A stretch of DNA of 57,100 nucleotides, filler included, from Jimgerdemannia flammicorona (Eukaryota), in assembly GCA_003990765.1 (NCBI GenBank). It is 4 parts of 4 records of this genome, joined end to end, with 100 filler letters (N's around TTAATTAATTAA, not from the genome) between each part and the next. Parts side by side here need not be neighbours in the genome. Positions count along the whole stretch, not along the records: positions 18,288 to 36,474 come from RBNJ01002273.1; 3 more parts are not named here. One strand, given 5' to 3'. Position 1 is the first letter of the stretch. Each line of letters begins with the position of its first letter. Positions 1-57,100 of this stretch are shown piece by piece. The position numbers and the translations under genes are program-made. The notes under the pieces are model-generated. The model did no database searches. It saw nothing but the letters and a program-made list of their open reading frames with translations, and was not told where the DNA came from.

Positions 1-439
1 AAGTGAAAAAAAAAAAAAAAAAAAATTGAGGTTCCGATATGACTAGACTGGTGGCGAGCCTAACGCGCGCCACAAGCACGTTTCGCGGATCTCCCGTCCG
101 TCCGTCGTCGCAGCGCGGAAGCAGATCTTTTTTATTCATTTTTTCTCGATTCCCTTGGTTTCGTTCGATCAGTACGAAAAATGAAAATGGAAATGGGGAG
201 GCCATTCGCACGGGCTCGATAAACATCCGATGGTCAATGCGTCGCAGGGGTGGTAATGCGGCCGTGTGAGTTGTGCGTGATGAATGCATGAACTTTCGGT
301 TTGGGCCATTACAGATTTTCGACCGCCTATGTTATCTGAAATGCGTTAACAGCATTCCCAGCGATTACTTTATGAGGGGTGGGTTTCCGGCAACTCGGTG
401 AAATGCAGGTCAAGGCACGACCCCATGAACACGGAAAGG

Positions 440-542
440 AGCATGCGAAAAAGATAGACATGGGTATGTTAAAAGGTCGATTTTGGTTACAGCATGCGAA
501 AAAGATAGACATGGGTTGTGTTAAAACAGTTCGATTGTGGTT
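440..542. repeat. Imperfect ~51-bp tandem duplication
   Basis: AGCATGCGAAAAAGATAGACATGGGT starts at 440 and again at 491, and each copy is followed by similar TGTTAAAA..TCGATT.TGGTT sequence. Confidence 0.8.
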
Positions 543-1929
543 GTGTTAGATAAGCAACCATACGTTAAGCCTGTTCACATATTCGCGCGGACCTCAACAT
601 AGCTACCCATGCATACCATTAAGAGATTTTGCACCGACCCCAAACCTTTAGTGGAAGTTCTTCCAGAGTAGGCATGTTCCGGAGATTAAGGCTGACACAG
701 CGCGCGGGAGGTTTTTTAATAGCTCAATAGAATAATGGAAGGCCGTTGAAAAAAAAAAAAAAATTTAATCTAGTCGTGCTACGTCGTGGAAATCCAGCTA
801 CATATCGAGCGCCTGCCTACAAACCGGGACTTTGGGCCACCCTCAAAGGCGGACAGAAGAAAATATAAAACGAGATGTTCTCACGAGATATGTCCAAATT
901 ACGATAAAGCGCCACCCCAAATTGTGGATATTCTATTCATAGTTTCGGCATGCCACGTGGTTGCTGTGGTGATGATTACTGAACTGATAAATGCAATATG
1001 TTAATTCATTGCTCCCGATATACTTGCCAATCAACATCAATAAAATGTGAGGGGGAAATCCTCAATCAGCTAGAACCAATGAAGCAGTTGGTTACGGTTG
1101 ATGTTACATTTGAGACTCGAAAGGAATTCACGGGGTTCTTTATATATCTTTAGGTTGCGATCAAGTCGAGGTCGATCATGGTATCGCTAGATATCTATCC
1201 AGTAATTGCATCTATGAACGGATATGACATATATATGCATTGGTATGCATAACGTAAAGCTTGAAAATATCAAAAATAAAATTGAGCGAACCAAATTGCT
1301 GTATCCAAATGATGGAAGTAGGGGACATTCTGATATTCTTGATAATTCTGGTTACAGGGGAGGGACAGTGTGTGCAAGGTGAAGGGAGTAACAATTGTTC
1401 CGTAAGCAAACCCCCTAATTCTTGAGATGACACAACACCAAAGTCACTTGGCACCAATTTCAGTTGCAATCGAGATACCACCATGTAGAATTGATGCAAT
1501 ATCACAAAAGCCGCAAGGCAAATAGCTCTCAGGCTTTTTTCTTCGTGAACTCAAAGCATATACATGGATTCGAAGACTTCCTCAAACATGAAAAATGTAC
1601 ACAACTCGGTCTGTATAAAAACGAACATCTACCAGACCAACAGTTCCAAAGATACTTCGGAAAATCACGCGGGAACGACATATTACGGAACATGTTCAAC
1701 CCGTCCCTGTTCCGGCCCCAGCTCGTGCATGCCAACCCTCGACACTCGACTGTCAGCCAATAATCTCCGTATGCTATACAATATTTTGTTCACAAACCAT
1801 CCAGCCGCTTAATCGATCTGCAAGTGGCGACAGCAAAACGTAAATACAAAAATGTCAATGTGATTCAGGCCAAATCCATGTCTGCCGAACCGATCCCATC
1901 CATTAACAAGCACTAAATAGTCATGTAAA

Positions 1930-2095
1930 TTACGGATTTACCATCAAAATCGTCTTCAGTTTTACCACCAGCATCCACTCCTCCTTGGACAAATCATCTC
2001 GGAAGCTTTCTTTCAGCACGTTAATCGAAACACGCGAGATCTGTTCATATGGACGAATCGGGTCGTTAGCGAACAAAGTAATGGGAATGCACTCG

Positions 2096-2126
<31 letters not shown>

Positions 2127-5100
2127 GAACAAGCCCACGTTTCACACTCCAACAACTAAGAACACGTCTTCTGATGCTTCATTCCCAGCCCTTCGACAAA
2201 ACGCACCTTGCTGTAAAGTTCGTCGTTCTCATCAAAATGCCTGCCGTACGTCTTGGGATTCTCGTACACGGCGCACTCGATTCGGATGGCGACACCACCA
2301 CCCGCGGATCCCTTCTTAACAATTTCGACTGCTTTGTGGTTCTGCTCCATGCTGGTCACCTTTCCGAGATAGACGACCTCACGCACCTATTTTGTATGTG
2401 TGGGGAAGGGATTTGTCATCTTATTAGTCACGTGTCATGTGAGTGGAAGTTCTTGTACCCGACAAACCACGAACCTTGGTCTCCGGGTTCGCCTTGACCA
2501 CACAGAGCGGCGTCCCAACGCGCAGCGAGCCCTCGACGACGTCGATACCAATGATGATGGGTTCCTTCTTGTTAAAGACGGCTTGCGGGACCATCTTCAG
2601 GATGCAGGGGAAGACGGCCTGTGGGGCTTGGTCTTTGCGTTTTTGCTCGACGATTTCCTATTGTTGCGGTGAGATGGGACAGGATATGAGATAATGAAGG
2701 AGTCAATGCGATAGAGATCAAGGAAGCTACATAGGGTTGCCAACGAGAAAGGATGTCGATAAGAGTAAAATATAAAACTAAACATCAACTCACCTTATTA
2801 TACGCAGTAAACGCATCAAACAAATGATAAATGATATCGGCCTTAAAGATCTTGATCCCCATTTCCTCCGCCAACTCTTCGGCATCCTTATCAACCTTGA
2901 CATCGAAGCAAAGCATGACTGCGAACTCCTTTGCCTTCTCGAGCATGACAGCTGCGCGCATGATATCCTTCTTGTGGACGGGCCCAATGTTGATACCCGA
3001 AACGGGAATCTTTGAAACCTTGAGGAACTCGAGCAGGGCCTCGAGGGAACCAAGGGTAGAGGCCTGGACGCACACGCCGCGGCCGGTGCGGTCGATGGCG
3101 GACATGAGGTTGGTGAGGTCGGACATGACTTCGTCCTTGAGGTCGTCCTCATCGTCGTCGGGGCCCACGACGAGGAGACGGGACCCGGCGATAGCCTTTT
3201 CGAGGTCTTGCGCAGTGATCTTGATGCCGAGGGCAGCTTTGACAGATTTGTGATGAACGTAGGCGGACTGAAATGAAAAGGATGGAGGTGAATGGTGTTG
3301 AAAACATAAAATAACTTACGACCTTTTAGAAATTAAAATTAATGATAAAAACGAAGCAAAGAACATCCGATAGCCCACCTTGATTCTCAACTCCTTCATC
3401 GGCTGCGGCGTGAGCAACGCCCTAATCGTTGTCACGATCGGCCCATTCAACCCACATAAGACGATCCTATCGCCCTCATGCAGCCACCCATTGACCAACA
3501 CAACATCAATAGTTGTTCCGAGCCCCTCAATAACCTTAACCTCTAGCACGGTACACTCGAGCTCGGTGATATACATGAGCTTATCGCTCATGCGAGTCTG
3601 GGTGAGTTCTACAAGCAGGTTGAGCATATCGGGGATGCCCTCGCCGGTGATGGCTGATGTCGGGACAAGGGAGACATTTTTGGCGAAATTTGTATTCTCG
3701 TAGTAGAGGCACGAGTTGAGACCCTGCTCGGCGAAGGCGAGGATGGTATTCTCAACGCGGGTTTTGAACTCGTTTTGAACGGACTGGGACTGCTTGGCGT
3801 AGGAGGCGAGGAAGCCATTGTCGGCGACGGGTTTCCAGCCGAAAAGACGGTCAATCTAGGGAATATGGAGTGAGTGATGTTAAGAAATTGGACGTCCTAA
3901 AATGACAAACTTATATCTCCGACTGGTTTCATGGCACGATGACACAAAAACAAAACAACAAAAAGAAAGTCCACGTCAAGATCGCGGCACAAACTCTGCA
4001 ACAGACCTTGTTCAAAGCAACAATAAAAGGCGTCTTCCTATCACGGAGCAAACGCAGAGACTCGAGTGTTTGGGGTTCAAGACCGTGCTATCAGAAGAAA
4101 GTTAAAACAAGGTCAATGTCAGCAAAACGCCATCCAGCACGCCCCGGCCTGTAAGAAAACTAAACGTCGAGTATTCACTCATTCACAGAATATCGCAGCT
4201 CCCATTCTTGATAACCCACCATAATATCCACAACCAAAATAGCGATATTACACAGCGAACTACCCCTGCTTCTAAGATTAGTGAAGGACTCGTGACCGGG
4301 TGTATCGATGACGAGCAATCCGGGAAGCTTGAGTTCGGCCACGCGCTTGTCGCCCAGGACCTCGGTCTTGGTCTTGATGGCGTCGACAGGGAAGTAGGTG
4401 GCGCCAATCTGCTGCGTAATACCACCGGCCTCGCCTTCTTGTACGTTGGTTTGACGGATCTTGTCAAGAAGTTTGGTCTGAGGTATTGTAATAGTGACGA
4501 AATGATGTGAGAGAGGATAGTGAATGAGTAAGGTAGTGACAACATTACTAATTTCAATAAGCTTTGTCCAAATAATCGTCGTCCCAACTAAGATTTCAAC
4601 ACACCTTTCCAGTATCGACATGCCCCAAAATACATGCAATCGGGCTCCTCAAGTCATCCTTGGACCTAGCCTTCATAGCTTCCTCGACCCTCTTCTTCCT
4701 CCTCTCCGCCGCCTCCTCTTTCTTCTTTAACGCGGCCTTTTGCGCCACCGATAGCTCCTCCTCGCTCTCATCCGAATCGTCATCATCCGAGTCGCTCTCA
4801 TCCGAATCATCATCGGAATCCGACTCTTCCTCGTCCGATTCTTCCTCAGACTCATCCTCGGACTCGGACTCCGCCTTCTTGGTGGCCCCCTTCTTCGCGG
4901 GCGCGGGCTTCTTAGCAGCAGAGGTCTTTGTCGGTGCGGTACCCTTTGCCGGTGCGGCGCCCTTTGTCGTTGCGGCGCCCTTTGTCGGTGCGGCGCCCTT
5001 TGTCGATGCAGCACCCTTTGTCGGCTTGCCGGGTGCAGACACGTCGCCTTTTGTTGGCTCTGACGTCTCCTTGGCGTCCTCTTTATCCTTGGCGTCCTCT

Positions 5101-5638
5101 TTCTCCTCCTCACTCTCCAGTTCCCAGCTCTCCTTGATATCCTCCTCCCAACTCTCCTTCACGGGTTCTTTTACCTTCTCCCTCCCCTTTGGCAACACAA
5201 TCTCTTCCTCGGTTTCTATTTCCCACTTTTCCTTCTCCTGCGCCTTCGCCTCCTCTTCATCCTTCCTCTTCCTCTCCTCCTCCTCCTTCTGCCTTCTTTC
5301 CGCCTCCTCGTCGTCTTTTTCCTTCTTCTCCTCCGCCGCTGTCTTAGGCGGTCCCTTCTTCTTCTTCGACGCGTATACTACCCGCTTGGGCTTTTTCTCT
5401 TCCACTGCTGCCGTCGCGCTCGCCTCGCCGCCCTCCTTCTTCTGCTCTAGCCCTTCGACCTTGATCCCGGCGTCCAAGAGCTGGCGGAGTCGAAGTTCGT
5501 CGCGCTGCTTCGCCGCAATCTGCGCCTTGGAGAGGAGTTTGCCCTCTTTCTTGAGTTGCTCGCGTTTGAGCTGTAGGGGTTGGGTGAGGTTTGATAAGGT
5601 TACGAAGGAGAGGAAAAGTAGATAGAATTGAGGACATA

Positions 5639-5691
<53 letters not shown>

Positions 5692-7413
5692 TTCGTGCCC
5701 ACATATATCACAATCATCGTCTTCTCTTCCTTGCACGACAAAGTCCCGACTAACCATCTGTTATATCAATCGTTCTATCGGACCCTCCCACTATTAGTAA
5801 AATGAAATTTCATAACAACGAATTTACACGTACCTTGTCCTTTTCCTTCTTCCTCTGCTTGGCCTCCTCGATTCTCCTCTCCGCCTCTTCAATCTTGCGT
5901 TGCTCCTCTTCTATGCGCTTGCGCTCCTCCTCCTCGCGACGCGCCGCCTCTTCCTCAGCCTTGCGTTGTTCTTCAACCAATCTCTATTGATGTTAAGGGC
6001 GAGGGAGAGGAGGTCATTATGTAGATTGAGTAAGTGGAAGAATTGATCGTTTATGATCACCGGGGCGTTGGAAAAAGGATCATGGCCCGACGTTATGTTA
6101 TTGAGTCCAGCCGAATCAACAAGTTCGGGGGAGGAGGAGAAGGGAGTGAAGAGAGATAAACCAACGTCGCCAATACAACGGCTCTCCTTCCAATTGAAAT
6201 CGCCCTCGCCTTACTTCCCGCCACTCCGCGTCTCTCCAAGCACAGCACAACAGGATTATACATACTCTCAACGCCTCTACCGCGGGGCCCCCCTTCTTCC
6301 CCTTCTTCGCCGTCGCTGCCGCCTCCTCTTCCTTCTTCTCGGCCGTCGTTTTCTTCTTCTTCTTTTTATTCTTTTTATTCTTCGCATCCGCGCCATCAGC
6401 CCCCTCATCATCCCCGCCCTCATCATCTTCTTCCTCCTCCTTTTTCTCCTCCTTTTTCTGCTCCTTTGCCGTCGGCTTGACCGCCTCGACCTTCTCCTTC
6501 GACTCCTCCTTCTTCGCTTCAACAGCAGGCGCGGGCGCGGCCAATCCCTGCGCCTGCAACAACGCCTCAAATTCACGCTGCTCTTGTTCCGCCTTTGCTT
6601 TTTTCTCCGCTGTAGCCTTCTTTGCCGCCTCCTTCTTGCGCTCCTTCTCGCGCTCCTTCTTCTCGCGCTCCTTCTCCTTTTTAGACTTGATCTTACCGCC
6701 CACGGCGCCATCGTCATCCGAGAGGCCTATATCGTCCGCATCGTCGGCCGCGGGCACGTCGACCTCCTCCTTGTCCTTCTTAACTCCTTTCTTCGTCTTC
6801 TTGTCCTTCTTCTTGGGCGCCATTGATGCGCCGCCAAACTCGTCTTCCTCCTCGTCCACAGTAGGCGCGGGCACGGCGGCGGGCTGCTCGTCCAGATCTT
6901 CCTCGTCCGCGTACACAATTTTCTCCTTCTCCTTCTTCCCCTTCTTGCCCTTCTTTTCCTTTTTCTTTGGCGCCTCCGCGCTCGCGTCCTCGTCCTCCTC
7001 GCCGTCCGCGTCCACGAGCGTGGGAGCATTGGCCGCGGTTTTATCGTTGTCGTCGTCATCCGATCCAACGACTTTCTTGTCCTTCTTGTCCTTCTTCTTG
7101 TCCTTCTTAGACGCGCGAGAGATCTGCGCCATAAGTGAATCGTCCGCACCGTCATCCATCAGCAGATCAAAGCCGCTCGAATTCCCCGCCACGAGATCGG
7201 GTTCCGGATCGGCGGCCGTGGTGGGGACCGCAGGAACATCGGCGGCAACCTCTTCGTCCCTGGGGGTGGATGGGAGGGATCAGTTATTCAGGATCTAGCG
7301 ACAATGTCACGCTTCCAATTTGTTCGCAAATTCAAAATGACAAAATGGATAAGGGTGTGCTACCAGTAGTTGTCCTGCTGCCTGTTTTTCCCGGCTTTCT
7401 TCTTGGGCCCCAT
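1930..7413 (-). CDS. EIF5B: Eukaryotic translation initiation factor 5B (IF2 homolog), 11 exons
   Basis: Hand-spliced GT-AG exons: 7413-7364, 7259-6266, 5983-5834, 5570-4605, 4477-4220, 4087-4007, 3855-3379, 3267-2794, 2657-2475, 2386-2207, 2040-1930. The product has a long K/E/D-rich N-terminus, then [67 protein letters not shown] and IIYHLFD. Confidence 0.97.
4925..5025 (-). repeat. 18-bp coding minisatellite (PTKGAA-like repeats) in the eIF5B N-terminal region
   Basis: About five CCCTTTGTCGGTGCGGCG-like units, translating as [33 protein letters not shown]. Confidence 0.85.
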
Positions 7414-7514
7414 TTCTTATGGACGAGTAATTCGGTTGGTGAAAAGAAAGCGGGTAGAGTTGGTCTCTATTTAAAGAGTTGCCGAAAGAAAAAGGGCGTT
7501 CAATTTTTCACGAC

Positions 7515-7526
7515 TGACGTCACGTG
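7515..7526. promoter_or_regulatory. CRE-like (TGACGTCA) palindrome overlapping an E-box (CACGTG), upstream of eIF5B
   Basis: TGACGTCACGTG lies about 100 bp 5' of the eIF5B ATG. Motif match only. Confidence 0.35.
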
Positions 7527-7720
7527 CACCAGTTTACGTCAGTTATCCATGCACAATATGCATGCAAGCCTTTCGATTTTGCATTATATGATTTTTATCA
7601 TTAAATATACTAGTTGGTCCACTCATTACATTGTGATGATTATCTGTCGTAAACCTCTAGTTTTTAATACTGGGAAAGGCCGTTATACGTTTGTTAGTTT
7701 CGAACTATCTTGTATATAGC

Positions 7721-7756
7721 ACATTGATCGCTCAACACATTGATCGCTCAACACAT
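7721..7756. repeat. 16-bp tandem duplication at the 3' end of the BTB gene
   Basis: ACATTGATCGCTCAAC twice, followed by ACAT. Confidence 0.85.
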
Positions 7757-8303
7757 CGTCGCAACAGGGTCTCAGATGAACTCATCATGCAACAGGTCCA
7801 CTGATTGACCAGCGTTGATTCCGACTTTGTAGTAATCATCTTCCTGGCCACTCCTTTACAATCCTGGCAATGATTATGATTCATTCCGGTTTTGATACAC
7901 CTCTCCTTCGTCTCCAGTTCCATCGCCACCGACGTGTACACACCCGAATGAAACCTGCAGCTGTCGCCACGTTTGGGGTCGAAGATCTGATCGCAGTTTA
8001 TGCAGGTCGGGAGACGTGCGAAGGGGACACTATAGAAGCTGGCCTCAAGTTCGATTTCGGGCCAGAGCTTGGGGTCAAAAACCTTGAGGCCGCCTTGCTG
8101 GCGCAAGTTTTCGAGGATGTATGGGAAATAAGTGGGATGAAGATAACCGAGTCGACAAGGTTGGGGGTGGAGGGGCCCAAAATGCGGTGGAAGTAGTTGT
8201 TTGGTGTAGAAAGGAGGGTGGAACGGGTGGTAGTGAAATTTCTGCCGCCAACATTGAGGCAGACAATGTCGTCTTTGCCCTTGTCGTCTTTGTTCTTGAA
8301 CAT
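7732..8303 (-). pseudogene. KCTD-type BTB/POZ protein with a C-terminal Cys/His (CHORD/Btk-like) motif, frameshifted
   Basis: IVCLNVGGRNFTTTRSTLL...VIFI is in one frame and PTYFPYILENLR...EIELEASFYSV continues in another. The conserved DRD is missing at the switch (~8135). The tail reads CINCDQIF..CRFHSG..WTCC. Confidence 0.8.
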
Positions 8304-9549
8304 TGGGGGTGAAGCGATGAATGTTGAAATTGGTCTGTGACAGAAAACCCTGTCACAGCACTAACTATAAGTTATATACAAAATTTATAGCCATAATAGC
8401 GTATACTTAAAGAAAAGATCATAATTATAGAGGCCATGTCAGTGCATTCACCATTTCGCAGCTAGTTGTAGAGTATCAAATGGCGCATGGGAGAGAGTAG
8501 GACAAAATTAAAGGATCATCAATTTGGCAGGTTTCTTTTCAAGCCATTAAATTTAGCTTCATAATCAGAGTTCTATATCGGAGTATACTCTGATCTTGGC
8601 TTGATTAGTATCTCATGGACTAATTATTGTAGTATCAGATTAGTATCAGATCCAATGTGCTGCCCTATCTATGACCACGCCGTTTTGGCTAGTCGCTGGC
8701 GGTCAGCATGCTTGTCCACACGGGTTAGAGCACGAGAAGCACTATGTCAAACTCTAAGGTATGGAACGTGTTTGGCCACCCACTTGTGTTTTTATTTATC
8801 TTGTGGAGAATAAAAAAAAAAAAAAAAAGGGAGGGAGCGTATCCATGTCCACTTCTTGACTTATCGGGTTCACACACCCCATTTCGTTTCACATCCGTCG
8901 TTGACTCACTCACTTCACTCCCTCTCTCGCCGTTTGATGAGGATGTTCAAGTAAGCAACGATCATTTCCCCTATCTTGTCCCTCGATTTTTCTAAAATCA
9001 ACCATGACTTTCCTCAGTACCTCCTCTCAAACTGCACCCGGCGACATTTAATTGAGATTGTAGGCGCTGAGCTTGAGACCGTCGCGGTGGATTGAGGCAC
9101 CACCCGTAGCGACGGACTGATGGAAGGGTCAGAAAAAATAAACTAGTAAGTATCAATATTGAAGAGAAACGATGTGTAGACCGTAAATGTCGCAAAGGTA
9201 CTTACGACTAAAATTTGTGCCTATGCCGTTGCTTTGTTGTCATCATTTAGCGGGAATATTAAAGTTACGAAACTAATCGACGGCATAGAAAATAAGAAAT
9301 ACCATTACCGCACCAACTCACCTAAACGGCAACCAGGTGTATCCGGCGACGACCTTTCTGATGTCGTGCTCGCCACCTCTGCGAACCGTTCCGAGTCAAA
9401 CCGCCCTGGGTTGTTGTGTCGAGGAAGGGGAGGGACCGACGGTGGTGAGAGACGCCGCCTGAGCGATAGGGCCGATTTAGAGGTTGAAATGAAGTTCGAA
9501 GGTATTGCATGGGATGGATGCTTACCGGAAGAAGGATTAACCGTATGGG

Positions 9550-9755
9550 CTGCGAGAGCAATTGTTGCAATATTGGGAATAACTAAGCGAAGTGCCCTAG
9601 ACGATGGAAAAGAAGAATTGTATTAAATATTAACAACAATACCTACCTCCTTCATCACTATGTTGACGTACTTGAGTTTGGTCTGTTTCAAGGTCGGCAA
9701 GGTGTCTTCAGGCTCGCCGCACAGTACGGCGAGAGCCTCCTTGCTGGTAGTCCTT
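9550..9755 (-). pseudogene. Cytochrome P450 fragment (J/K helices)
   Basis: KEALAVLCGEPEDTLPTLKQTKLKYVNIVMKE, then a short GT-AG intron, then ALRL (ExxR motif, apparently one base out of phase). No heme-binding Cys motif was found nearby. Confidence 0.65.
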
Positions 9756-9999
9756 GTTCGCGGTGAGATATTAGATGGGCTTGGGTAATTAGGAGGAAGC
9801 GATTGAGCGGTGAATTTCAAAGCGCGAATGCTAAAATTGAAAATCGCAAAGTTGTCCTTGGTATGAAATGCAATAGCGGTAATTTTTCCTAAACATGAAA
9901 TTCAAAGAACCCATCCTCAGCTCCTAATCGCTCAAACTTCCTCATTCGCTTCGATTAACATTAATATCTCTCTCTCGCCATCCTTCCTTGTCCACATTT

Positions 10000-10560
10000 C
10001 CACACTCTTGCAACTCTGCCAACCTAGACACCACGGTATCCATGGAAAGCCAGACAAGCGGATCGCTATTCCAATATTTTCATAAAGCATGCCGTATTAA
10101 AGCAGGACATTTTCCATCTAATTTGGTCTCAGTGTTCAATCCCGGACTGAGGCCATGCATGGTGTTTTCGAGATCTGGATGATAGTTGTCCTCGAAAGCT
10201 TTTCACACAGGATCTCCCACAACTGTAAAAGTCCGTCTGCTCGATATTCACCTGCACTTCGTCGTAATATCTGCTTCCGGATGCGGGCGTTTGTCATTGA
10301 GGGCTGAGGCCAGTAAACGCCACCGCGGATCAGGACATTCCGTAATCCAGCCCTAGTAAAATTTACATATATAGATCTATTGTTACAACCAATTTGATAG
10401 CATGAACTATCACGAACATCCAGAGAATGCATATGGTGCAAAACACATGCCAAATCAAACGCCATCTTTATCCTTATTGGCCATGGTAGCGAAATGTTCT
10501 TCACGTCCCAGAAGTCGTGCATATTCCCCTCTCTGCAAACTCCAGGACAATTTTGTATTG
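10000..10560 (-). pseudogene. Degenerate tyrosine-kinase-like (TKL) protein kinase
   Basis: IVLEFAERG/NMHDFWD..LPWPIRIKMAFDLACVLHHMHSL (hinge to subdomain VIa, frameshifted), LWEILCEK (IX) and CPALIRHAL*KYWNSDP...SMDTVVSRL (XI). No intact HRD or DFG. Confidence 0.7.
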
Positions 10561-10957
10561 CGTTTGCATATGAATATAAATATATATATATTCATAGGTG
10601 TCGATAATAGATCTCTTTCTAAAATAACACCGAAAAGATGACTTCTTTTAATACCACATAATCTGCATGCACCCGTATGCTGCTGCACAGAGTGCTGGGC
10701 TTCTGCACCTCGTCGGATCATTTGCACCTATCGGTTACAGGTTCCGAACATTTTACTACTTCAGGTGGCTGCAATGCAAGTCTGGCATTGTGATTGCAAT
10801 GCCGCGGTTTTCGGAACGGAACACTAGTTGCTAATTGGTTGGCCTCCCGTTCCGCATGGTTGCTGACATCTGGAATGTTGTCGACTTTGATCACGCTTAA
10901 GAATATATTTATGGATGAACCAGTTGGTCCTGGCTGCATCCAGCCTGTCAGCACGAG

Positions 10958-11013
<56 letters not shown>

Positions 11014-11451
11014 CAGATTTTGCTCACACTGTTGTTTCAACTTCCGGAGTGTTGAAGGCTTGCCCGGCTTGATAGTAAATTTGGACGTTTAGTTCACAAT
11101 CCAAGTTTCGATTGAAGGACCGTACTACACGATGAAGGACATGGAGAACTTGGCATTAACGGTTTTTCAGATGCGACATAGGTTTTTATCGTAGGCTAGC
11201 ACATTTGCGTTGTTTCATTTTTATTGGTCTGTGTTGCATGCACACTCGGAGCCCCACAGTTTTATTCATACATTGATTGGCTGAATATAAAGACTGCTTT
11301 CTGAAAATTACCCCATAAGCGTGGTATTTGTATTTGCCACTCCCGCCAATTTCACGGTGCCACCTGGAAACGTGACCGAGCAAGCCACCGTCCTTGTCAC
11401 AAACATTCGGACTCAGCCACGCGTTTCACGCACCACTGCAGCGTACACACC

Positions 11452-12970
11452 ATGGTCCTGTATTTCACCAGCAATGGTACGGTGCTTGAAAATAAACAAC
11501 ACCTCGTTTTCTTGCTTGTAGAGTGGAAGGTCTTACACCATTCATCTGTCCCCCCAGTTGTCAACCCGCCCGCCACTATCTACATGGGCAAGGACAAGTT
11601 CGAAAGTGAGTGTTGGGTCGAAGGTGACTGGATGCGTGCGCTGGAAAGTTCCATTGAAGTTTGTCGATATGGCTTGCTTTACGATCCTGACTAATTTGGC
11701 ATCGTTTGTGGAATGCATAATAGACGAGGATCTTATCAAGTATGGGTTCCCCGAGGACGTTTGGTAAGCGCCATTTGCCCATTGTCATCCTCTAGAACCG
11801 TTAATCATTTTGGAATTTTCCCTACACTAACTTAACCTTCCAACATCCCCCATTATCTAGGGTACGCCACTTTATCCGAAATATTATCCTCCTCCCAAAG
11901 CTCTAAACGCCCTCTACGCCACTTTCAATCTCACGGATACCCTGTGCATCTCCCCCCACACCTCGTACCCGCAGTTTCACGTTGATAAGCTCTCAAGCGC
12001 CCACGTCTACCTCCGCCTCCAGCCGGGCCAGGATTGGGCCGAGATCCCCGAAGAGCTGCTCGTGGATTGCGCGCAATTAGTCAAGTCGAACAGTATCGAT
12101 GGTAGGTCTCAGGACGCCGTGGGACTCTGTTGTGCACGACGGTGGCATGTTGAACCAGTTGGGGTTTCCAAACACGCACATATAATACCAATTTGATAGG
12201 AATAGCTGGCCTTTTTAAAAATTTTCACCTCTCACGTGCCAGGCAACAAGAAAAACAACATAGCGATTGTTTACACGCCGTGGGACAACCTCAAGAAGAC
12301 GGCAGGGATGGAAACGGGGCAGGTGTCGTTCCACAAACTGGATAAGGTGGGTTCAGGTTGGATACTGGGCAGATCGATGGCGAGGCTATTCGTGGCTTGA
12401 TTGTGAACGTGGTCAATCGGCTGTAACAACGAATAATTTGCCGTACTTAACATTGGATAGGGCGCCGGAAATATAGAGAGTTATTATGTATTACCGGCTG
12501 CTTTCCTCACATTGGTATATTTCTCGTGGTAATAACAATAGGTCAAACGCATCCACGTCGAGACACGCGTCAACGCGATTGTGAACCGCCTCAACAAGAC
12601 CAAGGAGGAGCGCGAGCCCGACTTGGCGGCGGAAAAATTGGCGCGGGACAAGAAGGACCGACTCCAGAGCCGGCAGGCGGAGTTCAGCAAGGTGGGTTGG
12701 AGGTGGAAAGTGCGGTCATGGATGGCGAGATGGTTTGTCTTGAATCACATATTACGCGAAGCGTTTTCCCTAATTCGATTTCTTTTCGCACCGTGTTCCG
12801 TGGGTCGTGGTGGATGAACGTTTTAGCGGGCGGAGGAGGAGAGACAGGCCGAGCAGAAGCGGAAGGCGAAGAAGCAGGTGGATGATTTCTTCAGTGAGAT
12901 TAACATGAAGAGCAATTGGCGGGACAAGGAGGTGGAGAATGTGGCAGAGTACGAGGAGGATTTCATGTAA
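11452..12970 (+). CDS. CCDC25: CCDC25/Jlp2 family (NFACT-R domain) protein, 8 exons including a 1-nt exon
   Basis: Exons 11452-11476, 11558-11605, 11724-11763, 11861, 11975-12101, 12243-12346, 12542-12691, 12827-12970. They give [91 protein letters not shown]. Confidence 0.93.
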
Positions 12971-13166
12971 CATGGATGGCGTAAATGGGCGACAATAGGG
13001 TGTGTGTAGTGACGGCAGCGTAATACACATAATTTTTGTGGTGGACAGAAATACAAGGAATGTTCCACGCATCGACCACGCATCGGCCACGCTTTCACGT
13101 CAACAGGGTAATGAGGTCGCACGGACTTAAACATTGAGTTAGACATCGCACCCGTGCATCTGGGTG

Positions 13167-13176
13167 GTGACGTCAC
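13167..13176. promoter_or_regulatory. Perfect CRE-like palindrome GTGACGTCAC
   Basis: About 170 bp upstream of the ATG at 13346. Motif match only. Confidence 0.35.
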
Positions 13177-13345
13177 TCAGGGTAGAGGACGTTTCTGTGG
13201 TTCACTTTCCGCAGCTCACTCGAAATTGACCATCATTGAAACAACTCCGCACTCCGCTTCCGTCGCTCCAGACACAACCACCACCACCCACCGTCACAAT
13301 CAAACTCTTCCTTCCATCCACCTCATCACCTCCCACCCCGCCGCT

Positions 13346-16300
13346 ATGACCACGGACTACGACCGCCCCACTGGCCCTGGCCCGGCACTACACCACCCGC
13401 AGAACCCGATCAACAAGCAGCCGTATCGTCCGAACGGCAACCAGGGTCCGCAGGCATTCGCCTCGAACCCCCCCCCTTTTCCCAATAATACCCAGCCCTT
13501 TGTGTCAAACTACCCCGACAACGGCGCCCCGCAGTCCGTGATAAATGCCGGCCAGTTCATAGCCCAGAACGCGAATCCGGCCGGTCCAGCTCAGATCACC
13601 CAGACCCAGCTCGGTGGTACCGTGCAAGGAACCGTGCTGAACTCTGACGGTGGGAGGATTTTGTGCGTCGCGGACGTGAGAGGTGAGTTCGAAGAGATTA
13701 GGATGAGGTGAAGAACAAAATCTAGGTGGTATGGGAAGATGAAAGTGTGGTTGGTGCACATCGAGCGCGGGATTGAACGCGGGGAGGTTTTGGACGAGTG
13801 GTGGGAACGATCTTCGATGCTTGTTGACACGCGACGGTCCTCATTGTGATTCTCTCCAAGCCCCCGGCCTCATCTCGTCATTCGAGCTGGCCAACGCTTT
13901 CTTACCTCGAGTTCGGTTGGCAAGTGCAAGTTTCCGATCGTTAACGCCCAGGTCGGGCAGTTAGAACCTTGGAGAGGGCCAGTTATTGCTTGTCATCTAT
14001 CTCACTATATAGTTTGCAGCGATGACTACCCCTCAACTCCGTAGACATCACTGGCAGGCCCCGTTCCTCGTATACCACGTTTAAAAATCGTCCTTGAAAT
14101 GCCATCGGCACCACGCCGCTTTTCATGCCCTACTTCCAATCCTACTAAAGTCGCGCGAATCAAACGCTAATACCTATCCGCTCTTTCAACCACCACCCAC
14201 CCTCCTTCACCCCAACTCGCAGGTAATATCTCTCAACTGAACCAGCTCGCAGAAGAGACCAACGCGAAATATATCATCCACACCGGCGATTTTGGGTTCT
14301 ATGGTAAACCGTCGGAAATATGGAGGGTGATGGGGAAGGGAAGGTTGTGGTCGCACGGTGGTTGGCTCCGGGGGCGGTTGTGGGATTCTGTTAATTGGGT
14401 CGGTTGCTCATTTGCTTGTTTCGAAAACGCCTTCGCCCCCGTCCCTTTGCTACGAAATCCTTCGATCTGACCCATTTCTCGCGTACGTACAGAACGCGAG
14501 AGTTTAGAAAGAATCAGCGACAGGTAAATATCCACCCACCTCTCACCTACTTCCCACCCACTTCCCTCCCATGCACCCTATCTACCTTACTTTTACCTGC
14601 GCTAACCGTTCCCACTCCCGACTCAACCTCCTCAGGACCCTAAAACACCTCGTTCAGTACAGCACTCTTATCCCTCCGCACGTCCGCTCACGGCTCAACA
14701 CGTCTCCTCCTGAATATGTCCGTCGCACGATCCAGCAATCCCCTGTACCTTACCTCTCGGAGTTCCCCTCCTACCTCACGGGAGAGAAGCGCCTCAACGT
14801 ACCCGTCTACACCGTCTGGGGCGCCTGCGAAGACGTGGTCGTGCTCGAGAGGTTCCGCTCCGGAGAGTACATTGTGCATAACCTTCATGTCCTGGATGAG
14901 GCCACCACCGGGCTGATCGATGTTGGAGGCGTTAGCCTGAGGCTGTTTGGATTGGGCGGTGCTGTTGTGCAGCATAAACTGTTTGATAATGGCGAGGGCG
15001 TTGATACCATTGCAGGAGGGGCGGGGACCATGTGGACGACCGCGTTGCAGATTGGAGAGTTGGTCGAGACGGCGCAGAACGTGAGTAGGGGGCTTTTTTA
15101 TATTTATTTTATTTTTTCGGGTTGTTTTACTTGCTTAGTCTCTTGGGAAGGAGAAAGGGTGGCGTTGTTGTTGTATTGACTATTTTACCATATTTTTGGT
15201 TGGATTTTGACACCGGTTGCCACTAATTTTGTCATGGACATCATGTTGGTGAAGTTTTGGGTTCCTATCCGTCAAAAATATTTGTTCACCATCGTTCACA
15301 TCTATGCATTCCACGATTTCTCAGGTCTACGACGCGTCTGAAACCCGTGTCTTGGTCACGCATGCCAGCCCTGGCCGCGAAGGACTGTTGGCGCAGCTGG
15401 CGCTGATCTTGAGGGTGCGTTTTATGGAATTTGTTTTGGCTTACTTAAGGCTGACGAAAAGGGGGGTTTTTTTATTGTTTGTTTGTTGGAAATAGGTACT
15501 ATAGGTTGGCTTGGTATTCAAATATTACATTTTATTTACTTTTATGAATATTAATATATATTATAATTCCCTCCTCTCCTACCGCCTATAGGCCGATTTC
15601 ACCATCTCCGCGGGCCTCCATTTCCGCTATGGTATCTCATACAACGAGTTCTCGGTGCAGGCCGACCAGGAACATTACCGTAACCGTCTGTTGCAGAGCC
15701 AGAAGGGCTTCATGCAGATGTGGGATACTATTAAAGAACAGGTGGAGAACTACGTCGAGTAGGTTTTCGGGAATTGTTTTGGGGAGGTAGCGTGTTCAAA
15801 TAGGCGGAATTTTTTTTGTGAATGAGGGGTGGGTGGGCGAGGGTGGCGCGGTACCGGGGGAGTTTGAATACCAGAATTACCAAATTTCTTTTATATATAA
15901 ATTTTTGGGCATAGGTCAGGAAAAGGAGCGAAATATATATGTATATATCAAATTCCTGCAAGTTCGCTAATTTTCATTGCATCTCGCGCCATCCCTTCCG
16001 CCCAGCGACCGCCAAAACGTCCTCCTCCAGAACGCCCTCACCGTGGTCAACCGGCTCCCCCCCTCGATCCGGGACCCGAACGCTCCCGAGATCCCGACGC
16101 TCCTAGCCCCTTCGGACAAAGACGAGCAAGCTTTCAAGAATATGTGGAACTTCAACCTCCCCGACGCGGCCTTTGGGTGGCTTGTCCTTGAAGTAGCCCA
16201 TGGACGCGTCAGCGCTGAGTCCAAAGCGCAAGGATTCAACTTCTCGTACCGCCGGTCAACCGTCCAGGTCTCGCAGGCTCCCACGGGCCCTGTGCAGATG

Positions 16301-16401
16301 TCATCACCGCAATCGCAGCACCAGCAGCAACAGCAACCAAACGCCGCCCGGCGTCAGCAGCAGCAACAGCAGCAGCAACAGCTGCCGCAGCAGCCGCAGC
16401 C

Positions 16402-16440
<39 letters not shown>

Positions 16441-17436
16441 CCAGGACAACAACGAGAGTCTGCGCCACCACCAGCAGCAACAGCTGCACCAAGGCGGACA
16501 CGATAACCAACACTCGCTCGTGAGCGACAGGGACGACGATGGGGCTTCCGGGTGGGATACACCGAACGCGAACGGGCAGAGCGATTGGAGTGAGGTTACA
16601 GCCCAGGAGCAGCAGCAGCAGGGAGGATGGAAAGATACCGCAAGCAGTCAGAGGGGTAAACAGCAGAGGAGGCAGAGTATGGTGAGTTGATCGGCTTTTT
16701 TCTTCTTTTTTTATGTTGGGAAAGCGCCTAGGAGATCGGGGAAGAGGGCCTTACGCAATATAGTCGTGATGAATGAAGTGCGTAGCTTTATGGCTGTTGT
16801 TACACGAGAAATATGATTACGTCCTTTCTTGTGCTGGTCTGACACGTTTGATCATCTTTTTTCGCAGAGGAGCCCATACTCGGCATACGTCGGTGGAATG
16901 CAATCTGGCACGGTCAGTGAGGAGGAAATCAGGGACTTCTTTGGCCGCGATAATGTAAGTTTGAGGGTTCAGGGGTGCTTTTGGTTTGGGAAGGCTGGGG
17001 GTTTCTTTTCCAAATGCGTTTGCGAATTTACAAATACACCGACACGCAAAGTAAAGAAGAAATAGAGAGAATAACATATCGTTACCGAATGACGTCATTC
17101 ATCCAGATCACCAACGTCCGCTTCCCCGTCGACTATAATACTGGTGAGAAGAGGGCGCACTGTTACGTTGACTTCACAAACGAAGATACGCTGGAGGTCG
17201 GCCTGTCGCGCAACGGTTCGGAGCTGAAAAGTTTCAAGCTCACCATCAACCGACCAAATCCGCCTTACGAATCCGGACGTGGGCGGGGCAACCGCGGCGG
17301 GCGCGGCGGACGCGGCGCGTTCCACGGAGCGTACCGCGGTGGTGCTGGCGGTGCCGGCGGTGCCGGCGGTGCCGGCCCGTCGTCAGGCCCCTCCGGCTCC
17401 GCCACCCCACAAGGAGGGGGCGGTGCGGACTTCTGA
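13346..17436 (+). CDS. Calcineurin-like metallophosphoesterase-fold protein (fungal DUF2433-type) with polyQ, a C-terminal RRM and an RGG tail, 9 exons
   Basis: Exons 13346-13682, 14223-14303, 14493-14523, 14636-15080, 15325-15414, 15592-15758, 16006-16681, 16868-16954, 17107-17436, all GT-AG and in phase. Motifs are RILCVADVRG, IHTGDFGFY, VYTVWGACED, LVTHASP and ISAGLHF; RNP2-like AYVGGM and RNP1-like RAHCYVDF; and GRGRGNRGGRGGRG. Confidence 0.88.
16316..16484 (+). repeat. Coding CAG/CAA repeats (polyglutamine tracts)
   Basis: Several (CAG)n runs, including about 12 consecutive CAG near 16403-16438. Confidence 0.9.
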
Positions 17437-18187
17437 AATGAGGCTGCGGTGAAACCCACGGGGAAGCGGGTTGCGACCATCGTTGAGGTCGTGACCACTG
17501 ATGGTGAGAGGTGGAGGAAGATTGAGGTGCTCTGAATGGGTTCGGGGTCTTGCCGCAGATTCGAAATTGGAGGGTATGATGTGGTGTGTGCGTTGTTGTT
17601 GGACGAATGCTTGTCAATCGATGACCGGTCGGATTTGGATTCCACTTTCATGCAGGGCGACGGCGTTTGTTCATGAGCGTTGTCGTGGGTAGACCGGCGT
17701 CGCTACAGACTCAGGTTTGGCTTTGCGAGTCTCAGTTCCTGGTCCATAAATATTCCTGCATTTTGTTCTTGTTCTCTTGCTCTTTGCTTCTTTGCTATAT
17801 AGTTCATCCTTGCGATCACGACATGCACCAAGAATTCATTGTGGCGCATGATTCTATCTGCTCCCCCCTTTTTTTCTTTTTCTTCCTTTCTTCCTTGTTC
17901 TTTTTTGCATCATTGATATATTCTACTAGTTTTTACGATATGGCTATCATTAGAGACCATCGTGATTTTTGTTTTCTTTGTCGCTCTTGTGTTTTATGTT
18001 TTAGGGTATAATCGTTGCTTGTTCATCATTTTGGTTCTGCGTCTTTTTTCTGTTTTGGATTGAAAGGGGGGTTTTCGTGCCATCCGTGACCTTTTCGGGG
18101 TTCTCGTTTCATCGCCCTTCGGTTGCTTCGCCCTTTTGGTGCCCCCTCTTGCTCACATCTTTCGCGTCCAAAAAAAAAAAAGGAAAA

Positions 18188-18287
18188 NNNNNNNNNNNNN
18201 NNNNNNNNNNNNNNNNNNNNNNNNNNNNNNNTTAATTAATTAANNNNNNNNNNNNNNNNNNNNNNNNNNNNNNNNNNNNNNNNNNNN
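18188..18287. other. Artificial contig linker
   Basis: N44-TTAATTAATTAA-N44, a six-frame stop spacer. Confidence 0.98.
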
Positions 18288-18800
18288 TTTTATTTTAATA
18301 TTTAATATTATTAAGAACTACTTATAAAATAATTGAAATTAATAAAAAGAAGTATGGTAATTCAGAAAAGGCAGCTTTATTTTTCACACTAGCAGAATTT
18401 CTTTAACTGATATTTCTGAAAATATTTTAGATGAAATTTACAAATTTCTATATCTAATATAAAAAATAATTAGTAATAAAGCTCTTGCTATAGTATTATG
18501 ATTAGAGAAGGGTAAGACAGTTTCTGACTTAAAACTACAGAATGTTACTATTAATTTTTTACTTATTATCTAGTACCTTATAGATATATTTTCTATAAGA
18601 ATATTTATAATGCTAAGCTTCTTAGTCTAAAATACTGAACGATATTTTAACAACTTTTTAGTAAAAATAGTTTTGGGATTTATCAAAGTCATAAGTTAGT
18701 AGAAATACTACAAATTCTTCAAATAAAAGAAAAGAGAGAGATAAACAAATATCACCTAGCATTCAATGAATTGTTGGAAAGACTGAGAGATTAGTATTTT
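18288..18800 (+). mobile_element. Possible highly decayed hAT transposase C-terminus
   Basis: Only a TERYFN...GFI-like remnant resembling the hAT dimerisation ERxFS motif, in very AT-rich, stop-riddled DNA. Confidence 0.25.
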
Positions 18801-19241
18801 AAAATAGAAGAAACTAGAAATATCAGACATACTGACAATTTTGTAAATATCTTAGCAGCTACTTTAAATCCTATATTTATAACTTAAGATAAATAGTCTT
18901 ATTATCTTCTATTATTATTTATTTTATTTTTACAAGATTTTTTTTTTTTTTTTTTTTTTTTTTCTATTTTATAAAATTAAATTCACAACTATCTCTAATT
19001 ATAATAAGTAGCAAATTGATAATTTATAAAAATAATTCTAGTAATACTGAGTTATAATAATATATACTTTAGTAAATTCTCTTTCTTAGGAGTTTACTAA
19101 AACTTGATAGTATCAGAAATTATTTTTAGAAATTATCAATTTGCTAGCTTGCTTATTATAATTGAAGTCTCATAATAAGAATAGTTGGAAATTTAATTAT
19201 ACATCATGATATCTGATGTAATAGAGAGTAGATTATTTATA

Positions 19242-19389
19242 TTTACAATAATAATAATAATTACATTAGCTCATACACTAGCCTCATATATTAGTCTCTA
19301 GTATATAAACTAAATATAGGCTAATTAAACTAATATATGAGCTAGTATATAGCTGATATATAGTCTAATATAATTATTATTATTGTGAA
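19242..19389. repeat. ~148-bp foldback (imperfect inverted repeat), MITE-like
   Basis: ACAATAATAATAATAATTACATTAG...CTCATATATTAGT is mirrored by ACTAATATATGAG...CTAATATAATTATTATTATTGT. Confidence 0.6.
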
Positions 19390-22300
19390 CATTTCTTAGT
19401 ATAGAATAATCTATAGGTTTACTTTATATATATATATCAGAGTTATGAATATAGTTCAAACTAAAACAAAGTCTCTAAGGTAAGAACTATTATTCCAGTT
19501 GGTTTCAGTATATGCAGTATAGTTTCAGTTCAATTTATCAATTAGCTAGTTTATCTCAGCTTACCTCAGTAGTAGTATACTTAGTTAGTATACCTCAGAG
19601 TATCTTTTATTTACCACAAGGTATCTCTAGGCTAAACAATAGCTGAATAATAGCTTAGCATCAGTATTTTATATAATATTAGTCTTTAGTAGTAGCTCTT
19701 AAGCTATTTTTATACACTTTATATAAGTATATATATATTCTCTATTTACTACTCTTAAGGCTTTTTACTAGTATCAGTACTGATCTCATCTCAGATATAT
19801 TTACAAATTCCAAATACTGCTAGTTTATATATATTATAGAAGAAGTAACTTATTGTACTTTATTATAAGCATTATTTGTCTATTAATAGTATCAAAATAT
19901 ATTGATCATATATCTCAAAGACTCTCATCTACTACCTACTCCTATATTCTCCATAACTCTCTCTATTAATGATATATTAATTGAGTGTCTTCTTCTGGCT
20001 ATTATGGTATACCTGGCAGGTAACCCTCCTTTGATTCTGATGTTTATATCTTTAGCTATTTTCTTCATAATACTATTTGGCCCAGTCCTCAATACTCTAT
20101 AACCCACTACTATGCTCTCTACTATCTTATCTAGTATACTGACCATTACTTTACTAGTGTATCATAGTGAGTCTCTGTCATCCTTTATCTTAGATATAGT
20201 TTTATGATATGACTGGGTATCAGTAGATCTGCTGGCTTCTTTAGATACTGGAGACTATCAAATCTTAGCTGAATAGACTGGCTCCACCTTAATTTCACAG
20301 GTTAACATTAAGCAGAAGTCCAACTATCTCTCACCTAATTGTGATTTAGACCTCTTTCTCTAACTTGAGGCTCTTTTCAATATTCAGAGCACACTCTCAG
20401 CCCTAGGTACTATGAAACTAATAACTTATATATATAGTATATACTACTCAACTTCTAGCCTATACTATCTTCATTATTAAAATATTTAATAACTGTTATA
20501 ACTGGGTCACTTTGTAGTATTTTGACTGACAGGTCCAGACCTTGAAGGCTTTCTTCCCAGAGCTGGACATCAGTAATCCAGAGGTAATTTGATATATATT
20601 TGAGATAGTAGTTAGTTAATCAATAGCTACTCTAGTTGTATTTTAGTTAACCTATTATTATAACTCTATAGCTTTACTCATAAGCTCTAAAAACCAGTCT
20701 ATATATACTCTCTTGTGCTTTTAGTATAGAGTATAGAGATACTTATCTACTTTCTACACTCAAGTATCCCTTCAACACCTAAGATTTACTATCAAACTAG
20801 ATAATCTCCTATTATATAATAGTACTCTTAGCTCTATCTGTCAAAACTTCAATAGTTATAGCTATTATAGTAACTATGATAGATCTCATATCTATATTTT
20901 CTACTATAAATCTCATATAACCATAGTATGTTCTGCTTGCTACAACTAATCTTACTATCTCTCTATCCACTTCCAACTCTTGTACTCTCTATTACTTAGA
21001 GATCTAGTATAGTGCTCTATACTCTCATTCTGACCAGTCACTTATTTAGTATTACCTAACTGGCCTTTAAAATAGCTACTTCTATAGTAATTATTTATAT
21101 CCAGAACTTCATATAAACCTCTTATCTAATAATCTCTCTTCTGCTTTTATCAACTAAGTAGTTCTCTCTGATAACATTTTGATAAAACTTGTCACTAATA
21201 GTACCTTGACTCCTTTCTATCACTCTTTACTCTCTCTTTTGAATTCTGCCTCTTTTACAATATCTCTCTGAGTATTATTCTCAAAAAATATCTACTAAGC
21301 TCTATACAATTCAACATCTATTATTCTCTGAGAGTACCTCTATCAATAATGGTATTAACTCTGAGAAATTCTCTATCTAATATCAATCTATTTAGAAAAT
21401 CATCCAGCTTCTCATCTTTATTAGTTCTACTACTCTCTTCTGGAAGATCAATGTTGCTGATATATTTTGCATTATTCCTATTTATTAATCTGACTGGACA
21501 ATATAGAGCATCTGCTGGCTTGGTCTATTCTTCCTTAATATATATCTCCCATTGGCCTATATTCTGCTTCTTTTTCTTTATCTTTATCTTACTTATAAAT
21601 CTCTTTATATATATATACTACTAGCTATATAACCTTTCTAATTTATCTATATATCATATATCCACTTCTATACTATTGCTGCTCAGTTTGATCTTTCACT
21701 CAAGCTCTCCAAGAACATTCCCCCCTTTCTAACTATTGAATATATAAATTTTCTACTAGATATCTCTACTATAACTATCAGCCTTTTTATGAACAAATGT
21801 GAGTACATCTTTGTAGTCCTTGCTGACTGGCTTACTCTTTTCAATAATGCTCACTGTCCTTACCCATGTCTCATCATAAGGCTTAGTTACTATAAGGTTA
21901 TTTAATATATATTATTTAGATCTTACCTAATGGAAAAGTATTTTGTAATTCTATTATCTACTTTGCTATAGTATAGAGGTCTCTATATATTAGATATCAC
22001 TATCTGTTCAACTATCTCATTATCAACTTATATTAGTAATAAGACATATTGTACTTATGGACAGATTATTGCCTGCTTTTCTATTCTAATTGGTTTAACT
22101 ATAGTCTCTTTATAGATATATCAGACTCTCTCAGTACTGGTATCTGGTTTGATTAGTACTGGTGAAGTGTTCATTGAGTCTCTTTCTTTTTTGACTCAGA
22201 CAGATATGATATCTTTTAGAAAGAGATATTCACTATCTGAGTTTCACTTATACTCTGGAACCCATCTCTCTACTCTCATCAGATCATCTTATAGTATAAT

Positions 22301-23836
22301 AGCCAACCCTGTATTAATTCTTTAACCAGGAGTTATGCTTCTCACTATCCTCTCATTAATGACCTCCTTTGCTAGATTGTTATTCTTTGTCTTAATCTTG
22401 GCTTTGATATCTAAGCCCAATATATCTCTTCTGAGTCTAATCCTGCTGATTCTTTATTCCATTTTGTATACCTTCTAATCTATTTACAGGACTCACTTTC
22501 ATCCCAGGTAGTATCTCTCTTTGACTTTACAATTATCTTGATACCTACTTATATCAGTATACCTATATCTATATCAGTAGTATCTGCCCAGAAATTAACT
22601 CTCTTCTCTGTTTTCTTACTATTTGCCATATCTCCAAACTAGCTGCTTTTCTACTGACTGATGATCATTTTAGTTATTAGACTTTATAGTTAGCTAATGA
22701 GAGGAAGTCCCATACAACTATTAAGAATTACTTCTATAATCTTACTACTTATTAAACTTATTAAGTAGCTCACTGGTGGGACTCAGCTCTATAGTATACT
22801 AATGTACCATTATTTGACATTGTCCTTAAGAATATTACTGCCAACTCTCTCTAGACACTCTATCTCTGTAATATCTGCCTATTATCTATTAATATCTTTG
22901 GTAGGTCTGATACCATTTATATCTCAATACTTCATTCAGTATGATGGTTTGAGCTACTACCTGCATAGTATTCTATAGTCTGATGAGAATAGGTAAATTA
23001 ACAATCCAGAATAGTTAGGTATTTAACCTGTCCTATCAGATTTATCATCATTACCTTCAATACTACTGAGACCATTCCCTCACCTATCTATTCTAGTCAA
23101 TTTATCTATTCTATACAAAGATAGGTTTAGCTAGTAAAGTGTTTTTCAGGTTCTCTGGAGTCTTTAATTACTCTTACTTAGCAATTGATCAGATAGTTCA
23201 GGCTATATCAGTTTAATCTAATAATTCTGCCTTCTGTTTAAGGCTTATATAGCTCCTGTTTATATGACCTTTATTAATACTATCTAGTTTGTATTATCTG
23301 GCTCTGTCTTGATATCTGGGATCCACAGTCACTTCTTTTATATTAGTAGTACTACTCTTATGACAGCTGCTGGCTATTTTGATTACATTATTCAACTGGC
23401 TGGCTACTGGAAATCTTCTGTCTTTCTGCACTATATTCATCAACTTAACTATCATTCTTTACATAATGTCATATAGTAGTTGCTAAGTTCTTTAAATATG
23501 CCAGATTCTCTTCAAGGTGTATCTCTTAGACTAACTCAAGTTTGTTATAAGCAAGTTCTTATTGGAGTACCTTTCCAAGGTCTTATAGTCCTCAAACTTC
23601 TTATCTTTAAACTATCTTGTTATCTTTTAGATTGCTTGCAAGGAAGTGTATATATTGCACTAAGTAGACTAAATAGACTGACTTTATTTCAGAGGAAATA
23701 AGAGGAGTATTTATATAAAATATAATTCAATAATTGCTAAGATATAAAGCTAAATATAAATTCCAATAACTAAAATGAAATGCTAGGACAAAAAAAACTG
23801 CTAAGTTCTAGGGTCAGTACTAATAGTTATACAGAT

Positions 23837-23969
23837 TCAGAATACTGGTATAATTCAGTATTACATCAGAATGCTGGTACTGGTATAACTCAGTATTATA
23901 TCAGAATGCCAGTGCTGGCATAACTCAGTGTTACATCAGAATGCCAGTACTGGCATAACTCAGTGTAAC
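23837..23969. repeat. ~35-bp tandem repeat (about 4 units) inside the LTR; also at ~32377-32507
   Basis: TCAGAATGCCAGTACTGGCATAACTCAGTGTTACA-like units. One unit contains the 16-bp palindrome ATGCCAGTACTGGCAT. Confidence 0.85.
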
Positions 23970-23978
23970 CAAAGAACT

Positions 23979-24785
23979 TCAGAGTAGAATGTTCAAGACC
24001 ATAGGGGCTTCATTCTTGTCATCACTGAAGGAGATAAGATCTGCAAATTTATCATTATCATGCATTTTGCATGCTTCAATATCATGCAGAATGACATCAT
24101 TGCTGATGATGTCATCACATTCAGTAGTGATAGGAAGGAGGTCTGGTGCTCTCCAGTCTATGAGGTTCTCTTCTACAAAATAGGGGACAAATGTGGGGTC
24201 TTAGGGAGGTCTAATCTAGATGCTTGGGCCTTGAAATACTGAGATCAATCCTTGCAGGAATTGGTCTGGGTTGTCCTGGAGGATGGGATGCCAGAAGTCT
24301 TCTACTTCATCACTATTGAGAGTGATAGTGGACTGGGCTTCTATAGCTACCCTGGTTTCTAGTGTATTGATATAGTGAGATGACAGATCTCTGAAATCTG
24401 AGACTCTAATATACTCTAAGTTAGGGATCAACCATGGTATATGTCTGAAGATCTGATGGATCTTCTTAGCTGTCCTTGCTTCATATATATCTATAGAAGT
24501 GGTATCTTGTAACTCTTGGGGGCTGGTCTGTGGGAACTCCTGGCAGAGGAGATTTTCTATTTCATACTCCTGTCACATTTGGAGATATTCAGTAGCAATG
24601 GTGATCCTTGTTTCCATTTTATGGTGGTAGAGAATATAATGATAAGGGTCACTAGTATCTAGGTTAACACTAGGAGTCCTTCTTGGGCAGGCCCTCATGG
24701 CTCTTCTGATGTCTTGGAATATTCTTTCTTCAACTGAGATATCTTGGTGGTTTCTTGATCTTGAGGTTTGGCAAGCAGCAGGCAT
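23979..24785 (-). pseudogene. LTR-encoded ORF of unknown function (~268 aa); second copy at ~32518-33330
   Basis: The track ORFs 24573-24785 and 24216-24431 and their continuation to 23979 are all in one frame with three internal stops. The other LTR is open across two of them (track ORF 32518-33033). Confidence 0.75.
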
Positions 24786-27700
24786 TTCATTTGTAGTAAG
24801 TCTTTGAGCTATTTTAGAATTGGTGGGTCTTGTTGGTTGCTACTACTGTGATTTCTTAATCCTTCTTTTATATTCCTCAAGATATCTGAACTGTGGTCAC
24901 AATGACTCACAGTTGGTCATCATTGCTCATCTCATATACTGTATGATCTTCTTGTATTCTGATCTGGTGGCTTATAAGAAAAGGCTGTCTCTTGTGCTGA
25001 TATCATTATTCTGGGGTCACCATTACATCTTCCTCCTGAATAAGAATCTTCTCAAGTGTCCTTATTTATTAGTCTAGTCTTGAAAAATTTGCTGATCCCA
25101 TAACCTCTGACAAGGGGTCGAAAAGTAGTATTTATAGACTGGTATCTTCTCTATATATTTTGGTATAATAGTGAAGAGTCACTCCCTTCATATAGAGTAA
25201 GGGTCTGATTCTGATCTTGACCAATCAGTTGACAGTTTGAACTTCTCTAGCTTTGAAAGTCTCATGGATGAGTAGTTGCTAGTACTGTATCCCTTAGAGA
25301 ATGGTCCAGACAGATAGTCTGCTGGTTATAGAACATACTGTTATGATTTATAGACTAGAACCTCATGAGTGGTTATTACATTTTGCTTCTCTTATATAGG
25401 TTTGTGGTACTTCTTGAGTCTATTCCTATACACCATGGTAGGTAGTATGGTCTCTGAGATTTTTCTAAGCCAGAAGGTAGTTTTCTTGATATCTTGTATA
25501 TAGAAGGGTTCTTCCCATTTGGGCTCCAGTTTTTGTGACCATGAGGCTTCTACTATATTTCGATATAGTAGGACCTTTTCTCTAATTTGGATGGATTCTA
25601 GGGTCTTGTGATTCTTTTCTGCATTCTTCCTTATCAGTGCTTGTGACTTGATGATATAATCTTCAGCCTTCTTCCTGATTTGGTGTAGTCTCTAGATTTC
25701 TGCATTGACCTGTCTTCAAGTTAGATCTAGATTTGTGACTGAGATTCCATCAGAATCTTCTTCTCTAAAGAGCAGTTCCCTTGGGATAAAGTGTGTGCTC
25801 TGTGACAATATGTCTCATAAAACAGAGAGGGCAGTTGGGAGATAATTATCCCAATTCTCATATGTCTCTGAGATCTTTGCCAGGATGTTTTTGAGGGGTT
25901 TGTTGGTTCTCTCTATCTGTCCATTTTCTTGAGAGTGGTATGTAGTGGTCTTGATGTGCTGGATCTTATATTTCTGATATATTATCTTATAGAATCTATT
26001 GACAAATTCTATGCCATGGTCTGTTGTGATTTGCTTCAGTGTCTTGTAGTGGCAGATGATTTCTCAGTATAGGAAGTTAGCTATAGAGAGGGCATTGGCT
26101 TCTTGTAATACTCCTGCTTCCATCCATTTGGTAAAGAGGTCTATAATAACTATAATATAACAGTTTTCTGATAGTGTTACTGGTAGTAGTCCAATGATAT
26201 TCATTGCAATGTGGTGGAAGAGGATAGGCTCAATTCTTGATAACTCAGATACCTGGTATTGCTGATCTTATTTCTGTTTTTGGCACTTGTCACACCCTTT
26301 GACAAATTGGTATAGGTCTTCTTCCATCTTAGGCCACCACATGGTTCTTCTTGTCTTGTTATATGTATTGATTCCTCCTAGATATCCTTACTTGTGTACT
26401 TCCTTCATTACTTGATACTTTTTGTGTTTGGATATTACTAGTTTTTCTTCTTTTCTGAGTGTAGTGTTGTCTAGTTCAAACTGTTTCCAAGTTCAGTTGA
26501 TGATGGTGATTGTCCAGGGTTCAAGGTGGTTGGGCATCTTCTGCTGCCCAAGATAGCTGATTAATCCATAGTATAACTCCTTATTCATGTTAAGTAATCT
26601 TGATAGGAGTGTTTTGGAGTATTCTTGAGAGTGCATCAGCATTGGTGTTGGTTCTTCCTGAGTAGTGCTTGACAGTACAGTCATACTCTTACAACCTGTA
26701 GATCCATCTGGTATATATTCCTTTGGGGTTCAGAGTGTGGAATAGCCAGGCAAGAGTAGAATAGTCTATTTGAATGGTGAAGTATTTCCTGGCTAGGTAG
26801 TAGTAGAACTTGTCTACTGCCCAAACTACTGCTAAGCATTTGAGCTTACATGACTCATAGTTCTGTTCTGCTCTGTGGGTACCTCAGCTTGTATAGGAGA
26901 TAACATATTCATATCTATCTTTCTTCTGAGCTAGGACTGCTCCAAGTCCTATAGTACTCGCATCTATCTGCAGGATGAATTCTAGATTCCAATCTGGTCT
27001 TCTGAGGATAGGTACTTGGGTCAATCTGATCTTGAGTTCATTGAAGGTTTTTTGGCATTCCTTGGTCCATTCGAATTTGGTTTCCTTCTTCAGTAGCTCA
27101 TAGATAGATACTGCAATATTGGAGTATCCTTTGATAAATCTTCTGTAGTAGCTGGCCAGTCCAAGGAAGGCATGGACTTCTGTGGTCATTCTGGGTCTCA
27201 GGTAGGCTACAATAGCCTTAATCTTCATAGAGTCTGTGTGGATTCTGGTCTGATTGATGAGGTATCCTAGATAGGCAATTTCTTGAGTTACAAACTTGCA
27301 TTTCTTGGGCTTGATGTAAAGGCCATACTCCTTGAGCTTCTTGAGGGCTAGCTGTATATGATTGATATGTTCTCATGCAGTATTGCTGAAGATAATCACA
27401 TTATTAATATAGACAAAGAGCTATTTTCCAATCTCATTGCTGAAGGCTCTGTTCATCATTCACTGGAAACTTGCTGGGGTATTATACATTCCAAATAGCA
27501 TTTGTAGGTAGATATAGGTGGTATCAGGTATGATGAAGGCTGATTTCTCACTAGCATCTTGAGTGAGACTAATCTGATGGAAGCCTGAGAACAGATCCAA
27601 GGTGGTATAGTATTTGGCTTCACTTTTAAGGGTGGTAAGGATTTCTTGAATATTTGGCAAGGGCTGCCTATCCTTCTTGGTAATGGCATTGAGCTTTCTA

Positions 27701-28084
27701 TAGTTAATGCAGAGTCTTGGTACAAACTCTCTAGGCTTGCTTCCTTTCTTTGGGGCAAGGACAATGGATAAAGCCCAGAGACTGATAGCTTGCTTAATAA
27801 TTCTAGCTTCTTCCATTTCCTTGAGTTCTGCTTGCAGCCATTCTCTGTAGACAGGTGGTATGGATCTGACTTTCTGATAGATGGGCTTGGTATCACCAGT
27901 GTCAACTTCATAATAGTACTTGGGTTCTTGATTGTAGATATCCCTGAAGTCTATAGCAAGTACTCCTTCATTCTGGTACAGAATCTTGAGAAGTTATTCT
28001 TCCAGAGGAAAGTTTTTTCCAATAGTATATGTGTGCTTGTTCTGGTCCTTATCTTTCTTGTGCTCAAGTTCAGTAATTTTGATA

Positions 28085-28520
28085 GTAGCATAGGCTCCTC
28101 TTCCAGTAGATCCAAAGTCTTATTCTCCTCTCTTAGTCTTGATGAGTTTGATGGCTTCAGTGATCTTGGGTTTCTTGATTTCATGGATCAGCATCTGGCC
28201 AATCCTATCATGCTTCTTGACTTTAAATGGAGTGGTGAGGTTGTAATTCCTGACTATGAGAAAGATCTTACCAATATAATCAGGGTCAATTACTTCTCCT
28301 TTAACTGAGATTTCACTTTTGGCCAGACTGCTTCTAGTCTTGATAATTCCAGCATAGTTCTCTGACAGCTTGACTTCAATTCCAGTGCCAAGTAGGGTGG
28401 TGATCTGTGGTTCAAGGGTAGTATCTTGAATGCTGGCAAGGTCCATTCCTATAGCTCCTTCAGTCTTGTATTCTAGGGTCTTGGCTTTAGGATGGAACTT
28501 CTTGACCTTAAGAGTGATAT
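28085..28520 (-). pseudogene. dut: dUTPase domain in pol of element A, between PR and RT
   Basis: All five trimeric dUTPase motifs: AIGMDL, KTRSSLA, VIDPDY.G, DRIGQM and TKRGE*DFGST. Confidence 0.92.
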
Positions 28521-30473
28521 CTAGTTCTTGTTCTTTATCATTATCACTGTCAGCTTGAAGCTCTGGGGGCTGGTCATCTTCTTCAGCTTTCCTTTTTGCT
28601 TTAGCAGTTTCTTGCTCATGTTTCTATTAGTGGATTTTCCTGACTTCACTGATACAGGACCAGCAGTCATTCAGGTGTTTAGAGTAGTACATCCTAGTAC
28701 CATAGGGGCATCTTCCTTGAGGGGCATAGCCATCGATAATCTTGTTGTACCACTGCTCATCTGTGAGCTTGGGTGTCTTGTTCTTGTTCTTGTTCTTGTT
28801 CTTGTTCATATTCTTATTCACTGAGTGCATGAAGACCTCTATGTCCTCTTTATCTCCTTTCTTCATATCTGGTAGGACTCCTTTGTAGACATTGATAGAG
28901 ACTTGTACCTTTCTTCCTCTATAGTTAATCTGCATCTTCTGGACATTGAGGTCAATGATGGCCTTGGCCTTATAAAGCCATTGGTTGTCAATGAGGATGT
29001 TATAGTTAGTGGTGCTTGTAACAATTACATCTACTGGGATTATAGCTCCTCTTATCTTGATGGAGACTTCTTGGATTTTGCTAAGGGGGATAGCTTGTAT
29101 ACCATCTGCTATATCTTGGTAGACTCTTCAATGTCCCAACCTAGGCAGTCAATTGTCTTCTTGCTTATGAGGCATCCTCCAGCACTGGTATCAATGATGG
29201 CATCAAAGATACAGTCTTCAATCTGATATGGGGTATAGACTGATGTCTTGCACTGGTCTTCAGATTCTTTATCTGAGTTTTCAGATTCTTCCTGTGCATT
29301 GTGAGCTTCTACAATCTTGTACTCTTGATTCTTGGCAGTAGTTGCAAGTCCTACTCTCAACTGCTGTCTGAAGGCAGGAACTTCAGCTAGCTGTCCAAAA
29401 GTAGCATTGACCTTCTATTCCTTGAGGTCCTTGTAGATATCATACTGATGGATCTTGGTCTTGCACAGCTTCTGTTCCTTCTTGCTTTCACTTTCTCCTG
29501 AGACTGGAGTAGTATTTTCAATGATTTGGCAGGTAGCTTCATCTAACTCTATGTCTTGATAAATCTCCTTAGGTTGAGTCTTACTTTGAATAGTGATAGC
29601 TGTAATCTTCTTTGGTCTTCCAACTGGCTTACTATTGCTCTTCTTATCATAGAGCTTGGACTGGGTTCTGGTATCTTCAGTAGTAGAGTAGAATTCAAGC
29701 TTCTCATAGTATTCTTCATCATCAGTATTACCAATCTCCTCAATGACTACTACATTAGTTTATTCTCTGGTTCTGCTAGCATTGCTTGGTTGGGCTTTGC
29801 ATCTTGTTTTGGTTATGCAATTCTTTGTATAGTGGTCTTTTTCTTTATATCTGAAGCATGTGATATTGCATTCTTTTGTAGCAACTGTAAATCTCTGCAC
29901 TGGTCTCCTGTTGGTACTTCAGACTTCTCTAACAACATCATCAAGGTGTGTAGTCATCTCAGTAAACTGCTTGGTAAGTTCCTCCACTGGGTTGGCTTTG
30001 GCTGTCTTAGGGATAGGTGGGATTGATTGTCTGTTTACAACTATAGCAAGTATGATACTAGTTGGCTTTGATGGCTCTATCTTAATACCAGTTATTTTCT
30101 CCATTGAGTGTTCAGCAGGGTGTCTAGTAGTTCAATATATCTGTGTAAAGACCACTTTCTGATCAAGGGTTAGTACAGCTAGAGTAAACTGGATTGTTAG
30201 GGTAATTTCAGAGTGAACTCCTTTGAGGAAGGTTGAATCTACTATATGTTCCTTGAGGGCATCATCATAGCCAGCCAAGATAATCTAGTAGCAGATTTGG
30301 GTATAGAATGAGTTGGGATCTTCACTAAGTCTCTGACAGATAGTATTGAGTTGATCCTTGAGAGCTTGTTTGATCTCTTCAATATAGTATGTTGTTCTGA
30401 GAAAGGCCTTCATATTGGCAAGTTTGGCTGTATCATTATTAACAATAGTGGCTATATTGAACTTATCTCTGGC

Positions 30474-31723
30474 TTGGGTGGTGAAGAGGCTGACAAAGGT
30501 GGCTAGGGATTGGATTTGGACAGGGAGGAGGTCCCAGATCAGTTGGGACACTCTTGTAAAACCAGTGGTCAGGGGAGGTCTTGGCCTTGTGGATTCCCTA
30601 AGAGATTGCACTGCTTGTAAGCCTGGTGGTTGAAGAGAGTGGCTGAACTGCAAGGAGGGGGTTGGGTATCTCTATTACAGAAGGTGTGGGAGATGAGGAC
30701 CTCCCCCTGAGGGTCCTCAGGAGATCTGCTCTCTTTGGTAGGGCTCAATGGAATCTGGAGGCTGAGGTTTAAGGGCTTTTGGTGGGGAGTAGTTGATGGG
30801 GCGCACAGGATTGGTCTGTACTGGCAAGGCAATGAGGGGGAGGTATTGTGGGGACCTAGTATGTGGCGATGGGATAGACTGCTACTGGGGGGTACACTAC
30901 TTGCTGCTTTCGATATTGGGGATGGAGTGGAGTGTCAGCAGGGTCTTGGCCAGGATCTTTGGCCAAGCAGTTGGCAGGCAGTTGGGATCAGCGAGGAGTG
31001 GAACTGAGCAGGTATCTGGTCTTGGAGTGCTGAGGTATGGCAGTGGCTTCCCCCCAAGTTCTGGGTGGTGTGGTGGTGAATGCTGCAGAGGAATTTCATG
31101 CTGAATTTCCACACTGGGCATCTGGTAGATAGTGGCTGTTTCAATTGTGAGGAGTGTTACAATGTAGGGCAAGCTGGGGGTTTAGTGCAGATACCAGAAC
31201 ATTGGCTGGGAGAGTGTGAGGTTTTGGGGGACTTTTGGGTTAAAATAGGGAATAGACTGGGTGTGGAGCACAGGCCAGTAGGTGAGGGGGATCGCTGGGA
31301 GGACTTGAGATCTCAGCTAGTGGGGGGGGGTGAGTGATAGTTGGCTCACTATTGGGTGGGTGTTAGCAGTTTGGGTAGGATTGGCAGGACATTGGCTATT
31401 TGTGTTTGAGGAGAGGTGGCAGATGGGACTACAGGAGAAGGTTTTAAGGTGGGAGGAGCTGTTGGGGGATCTGATGACTGGATGGTGGATAGGTTGGAGT
31501 TCTTCAGGGGGGCAACAGTGAGGTTTGGTGGCAAGGATATGCAAACAGAGTGGTGGGAGGGTGGGAATTATATTCGATAGAGTGGTGTTTTATTGAGAAA
31601 AGGTAGGGAAGAGGGGCCCCCCTAGGGAGATTGGATAGGGGGTGGGTTCACTATACTTATATGAGATAGATGGGCATAATAAAGGAAGAGTTCAAGTGAC
31701 TATAAAAAAAAAAAAAAAAAAAA
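30474..31723 (+). mobile_element. 5'-truncated L1/Tx1-like LINE inserted in gag of element A
   Basis: ORF2 C-terminal remnant (GGLGLVD; C..C..EH...EC), AATAAA and poly(A) at ~31703-31723. A 15-bp TSD GAACTTATCTCTGGC lies at 30459-30473 and 31724-31738. Confidence 0.92.
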
Positions 31724-32005
31724 GAACTTATCTCTGGCAGGTTCTCTGAGGCTAACTGGTAGAAGGGCTAATTGTACATCTATACCAAGAGCTCATATGG
31801 TAGCAAATTGTTCAAAGTCTTCAATGAAGGTCAAGATTGACTCTTAAGTAGTATATCTATAAAATGTGGGGGGATACATTTCCATCTTATCTTGAATTCT
31901 TACAGAGGTGACTCTTGTAGTCAGAGTAGTTGTTGTGGGAGTTGTTCATTTTTTAGCTTGAAAGTGAGGGATTTGTCTTGAATCACCAGCCAATAGGTAC
32001 CAAGT

Positions 32006-33570
32006 TGTCATATAGTAGTCACTGAGTCCTTCAAATATGCCAGATTCTCTTCAAGATATATCTCTTAGACTAACTCAAGTTTGTTATAAGCAAGTTCTTA
32101 TTGGAGTACCTTCCCAAGGTCTTATAGTCCTCAAATTTCTTATCTTTAAACTATCTTGTTATCTTTTAGATTACTTGCAAGAAAGTGTATATATTGTACT
32201 AAGTAGACTAAATAGACTAACTTTATTTCAGAGGAAATAAGAGGAGTATTTATACAAAATATAATTCAATGGTTGCTAAGATATAAAGCTAAAAATAAAT
32301 TTCAATAACTAAAATAAAATGCCAGGACAGAAAAAACTACTAAGTTCCAGAGTTGGCACTGATGGTTATATAGGTTCAGAATGCTGGTATAATTCAGTAT
32401 TACATCAGAATACTGGTGCTGGCATAACTCAGTATTACATCAGAATGCTGGTGCTGGTATAACTCAGTGTTATATCAGAATACCAATACTGGCATAACTC
32501 AGTGTAATCAAAGAACTTCAGAGCAGAATGTTCAAGATCATAGGGGCTTCATCCTCATTGTTACTAAAGGAGATGAGATCTGTGAATTTGTCATTGTTAT
32601 ACATTTTGCATGCTTCAATGTCATGTGGGATGACATTATTACTAATGACATCATCATATTCAGCAGTGGTGAGAAGGAGGTCTGGGACTCTCCAGTCTAT
32701 GAGGTTCTCTTCCACAAAATAGGGGACAAATGTGGGGTCTTGGGGAGGTCTAACTTGGATGCTTGGGCCTTGGAATACTGAGATCAATCCTTGCAGAAAT
32801 TGGTCTGGGTTGTTCTGGAGGATGGGATGCCAGAAGTCTTCTACTTCATCACTATTGAGAGTGATAGTAGACTGGACTTCTGTAGCTACTCTGATTTCTA
32901 GTGTATTGATACAGTGGGATGACAGGTCTATGAAATCTGAGACTCTAACATACTCCAAGTTGGGGATTGACCATAGTATATGCCTGAAGATCTGATGGAT
33001 CTTCTTAGCTGTTCTTGCTTCACATATATTCATAGGAGTGATATCTTGTAACTTTTGAGGGCTGGTCTGTGGGAACTCCTAGCAGAGGAGGTTTCCTATT
33101 TCATACTCCTACTATATTTAGAGGCATTTGTTAGCAATAGTGATCCTTGTTTCTATTTTATAGTAGTAGAGGATACATATAATGATAAGAGTCACTAGTA
33201 TCTAGGTTGACACTAGGAGTCCTTTTTGGGGGGGTCCTCATAGCTCTTCTAATGTCTTGGAATATCCTTTCTTTGACTGAGATGCCTTGGTGGTTTCTTG
33301 ATCTTGAGATTTGGTGAGCAGCAGACATTTCATTTGTGGTAAGTCTTTGAGCTATTTTGGGATTAGTGGGTCTTGTTGATTACTGCTACTGTGGTTCCAT
33401 AATCCTTCTTTTATATTCCTCAAGATATCTGAACTATGGTCACAATGACTCACAGTTGGTTATTATTACTCATCTCATATGCTATATAATCTTCTTGTGC
33501 TCTGATCTGATAGCTCATAAGGAAAGGCTGTCTCCTGTGCTGATGTCATCATTCTGAGATCACCATTACA
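32006..33570 (-). repeat. 5' LTR of element A
   Basis: Colinear with 23467-25027, with the PBS-like sequence adjacent at ~31990-32002. Confidence 0.95.
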
Positions 33571-33956
33571 ATAACTACTATACTTACAATACTGTTCTTC
33601 TCAGTACCTTCATGGGCCATCAGTTTGGCTGATGGTGATTAGACATTATCCATGAGTAGTTAATGAAATCTGATGACATCTTAACTACTCTCTAGACCTA
33701 TAATATTTGGCCTTCTTTACTATAGACAAGGGTGGATCTAGGAAGCATATATATTATCTAGCCAAAACTCAATACTTGCCTTGTTACTTGCTTTGATGTT
33801 CATTTTTCTTTTTTTTTTACTTCTCTCTCTTCACTTTATCTTCCTTACTTATATTTATACATTCAGTATACCTCTCCCCTCTAGTTTCCCTTTTTTGGCA
33901 GTACCTATCTATAGTATACTCAGAGACATTATCAGAGTTATGAATGTAGTTCAAAC

Positions 33957-34100
33957 TAGTGCTCCCAAATGAATCAAATATATTCAAATTAAATTGAATT
34001 GAGATTGATTCGAATCGAATAGAAATGGAGATTTTCATATTCAAATTGAATTCGAATCAAATCAAATTTGAATCAAATTGAATTAGAAGTTCGATCAAGG
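33957..34100 (+). mobile_element. Decayed hAT-like DNA transposon terminus with GAATC-type subterminal repeats
   Basis: TAGTGCTCCCAAATGAATC resembles TAGTGCTCCGAACGAGTC at 54323 and is followed by repeated (T/C)GAAT(C/T) motifs. Confidence 0.5.
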
Positions 34101-34126
34101 GTCTCAATTTATCACACTTAACACAT

Positions 34127-34280
34127 GCTACAAAAATTTTTATTGCCAAGTAACCAAAATTCTTTTTATTGTCTACCCCCCTATGCCTATAATAGTCTAC
34201 TTCCTACAAAAATTTTATTACCAAGTAACTGAAATTCTTTTTATTATCTATCCTCCTGTGCCTGCAATGGTCTACTTCCT
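34127..34280. repeat. ~77-bp tandem duplication
   Basis: CTACAAAAATTTT(T)ATT.CCAAGTAAC..AAATTCTTTTTATT...TCTACTTCC occurs twice. Confidence 0.8.
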
Positions 34281-35039
34281 GCGATGCCTGGCTACAGCTG
34301 CCATCTGCTGAGCATTGTTATATGGTCATTTTTCAAGAGGAAGATTTGGAGTCAATGGGTTTAACTTTTGGCAAATTTTGGATAAGGTACTGCATGTCTT
34401 TCCATACTGCCAGTAATTGAAGCAGCTTGTGCAAGGCTTGCCTCTTGGCCTTCTTAGAGTAGTGGTGGCCTTAGTGGTATCGGCGGCCTTGGCGGCATCA
34501 GCAGTCTTGGTGGCATTGGCAGCCTTGTTGGTGGCCTCGTTGGCAGCCTCATTGGTAGCCTTGTCAGTGGCCTCATCATCTTGAATGGTAAGGATGGTGT
34601 TATCATCTTGAATTGTGGTCTCATCTTGAATTTCTTGAATAATGGTCTCATTGTCATCTTGAATAGTAATGATGGCCTTGTCATCTTGAATAGTAATGAT
34701 GGCCTCATTATCTTGAGTGACCTCATCATCTGTTAAAAGGAGAATAACCTCTTCTCCCTTGCTGCTGCCAGCTGAAAGGAGGATAGCCTCATCTACCTCA
34801 TTGTCATCTGAGTCATCATCATCATCTGAATGGAGGAAGATAGCATCATCTGTTGCCTTGATGAATTCTTTGATGATATCTATAATTTTTCTTTTTTTCC
34901 TTTTACATTAAACTTTGGTGGTGGTTGTTCCTTCTTTGTTTAGCTACATAACGATTCTGCCAATTCGATGATTCATCATTTCAAACACTCCAGAGACAGT
35001 TTCAAGATAAGCATGAAGGTTATTTGTAAGAGTATTCAT
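34270..35039 (-). pseudogene. Decayed ORF with acidic IQDD repeats and a Cys motif, unknown function
   Basis: One frame reads MNTLTNNL..KRKKRK..(I/T)IQDD repeats..DEATDKATNEAANE..KPCTSC...C...C..ARHRRK, with only a few in-frame stops. Confidence 0.5.
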
Positions 35040-35141
35040 TATGAAGGTTATTAGCAAGAGAAATGTTTTTTTTTTTTTTTTCTTTTCTCACTATTAGAGA
35101 CAACTTATTTATACATTTTACCTAATACCATAGCCATAGCC

Positions 35142-35355
35142 ATATCCGAAGTACCATATCTGAAGCTCTTGGCTACATATGTGTTTGAAGCACCACCTAA
35201 CTATATATATTCAAAGTATCACTATATCCGAAGTGCCACCATATCTGAAGCTCTTGGCTACATATGTTCGAAGTGCCACCATATCTTAAGCTCTTGGCTA
35301 TGTATGTTCAAAGCACCACTATATCTGAAGCTCTTGGCTATATATGTTCAAAGTA
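35142..35355. repeat. ~40-bp tandem repeat, about 5 units
   Basis: CATATCTGAAGCTCTTGGCTACATATGTTCGAAGTGCCAC-like units. Confidence 0.85.
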
Positions 35356-35434
35356 TATACTATGCTTAAATCCATTAAGTATTTGCCTCAACATTTGCTC
35401 ACTGTCACTGATAAGAACCAAGAGTGCCAGTGGA

Positions 35435-36474
35435 CAGGAGAGGGCTTGGCCTTGTGGATTTCCCTAAGAGGTTGCACTGCTTGCGAGTCTGGTGGTTGAA
35501 GAGAGTGGCAGAACTGCAGGGAGGGAGATGGGTACCTCTGATGCAGAAGGTGTGAGAGATGAGAACCTCCCCCCGAGGGTTCTCGGGAGATCTACTCTCT
35601 TTGGTAGGGCTCAATGGAATTCGGCAGCTATGATTTAAGGGCTTTTGGTGAGGAGTAGTTGATGGAGCACACAGAATTGGTCTGTGCTTGCAAGGCAATG
35701 AGGGGGAGGTATTGTGGGGTCCTTGTATGTGGCAATGGGATAGACTGCTACTGAGGGGTGCTCTACTTGCTACTTTTGATATTGAACAGAGTGGAGTGTC
35801 AGCAGGGTCTTAGCCAGGACCTTTGGCCAAGCAGTTGGCAGGCAGTTGGGATTGGTGAGGAGTGGGACTGGGCTGGTATCTGGTCTTAGAGTGCAGAGGT
35901 GTAGCATTGGCTTCCCCCCAAGTTCTGGGTGGTGTGGTAGAGAATGCTGTGGAGGAATGTCATGCTGAACTTCTGCACTGGGCATCTGGTAGATGGTGGC
36001 TGTTTCGATTGTAAGGAGTGTTATAATGTAGGGCAAGTTGGGGGCTTAGTGCAGATGCTGGAACATTGGCTGGGGGAGTGTGAGGTTTTGGGGGACTTTT
36101 GGGTTGAAATAGGGAATAGACTGAGTGTAGAGTGCAGGTGAGCAGGTGAAGGAGATTGCTGGAAGAACTTGAGGTCTTGGCTGGTGGGGGGGGTGGGTGA
36201 TAGTTGGCTCACTATCAGGTGGGTGTTAGCAGTTTGGGTGGGATTGGCAGGACATTGGCTATTTGTATTTGAGGAGGGGTGGCAGATGAGTCTGGCCAAG
36301 AAGGTGCTAAGGTGAGAGGAGCTGTTGGGGGATGTGATGTCTGGATGGTGGATAGGTTGGGGTTCTTCAGGGGGGCAGTGGCGAGGTTTGGTGGTGAGGA
36401 TATGTGAACAGAGTGGTGGGAGGGTGGGGATTGCTTCTGACAAAGTGGTTTTTCATAGAGAAGGGATTGGGGGG
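35435..36474 (+). mobile_element. LINE ORF2 3' fragment, same family as 30474-31723, cut by the contig end
   Basis: Colinear with 30570-31600, for example CTTGGCCTTGTGGATT and CTTCCCCCAAGTTCTGGGTGGTGTGGT. Confidence 0.9.
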
Positions 36475-36574
36475 NNNNNNNNNNNNNNNNNNNNNNNNNN
36501 NNNNNNNNNNNNNNNNNNTTAATTAATTAANNNNNNNNNNNNNNNNNNNNNNNNNNNNNNNNNNNNNNNNNNNN
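36475..36574. other. Artificial contig linker
   Basis: N44-TTAATTAATTAA-N44. Confidence 0.98.
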
Positions 36575-39500
36575 CTTCATCCTTATGGAAGCTCTGGACC
36601 CTCTAGGAAAGACTGGATTCAATTACACAAGAAACTCAAAGACAGGAGCTCACTGGCCTTTCTTCAAACTGGAGTGCATGGACTTCTCACCTACAATGGC
36701 AACAGCTGAAGTGCCATTTCTCAAAGCTCAACCAATTATCCAGGTCAAGCTGCTTTTACTCTGAGCACAGCCACCTCTTGCACAAACAGAAGGATCAGTT
36801 GGTTATGACCTCTGCCTCCCCTACCAAGCAAGAATCTGACCCAGAAGTACCAGGACTTTTGACCTACAGATTGCACTCACTATACCACCTGGGCATTATG
36901 GACAATTGGTCTCAAGATCTTCATGGGCAACCAAAGGAGTCACAGTAGAAGGAGGAGTCATCGATCAGGACTACCGAGGTCCCTTGAAGGCCATTATCCA
37001 CAATTCTAGTAGAACCAGCCAATTCTTCAGTTCTATGGAAGCCATCTGCCAAATCCTGTTTATCAAGACATCACAGCTGACCATCCAAGAGATAGACTAA
37101 CTAGAAGATACCAACAGAGGACAAGGAGGCTTTGGAAGCACCAATAGAAATCTACAGACACCACCTATCAAGGTTCATTTAGCAATAGTTGCTCAATTCT
37201 GACAAATGAGACCCCATATCTACTGCCCAATCCGAGTACAAGATATCCTCCTGCAGCCCTATCAGCAAAAAGGCCTAGATGTGTACCTACTAGTAGAAGC
37301 AAACAACTTAATATTTGCACCATTACTGAAGCTTCAAAAGGAGTACCACATTCTCCTGGCTGAAGAACGAATTCATGACCAAATGTCACCAATCCATATC
37401 CCTATTAGAAACTTGGGCTTCAAAGTGATAACTATCCCCAAGGGAACAACACTGGGATATTTCGAACCACTGATAGACATCTACGAGGAAGAAGTCTTCA
37501 AATTCTTGGGAAATGGCAAGCCCTCTCCAGTGAGACTAACAGTACCAGGGAGGAAGACTTAGAAAATTCAGCAATCAAAGCCATCGACATCGAGACAACT
37601 CTAACCAAAGACCAGCAACAACAGATACAGGAGTTGATAGAGGAGTACAAAGATATATTTACCACCACATATGATAACTTCCCACCATATCAATATAGAG
37701 AACACCCTATATATACTGGAGATACAAGACCAATCCGACAATGACCCTACTGAACACCATATCATCTGATTGAATTCGAACAACAACACATAGATGAAAT
37801 ACTATGAAATGGAGTCATCAGACCATCATCAAGCCCCTGGGCTTCACCAGCAATCATAGTACCAAAGAAAGGAGGATGGAGATTAGTCATAGATTTCAGA
37901 AAACTCAACAAAGTCACCACAGAAGATGCTTACCCACTGCCAAGAATTGATGACCTCATCAATGCTCTCAGAAAAGCCAAGTACATGACCACTACCAACC
38001 AGTTCCAAGGATTCCAAGTAATATTCATTGCCAAAGAAGATATCTGCAAGACGGCCTTCATCACCAGATTAGGACAGTACGAATACCTACAAATGCCCTT
38101 TGGACTCTGCAATGCATCTGCCTCATTCCAACAAATGATGAACTATGTCTACTGGGACCTCATTGGAAGAAATGTACTAGTGTACATAGATGATGTAATT
38201 ATCTACTCTGAGACATTCAAGCAGTATTTGCAAGACCTTCACAAAGTATTCAATACCATTCGAAATTCAGGACTCAGACTCAATGCCAAGAAGTGCTTCT
38301 TCGAAAAACATCAAGTCAAATATCTGGGATATGTTGTCTCAGCTCAAGGAACATATGCTAACTCCCATAAGGTGGAGAAAGTCAAGAACTACCCAACCCC
38401 GACCTCAGCAAAGGAGACCCTATCTTTTCTTATGCTGGCATCCTACTATCGACGATTCATCCCAAGGTTTTCAGATAAAGCAGTACCTCTCTGAGATATC
38501 TCCAAGAAGGACCAACCATTCTACTAGAAAGAAGAACAACAAAAGTCATTTGACCTACTAAAGAAGGCCCTTATCAAAGCCCCTGTCCTGGTGCAACCAG
38601 ACTTTGGCAAACCATTCATCCTGGCAACTAATGCCTCAGCCTTAGAACTTGGATCAATTCTGTCTCAGCAAGATGACCAGAAGAGGGAGCATGTTATCGA
38701 ATATGCTAGCAAGGCTACAAATGAAACACAAGTGAACTATGGAGCCACTAAGTTGGAATGCCTAGCAGTAGTTTGGGCTGTGGACCACTTCTGACACTAT
38801 CTCTTAGGAAAGAGATTCACCCTCATCACTGACCATCAAGCTCTATAATAGTTGTTCAACAAGCTGGAGCCCTCAGGAATCTTTGCTAGATGGATTATGT
38901 CTCTGCAAGAATATCAGTTCACTATTGTCTACAAGAAAGGTGCTAAGAATTCCAACGTTGATACCCTGTCAAGAATCCCGCGAAACCAACAAGAAGGGAA
39001 GGAGCCCCCACAAGAGAAGGCTGCTTTCCGCTCACCCAAATGAACCAAGAATTGCACCTCGCCCTCACCTGGAGTCTGCACCATAGAAGCTTCAAGAAAG
39101 GAATCCAACCAGCCCACAAGTTGTTTATCCAAAGGAATTTCAAGAAATTCCAAGAAGGTGATGGCAAACTTTAGAGAGTAGAAGGAAAGCAGTACACCCG
39201 AGTTCTAAGAGAAGAAGAAATATTGAAGATCCTGACAACAAATCATGACCAAAATGCACACTGAGGAATTGGTGCCATAATCGCAAGAATCAAGAAGTGA
39301 TACTAGTGGCCCAAGATGAGAAAACAAATTTTAATGCACATTCAACAATGTGATACCTGCCAAAGATACTGACAAAAGCCTACTGATAGAGCACTATTAA
39401 TACTGATCGCAGTACCAGCTGGAGCCTTTCAAAGACTAGGAATAGACATTATTGGACCCCTATCAGTAATCAGCCGAGGAAGATACTATATCCTCACTAT

Positions 39501-41110
39501 CGAAGACCACCTGACAAAATGGCCTGAAGCCTTTGCCATTGAGACCACCAATGCCCAGACAATTATTGGGATCCTGTATGATAAAATTTTCAGCCGCCAT
39601 GGTGTGTCCAAGGAAATCATTACAGACCAAGGCTGAGAATTCGTCAACCAAGCCATGAAGACCTTTGTGAGCAACTTCAAGATCAAGCTATAACCAATAA
39701 CATCCTACCACCCACAGGCAAATGGACTCACTGAACGAATGAACCAGACCATCAAGTGAGGTCTCAGTAGAACCAGAGATCAACTAAACTGGGATATCTA
39801 TCTATTGGCAATTCTGTTCAGCATCTGTACCTCTAAGGCAACCGCTATCTAACAGACCCCCTTCTATTTGGTGTATAGCCAAGAAGCACATGATCCTACT
39901 GAACCAGTTCAGCTAGATCTGTTGAAATGAGTCACAGAAGAGATCACTCAGTTACATGGCATATGCCAGCAAGCATGAGGATTTATCGCCAAGATATAAG
40001 AACAACAAAAGAGGTACTATGACTGCAAAGCTGACCTCGAACCCCTGCTCATTGGACAAAAGGTTCTGGTGTACCATACCATCATAGAAGGAAACTGGAG
40101 TGCCAAGCTTGAACCAAAATGGGAAGGCCCCTATCTTATACACCAAGTATTCTTGAACCACACTTATCAACTCAAGACCTTGGATGGAGTTATACTCAAG
40201 ACCAAGATATACCGCAACTGTATAAGACTCTACTACTCAAGAGAAGCAAAATACATTTGAACAATCCTGTTCACTCTGTTTGTGTTGTCTCTGTTGGAGA
40301 TATGACGGACGTTTCACTCGAAACTCAAGAAAGCCAACAATGTTGGAACCAGACTCAAGCCCATCCATGTGACAGACATTGTTACTAAGAAATTGCCTTG
40401 GATTACAAGAAATACTATTTCCAATGGGTTCAAAACCCCAGCTGCAACTATGGGAGCCCTCGCCCTAGACAAGGATGGCCAGTCCTCACAAATGCGCTGA
40501 CATTCTGCTTGTCCCTGGAGTTAAGACCACCCAACTCTGTGTAACCTTCACCACCGAGGATGGCTCTAATTTTACAAGGGGCAGATGTGATGTCTACAAT
40601 CGACCCTGTCCAAATTCAGAGTACCCTGTAACCACAAGATCAGATGACATTATGGCATGATAACTGGTGATCAGCCCAATCCATCAAGTAATTTCACCAA
40701 AAGAAAACAAGATGATCCGAGCCAAAATGAAGACCACATTATTTAAGGAACCATACTTCACCTCAGGGATCAGCACCAAAGAACCAAGTACTCACCATAC
40801 AATGCCTCCCATTCGCTGATTCAACCAGACCTCCCACCACTCTACCCCTTTGCCTGGCCCAAAGACCCTGATCTTTGAAGCTATCAAGAAGGCCATCTGG
40901 CACCCAGATACTTTCGAACACTTGAACTTCTATACCGAGGACCTTGGACACTTCATCAACTACTAGTATATAATGACCCAACAGCTCAAAGACACTACTG
41001 AATGAATGACCCTCTGGCATGACTATGAAATCGGACACGGCCTTCGCAATGAGACTCAAGAAGATGACCGGGAAGACCTCATTACCGAATTGATAACCAC
41101 TAGCCAGCTG
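36575..41110 (+). mobile_element. Ty3/Gypsy element B, partial: dUTPase-spacer-RT-RNaseH-IN plus extra 3' coding-like DNA; no LTR seen
   Basis: SSPWASP, VIDFRKLN, YPLPRIDD, MPFGLCNA, YIDD, ASYYRRFI, ECLAVVWAV, ITDHQAL, GIDIIGP, YHPQANGLTER and LEPKWEGPY. Confidence 0.93.
36735..37145 (+). pseudogene. dut: dUTPase domain of element B
   Basis: GSVGYDL, GQLVSRSS, GGVIDQDYRG, ICQ and NRGQGGFGST. Confidence 0.93.
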
Positions 41111-41114
41111 ATCA

Positions 41115-43050
41115 AGAGAGCTCTCCACATTCATTAGATATTCCACCTCATCCCCTGGGCCATAGCACACTTGCAAGGAGTAACAGCTGGCAGTCTTGCC
41201 CATCTCTCAAATGAAGATGCAGACTGGATAGAATCAGAAGTAGCCAACTCTACTGGTAGCAACTGGGTCACCTCCTCCAGTAAAATCATCAGAATCTCCA
41301 CCTTCAGTGCCTCTACCATTCCATTACCATGCAGAATCCTCGCCCAATGCTCCTCAGGCATCACCCACAGGTCAACCTCCCCTAAAGCCTCTGCTGCGAG
41401 ATTGTCCATCACCTTGTACATCCACAATAAGTTCCCCACCTCCTTCCCTCCCGGGGTCTCCGGTCACCCTGCATCCAATATCATGGTGTCAGCCCCTACA
41501 CTAGCAGCCTCATCCCACTCCTCCTCAGGGACATCCACCAGCTCATCCTTGCCAACCACCACCACCTGACCCCCTTGTGCCATATCAGGGACCCCAAAGT
41601 GCACCTGCTGGGTCCTCTGCATCCGTGTATCCACTGTCATCCCTCTCTTCCCCACTGGGCCCCTCCTGATAAGTGGGGGGGGGGGTGGCATCCAGCTCCA
41701 GCTCCCACACTTTGAAGGTACCATCAACAAATGGGTCCTTGACCAGTCTCTTCTCAGCCCCTGTCTCCTTCACCTCCACCTCCTCTCCTCCTTTATCAGC
41801 CCAGACACTGGCCTCAATACCTCCAGACTCCTCAACTCCACCCAACGTCTTCTTCCCCCCACCTATCATACTAGCCAATAGCTCCATCTGCCTCTTGCAT
41901 CTCTGGGCCCGCTTCCACTGCTTCTTATCCATATAGATATGCCTACCACCCACAACCTCCAGATGCATTGACTCCTCAAACAGTTTCCAGGCCTTTGCCC
42001 TCCTCTCCACAGCACCACCCAACTTCTCCAGTACCTCCAACAAGTCCTCCTCCTCCTCTTCACTCCCTTTCACCCTTGATACCTTGCAGACGACAGCCCC
42101 CCACATCAGCACCGAAGGCCAGTCACTTGTCTTCCCTGTGGCCTCCTTGCCTGCCAGCCGAATCCTGTCATCAACATCACCTGTCCTGATCATGGTCCCC
42201 TCCCACACATGAAAGCCTATGTCTACCACATCACTGTACTCTACCATCACCTCCTCTACCCTCTTCCTAGTCTCCTCCTTAGTCACTGTGGGTACTCCCC
42301 TCACTAGGAGCTACACCACCCTGGGGTCTCACCTCAAGCACTGCACCATGGGTACCACTATCTCTCCAACCACAACTCCAGTCTTCAGGGCCTCATCCAG
42401 TGGGCCCGCTTCCTCAAAACCCACCTCAACCCCCTCCAAGCCCTTCAAGAACTTCACTGAGGCTGCCCCCTCCACCTGCTTCGAAATTAGCCCCAGAACC
42501 ATCTTCACCATCACTGCCAAGCCCCAGAAGCACAAGGTGACTGTGAACTCTGAAATCGACTTCTTGAGTAACAGGGCCACTGCCAGCCCCATTACACCAT
42601 CTGCCAGGTCCCTCTTCCACATCGGGAACCCCTGCTCCCCCTGGCCATCAGCTGTCACATCTCTTTTTTTCTCCTGATTTGCTATCATGCTACCATCAGC
42701 AGTCCCGCCACTACCCCCAGTGGCAGCTCCACTTCCACCACCTCTCCTTGGTGAAGGCCCAGCTCTCATGTCAGCCTCATCCTTCTGCTTCCCCTTCCCT
42801 CCTGCCTGACCACTACAGGATCCTGCTGGCCAACCCCCAGCCCTCAGCATGTCCGCAAAGCTCCTTCCCTGCTATCTTCCAGCCCCTCCACCAGTGCTAC
42901 TTCTACTCCCCAAGCTGTCCTGCCCACCTGAGCCACCAAAAGACCCTATCCCCAGTCCATACCCTCTCCCGACATGCTGCCAGTTGAAGGCCCCAGGTCC
43001 GCCTAACCTAGTACATGCATCGGCTTGCTTGCTGATTGATATTTCCTTAA
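41115..43050 (-). mobile_element. Probable LINE 5' part (ORF1-like), GC-rich
   Basis: In-frame ORFs 42329-42850 and 41585-42304 (V.MRGVP...YSDVVDI...IRTGDV..WPSVL) resemble the L1/Tx1 ORF1 RRM region. The G-rich coding strand matches the LINE copies in this window. Confidence 0.6.
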
Positions 43051-43724
43051 TAACTTTCTCCAATAAATGACTTGAAAGTGTGTTGTAAAGTGTGTGTAAC
43101 ATGAATTATAGTGGAGAAAGGATGCCACTAGTACTCCAGTTAAGTGAGTGTTCTCTGGAAAAATAGATCTTATTTCCTCTAAGAGATATGTACTAAATAC
43201 TAAGGTAATCTGGGCCTATATATGTCTAAAGTCTTAGTGGAGCATGGACTGTTAAAATTGGATGAGTCTTGTAGCTTTAAGCAAAAAAGAGTCAGAAATA
43301 AATTATTTTTTATAAATTATTTAAAGAAAAAAAAAAAAAGAGAGAGAGTTCAGCTTAAGAGTATGTCAGTATTTATAGCTCCTTGCTATTCCAAGTAAGA
43401 GTAGAGCAGGATTGATAGGGGATCAGCAGAGTTAGTAGAGGGAGTACACAAAATTTATAGCCCTCTATCAGTAGTAAGAGGTAACCTCAAGCTATAAGTT
43501 GATATAGAAAGTCTGGGTCAGAGAGAGTATATAGAATTTGCAGCCCACTGACCCACTTTAAGAAGTAACTTCAAGCAGTCAGACTCTGGTATAGATTAGA
43601 CTTCAGTATAGATTCAGATCCTGTGAGTACTCTGGCCCTATATCAGCAGTACTACAAAATAGAGTCAAAGAGACAGTAGAGTCCAGCAAAAAGCTAAAAG
43701 CTAAAAACTAGTACTATAAACAAA

Positions 43725-43875
43725 AAAAGGCACCTGACTACCTAACTCTCACAAAAGACTATCTAACTTATATAAAAGGCCACCTAATCTATACAAAAGG
43801 CTGCTTATTTACAAAAGACCACTTATTCATAAAAAGACTACCTATTTATAAAAAGACTGCCTATTTACAAAACGG
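43725..43875. repeat. ~19-22-bp degenerate tandem repeat, about 7 units
   Basis: AAAAG(A/G)C(T/C)(A/G)CCTATTTA(C/T)-like units. Confidence 0.75.
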
Positions 43876-45399
43876 CTCCACCTGTTAGTCCCAGGCCTTG
43901 ATAAGCCTATTATCTATTATAAGTATAATAACTATAGTACATATCTGAGCTCTCCTTGAAAGCAATGGTACTATAGAGGTTATATGGTTAGAATAGGATG
44001 ACTATATTGGCTACAAATGAGACCTCAAAACCATAGGTAAGGTTATATCAGATACTGCTACTATTCTTTCAAGTTGGGCTCTTCCTTTCTAGAATGTAAA
44101 ACATTATCAGAATGATATTGTTATCTGTATATATAGATAGAGAAATATTGTATCTGATATACTCCAATATGATGTGAGCATATAGTTGAGTGAATCCTTG
44201 GTCCAGGACCTCATATTGCCAGATAGTATCAGAGAATGTCTGTTCTTTATTCAGCCCTGAGAGCCCCAGCTTAGAAATCTGCTAAAATAGACAGCATTTA
44301 GTTAAATCCTTTTTTTTTCACATATAGAGATAGAAACCCTTGGGCTATATTCAAAAAAAAAGTCAAGCTCCTTATCTCATATAGTATACTAAATTACACT
44401 AAGAATATATATATACTAAGAGCACTACTAAGCTGGTCAGCTGTTTAGTCTAGCAATCTGCTCAAAGAACCCCAGATCATAGTCACTATCACTGTACAGA
44501 CCATGTTATACTTATGTATAGCTTGTTATTTGACAGTACTTCTAAAGTTTTAATAAAAGTGCAGAATCCTGTATATTTCTGAAAATTTAACAAGAATAGG
44601 TTAGTAAAGAAAATCTTGAAAAAAAGAAAGACAAATATAGAAAAAAACTCTAGGAAACCCACTCTTTACCAATATTGTAGTATACTCAATTTCATTCAAA
44701 CTCCCCCTCCTTGCTTTTTATATTCTCTCTTTTTCACTACTCAGTATTTGACATAATTCTTATAAATCTTATTAATATAGTAATAAAGCTTATCACTGTA
44801 GAGATTTCTTACCACTACTGTAACAATCTCTCTATATTCATTAATAATAATATGATTCTCTTTATTATTAAATACTCCAGCAGGCCAATGGGCTTCTTGA
44901 TTGAGAATTATTGGCTCTAATTTGAATGTAGACCCCCAAGCCTTAATAATAATGCTAGTATTGCTCAGACTGAATAACTTGCCCTTGAACTTCTCTATTT
45001 GATCAGATATCAGATATAGTTGAACTTAGATAACTTTGAATTCTTCTCAGCAGTAGAACTGAGCCTTGATCTGAGTAGTAGGCTGAGTTAAGTATGTAGA
45101 TAGATTATATGTGAGTATTATATAGGAGTTTTTAGAAGAGAATATATAAAAATGAAGTTAAATAAAATATAAGAGTGAGTATTTAGAAAAAAGAGTATAA
45201 GAATGAGTTGCTTGCAGATAAGCTATATGTAGATGAGTTATGTAAAATTGCTCATGAAGACTTGCTTCTGATCCTTTTGAGATCTCTACTATATAATATA
45301 TTGACTCAATAGCTCAGCCATTAAAGGTATATCTTGTAACATTCTCTAGTCTTTCTTTATCTTGATCAGATATTACAAATAAAGTCAGCAGATCTCACT

Positions 45400-48300
45400 A
45401 TACTGCTCTGTTGTATAGAGTGAGCATATAGAGTAAGTAAAGGGCCTTCAGAAGAGAGGGGCCCTGGCAGAGGCTAGAGTGGATATACTTGGTGGAGACT
45501 TTAATATGATCAGAGATGTACTTTGGATAGAACTGATAGAGAGCAGGGGGTAAAGGGTAGGAGTGGAGGTTTGGAGACATAGGAGGAAGTAGAGTGGCTG
45601 AGTACTTTATTAGATACTGGCAGGGGGTTTTAGAGAGAGAGAAGGATATATAGACATTGGGCAAGTGGTCTGAGGATGAGAATTGACTGAATTTTGACAG
45701 CAGACTGCTGGGTCCTGAATGTTTAAAGGTCACTAGAGACTGAATGGTGTCTGTGGTCTGATTATTGAGAATTGCTAGAATAGGGCCATTTTGGGAAGAG
45801 TGGAGATGGACTAGGATATTGGTACCTTAATTACTCCTTATTAGACAATAAGGTGTTATGGAATAAGTGGGCTGAGGATATTTAGCAGAGGGTGAAGGAG
45901 TGGATACAGGAAGGTGTCCCAGTTGGAGTTAGGTGGATGAGACTGAAAGAGACTACTAGGGTCTATTAGAGAGAGACCAGTAGAGTGGCTGATAGACAGA
46001 GAAGAAAGAGGAGGTTGTGGGCCTCTGCTAGACTGATGAGACTATTGGAAGATTGGGCAGGACTGTTGACCCTGGAGAGGGTGGAGGATTGGAGATTATT
46101 ATAGATAAAAAAAGAAATTATTGAGTTACAACAGATATTGCAAGAGGAGAAGGAAGTACAGGTGTAGAGTATAGTAGCATATCTATATTAGCAGGGGCTG
46201 AAGGAAGGAGAGAGGCCCTCTAAGTTTCTCATGAGGACTCTTTGGGTGAGAAGGGTTCAGCAGAGGTGAGAGAGGATTCTCAATTCTGAGGGGCTATTGG
46301 TGCATAGTATATATACAAGACATTCTCAGATCATTAAAGAAGAGGTAGAGTGGTTTGTGAAGTGAGAAGGAGAGTGGGACTGATGCTGTCACTATTGATC
46401 ATACCTTGGAGGATTAGTATGTACCTACTATAGGCAGAAGGGCTGGGTGACCTAGTATTATCAGTGCAGGAGGAGAAGATTCACCAGATTCTTACTATAA
46501 CTATACTGGGTACAGCACTAGGGGAGAATAGTCTGCCCTGGGATTTCTGAAAAAAGATGATGGGTATTCCCAGTATACTGAGAGAGCTGAGGACACTTTG
46601 TAACTTAGTACTATAGTCCAGAAGATAGATAGGTGAGCAGGATCTGGAGCTGGTGGCACTGCTATATAAAGATAAGAGCAGAAGGGAGGACTGGAAGAAC
46701 TGAAGACCAATCATGCTACTGGACATAGACAGGAAGTTGATTACTAAGGTGGTAGTAGTGAGGCTACAGAAGGTGGCCCAACAGGTCTTGGGGGAGGAGC
46801 AGCAGAGTTTTGTCAGAGGCTGGCTCATTCAGGATAACATAGCTTGAGTATATGACATTATTGAAAGAGCATGAGCCTGTGGACTAGATGGGTGCCTGGT
46901 CTTCTTGAATCAGGAAAAGGTGTACAACTATATTCAGAGAATCTGATTGACAAAGATACTAGATTGGATTGGCATCCCTCAATAGTTCCAAGTAGTAATA
47001 GTCAGCTTACTGGAAAAGAGCAGGGCTGTGCTCATGTGTAATAGGCATTGAGGAGTAGCTTTCTCTCTGAGTAGGAGTGTTCCCCAGAGGGACCCACTGT
47101 CCTCCATTGTATATATACTCTCCTTGAAGCCTTTAATGGATAGGATTCAGCAAAAAATAGGAGGGCTTTCAGTATTTAGTATTGAGTGGAAAGTTGGTGC
47201 CTTTGCAGATGATATGATGGTTAGCCTGGGCTTGATTACTGATGTTGAGGAACTCAAGGAGACTATGGAGTAGTATGAGGTGCACTCTGGAACTAAACTT
47301 AATTGGCACAAGTATAAAACAATAGTACTGAGTAATGGTCTAGTGGGGGGGGGATGTCATTGGAACAATTGTCTCTGCTAGGGAGGTAGTGAGGTACTTG
47401 GATATCTATTTCTCAGTATATGGATCAGTTCTACTGAAACTCTGATGGAAGTAGCAGGTTGTTATCTGGGGGGAGGCTCTGCAGAGTTGAGGAGGCTGTC
47501 ACTTGTCTCTAGTGAAGTATATTTCCATCTTGAATATTTACTGGCTGCTGAAGTTATAGTATTTGGCTTATTATCTGGACTTTCTGATCTGGGTGGTAAA
47601 GAGACTGCTGAAACTGACCAAGGGGTAGATCTGGGCCAGAAGGAGGAGTCAGATTAGCTGGAAAATCTTGTCTTTGCCAGTAACTAGAGAGAGACTTGGA
47701 CTGGTGGGTTTTCTGAAGAGGTTGTACTGTCTGAGAGCATAGTGACTAAAGAGAGCTATAGAGCTGAGGGGCAGCAGCTGGATTTCCCTAATGAAGAAGG
47801 TCTGGGAGATGAGGTCCTCACCAAGGGGCTCTACAAGAGATCTTCTATCCTTAGTTGAACTTCAGAACAATGGTTATATGTGGTTTAAGGGCTTCTAGTA
47901 GAGAGTTGCAGATGGGGTACACTGTATAGGCATTTGTTGGCAGAGAGATAAAGGAGAAATACCTTGGGGCCCAGTAATGTAAAAATGAGACCAAGTGTTG
48001 CTGGGGGGAGTCTCTCTCAGTAACTTTGATATTGGTGATGGAATTGGGTGCCAGAGGGGGTTGGGGCAAGATCTGTGGTCTAGCAGATGATAGTTGGTGG
48101 GTATTAGAGAAGAGTGGGACTGGAATAGAGTTGGGTATAGAGTGCTGAGGTTAGACAGTAGCTGCCACTGAAGTATTGGGTGGTCTGGTGATGTATATTA
48201 AGGAGGAATATTATACTCAACTTTTGCACTAGCCACCTAGTGGAAGGGGGAAACTTTGACTATAAGGAGTATTATAATGTTGGACAGGAAGGGGGTTTTG

Positions 48301-48834
48301 TGCAGATTTCTGAACATTGATTAGAAGAGTACAAGGTACTTAGTGACTTCTGGATAGTAGTTGAGAAGCAATTGAATGTTGTATGGAGGGGGGATGGTGT
48401 GAGGGATCAGTGGGAGGATTTGTAGGATAGATTGGTAAGAGGGATTGAGAAAGAGTGGCTTACTTTAGAGTGAGTACTGACTGTATAAGTGGGGTTGGCA
48501 GATCACTGATTGTTTGTTTTTGAGGAAGAGAGATATCTGGACCTAGAGGTACAACTGCTGTAAAAGAAGGATTAATAGAGAACACTCTGATGAACTGGTG
48601 GCTTGGTGTGGGACTGCAGGGTGGTCAGTAGTATTATTTGGTAGAGAGAATCTATAGACAGAGTGGGAGGAGGGTTGGGGTCATAGGAGATAGGTTGATT
48701 TTTAAGTATAAAGGAGTAGAGAGAGGGAGTTCCTCTATGGGGATTAGATAATTGAAGGTGATAATGTAATTTTATATATAGACTAGTAATAAATGGCAAA
48801 GTCTGAGTAACTATATATATATAAAAAAAAAAAA
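45400..48834 (+). mobile_element. Long degenerate L1/Tx1-like LINE (APE-RT-Zn region), 5'-truncated, with poly(A)
   Basis: GGDFN (APE), N*RPIMLL, QSFVRG.LIQDNI, LNQEK, VPQRDPLS, AFADD and RYLG. The 3' end AATAAATGGCAAAGTCTGAGTAACTAT(A)n matches the other copies. Confidence 0.9.
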
Positions 48835-48899
48835 GAGAATAGACTGGCTTTCAGTTTTACTATTTTTCTAGAGAGTTGGTATTCCTTTTGTCTTAACTT

Positions 48900-50247
48900 A
48901 CTGAGTTCTTAATTTTGTTTATGATAATTATAAGAATACTTTTAATAATATTCAAGAGAGTAATATATAGTTTTGGGACTAATATGTGTTGGAGTATTCT
49001 AGTTAGTTGTTTGAAGAATCATATTCTTGAACTAAGTCAGTAGTATTTTAAAGATTGGTTTTGGATTCTTATAAATCAGATAATCTTTCCATTTGATGGA
49101 TGGTTCTTGTAGCAGTATTTGTTGAGAGTTTATTCAATTTCGTATTCTTCTTAGTTATTAATAATGATAGGTATAGATGGTTTTGCAGTTTGGTTTGGAA
49201 ATAGTTTGTCATCATTTTCATTGTATTATTTGAGATATTGAATATTGAAGACTGGCTTGGCATCTGGGATGGTCTTGATGATATAGTTAAGATAGTAAGT
49301 CTTTCAGGAGTTTTTTTGAGAATATATCTCAGAATTTTTAAAGTAAGAGTCTAACATAGCTATCAACTTTTGAAAAGTCTTCTTTAAGGTTCTTGAATTC
49401 TCCTTTGGATGACCATATAGAGATAATAAAGAGAGAGTATTTCTTAGCTAGTTTCTTAAGTTATAGTTTATTGATATAGATGATCTTTAGATCTAGATCA
49501 CTAGAATTGAGTAGGTCTTTTTCATCTTATAGCTTGAAATTGTAGTGTTCTTTCTTGATAGTTAGAGAATGATTTATCTAATCAATCATAGAGTTCTCTT
49601 ATTTTAACCATAGTATCTCAAGGATGATCTCATTATCAGGAAGTAGTATGATTTAAAGAGTAATATATACTTAGTAGTTGTTAATTCTAAAGAGTAGGTT
49701 ACAAACTTCCTTACTAATAATATGTGAGATTCTATTAGCTATAGCAATTACTTGAGTTTATTGTACTAGAGAGGTCAAGACTTTAAGTCTATTGGCTATT
49801 TCTTTATTGATAAAATTATCTAAGATACTGTTAACTATTATAATCTTAACAAGTGCTCAATTAACAAAAGCTTAGAGGATAAACAGTTTGTCTGATCCAA
49901 TGAAGTGGTAATTTTAGTTATAGGAGATTTTTTTCTATTAGTTCTCCTTTGAATCAGTTCATTGATACAAGAGAAGCAATTATCAATCATTCAGGAAGAG
50001 TACATTCCAATGCCATGGGGGTATCAGCCACTCAGTACAAATCTATCTTTAATTTTCTTGTAGAATTATTCCTTTTTATTCATAGTAGGCTGAGCTGAAG
50101 CCTTATTTGATGAGCCAAATCCTTTGGATCCTCAGATGATAGATAGTAGTTCAGGAACTTCCTTGACTATCAGGGTTGATTTGATTTTCTTAAATAAGAT
50201 CTGAGCAATTTAGTAACTAATAGAGATCTTGAATAGTATAAGTATAT
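48900..50247 (-). mobile_element. Internally deleted chromovirus-type Gypsy remnant (protease, then integrase tail and chromodomain)
   Basis: IVNSILDNFINKEIA and EIILEILWL (decayed protease), then PVFNIQYLK...FPN..PIIIN.*EEYEIE..IKWKDY (chromodomain). Confidence 0.6.
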
Positions 50248-50394
50248 TGTGACAAGCCAAGACATACCACCTGAATCATATCTTAACCAGATGACACGAA
50301 TAAGATGATGTGAACACTCAGCTTAGTAACTAGCAACCATTGCTGTGGAAGCTGTATAAATAGTCAGATATACCAGAAAGGGTCTGTTTACCTA

Positions 50395-50465
50395 TACAGA
50401 CTCTGTACACCATACAGACTCTGTACACTGTACAGGTCCTGTACACCGTACAGACTCTGTACACC
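50395..50465. repeat. 18-bp tandem repeat (4 units) in the LTR of element C
   Basis: TACAGACTCTGTACACC(A/G) units, most containing the dyad TACAG-ACT-CTGTA. Confidence 0.85.
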
Positions 50466-52265
50466 TGCCATAAGGAGCAAGTCTATAGTTAGCCACATAG
50501 CAACCAGATAGCAACCAACTTGTATAAATTACCCCAGTGGCGAGAGTGAATAAAACCTCAGTCCAAATTGAAGTGCAAACCAAAGAAGTCTCTAAAGATT
50601 GAGCAATTGGTCCCCTTATTCCCACTCTGGTCCACTTTCCAATACAAAGCCTGAAGATTTGCTGCCTAAGTTTAAGGAGAACTTCGCCGCCTTTGAAGAG
50701 AAACCCACTGCTTAAGGAATAAGCTGTGCTACATTTTGGTCCACTTGCCAGATAAGCCTGAAGATTTCTGCCTTTCTGCTACCTAAAAGAAAGCCACCTT
50801 GCTTAAGCCAGTTTCTGACGCAACTTTGTAGTGATTCGTCGCACAAACAAAGCCAGTCTTTGATGTAACTTTGCCAAGAGACCCTTTCCCAAAAGCTGCC
50901 ATCCAGTTTGCCAGTTAAGCCGCCGTTCTCAAGTTATCCATATCCCCAGAAGAGCCCGATTTGAAACCACTCGCACCATTCGAGTAGTATTCTTAGTTGG
51001 AGCTGAATCTGTACCATCCGAGTTGATTCCCAGTTAAGCCACCATTTTCAAGAAGCCTGCCAAATCTGCATCGTCCACCACTTTTGCGTCATCTGCCATA
51101 TTCCCAGTTGAAGCTGCTGACTTAGGAAGAATTCGCGACATCCGAGTTATTTGTTATTCCCAGTGAGCCCATTGCAGAGGAATCCTCGCCATACAATTCC
51201 CAGTGAGCCTGTTACAGAAGAACTTGCTGCCAGTATAATTCCCAGTGAAGCCCACTGCTTTTGGAGAATCCACACCAAATCGAGTCATCCGCCAAATTAT
51301 CAGAACATCCATGTAAGGAACCTGTCATGCTACACAAGAGATTGCCTGCCACTCAAGAAGAAGAACTGCTAAATTGCCAGCCCGTCACACCCAGAGATCG
51401 TTGCACCAAGACCATCACCCAGAAATTGCTTACTTTTGGAAATCACCTCGCTACACAAAATTGTGGCATTCCCAGTTGACCCAAGAAGGAAACCCATTCA
51501 CACACAAATCACCGCTACACCCAGAGAACAGTCCCAATAAGGAAATCACTTGTAGATATCCAGCTTTGACTATTATACCACTAAACACCAAGAACATTTT
51601 ATTGCTTTTAACAAAGTAACTGGAGGCTCAAGCCAAACTACATCAACCCCCAACCTTGTAATTTGCCTCCATTGAGCCAGCACATTATATTTGGGGGCTC
51701 AACTGGGAAGATTTCAAAATTGACGTGACTTTTCAGCTCACAAGAACCCACAGTCAAACTGGATATATTTGATACAACACCAACCTCTGCCACTACAGGA
51801 GAACCAGTCATTACTAGCATTTGGACAGGAAGAGAAGTAATCACCTCAAGACTTGCCAACTACCTAGCATCAGAAGGATCCCAACCAGAAGCAGGAGGCA
51901 GTACAGCCCGAAATCCCCAACCAGATCAACCAGATCAACCAGATCAACCAGACAATACAGACAGCCCTGCTAGAGTTTTTGGAGAACTTGCACAAGAACT
52001 AGACGAACTTATTACCTGGACCCAATATCTTACAGCCAGACAGCATACACCAGCCCCGCCAATCTCACTAATAGAACCTCTACCACAACCTCTTGTAGAA
52101 CCAGAAGTAGCTCCCACAAGGATACCTAGGCCTACTCCACTTTACCTAAGGACTAGAACACCATCTTCAAGATACCCAAGCACCCCTATCTCTAGTGACA
52201 GTTCAGAAAGTGAATCAGAATCAGAATCTGAACCTGAACCAGAATCAGAAGAAAGTGATGAAAAA

Positions 52266-54322
52266 ATGGCCACCTCATTGCCAATTTTTGCAGGATACCT
52301 AGAGGAAGACCCCAGAGAATTCCTTGACGGAATCGAAGGAATTGCAGCTTTAAGGAATCTTTCAGATGAAAGGAAGATTGCCATCTACAAAGCTCAGCTC
52401 AGAGAACCAGCCAGAGGGATTTTCCATCGAACAGCAAACAACCCAGATTCGGAACTAGCAAGACAGATACAAGCAGCAGTCTCCTATGAGCTAGAATATC
52501 AGGCCATGGTCTACTGGCTCATAGAAAAGTATGCAGGAAATGAAACCCGCCACAAGGCTCAGGAATCCATCATGGGAATGAAGATGAATCTTGGAGAATC
52601 ACCCAGGGCCTTCTTTACAAGAATCCAGAAGAGAATTCACTCTGCCAGGTTCAATGCCACCAACCAAGACATCATAGGTCCAATGACCTTCATGAATGGA
52701 ATTCCTCCAAATATTGCCCAGCATGTCTGCACCCTAGGCATCAGAAGGTCTGAAGAGCAAGTAGATGCAGCCCAAGGATTCTTTGATGTCAGGCAAGGAA
52801 CTACCTGGAGTGACCATGATAAGAAGGAAGATAAAGAAGATATTCTGGTCAAAGCCCTGCAAGGACTCCTTCAAGGACAAGAAAGGTCTGAAGAAAGAAG
52901 GCCAGCCAAGGAAGGAAAGAAGGACAGAAGCAAAATTCAAGACCTCAGCTCCAAGTTAGACCAATTGGTTGGACAGATTGAAAAACTCACCACACGTGAA
53001 AATCAGGACTACCAAAACAACAGAGGATACCCACCACAGAGGAGCCAAGGTTATCCACTAAGAGATAACAGGAATTACCAGCAAGAAGAAAGAAGGTACC
53101 CTGCCAGAGACAGAGCCCAAGTCCAATGCTTCCACTGTAGACAATTCGGACACTATGCCACTGAATGTGACAACAAAAGAAGTGACCGAAGGGACTCAGA
53201 ACCACCAAACTGAAGGAATGACACCCAGTACAAGAAGACTGAAGCCCATTCTGTTGAAGATTTTGAGGAAGCAAGTAACAGTGAAGACTACAGTGATCTA
53301 GACTTGTATCCTACTAAGGTTACTACCTGAAAGACAGTCTACCCAGCAGAAAAAAGAAAGAGACCTGTGGGAAGACTATCCAGGAACATCAGCAGAAGAA
53401 TTATTCAAGAAGAAGATGAGAAACATGAGGAGGAACAAGTTGAAACACCTCCCCGAACTCCCTCACCTTTTGTGCCTGAGACAAACGAGTTACTACCAGA
53501 AGATGAAGAAATGGAACAAGAAGAACAGGAACCTGCTGCTCCAAAGTCTAAGAAGAAGTACACCCTGAAGACCATGCCTAGGGATATTTACAATGAAGCC
53601 TGGCAGAAGATTCAAGAAGCCAAGATGGAAGTCCCTCTCTTGCAGTTCTTGCAACTGACACCAGCTGGAGTCCGAAACAAATTGCTGAGAACCACCAGGT
53701 CTAGCACTGGCCAAGTTCCAATCCCACAGCAAGAACCAGCCTCCATCCCTGTCCAAGCAGCCGAAAGACATGTCAGCACCTACTTACATGGAGACATTGG
53801 AGGACAAAAAGCAAAAATCCTCATAGATACAGGAGCAGCTGTCTGTATCATTGCCAAACGATTCTTGGACACCCTCCAATGGCCCATTGATGGACCATCC
53901 AACCTCAGCATCATAGTAGCAGATGGAGCCCGAACTCAACCCCTTGGAGAAGTACAAAATATCACCATCTCCCTTGGATACATTCAGTTCTCCATCCCTA
54001 AAGCTGTTGTCACCAAAGCTGTCACCTATGATATGATTCTTGGTACCAACTGGATGAAGAAAATGAATGCAGTTGTTGATATCGGCCAACAAGTACTCAA
54101 GTTTGACTACCGAGGCAAGAAGTATAGAGTTAAGGTGACTAGCTATGAGCAATCAAAGAAGAAGAAGAAGGTCACTATTCAGGAAGAATATGCCAGCAGT
54201 GAAGAATCTACCACAGAGGAAGAGGAAGAATCCGAAGATGGAAATGATCTCAGACTCAATCCCCAAATCAACCTGGTGGATGACAGACCAGAAGACAATG
54301 TGTGGGCTAAGAACACCATCTC
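52266..54322 (+). pseudogene. gag-pol frame of element C, with two in-frame TGA stops and truncated by an insertion
   Basis: ORFs 52266-53213 and 53367 onward share one frame, separated only by two TGA codons. Confidence 0.85.
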
Positions 54323-54760
54323 TAGTGCTCCGAACGAGTCAATTCGAATCAAATCCGGATTTGATTCGTCACATGATGGTTTGATTCGAATCTCAAATCC
54401 GAAGCCATCTGGATCAACTCAGATTTAATCCGAATCGCCCCATCCGAATCACCCCATCCGAATCACCCATCCGAACCACCCCAATCCGAATCACTCAATC
54501 CGAATCACTCAATCCGAATCGCCCCATCCGAATCACCCATCCGAATCACCCATCCGAACCACTTCAATCCGAACCACTCAATCCGAATCACTCAATCCGA
54601 ATCACTCAATCCGAATCACTCAATCCGAATCACTCAATCCGAATCCTCCAATTCGAATCCTCCAATTCGAATCCTCCAATTCGAATCCTTCAATCCGAAT
54701 CCTCATCCGAATCCTTCAACCGAATCCTCCAATCCAAATCCTCCACATGACTCATATGCC
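54323..54760 (+). mobile_element. hAT-like DNA transposon terminus with a CCGAATC subterminal tandem array, inserted in pol
   Basis: Abrupt switch at TAGTGCTCCGAACGAGTC, followed by more than 20 units of 11-12 bp (ATCCGAATCACTCA / ATTCGAATCCTCCA). Confidence 0.6.
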
Positions 54761-54860
54761 NNNNNNNNNNNNNNNNNNNNNNNNNNNNNNNNNNNNNNNN
54801 NNNNTTAATTAATTAANNNNNNNNNNNNNNNNNNNNNNNNNNNNNNNNNNNNNNNNNNNN
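54761..54860. other. Artificial contig linker
   Basis: N44-TTAATTAATTAA-N44. Confidence 0.98.
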
Positions 54861-54876
54861 AAAAAAAAAATAGCAG

Positions 54877-55600
54877 AAGCAAAATGCATTTGAACAACTC
54901 TGTTTGCTCTATCTGTATCACCTCTGTTGGAGAGTGATAGATGCTTCATCTGAACTCAATAAAGCTGACATCATCAAAACCAATCTCAAGCCATCCATGT
55001 GGCAGATATTACTACTAGAAATTACCTCAAATTATAAAAAATATCATTTCTGAGAGATTCAACCCCCAGCTGCAACATTGGGAGTCCTTGCCCTAAACAA
55101 AAATGTCCAGTCCTCATAAATACACCAACAGGCCAAAAAAAAAGAGAATCAAGACCTGTTATCCTTGTACAATCACTACCACCAAGGACAGCCTTAATCT
55201 TGCAAGAGATAGAAGTGATGATACCTTGAAACTAATGATGTCAGAAGTCAGAAAACTACTCAGACTTTGCCAGCAATGATGTCATCAATAGTAATATCAT
55301 CAAAAACTAACCAGACAGCACCTAAATCTATAAATAGCTTAGCAGTCATAGTATAGTTAAAATAGTCTTGTATGATGTGACTGTGAACTGACTTAGCAGT
55401 CAGATAATCTCTTGATATATCAGATCACACTTATACTATGTGACTGTATTCTGACTCAGCAAGACACTAAGTACTATATCCATATCTAACATAGTCCAGA
55501 TAGCCTCTCACTAGTATAAATACCCCCTCCACCAGACCTCATAATCTCAGACAAAAATAGACTTGAATATACAAGAACATTCCTGAATACTTCCCCACAA
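54877..55600 (+). mobile_element. 3' region of a relative of element B, possibly running into LTR sequence
   Basis: 54877-55130 aligns by eye with 40244-40500 (AAGCAAAAT.CATTTGAACAA, CCATCCATGTG, CCCCAGCTGCAAC). TATAAATA lies at ~55516. Confidence 0.65.
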
Positions 55601-55604
55601 TATT

Positions 55605-55606
<2 letters not shown>

Positions 55607-55635
<29 letters not shown>

Positions 55636-57100
55636 CCTTTTTATAGTCACTTAGACTCTGCCATTTATTACCCATCTATTAATTATTTTACAGTTTACCC
55701 TTGCACTACCCAATCTCTATAGGAGTACCACTCCTCCTATGTACATGAACAAAGACCACTTTCACACCCACTATCCCAATCCTCCCCCCACTCTGCCTAC
55801 AGATTTGTTCTACCAAATGATGCCTTTGACCTCCCTTCAACCCCCAACCCAGCCACCAGCCCATCAAGGTGTCTTCCATAAGGCTATGCCACCTCATTAG
55901 TCTGACCTTGGAGCCAAGTTTCCTTCTATCCTCAAAAACAAATAGCCAGTGACTGGCCAGCCCCACCCAAATGGCCAAAGCCCACCCTAATATCAGCCAT
56001 TCCTTCCCCACCCCCCCCTCCAGTCTACCCCTTAAATCCTCCCAATGCCTCTGTACATCAGCTCTCCTACACATGACTCCCAGATGATTCTCAATATTCT
56101 GCCAAAAGGTACTAAGTACCTCACACTCCCCTAGCCAATGTTCAGGCATCTGTATATAACCCCCTTCCTGCACCACATTATAACACTCTTTACAGTCAAA
56201 GCAGCCTCCCTTGATAAGGTGACCGGAGCAGAAGTTGAGCATGACATTTTGCCTCAGTATATGCCACCAGACCACCCAGTACTTCGGTGGCAACCACCTT
56301 CTCACTTTGGCACTCCAGGCCCATATGCTATGCCAGTCCTACTCCTTGCTGATACCGACACCCTGCCAACTGCTAGGCCACAGATCCTGGCCTGGTCCCC
56401 ACTGGCATTCGATCCCATCACCAATGTCAAACTCAAGTAAGGGAATGCCACCAAGTAACACTTGGTCCCATCACCATATTGCTGGGTCCCAATCCTCCTC
56501 CCCTTTGTTTCCCTGCCACCTAATCCCAATGTGGTGTACTCCCTCTGCCACTCCCCACCAGAAGCCTTTATACTGTAATTGTCCAGAGTTCTGAAGACCC
56601 ACAAGCACTAGGAGATCACCCATCGAACCTCTCAGAGAGGTCCTCATCTCCCAGACCTTCTGCAGTAGGGAAACCCAACTGCCCCCTCTCAACTCCACTG
56701 CTCTCTTCAGCCACCAAGCTCTCAAGCAATGCAGCCTCTTAGAGAAGTCAACCAGCCCAAGTCCCCCACTCGCCACTGGTAAGGACAGAACCTCCCAGTT
56801 GATCTGACTCCACCTTCTAGCCCAGATCCACCCCTTGGCTAGCTTCATCAATTGCTTCACCACCCAAGCTGGGAAGTCCAGATAATAAGCCAGATACCAT
56901 ACCTTTGGCAGCCAATAGATGTTCAGAATGGAAATGTGGCCTGCCAGAGACATTTGCTGGCCCCCCCAGCTCCGCAGGGCCTCCTCCCAAATGCTAACCC
57001 TCTGCTCCTACCAAAGTCTGGGCAGAACTGACCCATATACTGACAGATAGATACCCAAGTACCGTACTGCCTCACCAGCAGGGATAATCATACCAATAAT
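55607..57100 (-). mobile_element. LINE 3' end (ORF2 C-terminus and poly(A)), least decayed copy
   Basis: YLG, ILNIYWLPKVWY, LPVASGGLGLVD and CKEC..EHWLGEC. The family 3' end AATAAA..GTGACTAT precedes poly(A), seen as poly(T) on +. Confidence 0.92.

Follow-up and report, generated by a model that had tools for sequence, protein, structure and literature searches.

In the CCDC25/NFACT-R gene of the fungus Jimgerdemannia flammicorona, a single guanine, G11861, very probably forms a constitutive exon one base long. The original prediction, made from the DNA alone, was that this base completes the tryptophan codon of the DVWFH motif, and it is supported by RNA contigs from two studies, which skip 210 nt between the flanking exons, and by a parse of the region in which only one arrangement of canonical introns reproduces the observed mRNA.

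Gene and exon structure

The window, by which we mean the whole stretch of DNA that was analysed (57,100 nt, filler included), holds on its plus strand an eight-exon gene of the CCDC25/NFACT-R family at 11452-12970. Joining the eight exon segments of Table 1, with G11861 among them, gives a coding sequence of 639 nt (212 codons and a stop) in which the DVWFH motif is intact. In a Pfam scan run exon by exon, on single exons, exon 5 alone matched PF05670 (NFACT-R_1) with an E value of 6.7e-10 and 39.9 bits (cut-off 29.8), and exon 6 alone reached 29.3 bits, just below the cut-off. A search with exon 5 returned 2232 relatives; PF05670 was present in all of the best 120 of these, several of which bear the name CCDC25. 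The closest named proteins among the best 120 are from J. flammicorona itself (P0004, 95% over exon 5) and from Endogone sp. (P0005, 86%). Jimgerdemannia belongs to the Endogonales, in the Mucoromycota, according to a taxonomy look-up.

Table 1. Exons, introns and candidate branch sites of the J. flammicorona CCDC25/NFACT-R gene (positions along the window).
Feature	Position	Strand	Remarks
Exon 1	11452..11476	+	25 nt, ATG start; X1 from 11448, X3 from 11450; GT..AG join to exon 2
Intron 1	11477..11557	+	81 nt, GTACGG..CAG; absent from the X1 and X3 RNA contigs
Exon 2	11558..11605	+	48 nt; gene model and RNA contigs
Intron 2	11606..11723	+	118 nt, GTGAGT..TAG; absent from X1 and X3
Exon 3	11724..11763	+	40 nt; last bases TG are positions 1-2 of the Trp codon; gene model and RNA contigs
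Intron A	11764..11860	+	97 nt, GTAAGC..CTAG, 5' of the one-base exon; from the sole canonical parse of the mRNA
CTAAC	11827..11831	+	Candidate branch site of intron A; A at 11830, 30 nt 5' of the acceptor
One-base exon G (very probable)	11861..11861	+	Third base of Trp TGG; RNA contigs, unique parse and motif rarity
Intron B	11862..11974	+	113 nt, GTACGC..CAG; parse and base composition
CTCAC	11931..11935	+	Candidate branch site of intron B, 40 nt 5' of the acceptor
Exon 5	11975..12101	+	127 nt, NFACT-R domain core; covered by X1 and X3
Intron	12102..12242	+	141 nt, GT..AG; absent from X1 and X6
Exon 6	12243..12346	+	104 nt; gene model and RNA contigs
Intron	12347..12541	+	195 nt, GT..AG; absent from X1 and X6
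Exon 7	12542..12691	+	150 nt; gene model and RNA contigs
Intron	12692..12826	+	135 nt, GT..AG; absent from X1 and X3
Exon 8, coding part	12827..12970	+	Stop TAA at end; X1 contig continues to 12996

Sequence of the junction and its splice signals

Exon 3 ends in GAC GTT TG at 11763 and is followed by the donor GTAAGC from 11764; the next large exon opens with TTT CAC GTT GAT at 11975, immediately after the acceptor CCGCAG, which ends at 11974. Exons 3 and 5 by themselves leave the tryptophan codon one base short, and a direct join of 11763 to 11975 shifts the frame to give EDVCFTLISS and a stop within exon 5. Inside the interval, TTATCTAG ends at 11860 and is followed by G at 11861 and by GTACGC from 11862, forming at 11858-11867 an acceptor-G-donor unit, TAG-G-GTACGC. 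If intron A is kept, TGG is followed by an in-frame TAA at 11765-11767, and read-through from G11861 into intron B reaches a TAA after 14 codons. Everything that the original prediction had stated about the sequence at 11764..11974, from motifs and coordinates to intervals and stops, proved correct on re-reading.

The tryptophan and phenylalanine that meet at this junction are invariant in all 15 aligned Mucoromycota proteins and, since TGG is the only codon for tryptophan, the base that completes it must be under strict selection.

The signals that enclose G11861 resemble those in use elsewhere in the gene. Its RNA-verified donors have a purine at +3 and G at +5 in six cases out of six and its verified acceptors are all YAG, a pattern that the internal acceptor TAG and the internal donor GTACGC both match (the donor of intron 1 is GTACGG), the internal donor being weaker than GTAAGC. 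At 97 and 113 nt, introns A and B lie within the range spanned by the RNA-verified introns of the gene (81-195 nt), and each has a donor, a branch-like motif, a C/T-rich tail and a YAG acceptor of its own. CTRAY is the fungal branch-site consensus, and on this basis CTAAC in intron A is called a candidate branch site; the use of such a motif as the branch is likewise presumed for intron B. Both introns are poor in G (0.10 in A and 0.12 in B, with C at 0.31 and 0.42, respectively) compared with the other introns of the gene (G 0.20-0.33).

The single intron interval of the gene that is one base short also contains a full acceptor-G-donor unit that gives two introns of normal size. Two other descriptions of this interval were tried and rejected. 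A U12-type intron has the donor consensus RTATCCTT, which neither GTAAGC nor GTACGC resembles, and an origin of A and B by duplication of one intron finds no echo in their alignment, the score of 14 between them being reached by 178 of 200 shuffles.

RNA evidence for the retained base

Seven public runs contain part of the stretch, one of which (X7, share 0.06) is DNA-like, and four of them (X1, X2, X3 and X6) were compared in detail. X1, which may share its organism, and perhaps its project, with the window, supplies a contig of 669 nt (word depth 94) that spans the whole coding region with no other letters and no gaps relative to the window. X3 is a root metatranscriptome from a different study; its contig of 235 nt (depth 6.7) covers exons 1 to 5 with a single mismatch, C>T at 12023. 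The contigs from X2 and X6 end short of the junction. X1 and X3 both omit exactly 210 nt, not 211, between 11763 and 11974, and the mRNA reads GTTTG-G-TTTCAC, with one G between 11763 and 11975. Both contigs carry GACGTTTGGTTTCAC, the very string that had been predicted for RNA across the junction. An mRNA that keeps the frame by way of other splice sites, named beforehand as the outcome that would speak against the exon, was not seen, and neither were a form that retains an intron, a form that skips the G or a partly spliced intermediate, in the X1 and X3 contigs, which as assemblies with one contig per run over the junction lose rare forms and intermediates.

On the mature mRNA alone, G11861 is indistinguishable from G11764 or G11974, and the 210-nt skip has three equivalent placements, with ends GT..CA, TA..AG or AA..GT. 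The choice between these bases can be made from the genomic sequence. When the region 11724-12100 was parsed exhaustively against the observed mRNA, with as many as four introns permitted, each 20 nt or longer and with GT-AG, GC-AG or AT-AC ends, exactly one canonical solution emerged, with introns at 11764-11860 and 11862-11974 around G11861; no single canonical intron in this region yields the observed mRNA. G11861 is the only G in the interval that stands between AG and GT.

Chance is a poor explanation for the acceptor-G-donor motif. YAG-G-GTRNG occurs at three sites in 113.7 kb (both strands of the window), the G11861 site counted, which amounts to an expectation of 0.0045 for the interval with its 171 usable positions. 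Because the interval is poor in G, the motif arose in only 6 of 20,000 dinucleotide-preserving shuffles of its 211 nt and, with CTRAY required 10-50 nt upstream, in 1 of 20,000. Bare AGGGT is commoner (401 of 20,000 shuffles of the interval), and the relaxed pattern YAG-N-GTRNG has 19 sites in the window, both strands scanned.

These figures bear on another way of reading the RNA joint, which scores as one skip with GT..CA ends and for which a shift of up to two places is equally good. A single 210-nt intron with non-canonical ends (TA..AG or GT..CA) could be removed, the internal AG-G-GT being coincidental. We regard this as unlikely: the remaining five introns in the RNA contigs are all GT..AG; to our knowledge, the accepted spliceosomal classes are GT-AG, GC-AG and AT-AC, to none of which TA..AG or GT..CA belongs; and an acceptor-G-donor unit with CTAAC 30 nt upstream would have to be present by chance, as happens in 1 to 6 of 20,000 shuffles.

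An identical RNA result would be obtained if the assembly were short of one G, either at TTTGG(G)TAAGC or at CGCAG(G)TTTC, and an ordinary intron of 211 nt surrounded a coincidental internal motif. The true DNA would then read TTTGGGTAAGC or CGCAGGTTTC, as against TTTGGTAAGC and CGCAGTTTC under the one-base exon. We hold this to be just as improbable, since it requires the same chance motif and since the X1 contig agrees with the window, letter for letter and gap-free, along its full length. Least credible of all is that the G arises in the RNA itself, by editing or insertion, or that the contigs derive from a paralogous locus in another part of the genome: a diverged copy or close relative is attested by P0004, but X1 is identical to the exons of the window, with the same exon borders, the window holds one copy of the gene and no second, and we know of no single-base insertional editing of nuclear mRNA in fungi.

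Gene models of relatives

Relatives provide a further view of the junction, decoded from gene models made by others on the assumption that annotation pipelines use canonical splice sites. One such model is P0048 from Umbelopsis sp. WA50703, a genus that a taxonomy look-up places in a different class of Mucoromycotina. P0048 starts with RRRPDQIWIPGRCL and continues into FHVDK, as expected if exon 3 is read one base out of frame with its final ..TG joined to TTT. DNA that encodes both RPDQIWIPGRCL and the in-frame exon 3 peptide plus TG has four solutions, all of which end in TG, and exon 3 of the window gives a similar peptide when read in the same shifted frame. P0048 is alone in this respect among 18 matches, in which no further model with such a frameshift was found.

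Other models point to the two edges of the interval. In P0008 (U. ramanniana), the reading W-Y-D from the tryptophan onwards corresponds to TGGTATGA, where the only GT starts on the final base of the Trp codon, and P0026 and P0031 from Phycomyces read W-Y. Glutamine stands directly before FHVD in eight proteins, corresponding to CAG/TTT at the downstream edge. The normal W-F occurs in the Umbelopsis-like model P0017 and in the Phycomyces models P0029 and P0030 (transcript-derived and other). Taken together, the models suggest that the same one-base-short junction is present in these relatives. The Umbelopsis and Phycomyces models come from independent genomes of another order, and the same deficit of one base in them makes an assembly slip in the window unlikely. 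In the Endogone model P0005, Val-Trp is missing because the GT within the Val codon serves as the donor, which is probably how a predictor responds to a strong donor that is out of frame, and which likewise argues against an assembly error.

Searches of other data sets for the DNA of relatives across the junction were negative. With 11861-12100 as the translated query, no close relative extending into the intron part was found among the matches listed (120 of 208). In the metagenome scan, the best 80 of 271 relatives were all contiguous (transcripts or intron-less genes at about 37-65% identity), with E-D-[IV]-W-F-H uninterrupted in 48 of the 80 and no Mucoromycota genomic locus among them. 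Genome contigs gave 26 stretches with the pattern and viral contigs 70, none of which was confirmed, and a second search of each returned no matches.

Possible ancient origin

The base-short junction (TG/GTA.. and CAG/TTT) may be common to the Endogonales, the Umbelopsidales and part of the Mucorales and may thus have existed since the early Mucoromycotina, a suggestion that we put forward tentatively and with rather less than even confidence. If the one-base exon were this ancient, it would be by far the oldest known; and if the junction is conserved across the Mucoromycotina, the arrangement would be stable over very long times and could serve as a marker for intron loss.

Among the best 120 of the 2232 relatives, 19 of the 33 named Mucoromycota models deviate exactly at the Trp-Phe junction, as against 2 of 22 models from the Dikarya, most of the tabulated genera being assigned to the phyla in which we take them to belong and Jimgerdemannia and Umbelopsis by look-up. 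Seven of the 19 lose Val/Ile-Trp (ED/FHVD), seven have extra or shifted residues and five start just before FHVD. An ancient one-base exon would explain why so many Mucoromycota models go wrong at this point; some of the failures may instead reflect only tiny upstream exons or the attraction of a GT in the Val codon.

In three Umbelopsis models (P0007, P0009 and P0100), an Arg codon upstream of FHVDK is followed directly by a donor. An AG-G-GT unit predicts such an Arg reading (AG+G), and the window itself gives ..PPLSR followed by FHVDK. The models from Mucor saturninus (P0036) and Absidia (P0015) have TGG followed by GT, which would fit a single phase-0 intron. If the one-base exon is ancient, lineages with TGG/GT.. 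or with AG/G TTT would represent precise loss of intron A or of intron B.

Proposed splicing mechanism

Fungi with short introns recognise them by intron definition, and introns A and B would be recognised in the same manner, one at a time. An acceptor and a donor that lie one base apart could not be engaged by spliceosomes simultaneously and, since the two sites would not be held at once, removal would have to be stepwise. Intron A would probably leave first, because it is transcribed earlier and has the better donor (GTAAG versus GTACG), creating TGG-GTACGC, from which intron B would then be removed. The reverse order would be chemically possible, as CTAG-GTTT would still be a valid acceptor. 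Once both introns have gone, TG + G + TTT would remain and the invariant tryptophan would be restored, so that the arrangement would act like a recursive-splicing ratchet site that retains one base. An mRNA without G11861 would be out of frame and would soon reach a stop, and skipping of the base could, as a possibility only, act as a switch coupled to NMD.

Comparison with known systems

Ratchet sites consist of juxtaposed AG and GT, a zero-length exon, and a stwintron has an inner intron inserted into a splice signal of an outer one. Both resemble the present arrangement in that an acceptor and a donor lie next to each other and removal would take two ordered steps, the second acting on the product of the first. 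Nothing of a ratchet site is retained, however, whereas here one G is kept in the mRNA, and membership of that class was rejected on this account. The stwintron was rejected as well: stwintrons are nested, whereas introns A and B both have complete GT..AG ends and abut, and a nested solution would need an outer intron with T11765 as its first base or A11973 as its last.

The junction shows why automatic annotation breaks a conserved CCDC25 gene, the corrected CDS join of which has a one-base segment at 11861. With two introns of about 100 nt, it also offers a compact natural substrate for work on splicing order where acceptor and donor are one base apart. One-base exons as a phenomenon have already been published; the gene family and the fungal phylum are new for them. 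In literature searches, none of the papers listed connects CCDC25 or DUF814 to micro-exons, with the proviso that the supplements of the Coprinopsis study discussed below may name genes.

The closest parallel is the one-base exon that Nelson and Syed (2026, PMC12940212) describe in CYP621A of Fusarium. In both cases a fungal nuclear gene has a single G between AG and GT (AGGGT) within a conserved motif, the phases of the flanking exons differ by one base, RNA reads or contigs cross the joint in combination with canonical sites, and the interval has roughly the length of two usual introns. The authors suggest that a cryptic AGGGT rescued the loss of one base. The two differ in gene and codon position, a P450 with the base in the middle of a Gly codon in Fusarium and CCDC25/NFACT-R with the third base of a Trp codon here, and in lineage, Ascomycota there and Mucoromycota here; the Fusarium motif was aligned in 24 sequences, whereas the relatives of the present gene are known from gene models.

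In Arabidopsis, APC11 (Guo and Liu 2015, PMC4674806) likewise has a constitutive one-base exon between two GT-AG introns and was mis-annotated. It differs in that the gene is from a plant, the base is an A and the exon was proved by mutation and deletion of the base in reporters.

For Coprinopsis cinerea, a long-read annotation reports 13 exons of 1 nt in 13 genes (PMC12230235). These share with G11861 a fungal host, a basis in transcript evidence and the property of breaking gene models when missed, and form a genome-wide list rather than a single case. They also qualify the view, part of the original prediction, that single-nucleotide exons are very rare and usually missed by gene predictors: the second half stands, but with 13 annotated in Coprinopsis alone 'very rare' is too strong. 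In Agaricomycete-like ORFs of the CCDC25 family, tryptophan and phenylalanine are contiguous in the DNA ('YAWPQDVW FHVDK'), so the CCDC25 site is probably absent from the Coprinopsis 13. With the J. flammicorona gene, the range of documented one-base exons, which covered plants and Dikarya, comes to include an early-diverging lineage of fungi and a gene of housekeeping type.

Results and discussion

The two introns that flank the one-base exon of the CCDC25/NFACT-R gene (G11861, the third base of the tryptophan codon) lie within 11764–11974 and are unusual in composition. Both are poor in G, with fractions of 0.10 and 0.12 for introns A and B, respectively, compared with 0.20–0.33 in the other five introns of the gene, and both are rich in C (0.31 and 0.42). 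No alignable similarity was found between introns A and B on either side of G11861. Their common composition would fit a single older intron that was split later by internal sites. Besides the site of the one-base exon itself, only two matches to the acceptor–G–donor motif YAG-G-GTRNG occur in the window.

Other YAG-G-GTRNG matches in the window
Feature	Position	Strand	Location
YAG-G-GTRNG	12996	+	Just past the stop codon of the CCDC25 gene, near the end of the RNA contig X1
YAG-G-GTRNG	55989	-	Motif match in the window

Public gene models frequently fail at the junction bridged by this base. Among the best 120 of 2232 relatives, 19 of the 33 named Mucoromycota models tabulated are wrong exactly at Trp/Phe, and among the matches listed, errors of these kinds also occur in a model from the chytrid Rhizophlyctis (P0013, reading R/FHVDK) and in two Ascomycota models, those of Cladophialophora (P0090) and Sphaerosporella (P0117).

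The last two introns of the gene both begin AAG/GTGGGTT (the slash marks the exon boundary), and their 5′ parts (12344–12384 and 12689–12729) are 73% alike across 41 nt, with a local alignment score that was attained by one of 200 shuffles. This likeness may go back to the duplication of an intron, or the two may have a mobile origin in common.

The positions 18188–18287, 36475–36574 and 54761–54860 each consist of 44 N, TTAATTAATTAA and a further 44 N, and act as linkers with stops in all six frames. From this, the window appears to have been joined artificially from four unconnected pieces, each some 18.2 kb long except for the shorter last one; the one-base exon finding lies entirely within the first piece. 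In another joined piece, the region 18001–24000 is very AT-rich, with a GC content of 0.24–0.32 versus 0.43–0.55 around the CCDC25 gene.

A public family member from J. flammicorona, P0004, differs from the protein encoded by the window (CDS 11584–12967) at 13 of 194 residues, several of them conserved. One C>T or G>A substitution in the window codon is enough to produce 12 of these 13 differences. Judged at the protein level, this looks like a one-directional mutation pattern, of the deamination type or resembling RIP, in a diverged copy or relative.

Follow-up and report, generated by a model that had tools for sequence, protein, structure and literature searches.

Evidence for an accessory gene within the long terminal repeats of a dUTPase-bearing Ty3/Gypsy retrotransposon

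Within a stretch of 57,100 nucleotides of Jimgerdemannia flammicorona DNA, hereafter the window, both long terminal repeats (LTRs) of a Ty3/Gypsy retrotransposon, element 1, harbor an open reading frame (ORF) that very probably is a real and conserved LTR-borne gene. We draw this conclusion because the ORF has intact relatives in protein collections, a collinear copy is present in a distant element, its codon usage is biased, and its stop codons are cleared upon reversion of transitions; the same observations bear out the proposal of the first-pass annotation that an accessory gene resides inside Ty3/Gypsy LTRs. The data as a whole are probably best explained by an accessory gene, intact at insertion, in the LTR of a dUTPase-bearing Ty3/Gypsy lineage. 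Retrotransposon LTRs are regarded as promoters and terminators without coding capacity, and to our knowledge genes inside LTRs are textbook matter only for a few vertebrate retroviruses.

Element 1 is a complete Ty3/Gypsy retrotransposon on the minus strand (23467-33570), encoding dUTPase, reverse transcriptase (RT), RNase H and integrase in this order. It comprises the following parts:

32006..33570, minus strand: 5′ LTR, 1565 bp, TG...CA; aligned pairwise to the 3′ LTR
23467..25027, minus strand: 3′ LTR, 1561 bp; aligned pairwise to the 5′ LTR
25028..32005, minus strand: internal region with many stops; Pfam on read-through frames
28485-28102, minus strand: dUTPase; Pfam, read-through frames
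27753-27262, minus strand: RT; Pfam, read-through frames
27069-26683, minus strand: RNase H; Pfam, read-through frames
26429-25935, minus strand: integrase; Pfam, read-through frames
near 25393, minus strand: pol stop; from the sequence

The ends are those of a Ty3/Gypsy element, as both LTRs start with TG and end with CA, the polypurine tract AGGAGGAAGA (25028-25037) lies directly upstream of the 3′ LTR, a TGG-type primer-binding site is located 3 nt downstream of the 5′ LTR, and a short target duplication, the 4-bp TTAT, is found at 23463-23466 and 33571-33574. Likewise, the Pfam domains in the read-through frames of element 1 and of a second element of the window, element 2, follow the Ty3/Gypsy order RVT_1, RT_RNaseH and RT_RNaseH_2, then Integrase_H2C2 and rve. 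Pfam yielded no gag match at E <= 0.01 in the read-through frames of element 1, and their translation contains a degenerate gag knuckle (C-x2-Y-x4-H-x4-C) that is one transition short of CCHC. A Chromo domain was not matched at E <= 0.01 in elements 1 and 2 either, an absence that carries little weight as both copies are mutated, and no Rfam family was detected in the window.

Pairwise alignment of the two LTRs revealed 88.97% identity over 1568 columns with 163 mismatches; when mismatches were classified, transitions accounted for 164 of 170. Moreover, the observed/expected ratio of CpG is 0.03 in element 1 and 0.01-0.26 in repeat-rich stretches, as compared to 1.04 in host DNA. C-to-T/G-to-A hypermutation has removed CpG from all repeats of the window, and this copy of element 1 is dead. 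The restriction of CpG loss to transposable elements (TEs), a DUF2433 host gene and the literature on dUTPase-bearing Gypsy elements indicate that the element is likely fungal. In the literature, dUTPase-bearing Gypsy pol is described in basidiomycetes, Tuber and bdelloids (PMC2864245, PMC5408684).

Within the LTR, 242 nt precede the ORF and 512 nt follow it. Its two copies and the motifs surrounding it are located as follows:

23979..24785, minus strand: LTR ORF, 3′ copy, 268 codons plus terminal TGA, no frameshift
32518..33328, minus strand: LTR ORF, 5′ copy, stops at codons 69, 71, 72 and 82
24865..24872 (33408-33415 in the 5′ LTR), minus strand: TATAAAAG TATA box, ~80 nt upstream of the ORF start; pattern scan
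23843..23964, minus strand: 35-bp tandem repeat, 3.5 copies, just past the ORF stop; TRF, inverted repeats
23683..23715, minus strand: TATAAATA (23715-23708), a gap of 19 nt and AATAAA (23688-23683), the only sense copy in the LTR; pattern scan

The frame from 24785 to 23979 in the 3′ LTR proved to be as first described, namely 268 codons without frameshift and with exactly three internal stops at codons 71 (TGA, 24575-24573), 190 (TAG, 24218-24216) and 195 (TAA, 24203-24201). A sense frame had been reported for each 1.56-kb LTR, and both are indeed present; however, the 5′ copy is broken as well, by the stops at codons 69, 72 and 82 and, near 33176-33179, by a private frame-shifting insertion of 4 bp. 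This insertion is absent from four contigs of soil run X1 (depth 26.3 of 41), and positions 33078-32521 of the 5′ copy are open over 186 codons (P0001). In line with the initial description, codons 190 and 195 read CAA in the 5′ LTR, and codon 71 is TGA in one copy and TAG in the other; intact relatives contain Q, Q and W at these positions, respectively. All seven stop-bearing codons of the two copies are one transition away from Gln, or from Trp in the case of codon 71. Choosing C/G at every transition mismatch between the copies left 0 stops in 268 codons, and after this reversion 200/266 instead of 184/265 residues are identical to the relative P0004, and 205/245 instead of 192/245 to P0002. 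Since this choice clears all stops, the gene was intact at insertion, and both copies were broken thereafter by C-to-T hypermutation. The codon differences between the copies comprise 31 synonymous and 54 non-synonymous changes (possible sites 260:535); the LTR copies of one element diverge neutrally, as expected.

Searches of large protein collections retrieved about 12 relatives at 27-79% identity, of which P0004 (271 aa), P0009 (342 aa) and P0012 (325 aa) are full length. A single-query search gave six relatives at 63-75% identity and a profile search 12 matches, and among 1.84 billion representatives five real relatives were found, reaching down to 35-47% identity. These relatives stem from gene calls of open frames only, where decayed relatives are invisible, and they may come from few related organisms; the position inside an LTR was established solely for the two lineages of the window, elements 1 and 2. 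The first-pass annotation had extended the frame back to an ATG at 24935. The run does continue that far, across four more stops, but the extension finds no backing among the relatives: the five with an N-terminus (P0004, P0008, P0009, P0012 and P0013) each begin at the Met corresponding to 24785, and MP..R is the common start. An out-of-frame ATG is located 5 nt ahead of this start codon. The C-terminal end is common to the element-1-type members, and the in-frame length variation is located in the tail; five of the seven element-1-type proteins start at an internal Met, so that several relatives are partial. P0010, a repeat protein in which the match spans 27 residues, was rejected as a relative, and the metagenome locus L001 (30% match) was discarded because the ORFs on it appear unrelated and resemble those of phages or bacteria. 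No loci of relatives were found in viral contigs and genome contigs.

The second lineage is represented by two features of the window:

36774..39714, plus strand: element 2 pol with dUTPase, RT, RNase H and integrase; Pfam
40802..41284, plus strand: LTR ORF homologue of element 2, first 161 of ~325 codons, three stops

At the protein level, matches between elements 1 and 2 are limited to pol, with about 32-47% identity, and the LTR ORF, and blastn returned a single 60-bp match, located in pol where RNase H is encoded. The homologue was identified with P0012 by tblastn (73% identity, 161 aa, E 1e-74) and by the family HMM (117 bits); the corresponding values for the 3′ copy of element 1 are 67% identity to P0004 over 272 columns and 375 bits. 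It lies ~545 nt past the pol stop and 215 nt past a polypurine-tract-plus-TG junction (~40587), from which the start of the truncated element 2 LTR is inferred, and the position of the gene after pol is collinear in the two elements. When the window was searched in six frames, the three ORF copies were the only matches of the family HMM. The ORF is thus not a displaced fragment of gag or pol, a match that the first-pass annotation had named among the findings that would refute its proposal.

Could the ORF be a chance open frame or a relic that never coded? A stop-poor sequence can stay open, and the longest stop-free run of the 3′ LTR, 118 codons, was indeed matched in 22 of 1000 shuffles. Both main measures of openness nevertheless remained unmatched, as the 186-codon open stretch of the 5′ LTR was reached in 0/1000 shuffles, and no 268-codon window with three or fewer stops occurred in 300 dinucleotide shuffles of the 3′ LTR (lowest value, 6). 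In addition, a codon model trained on element 1 pol supports frame 0 in the two copies (+0.17 and +0.13 bits per codon), with negative scores for the remaining frames and the LTR outside the ORF, and the relatives at 27-47% identity have E-values of 1e-21 to 1e-115. Together with the element 2 homologue and the reversion of the stops, the relatives effectively refute a chance frame, to which we assign next to no probability. That the ORF is a captured piece of a host gene, a passenger without function for the element, appears very improbable too. LTR retroelements do take up host sequence (PMC4299795, PMC5408684), but every relative is of ORF length and has the common start codon, and two Gypsy lineages with distant pol proteins have kept the ORF open and in a collinear position. 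Longer relatives of 600-2000 aa, which a captured piece might have, were not found in the protein collections, although this is weak evidence.

The arrangement of motifs around this LTR-borne gene suggests how it might be expressed. TATAAAAG is a candidate promoter of the ORF, and the 35-bp repeats, which form 16-nt palindromes (perfect at 23941-23956; counterpart in the 5′ LTR at ~32382-32505), are candidate enhancer or response elements. The TATAAATA-AATAAA pair recurs in the 5′ LTR at 32254-32222 and may mark the U3/R border, although both motifs are short and the DNA is rich in A and T, with 116 matches of the TATA pattern in the window. The ORF may be assigned to U3, at the level of motifs, because palindromes, TATA box and the sole AATAAA come after it. 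U3 would then extend from the LTR start to TATAAATA, with a short leader containing TATAAAAG, followed by the ORF and the 3.5 palindromic repeats, and the sole AATAAA at the border would be transcribed in the 3′ LTR only, which is also the case in retroviruses whose R is very short. The gene could be read from the upstream TATA of the same LTR or from a subgenomic RNA. As the accessory gene of ~270-340 codons is located wholly inside the repeat, it is present in two copies per element and one per solo LTR. Spreading of the gene by solo LTRs, which the first-pass annotation had suggested, is plausible and would fit the upstream TATA and the downstream poly(A) signal in the same LTR.

The closest counterpart in layout is the sag gene of mouse mammary tumour virus (MMTV), a superantigen ORF in U3 of the LTR. 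As with sag, a full ORF of a few hundred codons is contained in an LTR of more than 1 kb, upstream of a TATA box and in both LTRs, with an R that would likewise be very short. The location inside the LTR is plain here, whereas the U3 position known for sag is deduced for the LTR ORF from TATAAATA and AATAAA. In MMTV, a vertebrate retrovirus, the product of sag is a membrane glycoprotein of type II; the LTR protein, in contrast, is devoid of a hydrophobic segment and of a Pfam match. HIV nef overlaps U3, and foamy-virus Tas (Bel1) and HTLV Tax are transactivators encoded at the 3′ end that act via repeated LTR elements and contain acidic activation regions. By analogy, a protein with a basic N-terminus and an acidic C-terminus whose gene adjoins palindromic 35-bp repeats ahead of a TATA box would be reminiscent of Tas and Tax. 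Unlike the genes for Nef, Tas and Tax, the LTR gene lies wholly within the LTR and does not straddle its border. No similarity to Nef, Tas, Tax or Rev was revealed by Pfam, PDB profile, Foldseek or VIA-align searches, of which the fold tests are weak. The acidic protein without hydrophobic stretch also differs from the env-like ORF3 proteins of errantiviruses and of plant elements, which are marked by a signal peptide and transmembrane segments.

Additional genes have been described for other Ty3/Gypsy elements. According to PMC10309623, CERV of the C. elegans Ty3/Gypsy element Cer1 is an accessory protein needed for export of the unspliced genomic RNA; it is made from a spliced mRNA and encoded in the internal region, and the Cer1 LTRs measure 491-492 bp. 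By this description, the LTR protein resembles CERV as a family-specific Gypsy accessory protein beyond gag/pol with no known domains, but its gene is located inside an LTR of ~1.56 kb rather than in the internal region. Further examples are ORF3 types in bdelloid LTR retrotransposons (PMC5408684), ORFs at the env position in plant elements (PMC10309623), an 'add. ORF' in fungal Gypsy elements (PMC2864245) and the antisense brtn in Botrytis Boty elements (cited in PMC8365987). Like them, the LTR ORF is a lineage-specific third gene, a class with varied or unassigned functions. As far as described there, however, the others follow pol ahead of the 3′ LTR, precede gag or run in antisense, and thus lie outside the LTR. 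Among the open-access papers listed by our searches, none described a retrotransposon gene internal to the LTR, although the element structures tabulated with PMC2864245 might include a similar case. Papers using phrases for ORFs in or within LTRs were retroviral or unrelated.

The N-terminus of the LTR protein is basic and rich in arginine, and its strongly acidic tail contains bulky hydrophobic motifs; the protein also has a helical core and a Pro/aromatic block of high conservation. The net charge of P0004 is +8 over the first 60 residues and -21 in total, the pI values lie between 4.5 and 5.9, and the highest 19-residue hydropathy in five family members is 0.59-1.07, which excludes a membrane segment. 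The helical core is seen in two AlphaFold models, both of low confidence (mean pLDDT 51 and 49); the second, lacking the N-terminus, brought no improvement (pLDDT 49). The first-pass annotation did not recognise the protein, and neither did our searches: Pfam searches with E limits of 10 and 1 gave no family, the PDB profile search 0 matches at E up to 10, and Foldseek with the low-confidence models no match at E <= 0.001. The best VIA-align Z-score with these models (6.1) was to generic helical hairpins, and in the ESM Atlas the best cosine was 0.83 against a bar of 0.9 (Atlas model pLDDT 0.35). The protein belongs to a new family without Pfam, PDB or fold match. Patterns for clathrin box, LIR, NES and di-leucine motifs are scattered and not conserved, with the exception of [DN]LI.F in the tail, which is missing from the element-2 type.

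Judged by its composition and by analogy, the protein might be a nuclear regulator of the element's own expression, the reading that we tentatively favor over the others. It could be a transactivator that works through the LTR repeats, as foamy-virus Tas and HTLV Tax do, or could export RNA in the manner of Rev or Cer1 CERV. A role in particle assembly, reverse transcription or integration, as chaperone, integrase-targeting factor or adaptor to a host factor, seems unlikely: the acidic tail with LISFE and [DN]LI.F is typical of adaptor modules and the gene is kept beside integrase in two lineages, but motifs so short match by chance, the family HMM detects no similarity to gag or pol, and Pfam finds no zinc knuckle or nucleic-acid chaperone signature. 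Suppression of host silencing (RNAi, DNA methylation or the hypermutation machinery), a function that the first-pass annotation had considered possible, is quite improbable in our estimation. Counter-defence would pay in a genome that hypermutates its repeats as strongly as the CpG ratios indicate, and the family has been successful, with 6242 contig pieces in one soil sample. On the other hand, nothing in the sequence points to such a function, Pfam reveals no known suppressor domain, and element 1 and its neighbors are heavily mutated, so that protection would be partial at best. Returning to the regulator, the LTR as a whole might form a self-contained cassette of promoter, transactivator gene, palindromic response elements, genomic promoter and poly(A) site, an extension that we consider doubtful. 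If it were true, any LTR, solo LTRs included, could activate all family copies in trans, and a Tas/Tax-like circuit would have arisen independently in a fungal Gypsy lineage and been spread by LTRs.

An LTR-borne gene in a fungal-type Gypsy element would mean two gene copies per element, and solo LTRs would remain potentially coding once the element is lost. Moreover, complex regulation similar to that of retroviruses would have emerged outside animals. Such genes would be overlooked by LTR-based dating and by TE annotation that masks LTRs as non-coding, and ~12 public 'hypothetical proteins' would gain an explanation. The new family would also provide a clean target for studying the means by which a retrotransposon manipulates a host whose repeats undergo hypermutation.

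In three soil-metagenome DNA runs of one study, the word shares were 0.12, 0.02 and 0.00; the soil contigs comprised many related pieces, with 1148 variant places. Finally, a proline-rich stretch 3′ of the 5′ LTR, considered as part of the leader of element 1, turned out to be a repeat with five copies in the window. One of these copies adjoins an RVT_1 domain, and the repeat is probably a nested non-LTR fragment.

Comparison of the window with itself yielded a single pair of long direct repeats (23467-25027 and 32006-33570), the copies of which are 88.97% identical over 1568 columns, with 163 mismatches. Read on the minus strand, both LTRs open with TGTAATGG and close with TGACA. TGGTACC, a string resembling a primer-binding site, lies 3 nt beyond the 5′-LTR (the 32006-33570 copy), the polypurine tract AGGAGGAAGA stands directly ahead of the 3′-LTR (the 23467-25027 copy), and TTAT is found on either side of the 10.1-kb unit. 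Between the LTRs follow, in frames read through many stops, dUTPase, RVT_1, two RNase H models, Integrase_H2C2, and rve. This minus-strand unit, termed element 1, is a complete Ty3/Gypsy element.

Retroelements and host-type coding pieces
33570-32006, minus strand: 5′-LTR of element 1 (direct repeat pair)
25027-23467, minus strand: 3′-LTR of element 1 (direct repeat pair)
~36600-41300, plus strand: element 2, a second Gypsy element (dUTPase-RT-RNaseH-integrase) with fewer mutations than element 1
15971-16690, plus strand: DUF2433 domain, host-type coding piece (E 1e-25)
3316-3855, minus strand: weak match to EF-Tu domain 2, host-type coding piece

The first 18 kb contain ordinary genes, including the DUF2433 domain, which we take to be fungal. 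The CpG observed/expected ratio is 1.04 in this gene-bearing part, 0.03 in element 1, and 0.01-0.26 in other repeat-rich stretches. Transitions account for 164 of the 170 mismatched LTR columns, and where the LTRs differ by adjacent CA/TG doublets a CpG site once stood, each copy being hit on a different strand; 12 CpG sites could be reconstructed from the LTR pair. Many additional C-to-T changes precede A or C. Because of the transition excess, the loss of CpG, and the CA/TG doublets, we conclude that the repeats of this genome suffer strong C-to-T / G-to-A hypermutation. The affected C stands before A in 107/164 cases (CpG-derived doublets included), before C in 45/164, and before T in 12/164, a spectrum unlike classic CpA-only RIP. 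Two very AT-rich stretches flanking the elements (18300-23466 and 43000-45000; GC 0.29-0.35, CpG observed/expected 0.01-0.02, TpA excess) look like older repeats mutated past recognition.

Reading the minus-strand frame of the 3′-LTR bore out the first-pass annotation: 24785-23979 comprises 268 codons plus a terminal TGA without frameshift, interrupted by stops at codons 71 (TGA), 190 (TAG), and 195 (TAA), the latter two being Gln codons (CAA) in the 5′-LTR, where codon 71 is TAG. A sense frame had been claimed for each LTR, and the ORF is present in both; the 5′ copy (33328-32518) nevertheless bears three further stops, at codons 69, 72, and 82, where the 3′ copy has CAA or CAG, and a frameshifting 4-bp insertion. 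Past these lesions it is open for 186 codons (33078-32521; translation P0001), a run attained in 0/1000 dinucleotide shuffles. Likewise, three or fewer stops per 268 codons were attained in 0/300 shuffles (minimum 6), and the remaining five frames of the span hold 11-29 stops.

The LTRs of element 1 started out identical when it inserted, so that whatever differs between them is post-insertion damage. Choosing C or G at every transition difference leaves zero internal stops in the two-LTR reconstruction and raises the identity to the intact relatives P0004 (184/265 to 200/266) and P0002 (192/245 to 205/245). The 4-bp insertion is not ancestral to the family, because 4 contigs (depth 26.3 of 41) lack it in a soil metagenome run with thousands of related contig pieces. 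The ORF was therefore intact when element 1 inserted, and the copy in this element is now dead. Codon differences between the LTRs, 31 synonymous and 54 non-synonymous, are near the 260:535 expected for random transitions and fit neutral decay.

A search of P0001 against 5.8 billion protein clusters returned six proteins of 63-75% identity. More distant relatives (P0008, 47%; P0009, 38%; P0011, 35%) emerged from an exhaustive HMMER pass over 1.84 billion representatives, and a profile search raised the number to 12. P0010, also returned by the HMMER pass, is a false match, a repeat protein. Three relatives are full-length (P0004, 271 aa; P0009, 342 aa; P0012, 325 aa). The frame had been extended back to an ATG at 24935; this start finds no support among the relatives, as all five that reach the N-terminus begin at a common Met (MPAAR, MPALR, MPPIR, MPPTR, MPPTC) that aligns with 24785. 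The element-1-type relatives share the end LN[FI]LL-stop despite several frame-keeping length differences in the acidic tail. At the stop positions of the window copies the relatives carry W at codon 71 and Q at the others. With element 1 pol as its training set, a codon model scores the ORF frame at +0.17 (3′-LTR) and +0.13 (5′-LTR) bits per codon and gives negative values for the two other frames and for the LTR outside the ORF; the codon-position base composition of the ORF is like that of pol. A displaced piece of gag or pol would offer another explanation; the family HMM found zero matches in any gag or pol of the six-frame window, and by this comparison the ORF is not such a piece. Nor is a host parent gene visible; relatives of 600-2000 aa were sought and none found.

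Tblastn and the family HMM revealed a third gene copy at 40802-41284 (plus strand) in element 2, 73% identical to P0012 across the first 161 residues. The pol proteins of the two elements share ~32-47% identity, and blastn between the elements gives a single 60-bp match; they are nevertheless collinear from pol into the ORF. In element 1, the pol stop (~25393) is followed by ~366 nt, the polypurine tract and TG of the LTR start (25027), 242 nt, and the ATG. In element 2, the pol stop lies at ~40258, AAGGGGCAGA plus TGTGATG at ~40587, and the ATG 215 nt further on. As these layouts match, the gene occupies the same site just inside the LTR in two long-diverged lineages. The subfamily-B proteins P0012 and P0013 are 27-30% identical to the element 1 LTR copies; judged from these sequences, the gene evolves faster than pol, yet is retained. 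The remainder of the element 2 LTR is lost near 41.3 kb to an unrelated repeat. Gag and protease are missing from the left end of element 2, beside an N block, and the 3′-LTR of this element is truncated. Intact relatives, the element 2 copy, the codon model, and the disappearance of stops upon transition reversion uphold the claim of a protein-coding accessory gene, and the LTR ORF is very probably a real, conserved gene.

Layout of the 3′-LTR of element 1
25027, minus strand: LTR start
24872-24865, minus strand: TATAAAAG, first TATA (motif level), present in both LTRs
24785 to 23979, minus strand: ORF, from ATG to end
23964-23843, minus strand: 3.5 copies of a 35-bp unit, the junctions being 16-nt palindromes (perfect at 23941-23956)
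23715-23708, minus strand: TATAAATA, second TATA (motif level)
23688-23683, minus strand: AATAAA, single sense copy in the LTR, 19 nt past TATAAATA

The LTR ends ~215 nt past AATAAA. In some retroviruses, tandem repeats, a TATA, and a poly(A) signal near the start site are arranged such that this signal is kept off the RNA 5′-end. By its motifs, the LTR would comprise a U3 of ~1.34 kb containing the entire ORF, an R of a few tens of bases, and a U5 of ~200 nt, a layout close to that of the MMTV LTR. The upstream TATAAAAG could drive an mRNA of ~1.2 kb from each LTR, ending at the common poly(A) site; in element 2 a counterpart, TATTTAAG, lies ~60 nt ahead of the ATG. Alternatively, genomic RNA may begin at the first TATA, which would place the ORF in a long R. 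An out-of-frame ATG 5 nt before the ORF start opens a 31-codon frame in both LTRs (24790-24695 and 33333-33238, minus strand). It would be a competitor of the main start, except with leaky scanning or a transcript that begins past it.

Searches of Pfam, PDB sequences, Foldseek, and VIA-align with the protein gave no match of any weight, and the ESM Atlas returned nothing above its own noise bar. Two low-confidence AlphaFold models (pLDDT 51 and 49) both show a helical core (residues ~56-160 of P0004) and a small hairpin, with disorder at the two ends. Over its N-terminal 60 residues the protein is rich in Arg and basic (net +8 in P0004); strong acidity and bulky hydrophobic motifs mark the C-terminal half, the overall net charge being -21 to -28 in the three full-length members. 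Element-1-type members have one [DN]LI.F motif and P0009 has two; element-2-type proteins carry acidic W/F motifs in its place. The most conserved block is NPILQDNPDQFLQGL...F.GP.I. No hydrophobic segment was found in the family proteins, which sets them apart from env-like proteins and MMTV Sag.

The combination of basic end, helical core, and acidic tail studded with hydrophobic residues is typical of nuclear regulators. Because of these features and the adjoining palindromic repeats, we tentatively favor the possibility that the protein promotes expression of its own element, either as a transactivator or as an RNA-export factor. A role as an adaptor in assembly or integration seems doubtful, and suppression of silencing, raised in the first-pass annotation, is improbable.

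Retroviral genes are known to lie inside or overlap the LTR (sag, nef, foamy bel genes). Phrase and keyword searches covering part of the literature brought up no account of a conserved gene that lies entirely within the LTR of an LTR retrotransposon other than a retrovirus; the present case would be an unusually placed LTR-retroelement accessory gene whose protein family is without annotation. Published studies describe extra Ty3/Gypsy genes as bdelloid ORF3 types (PMC5408684), plant env-position ORFs and Cer1 CERV (PMC10309623), the antisense gene of Botrytis Boty (cited in PMC8365987), and an 'add. ORF' in a fungal survey (PMC2864245), and place dUTPase-bearing Gypsy elements in basidiomycetes (Postia, Phanerochaete), the ascomycete Tuber, and bdelloid rotifers (PMC2864245; PMC5408684). 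Near-identical words were seen only in soil metagenomes, one of which contains 6242 related contig pieces (≥99% in 613). The host is likely a soil fungus.

A strongly GC-skewed repeat of ~1 kb occurs five times at 71-87% identity (30561-31599, 35427-36462, ~41400-43000, 47368-48679, 55775-57088). An RVT_1 domain at ~46695-47325 immediately precedes one of the copies, so the repeat probably represents the 3′ portion of a non-LTR retrotransposon. In element 1, a copy in antisense orientation is situated between gag and the primer-binding site; another copy cuts short the LTR of element 2. Paired 44-N blocks, with 12 bases between the two members, stand at 18188-18287, 36475-36574, and 54761-54860; this period of 18,286-18,287 bases suggests intentional masking and not gaps in the assembly. 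A third Gypsy-like element at ~52000-54100 (plus strand) comprises gag with an intact CCHC knuckle and an aspartyl protease, both with few stops, and is followed by a direct repeat array in ~14-bp register (54427-54745) with self-matches offset by 70-98 nt.
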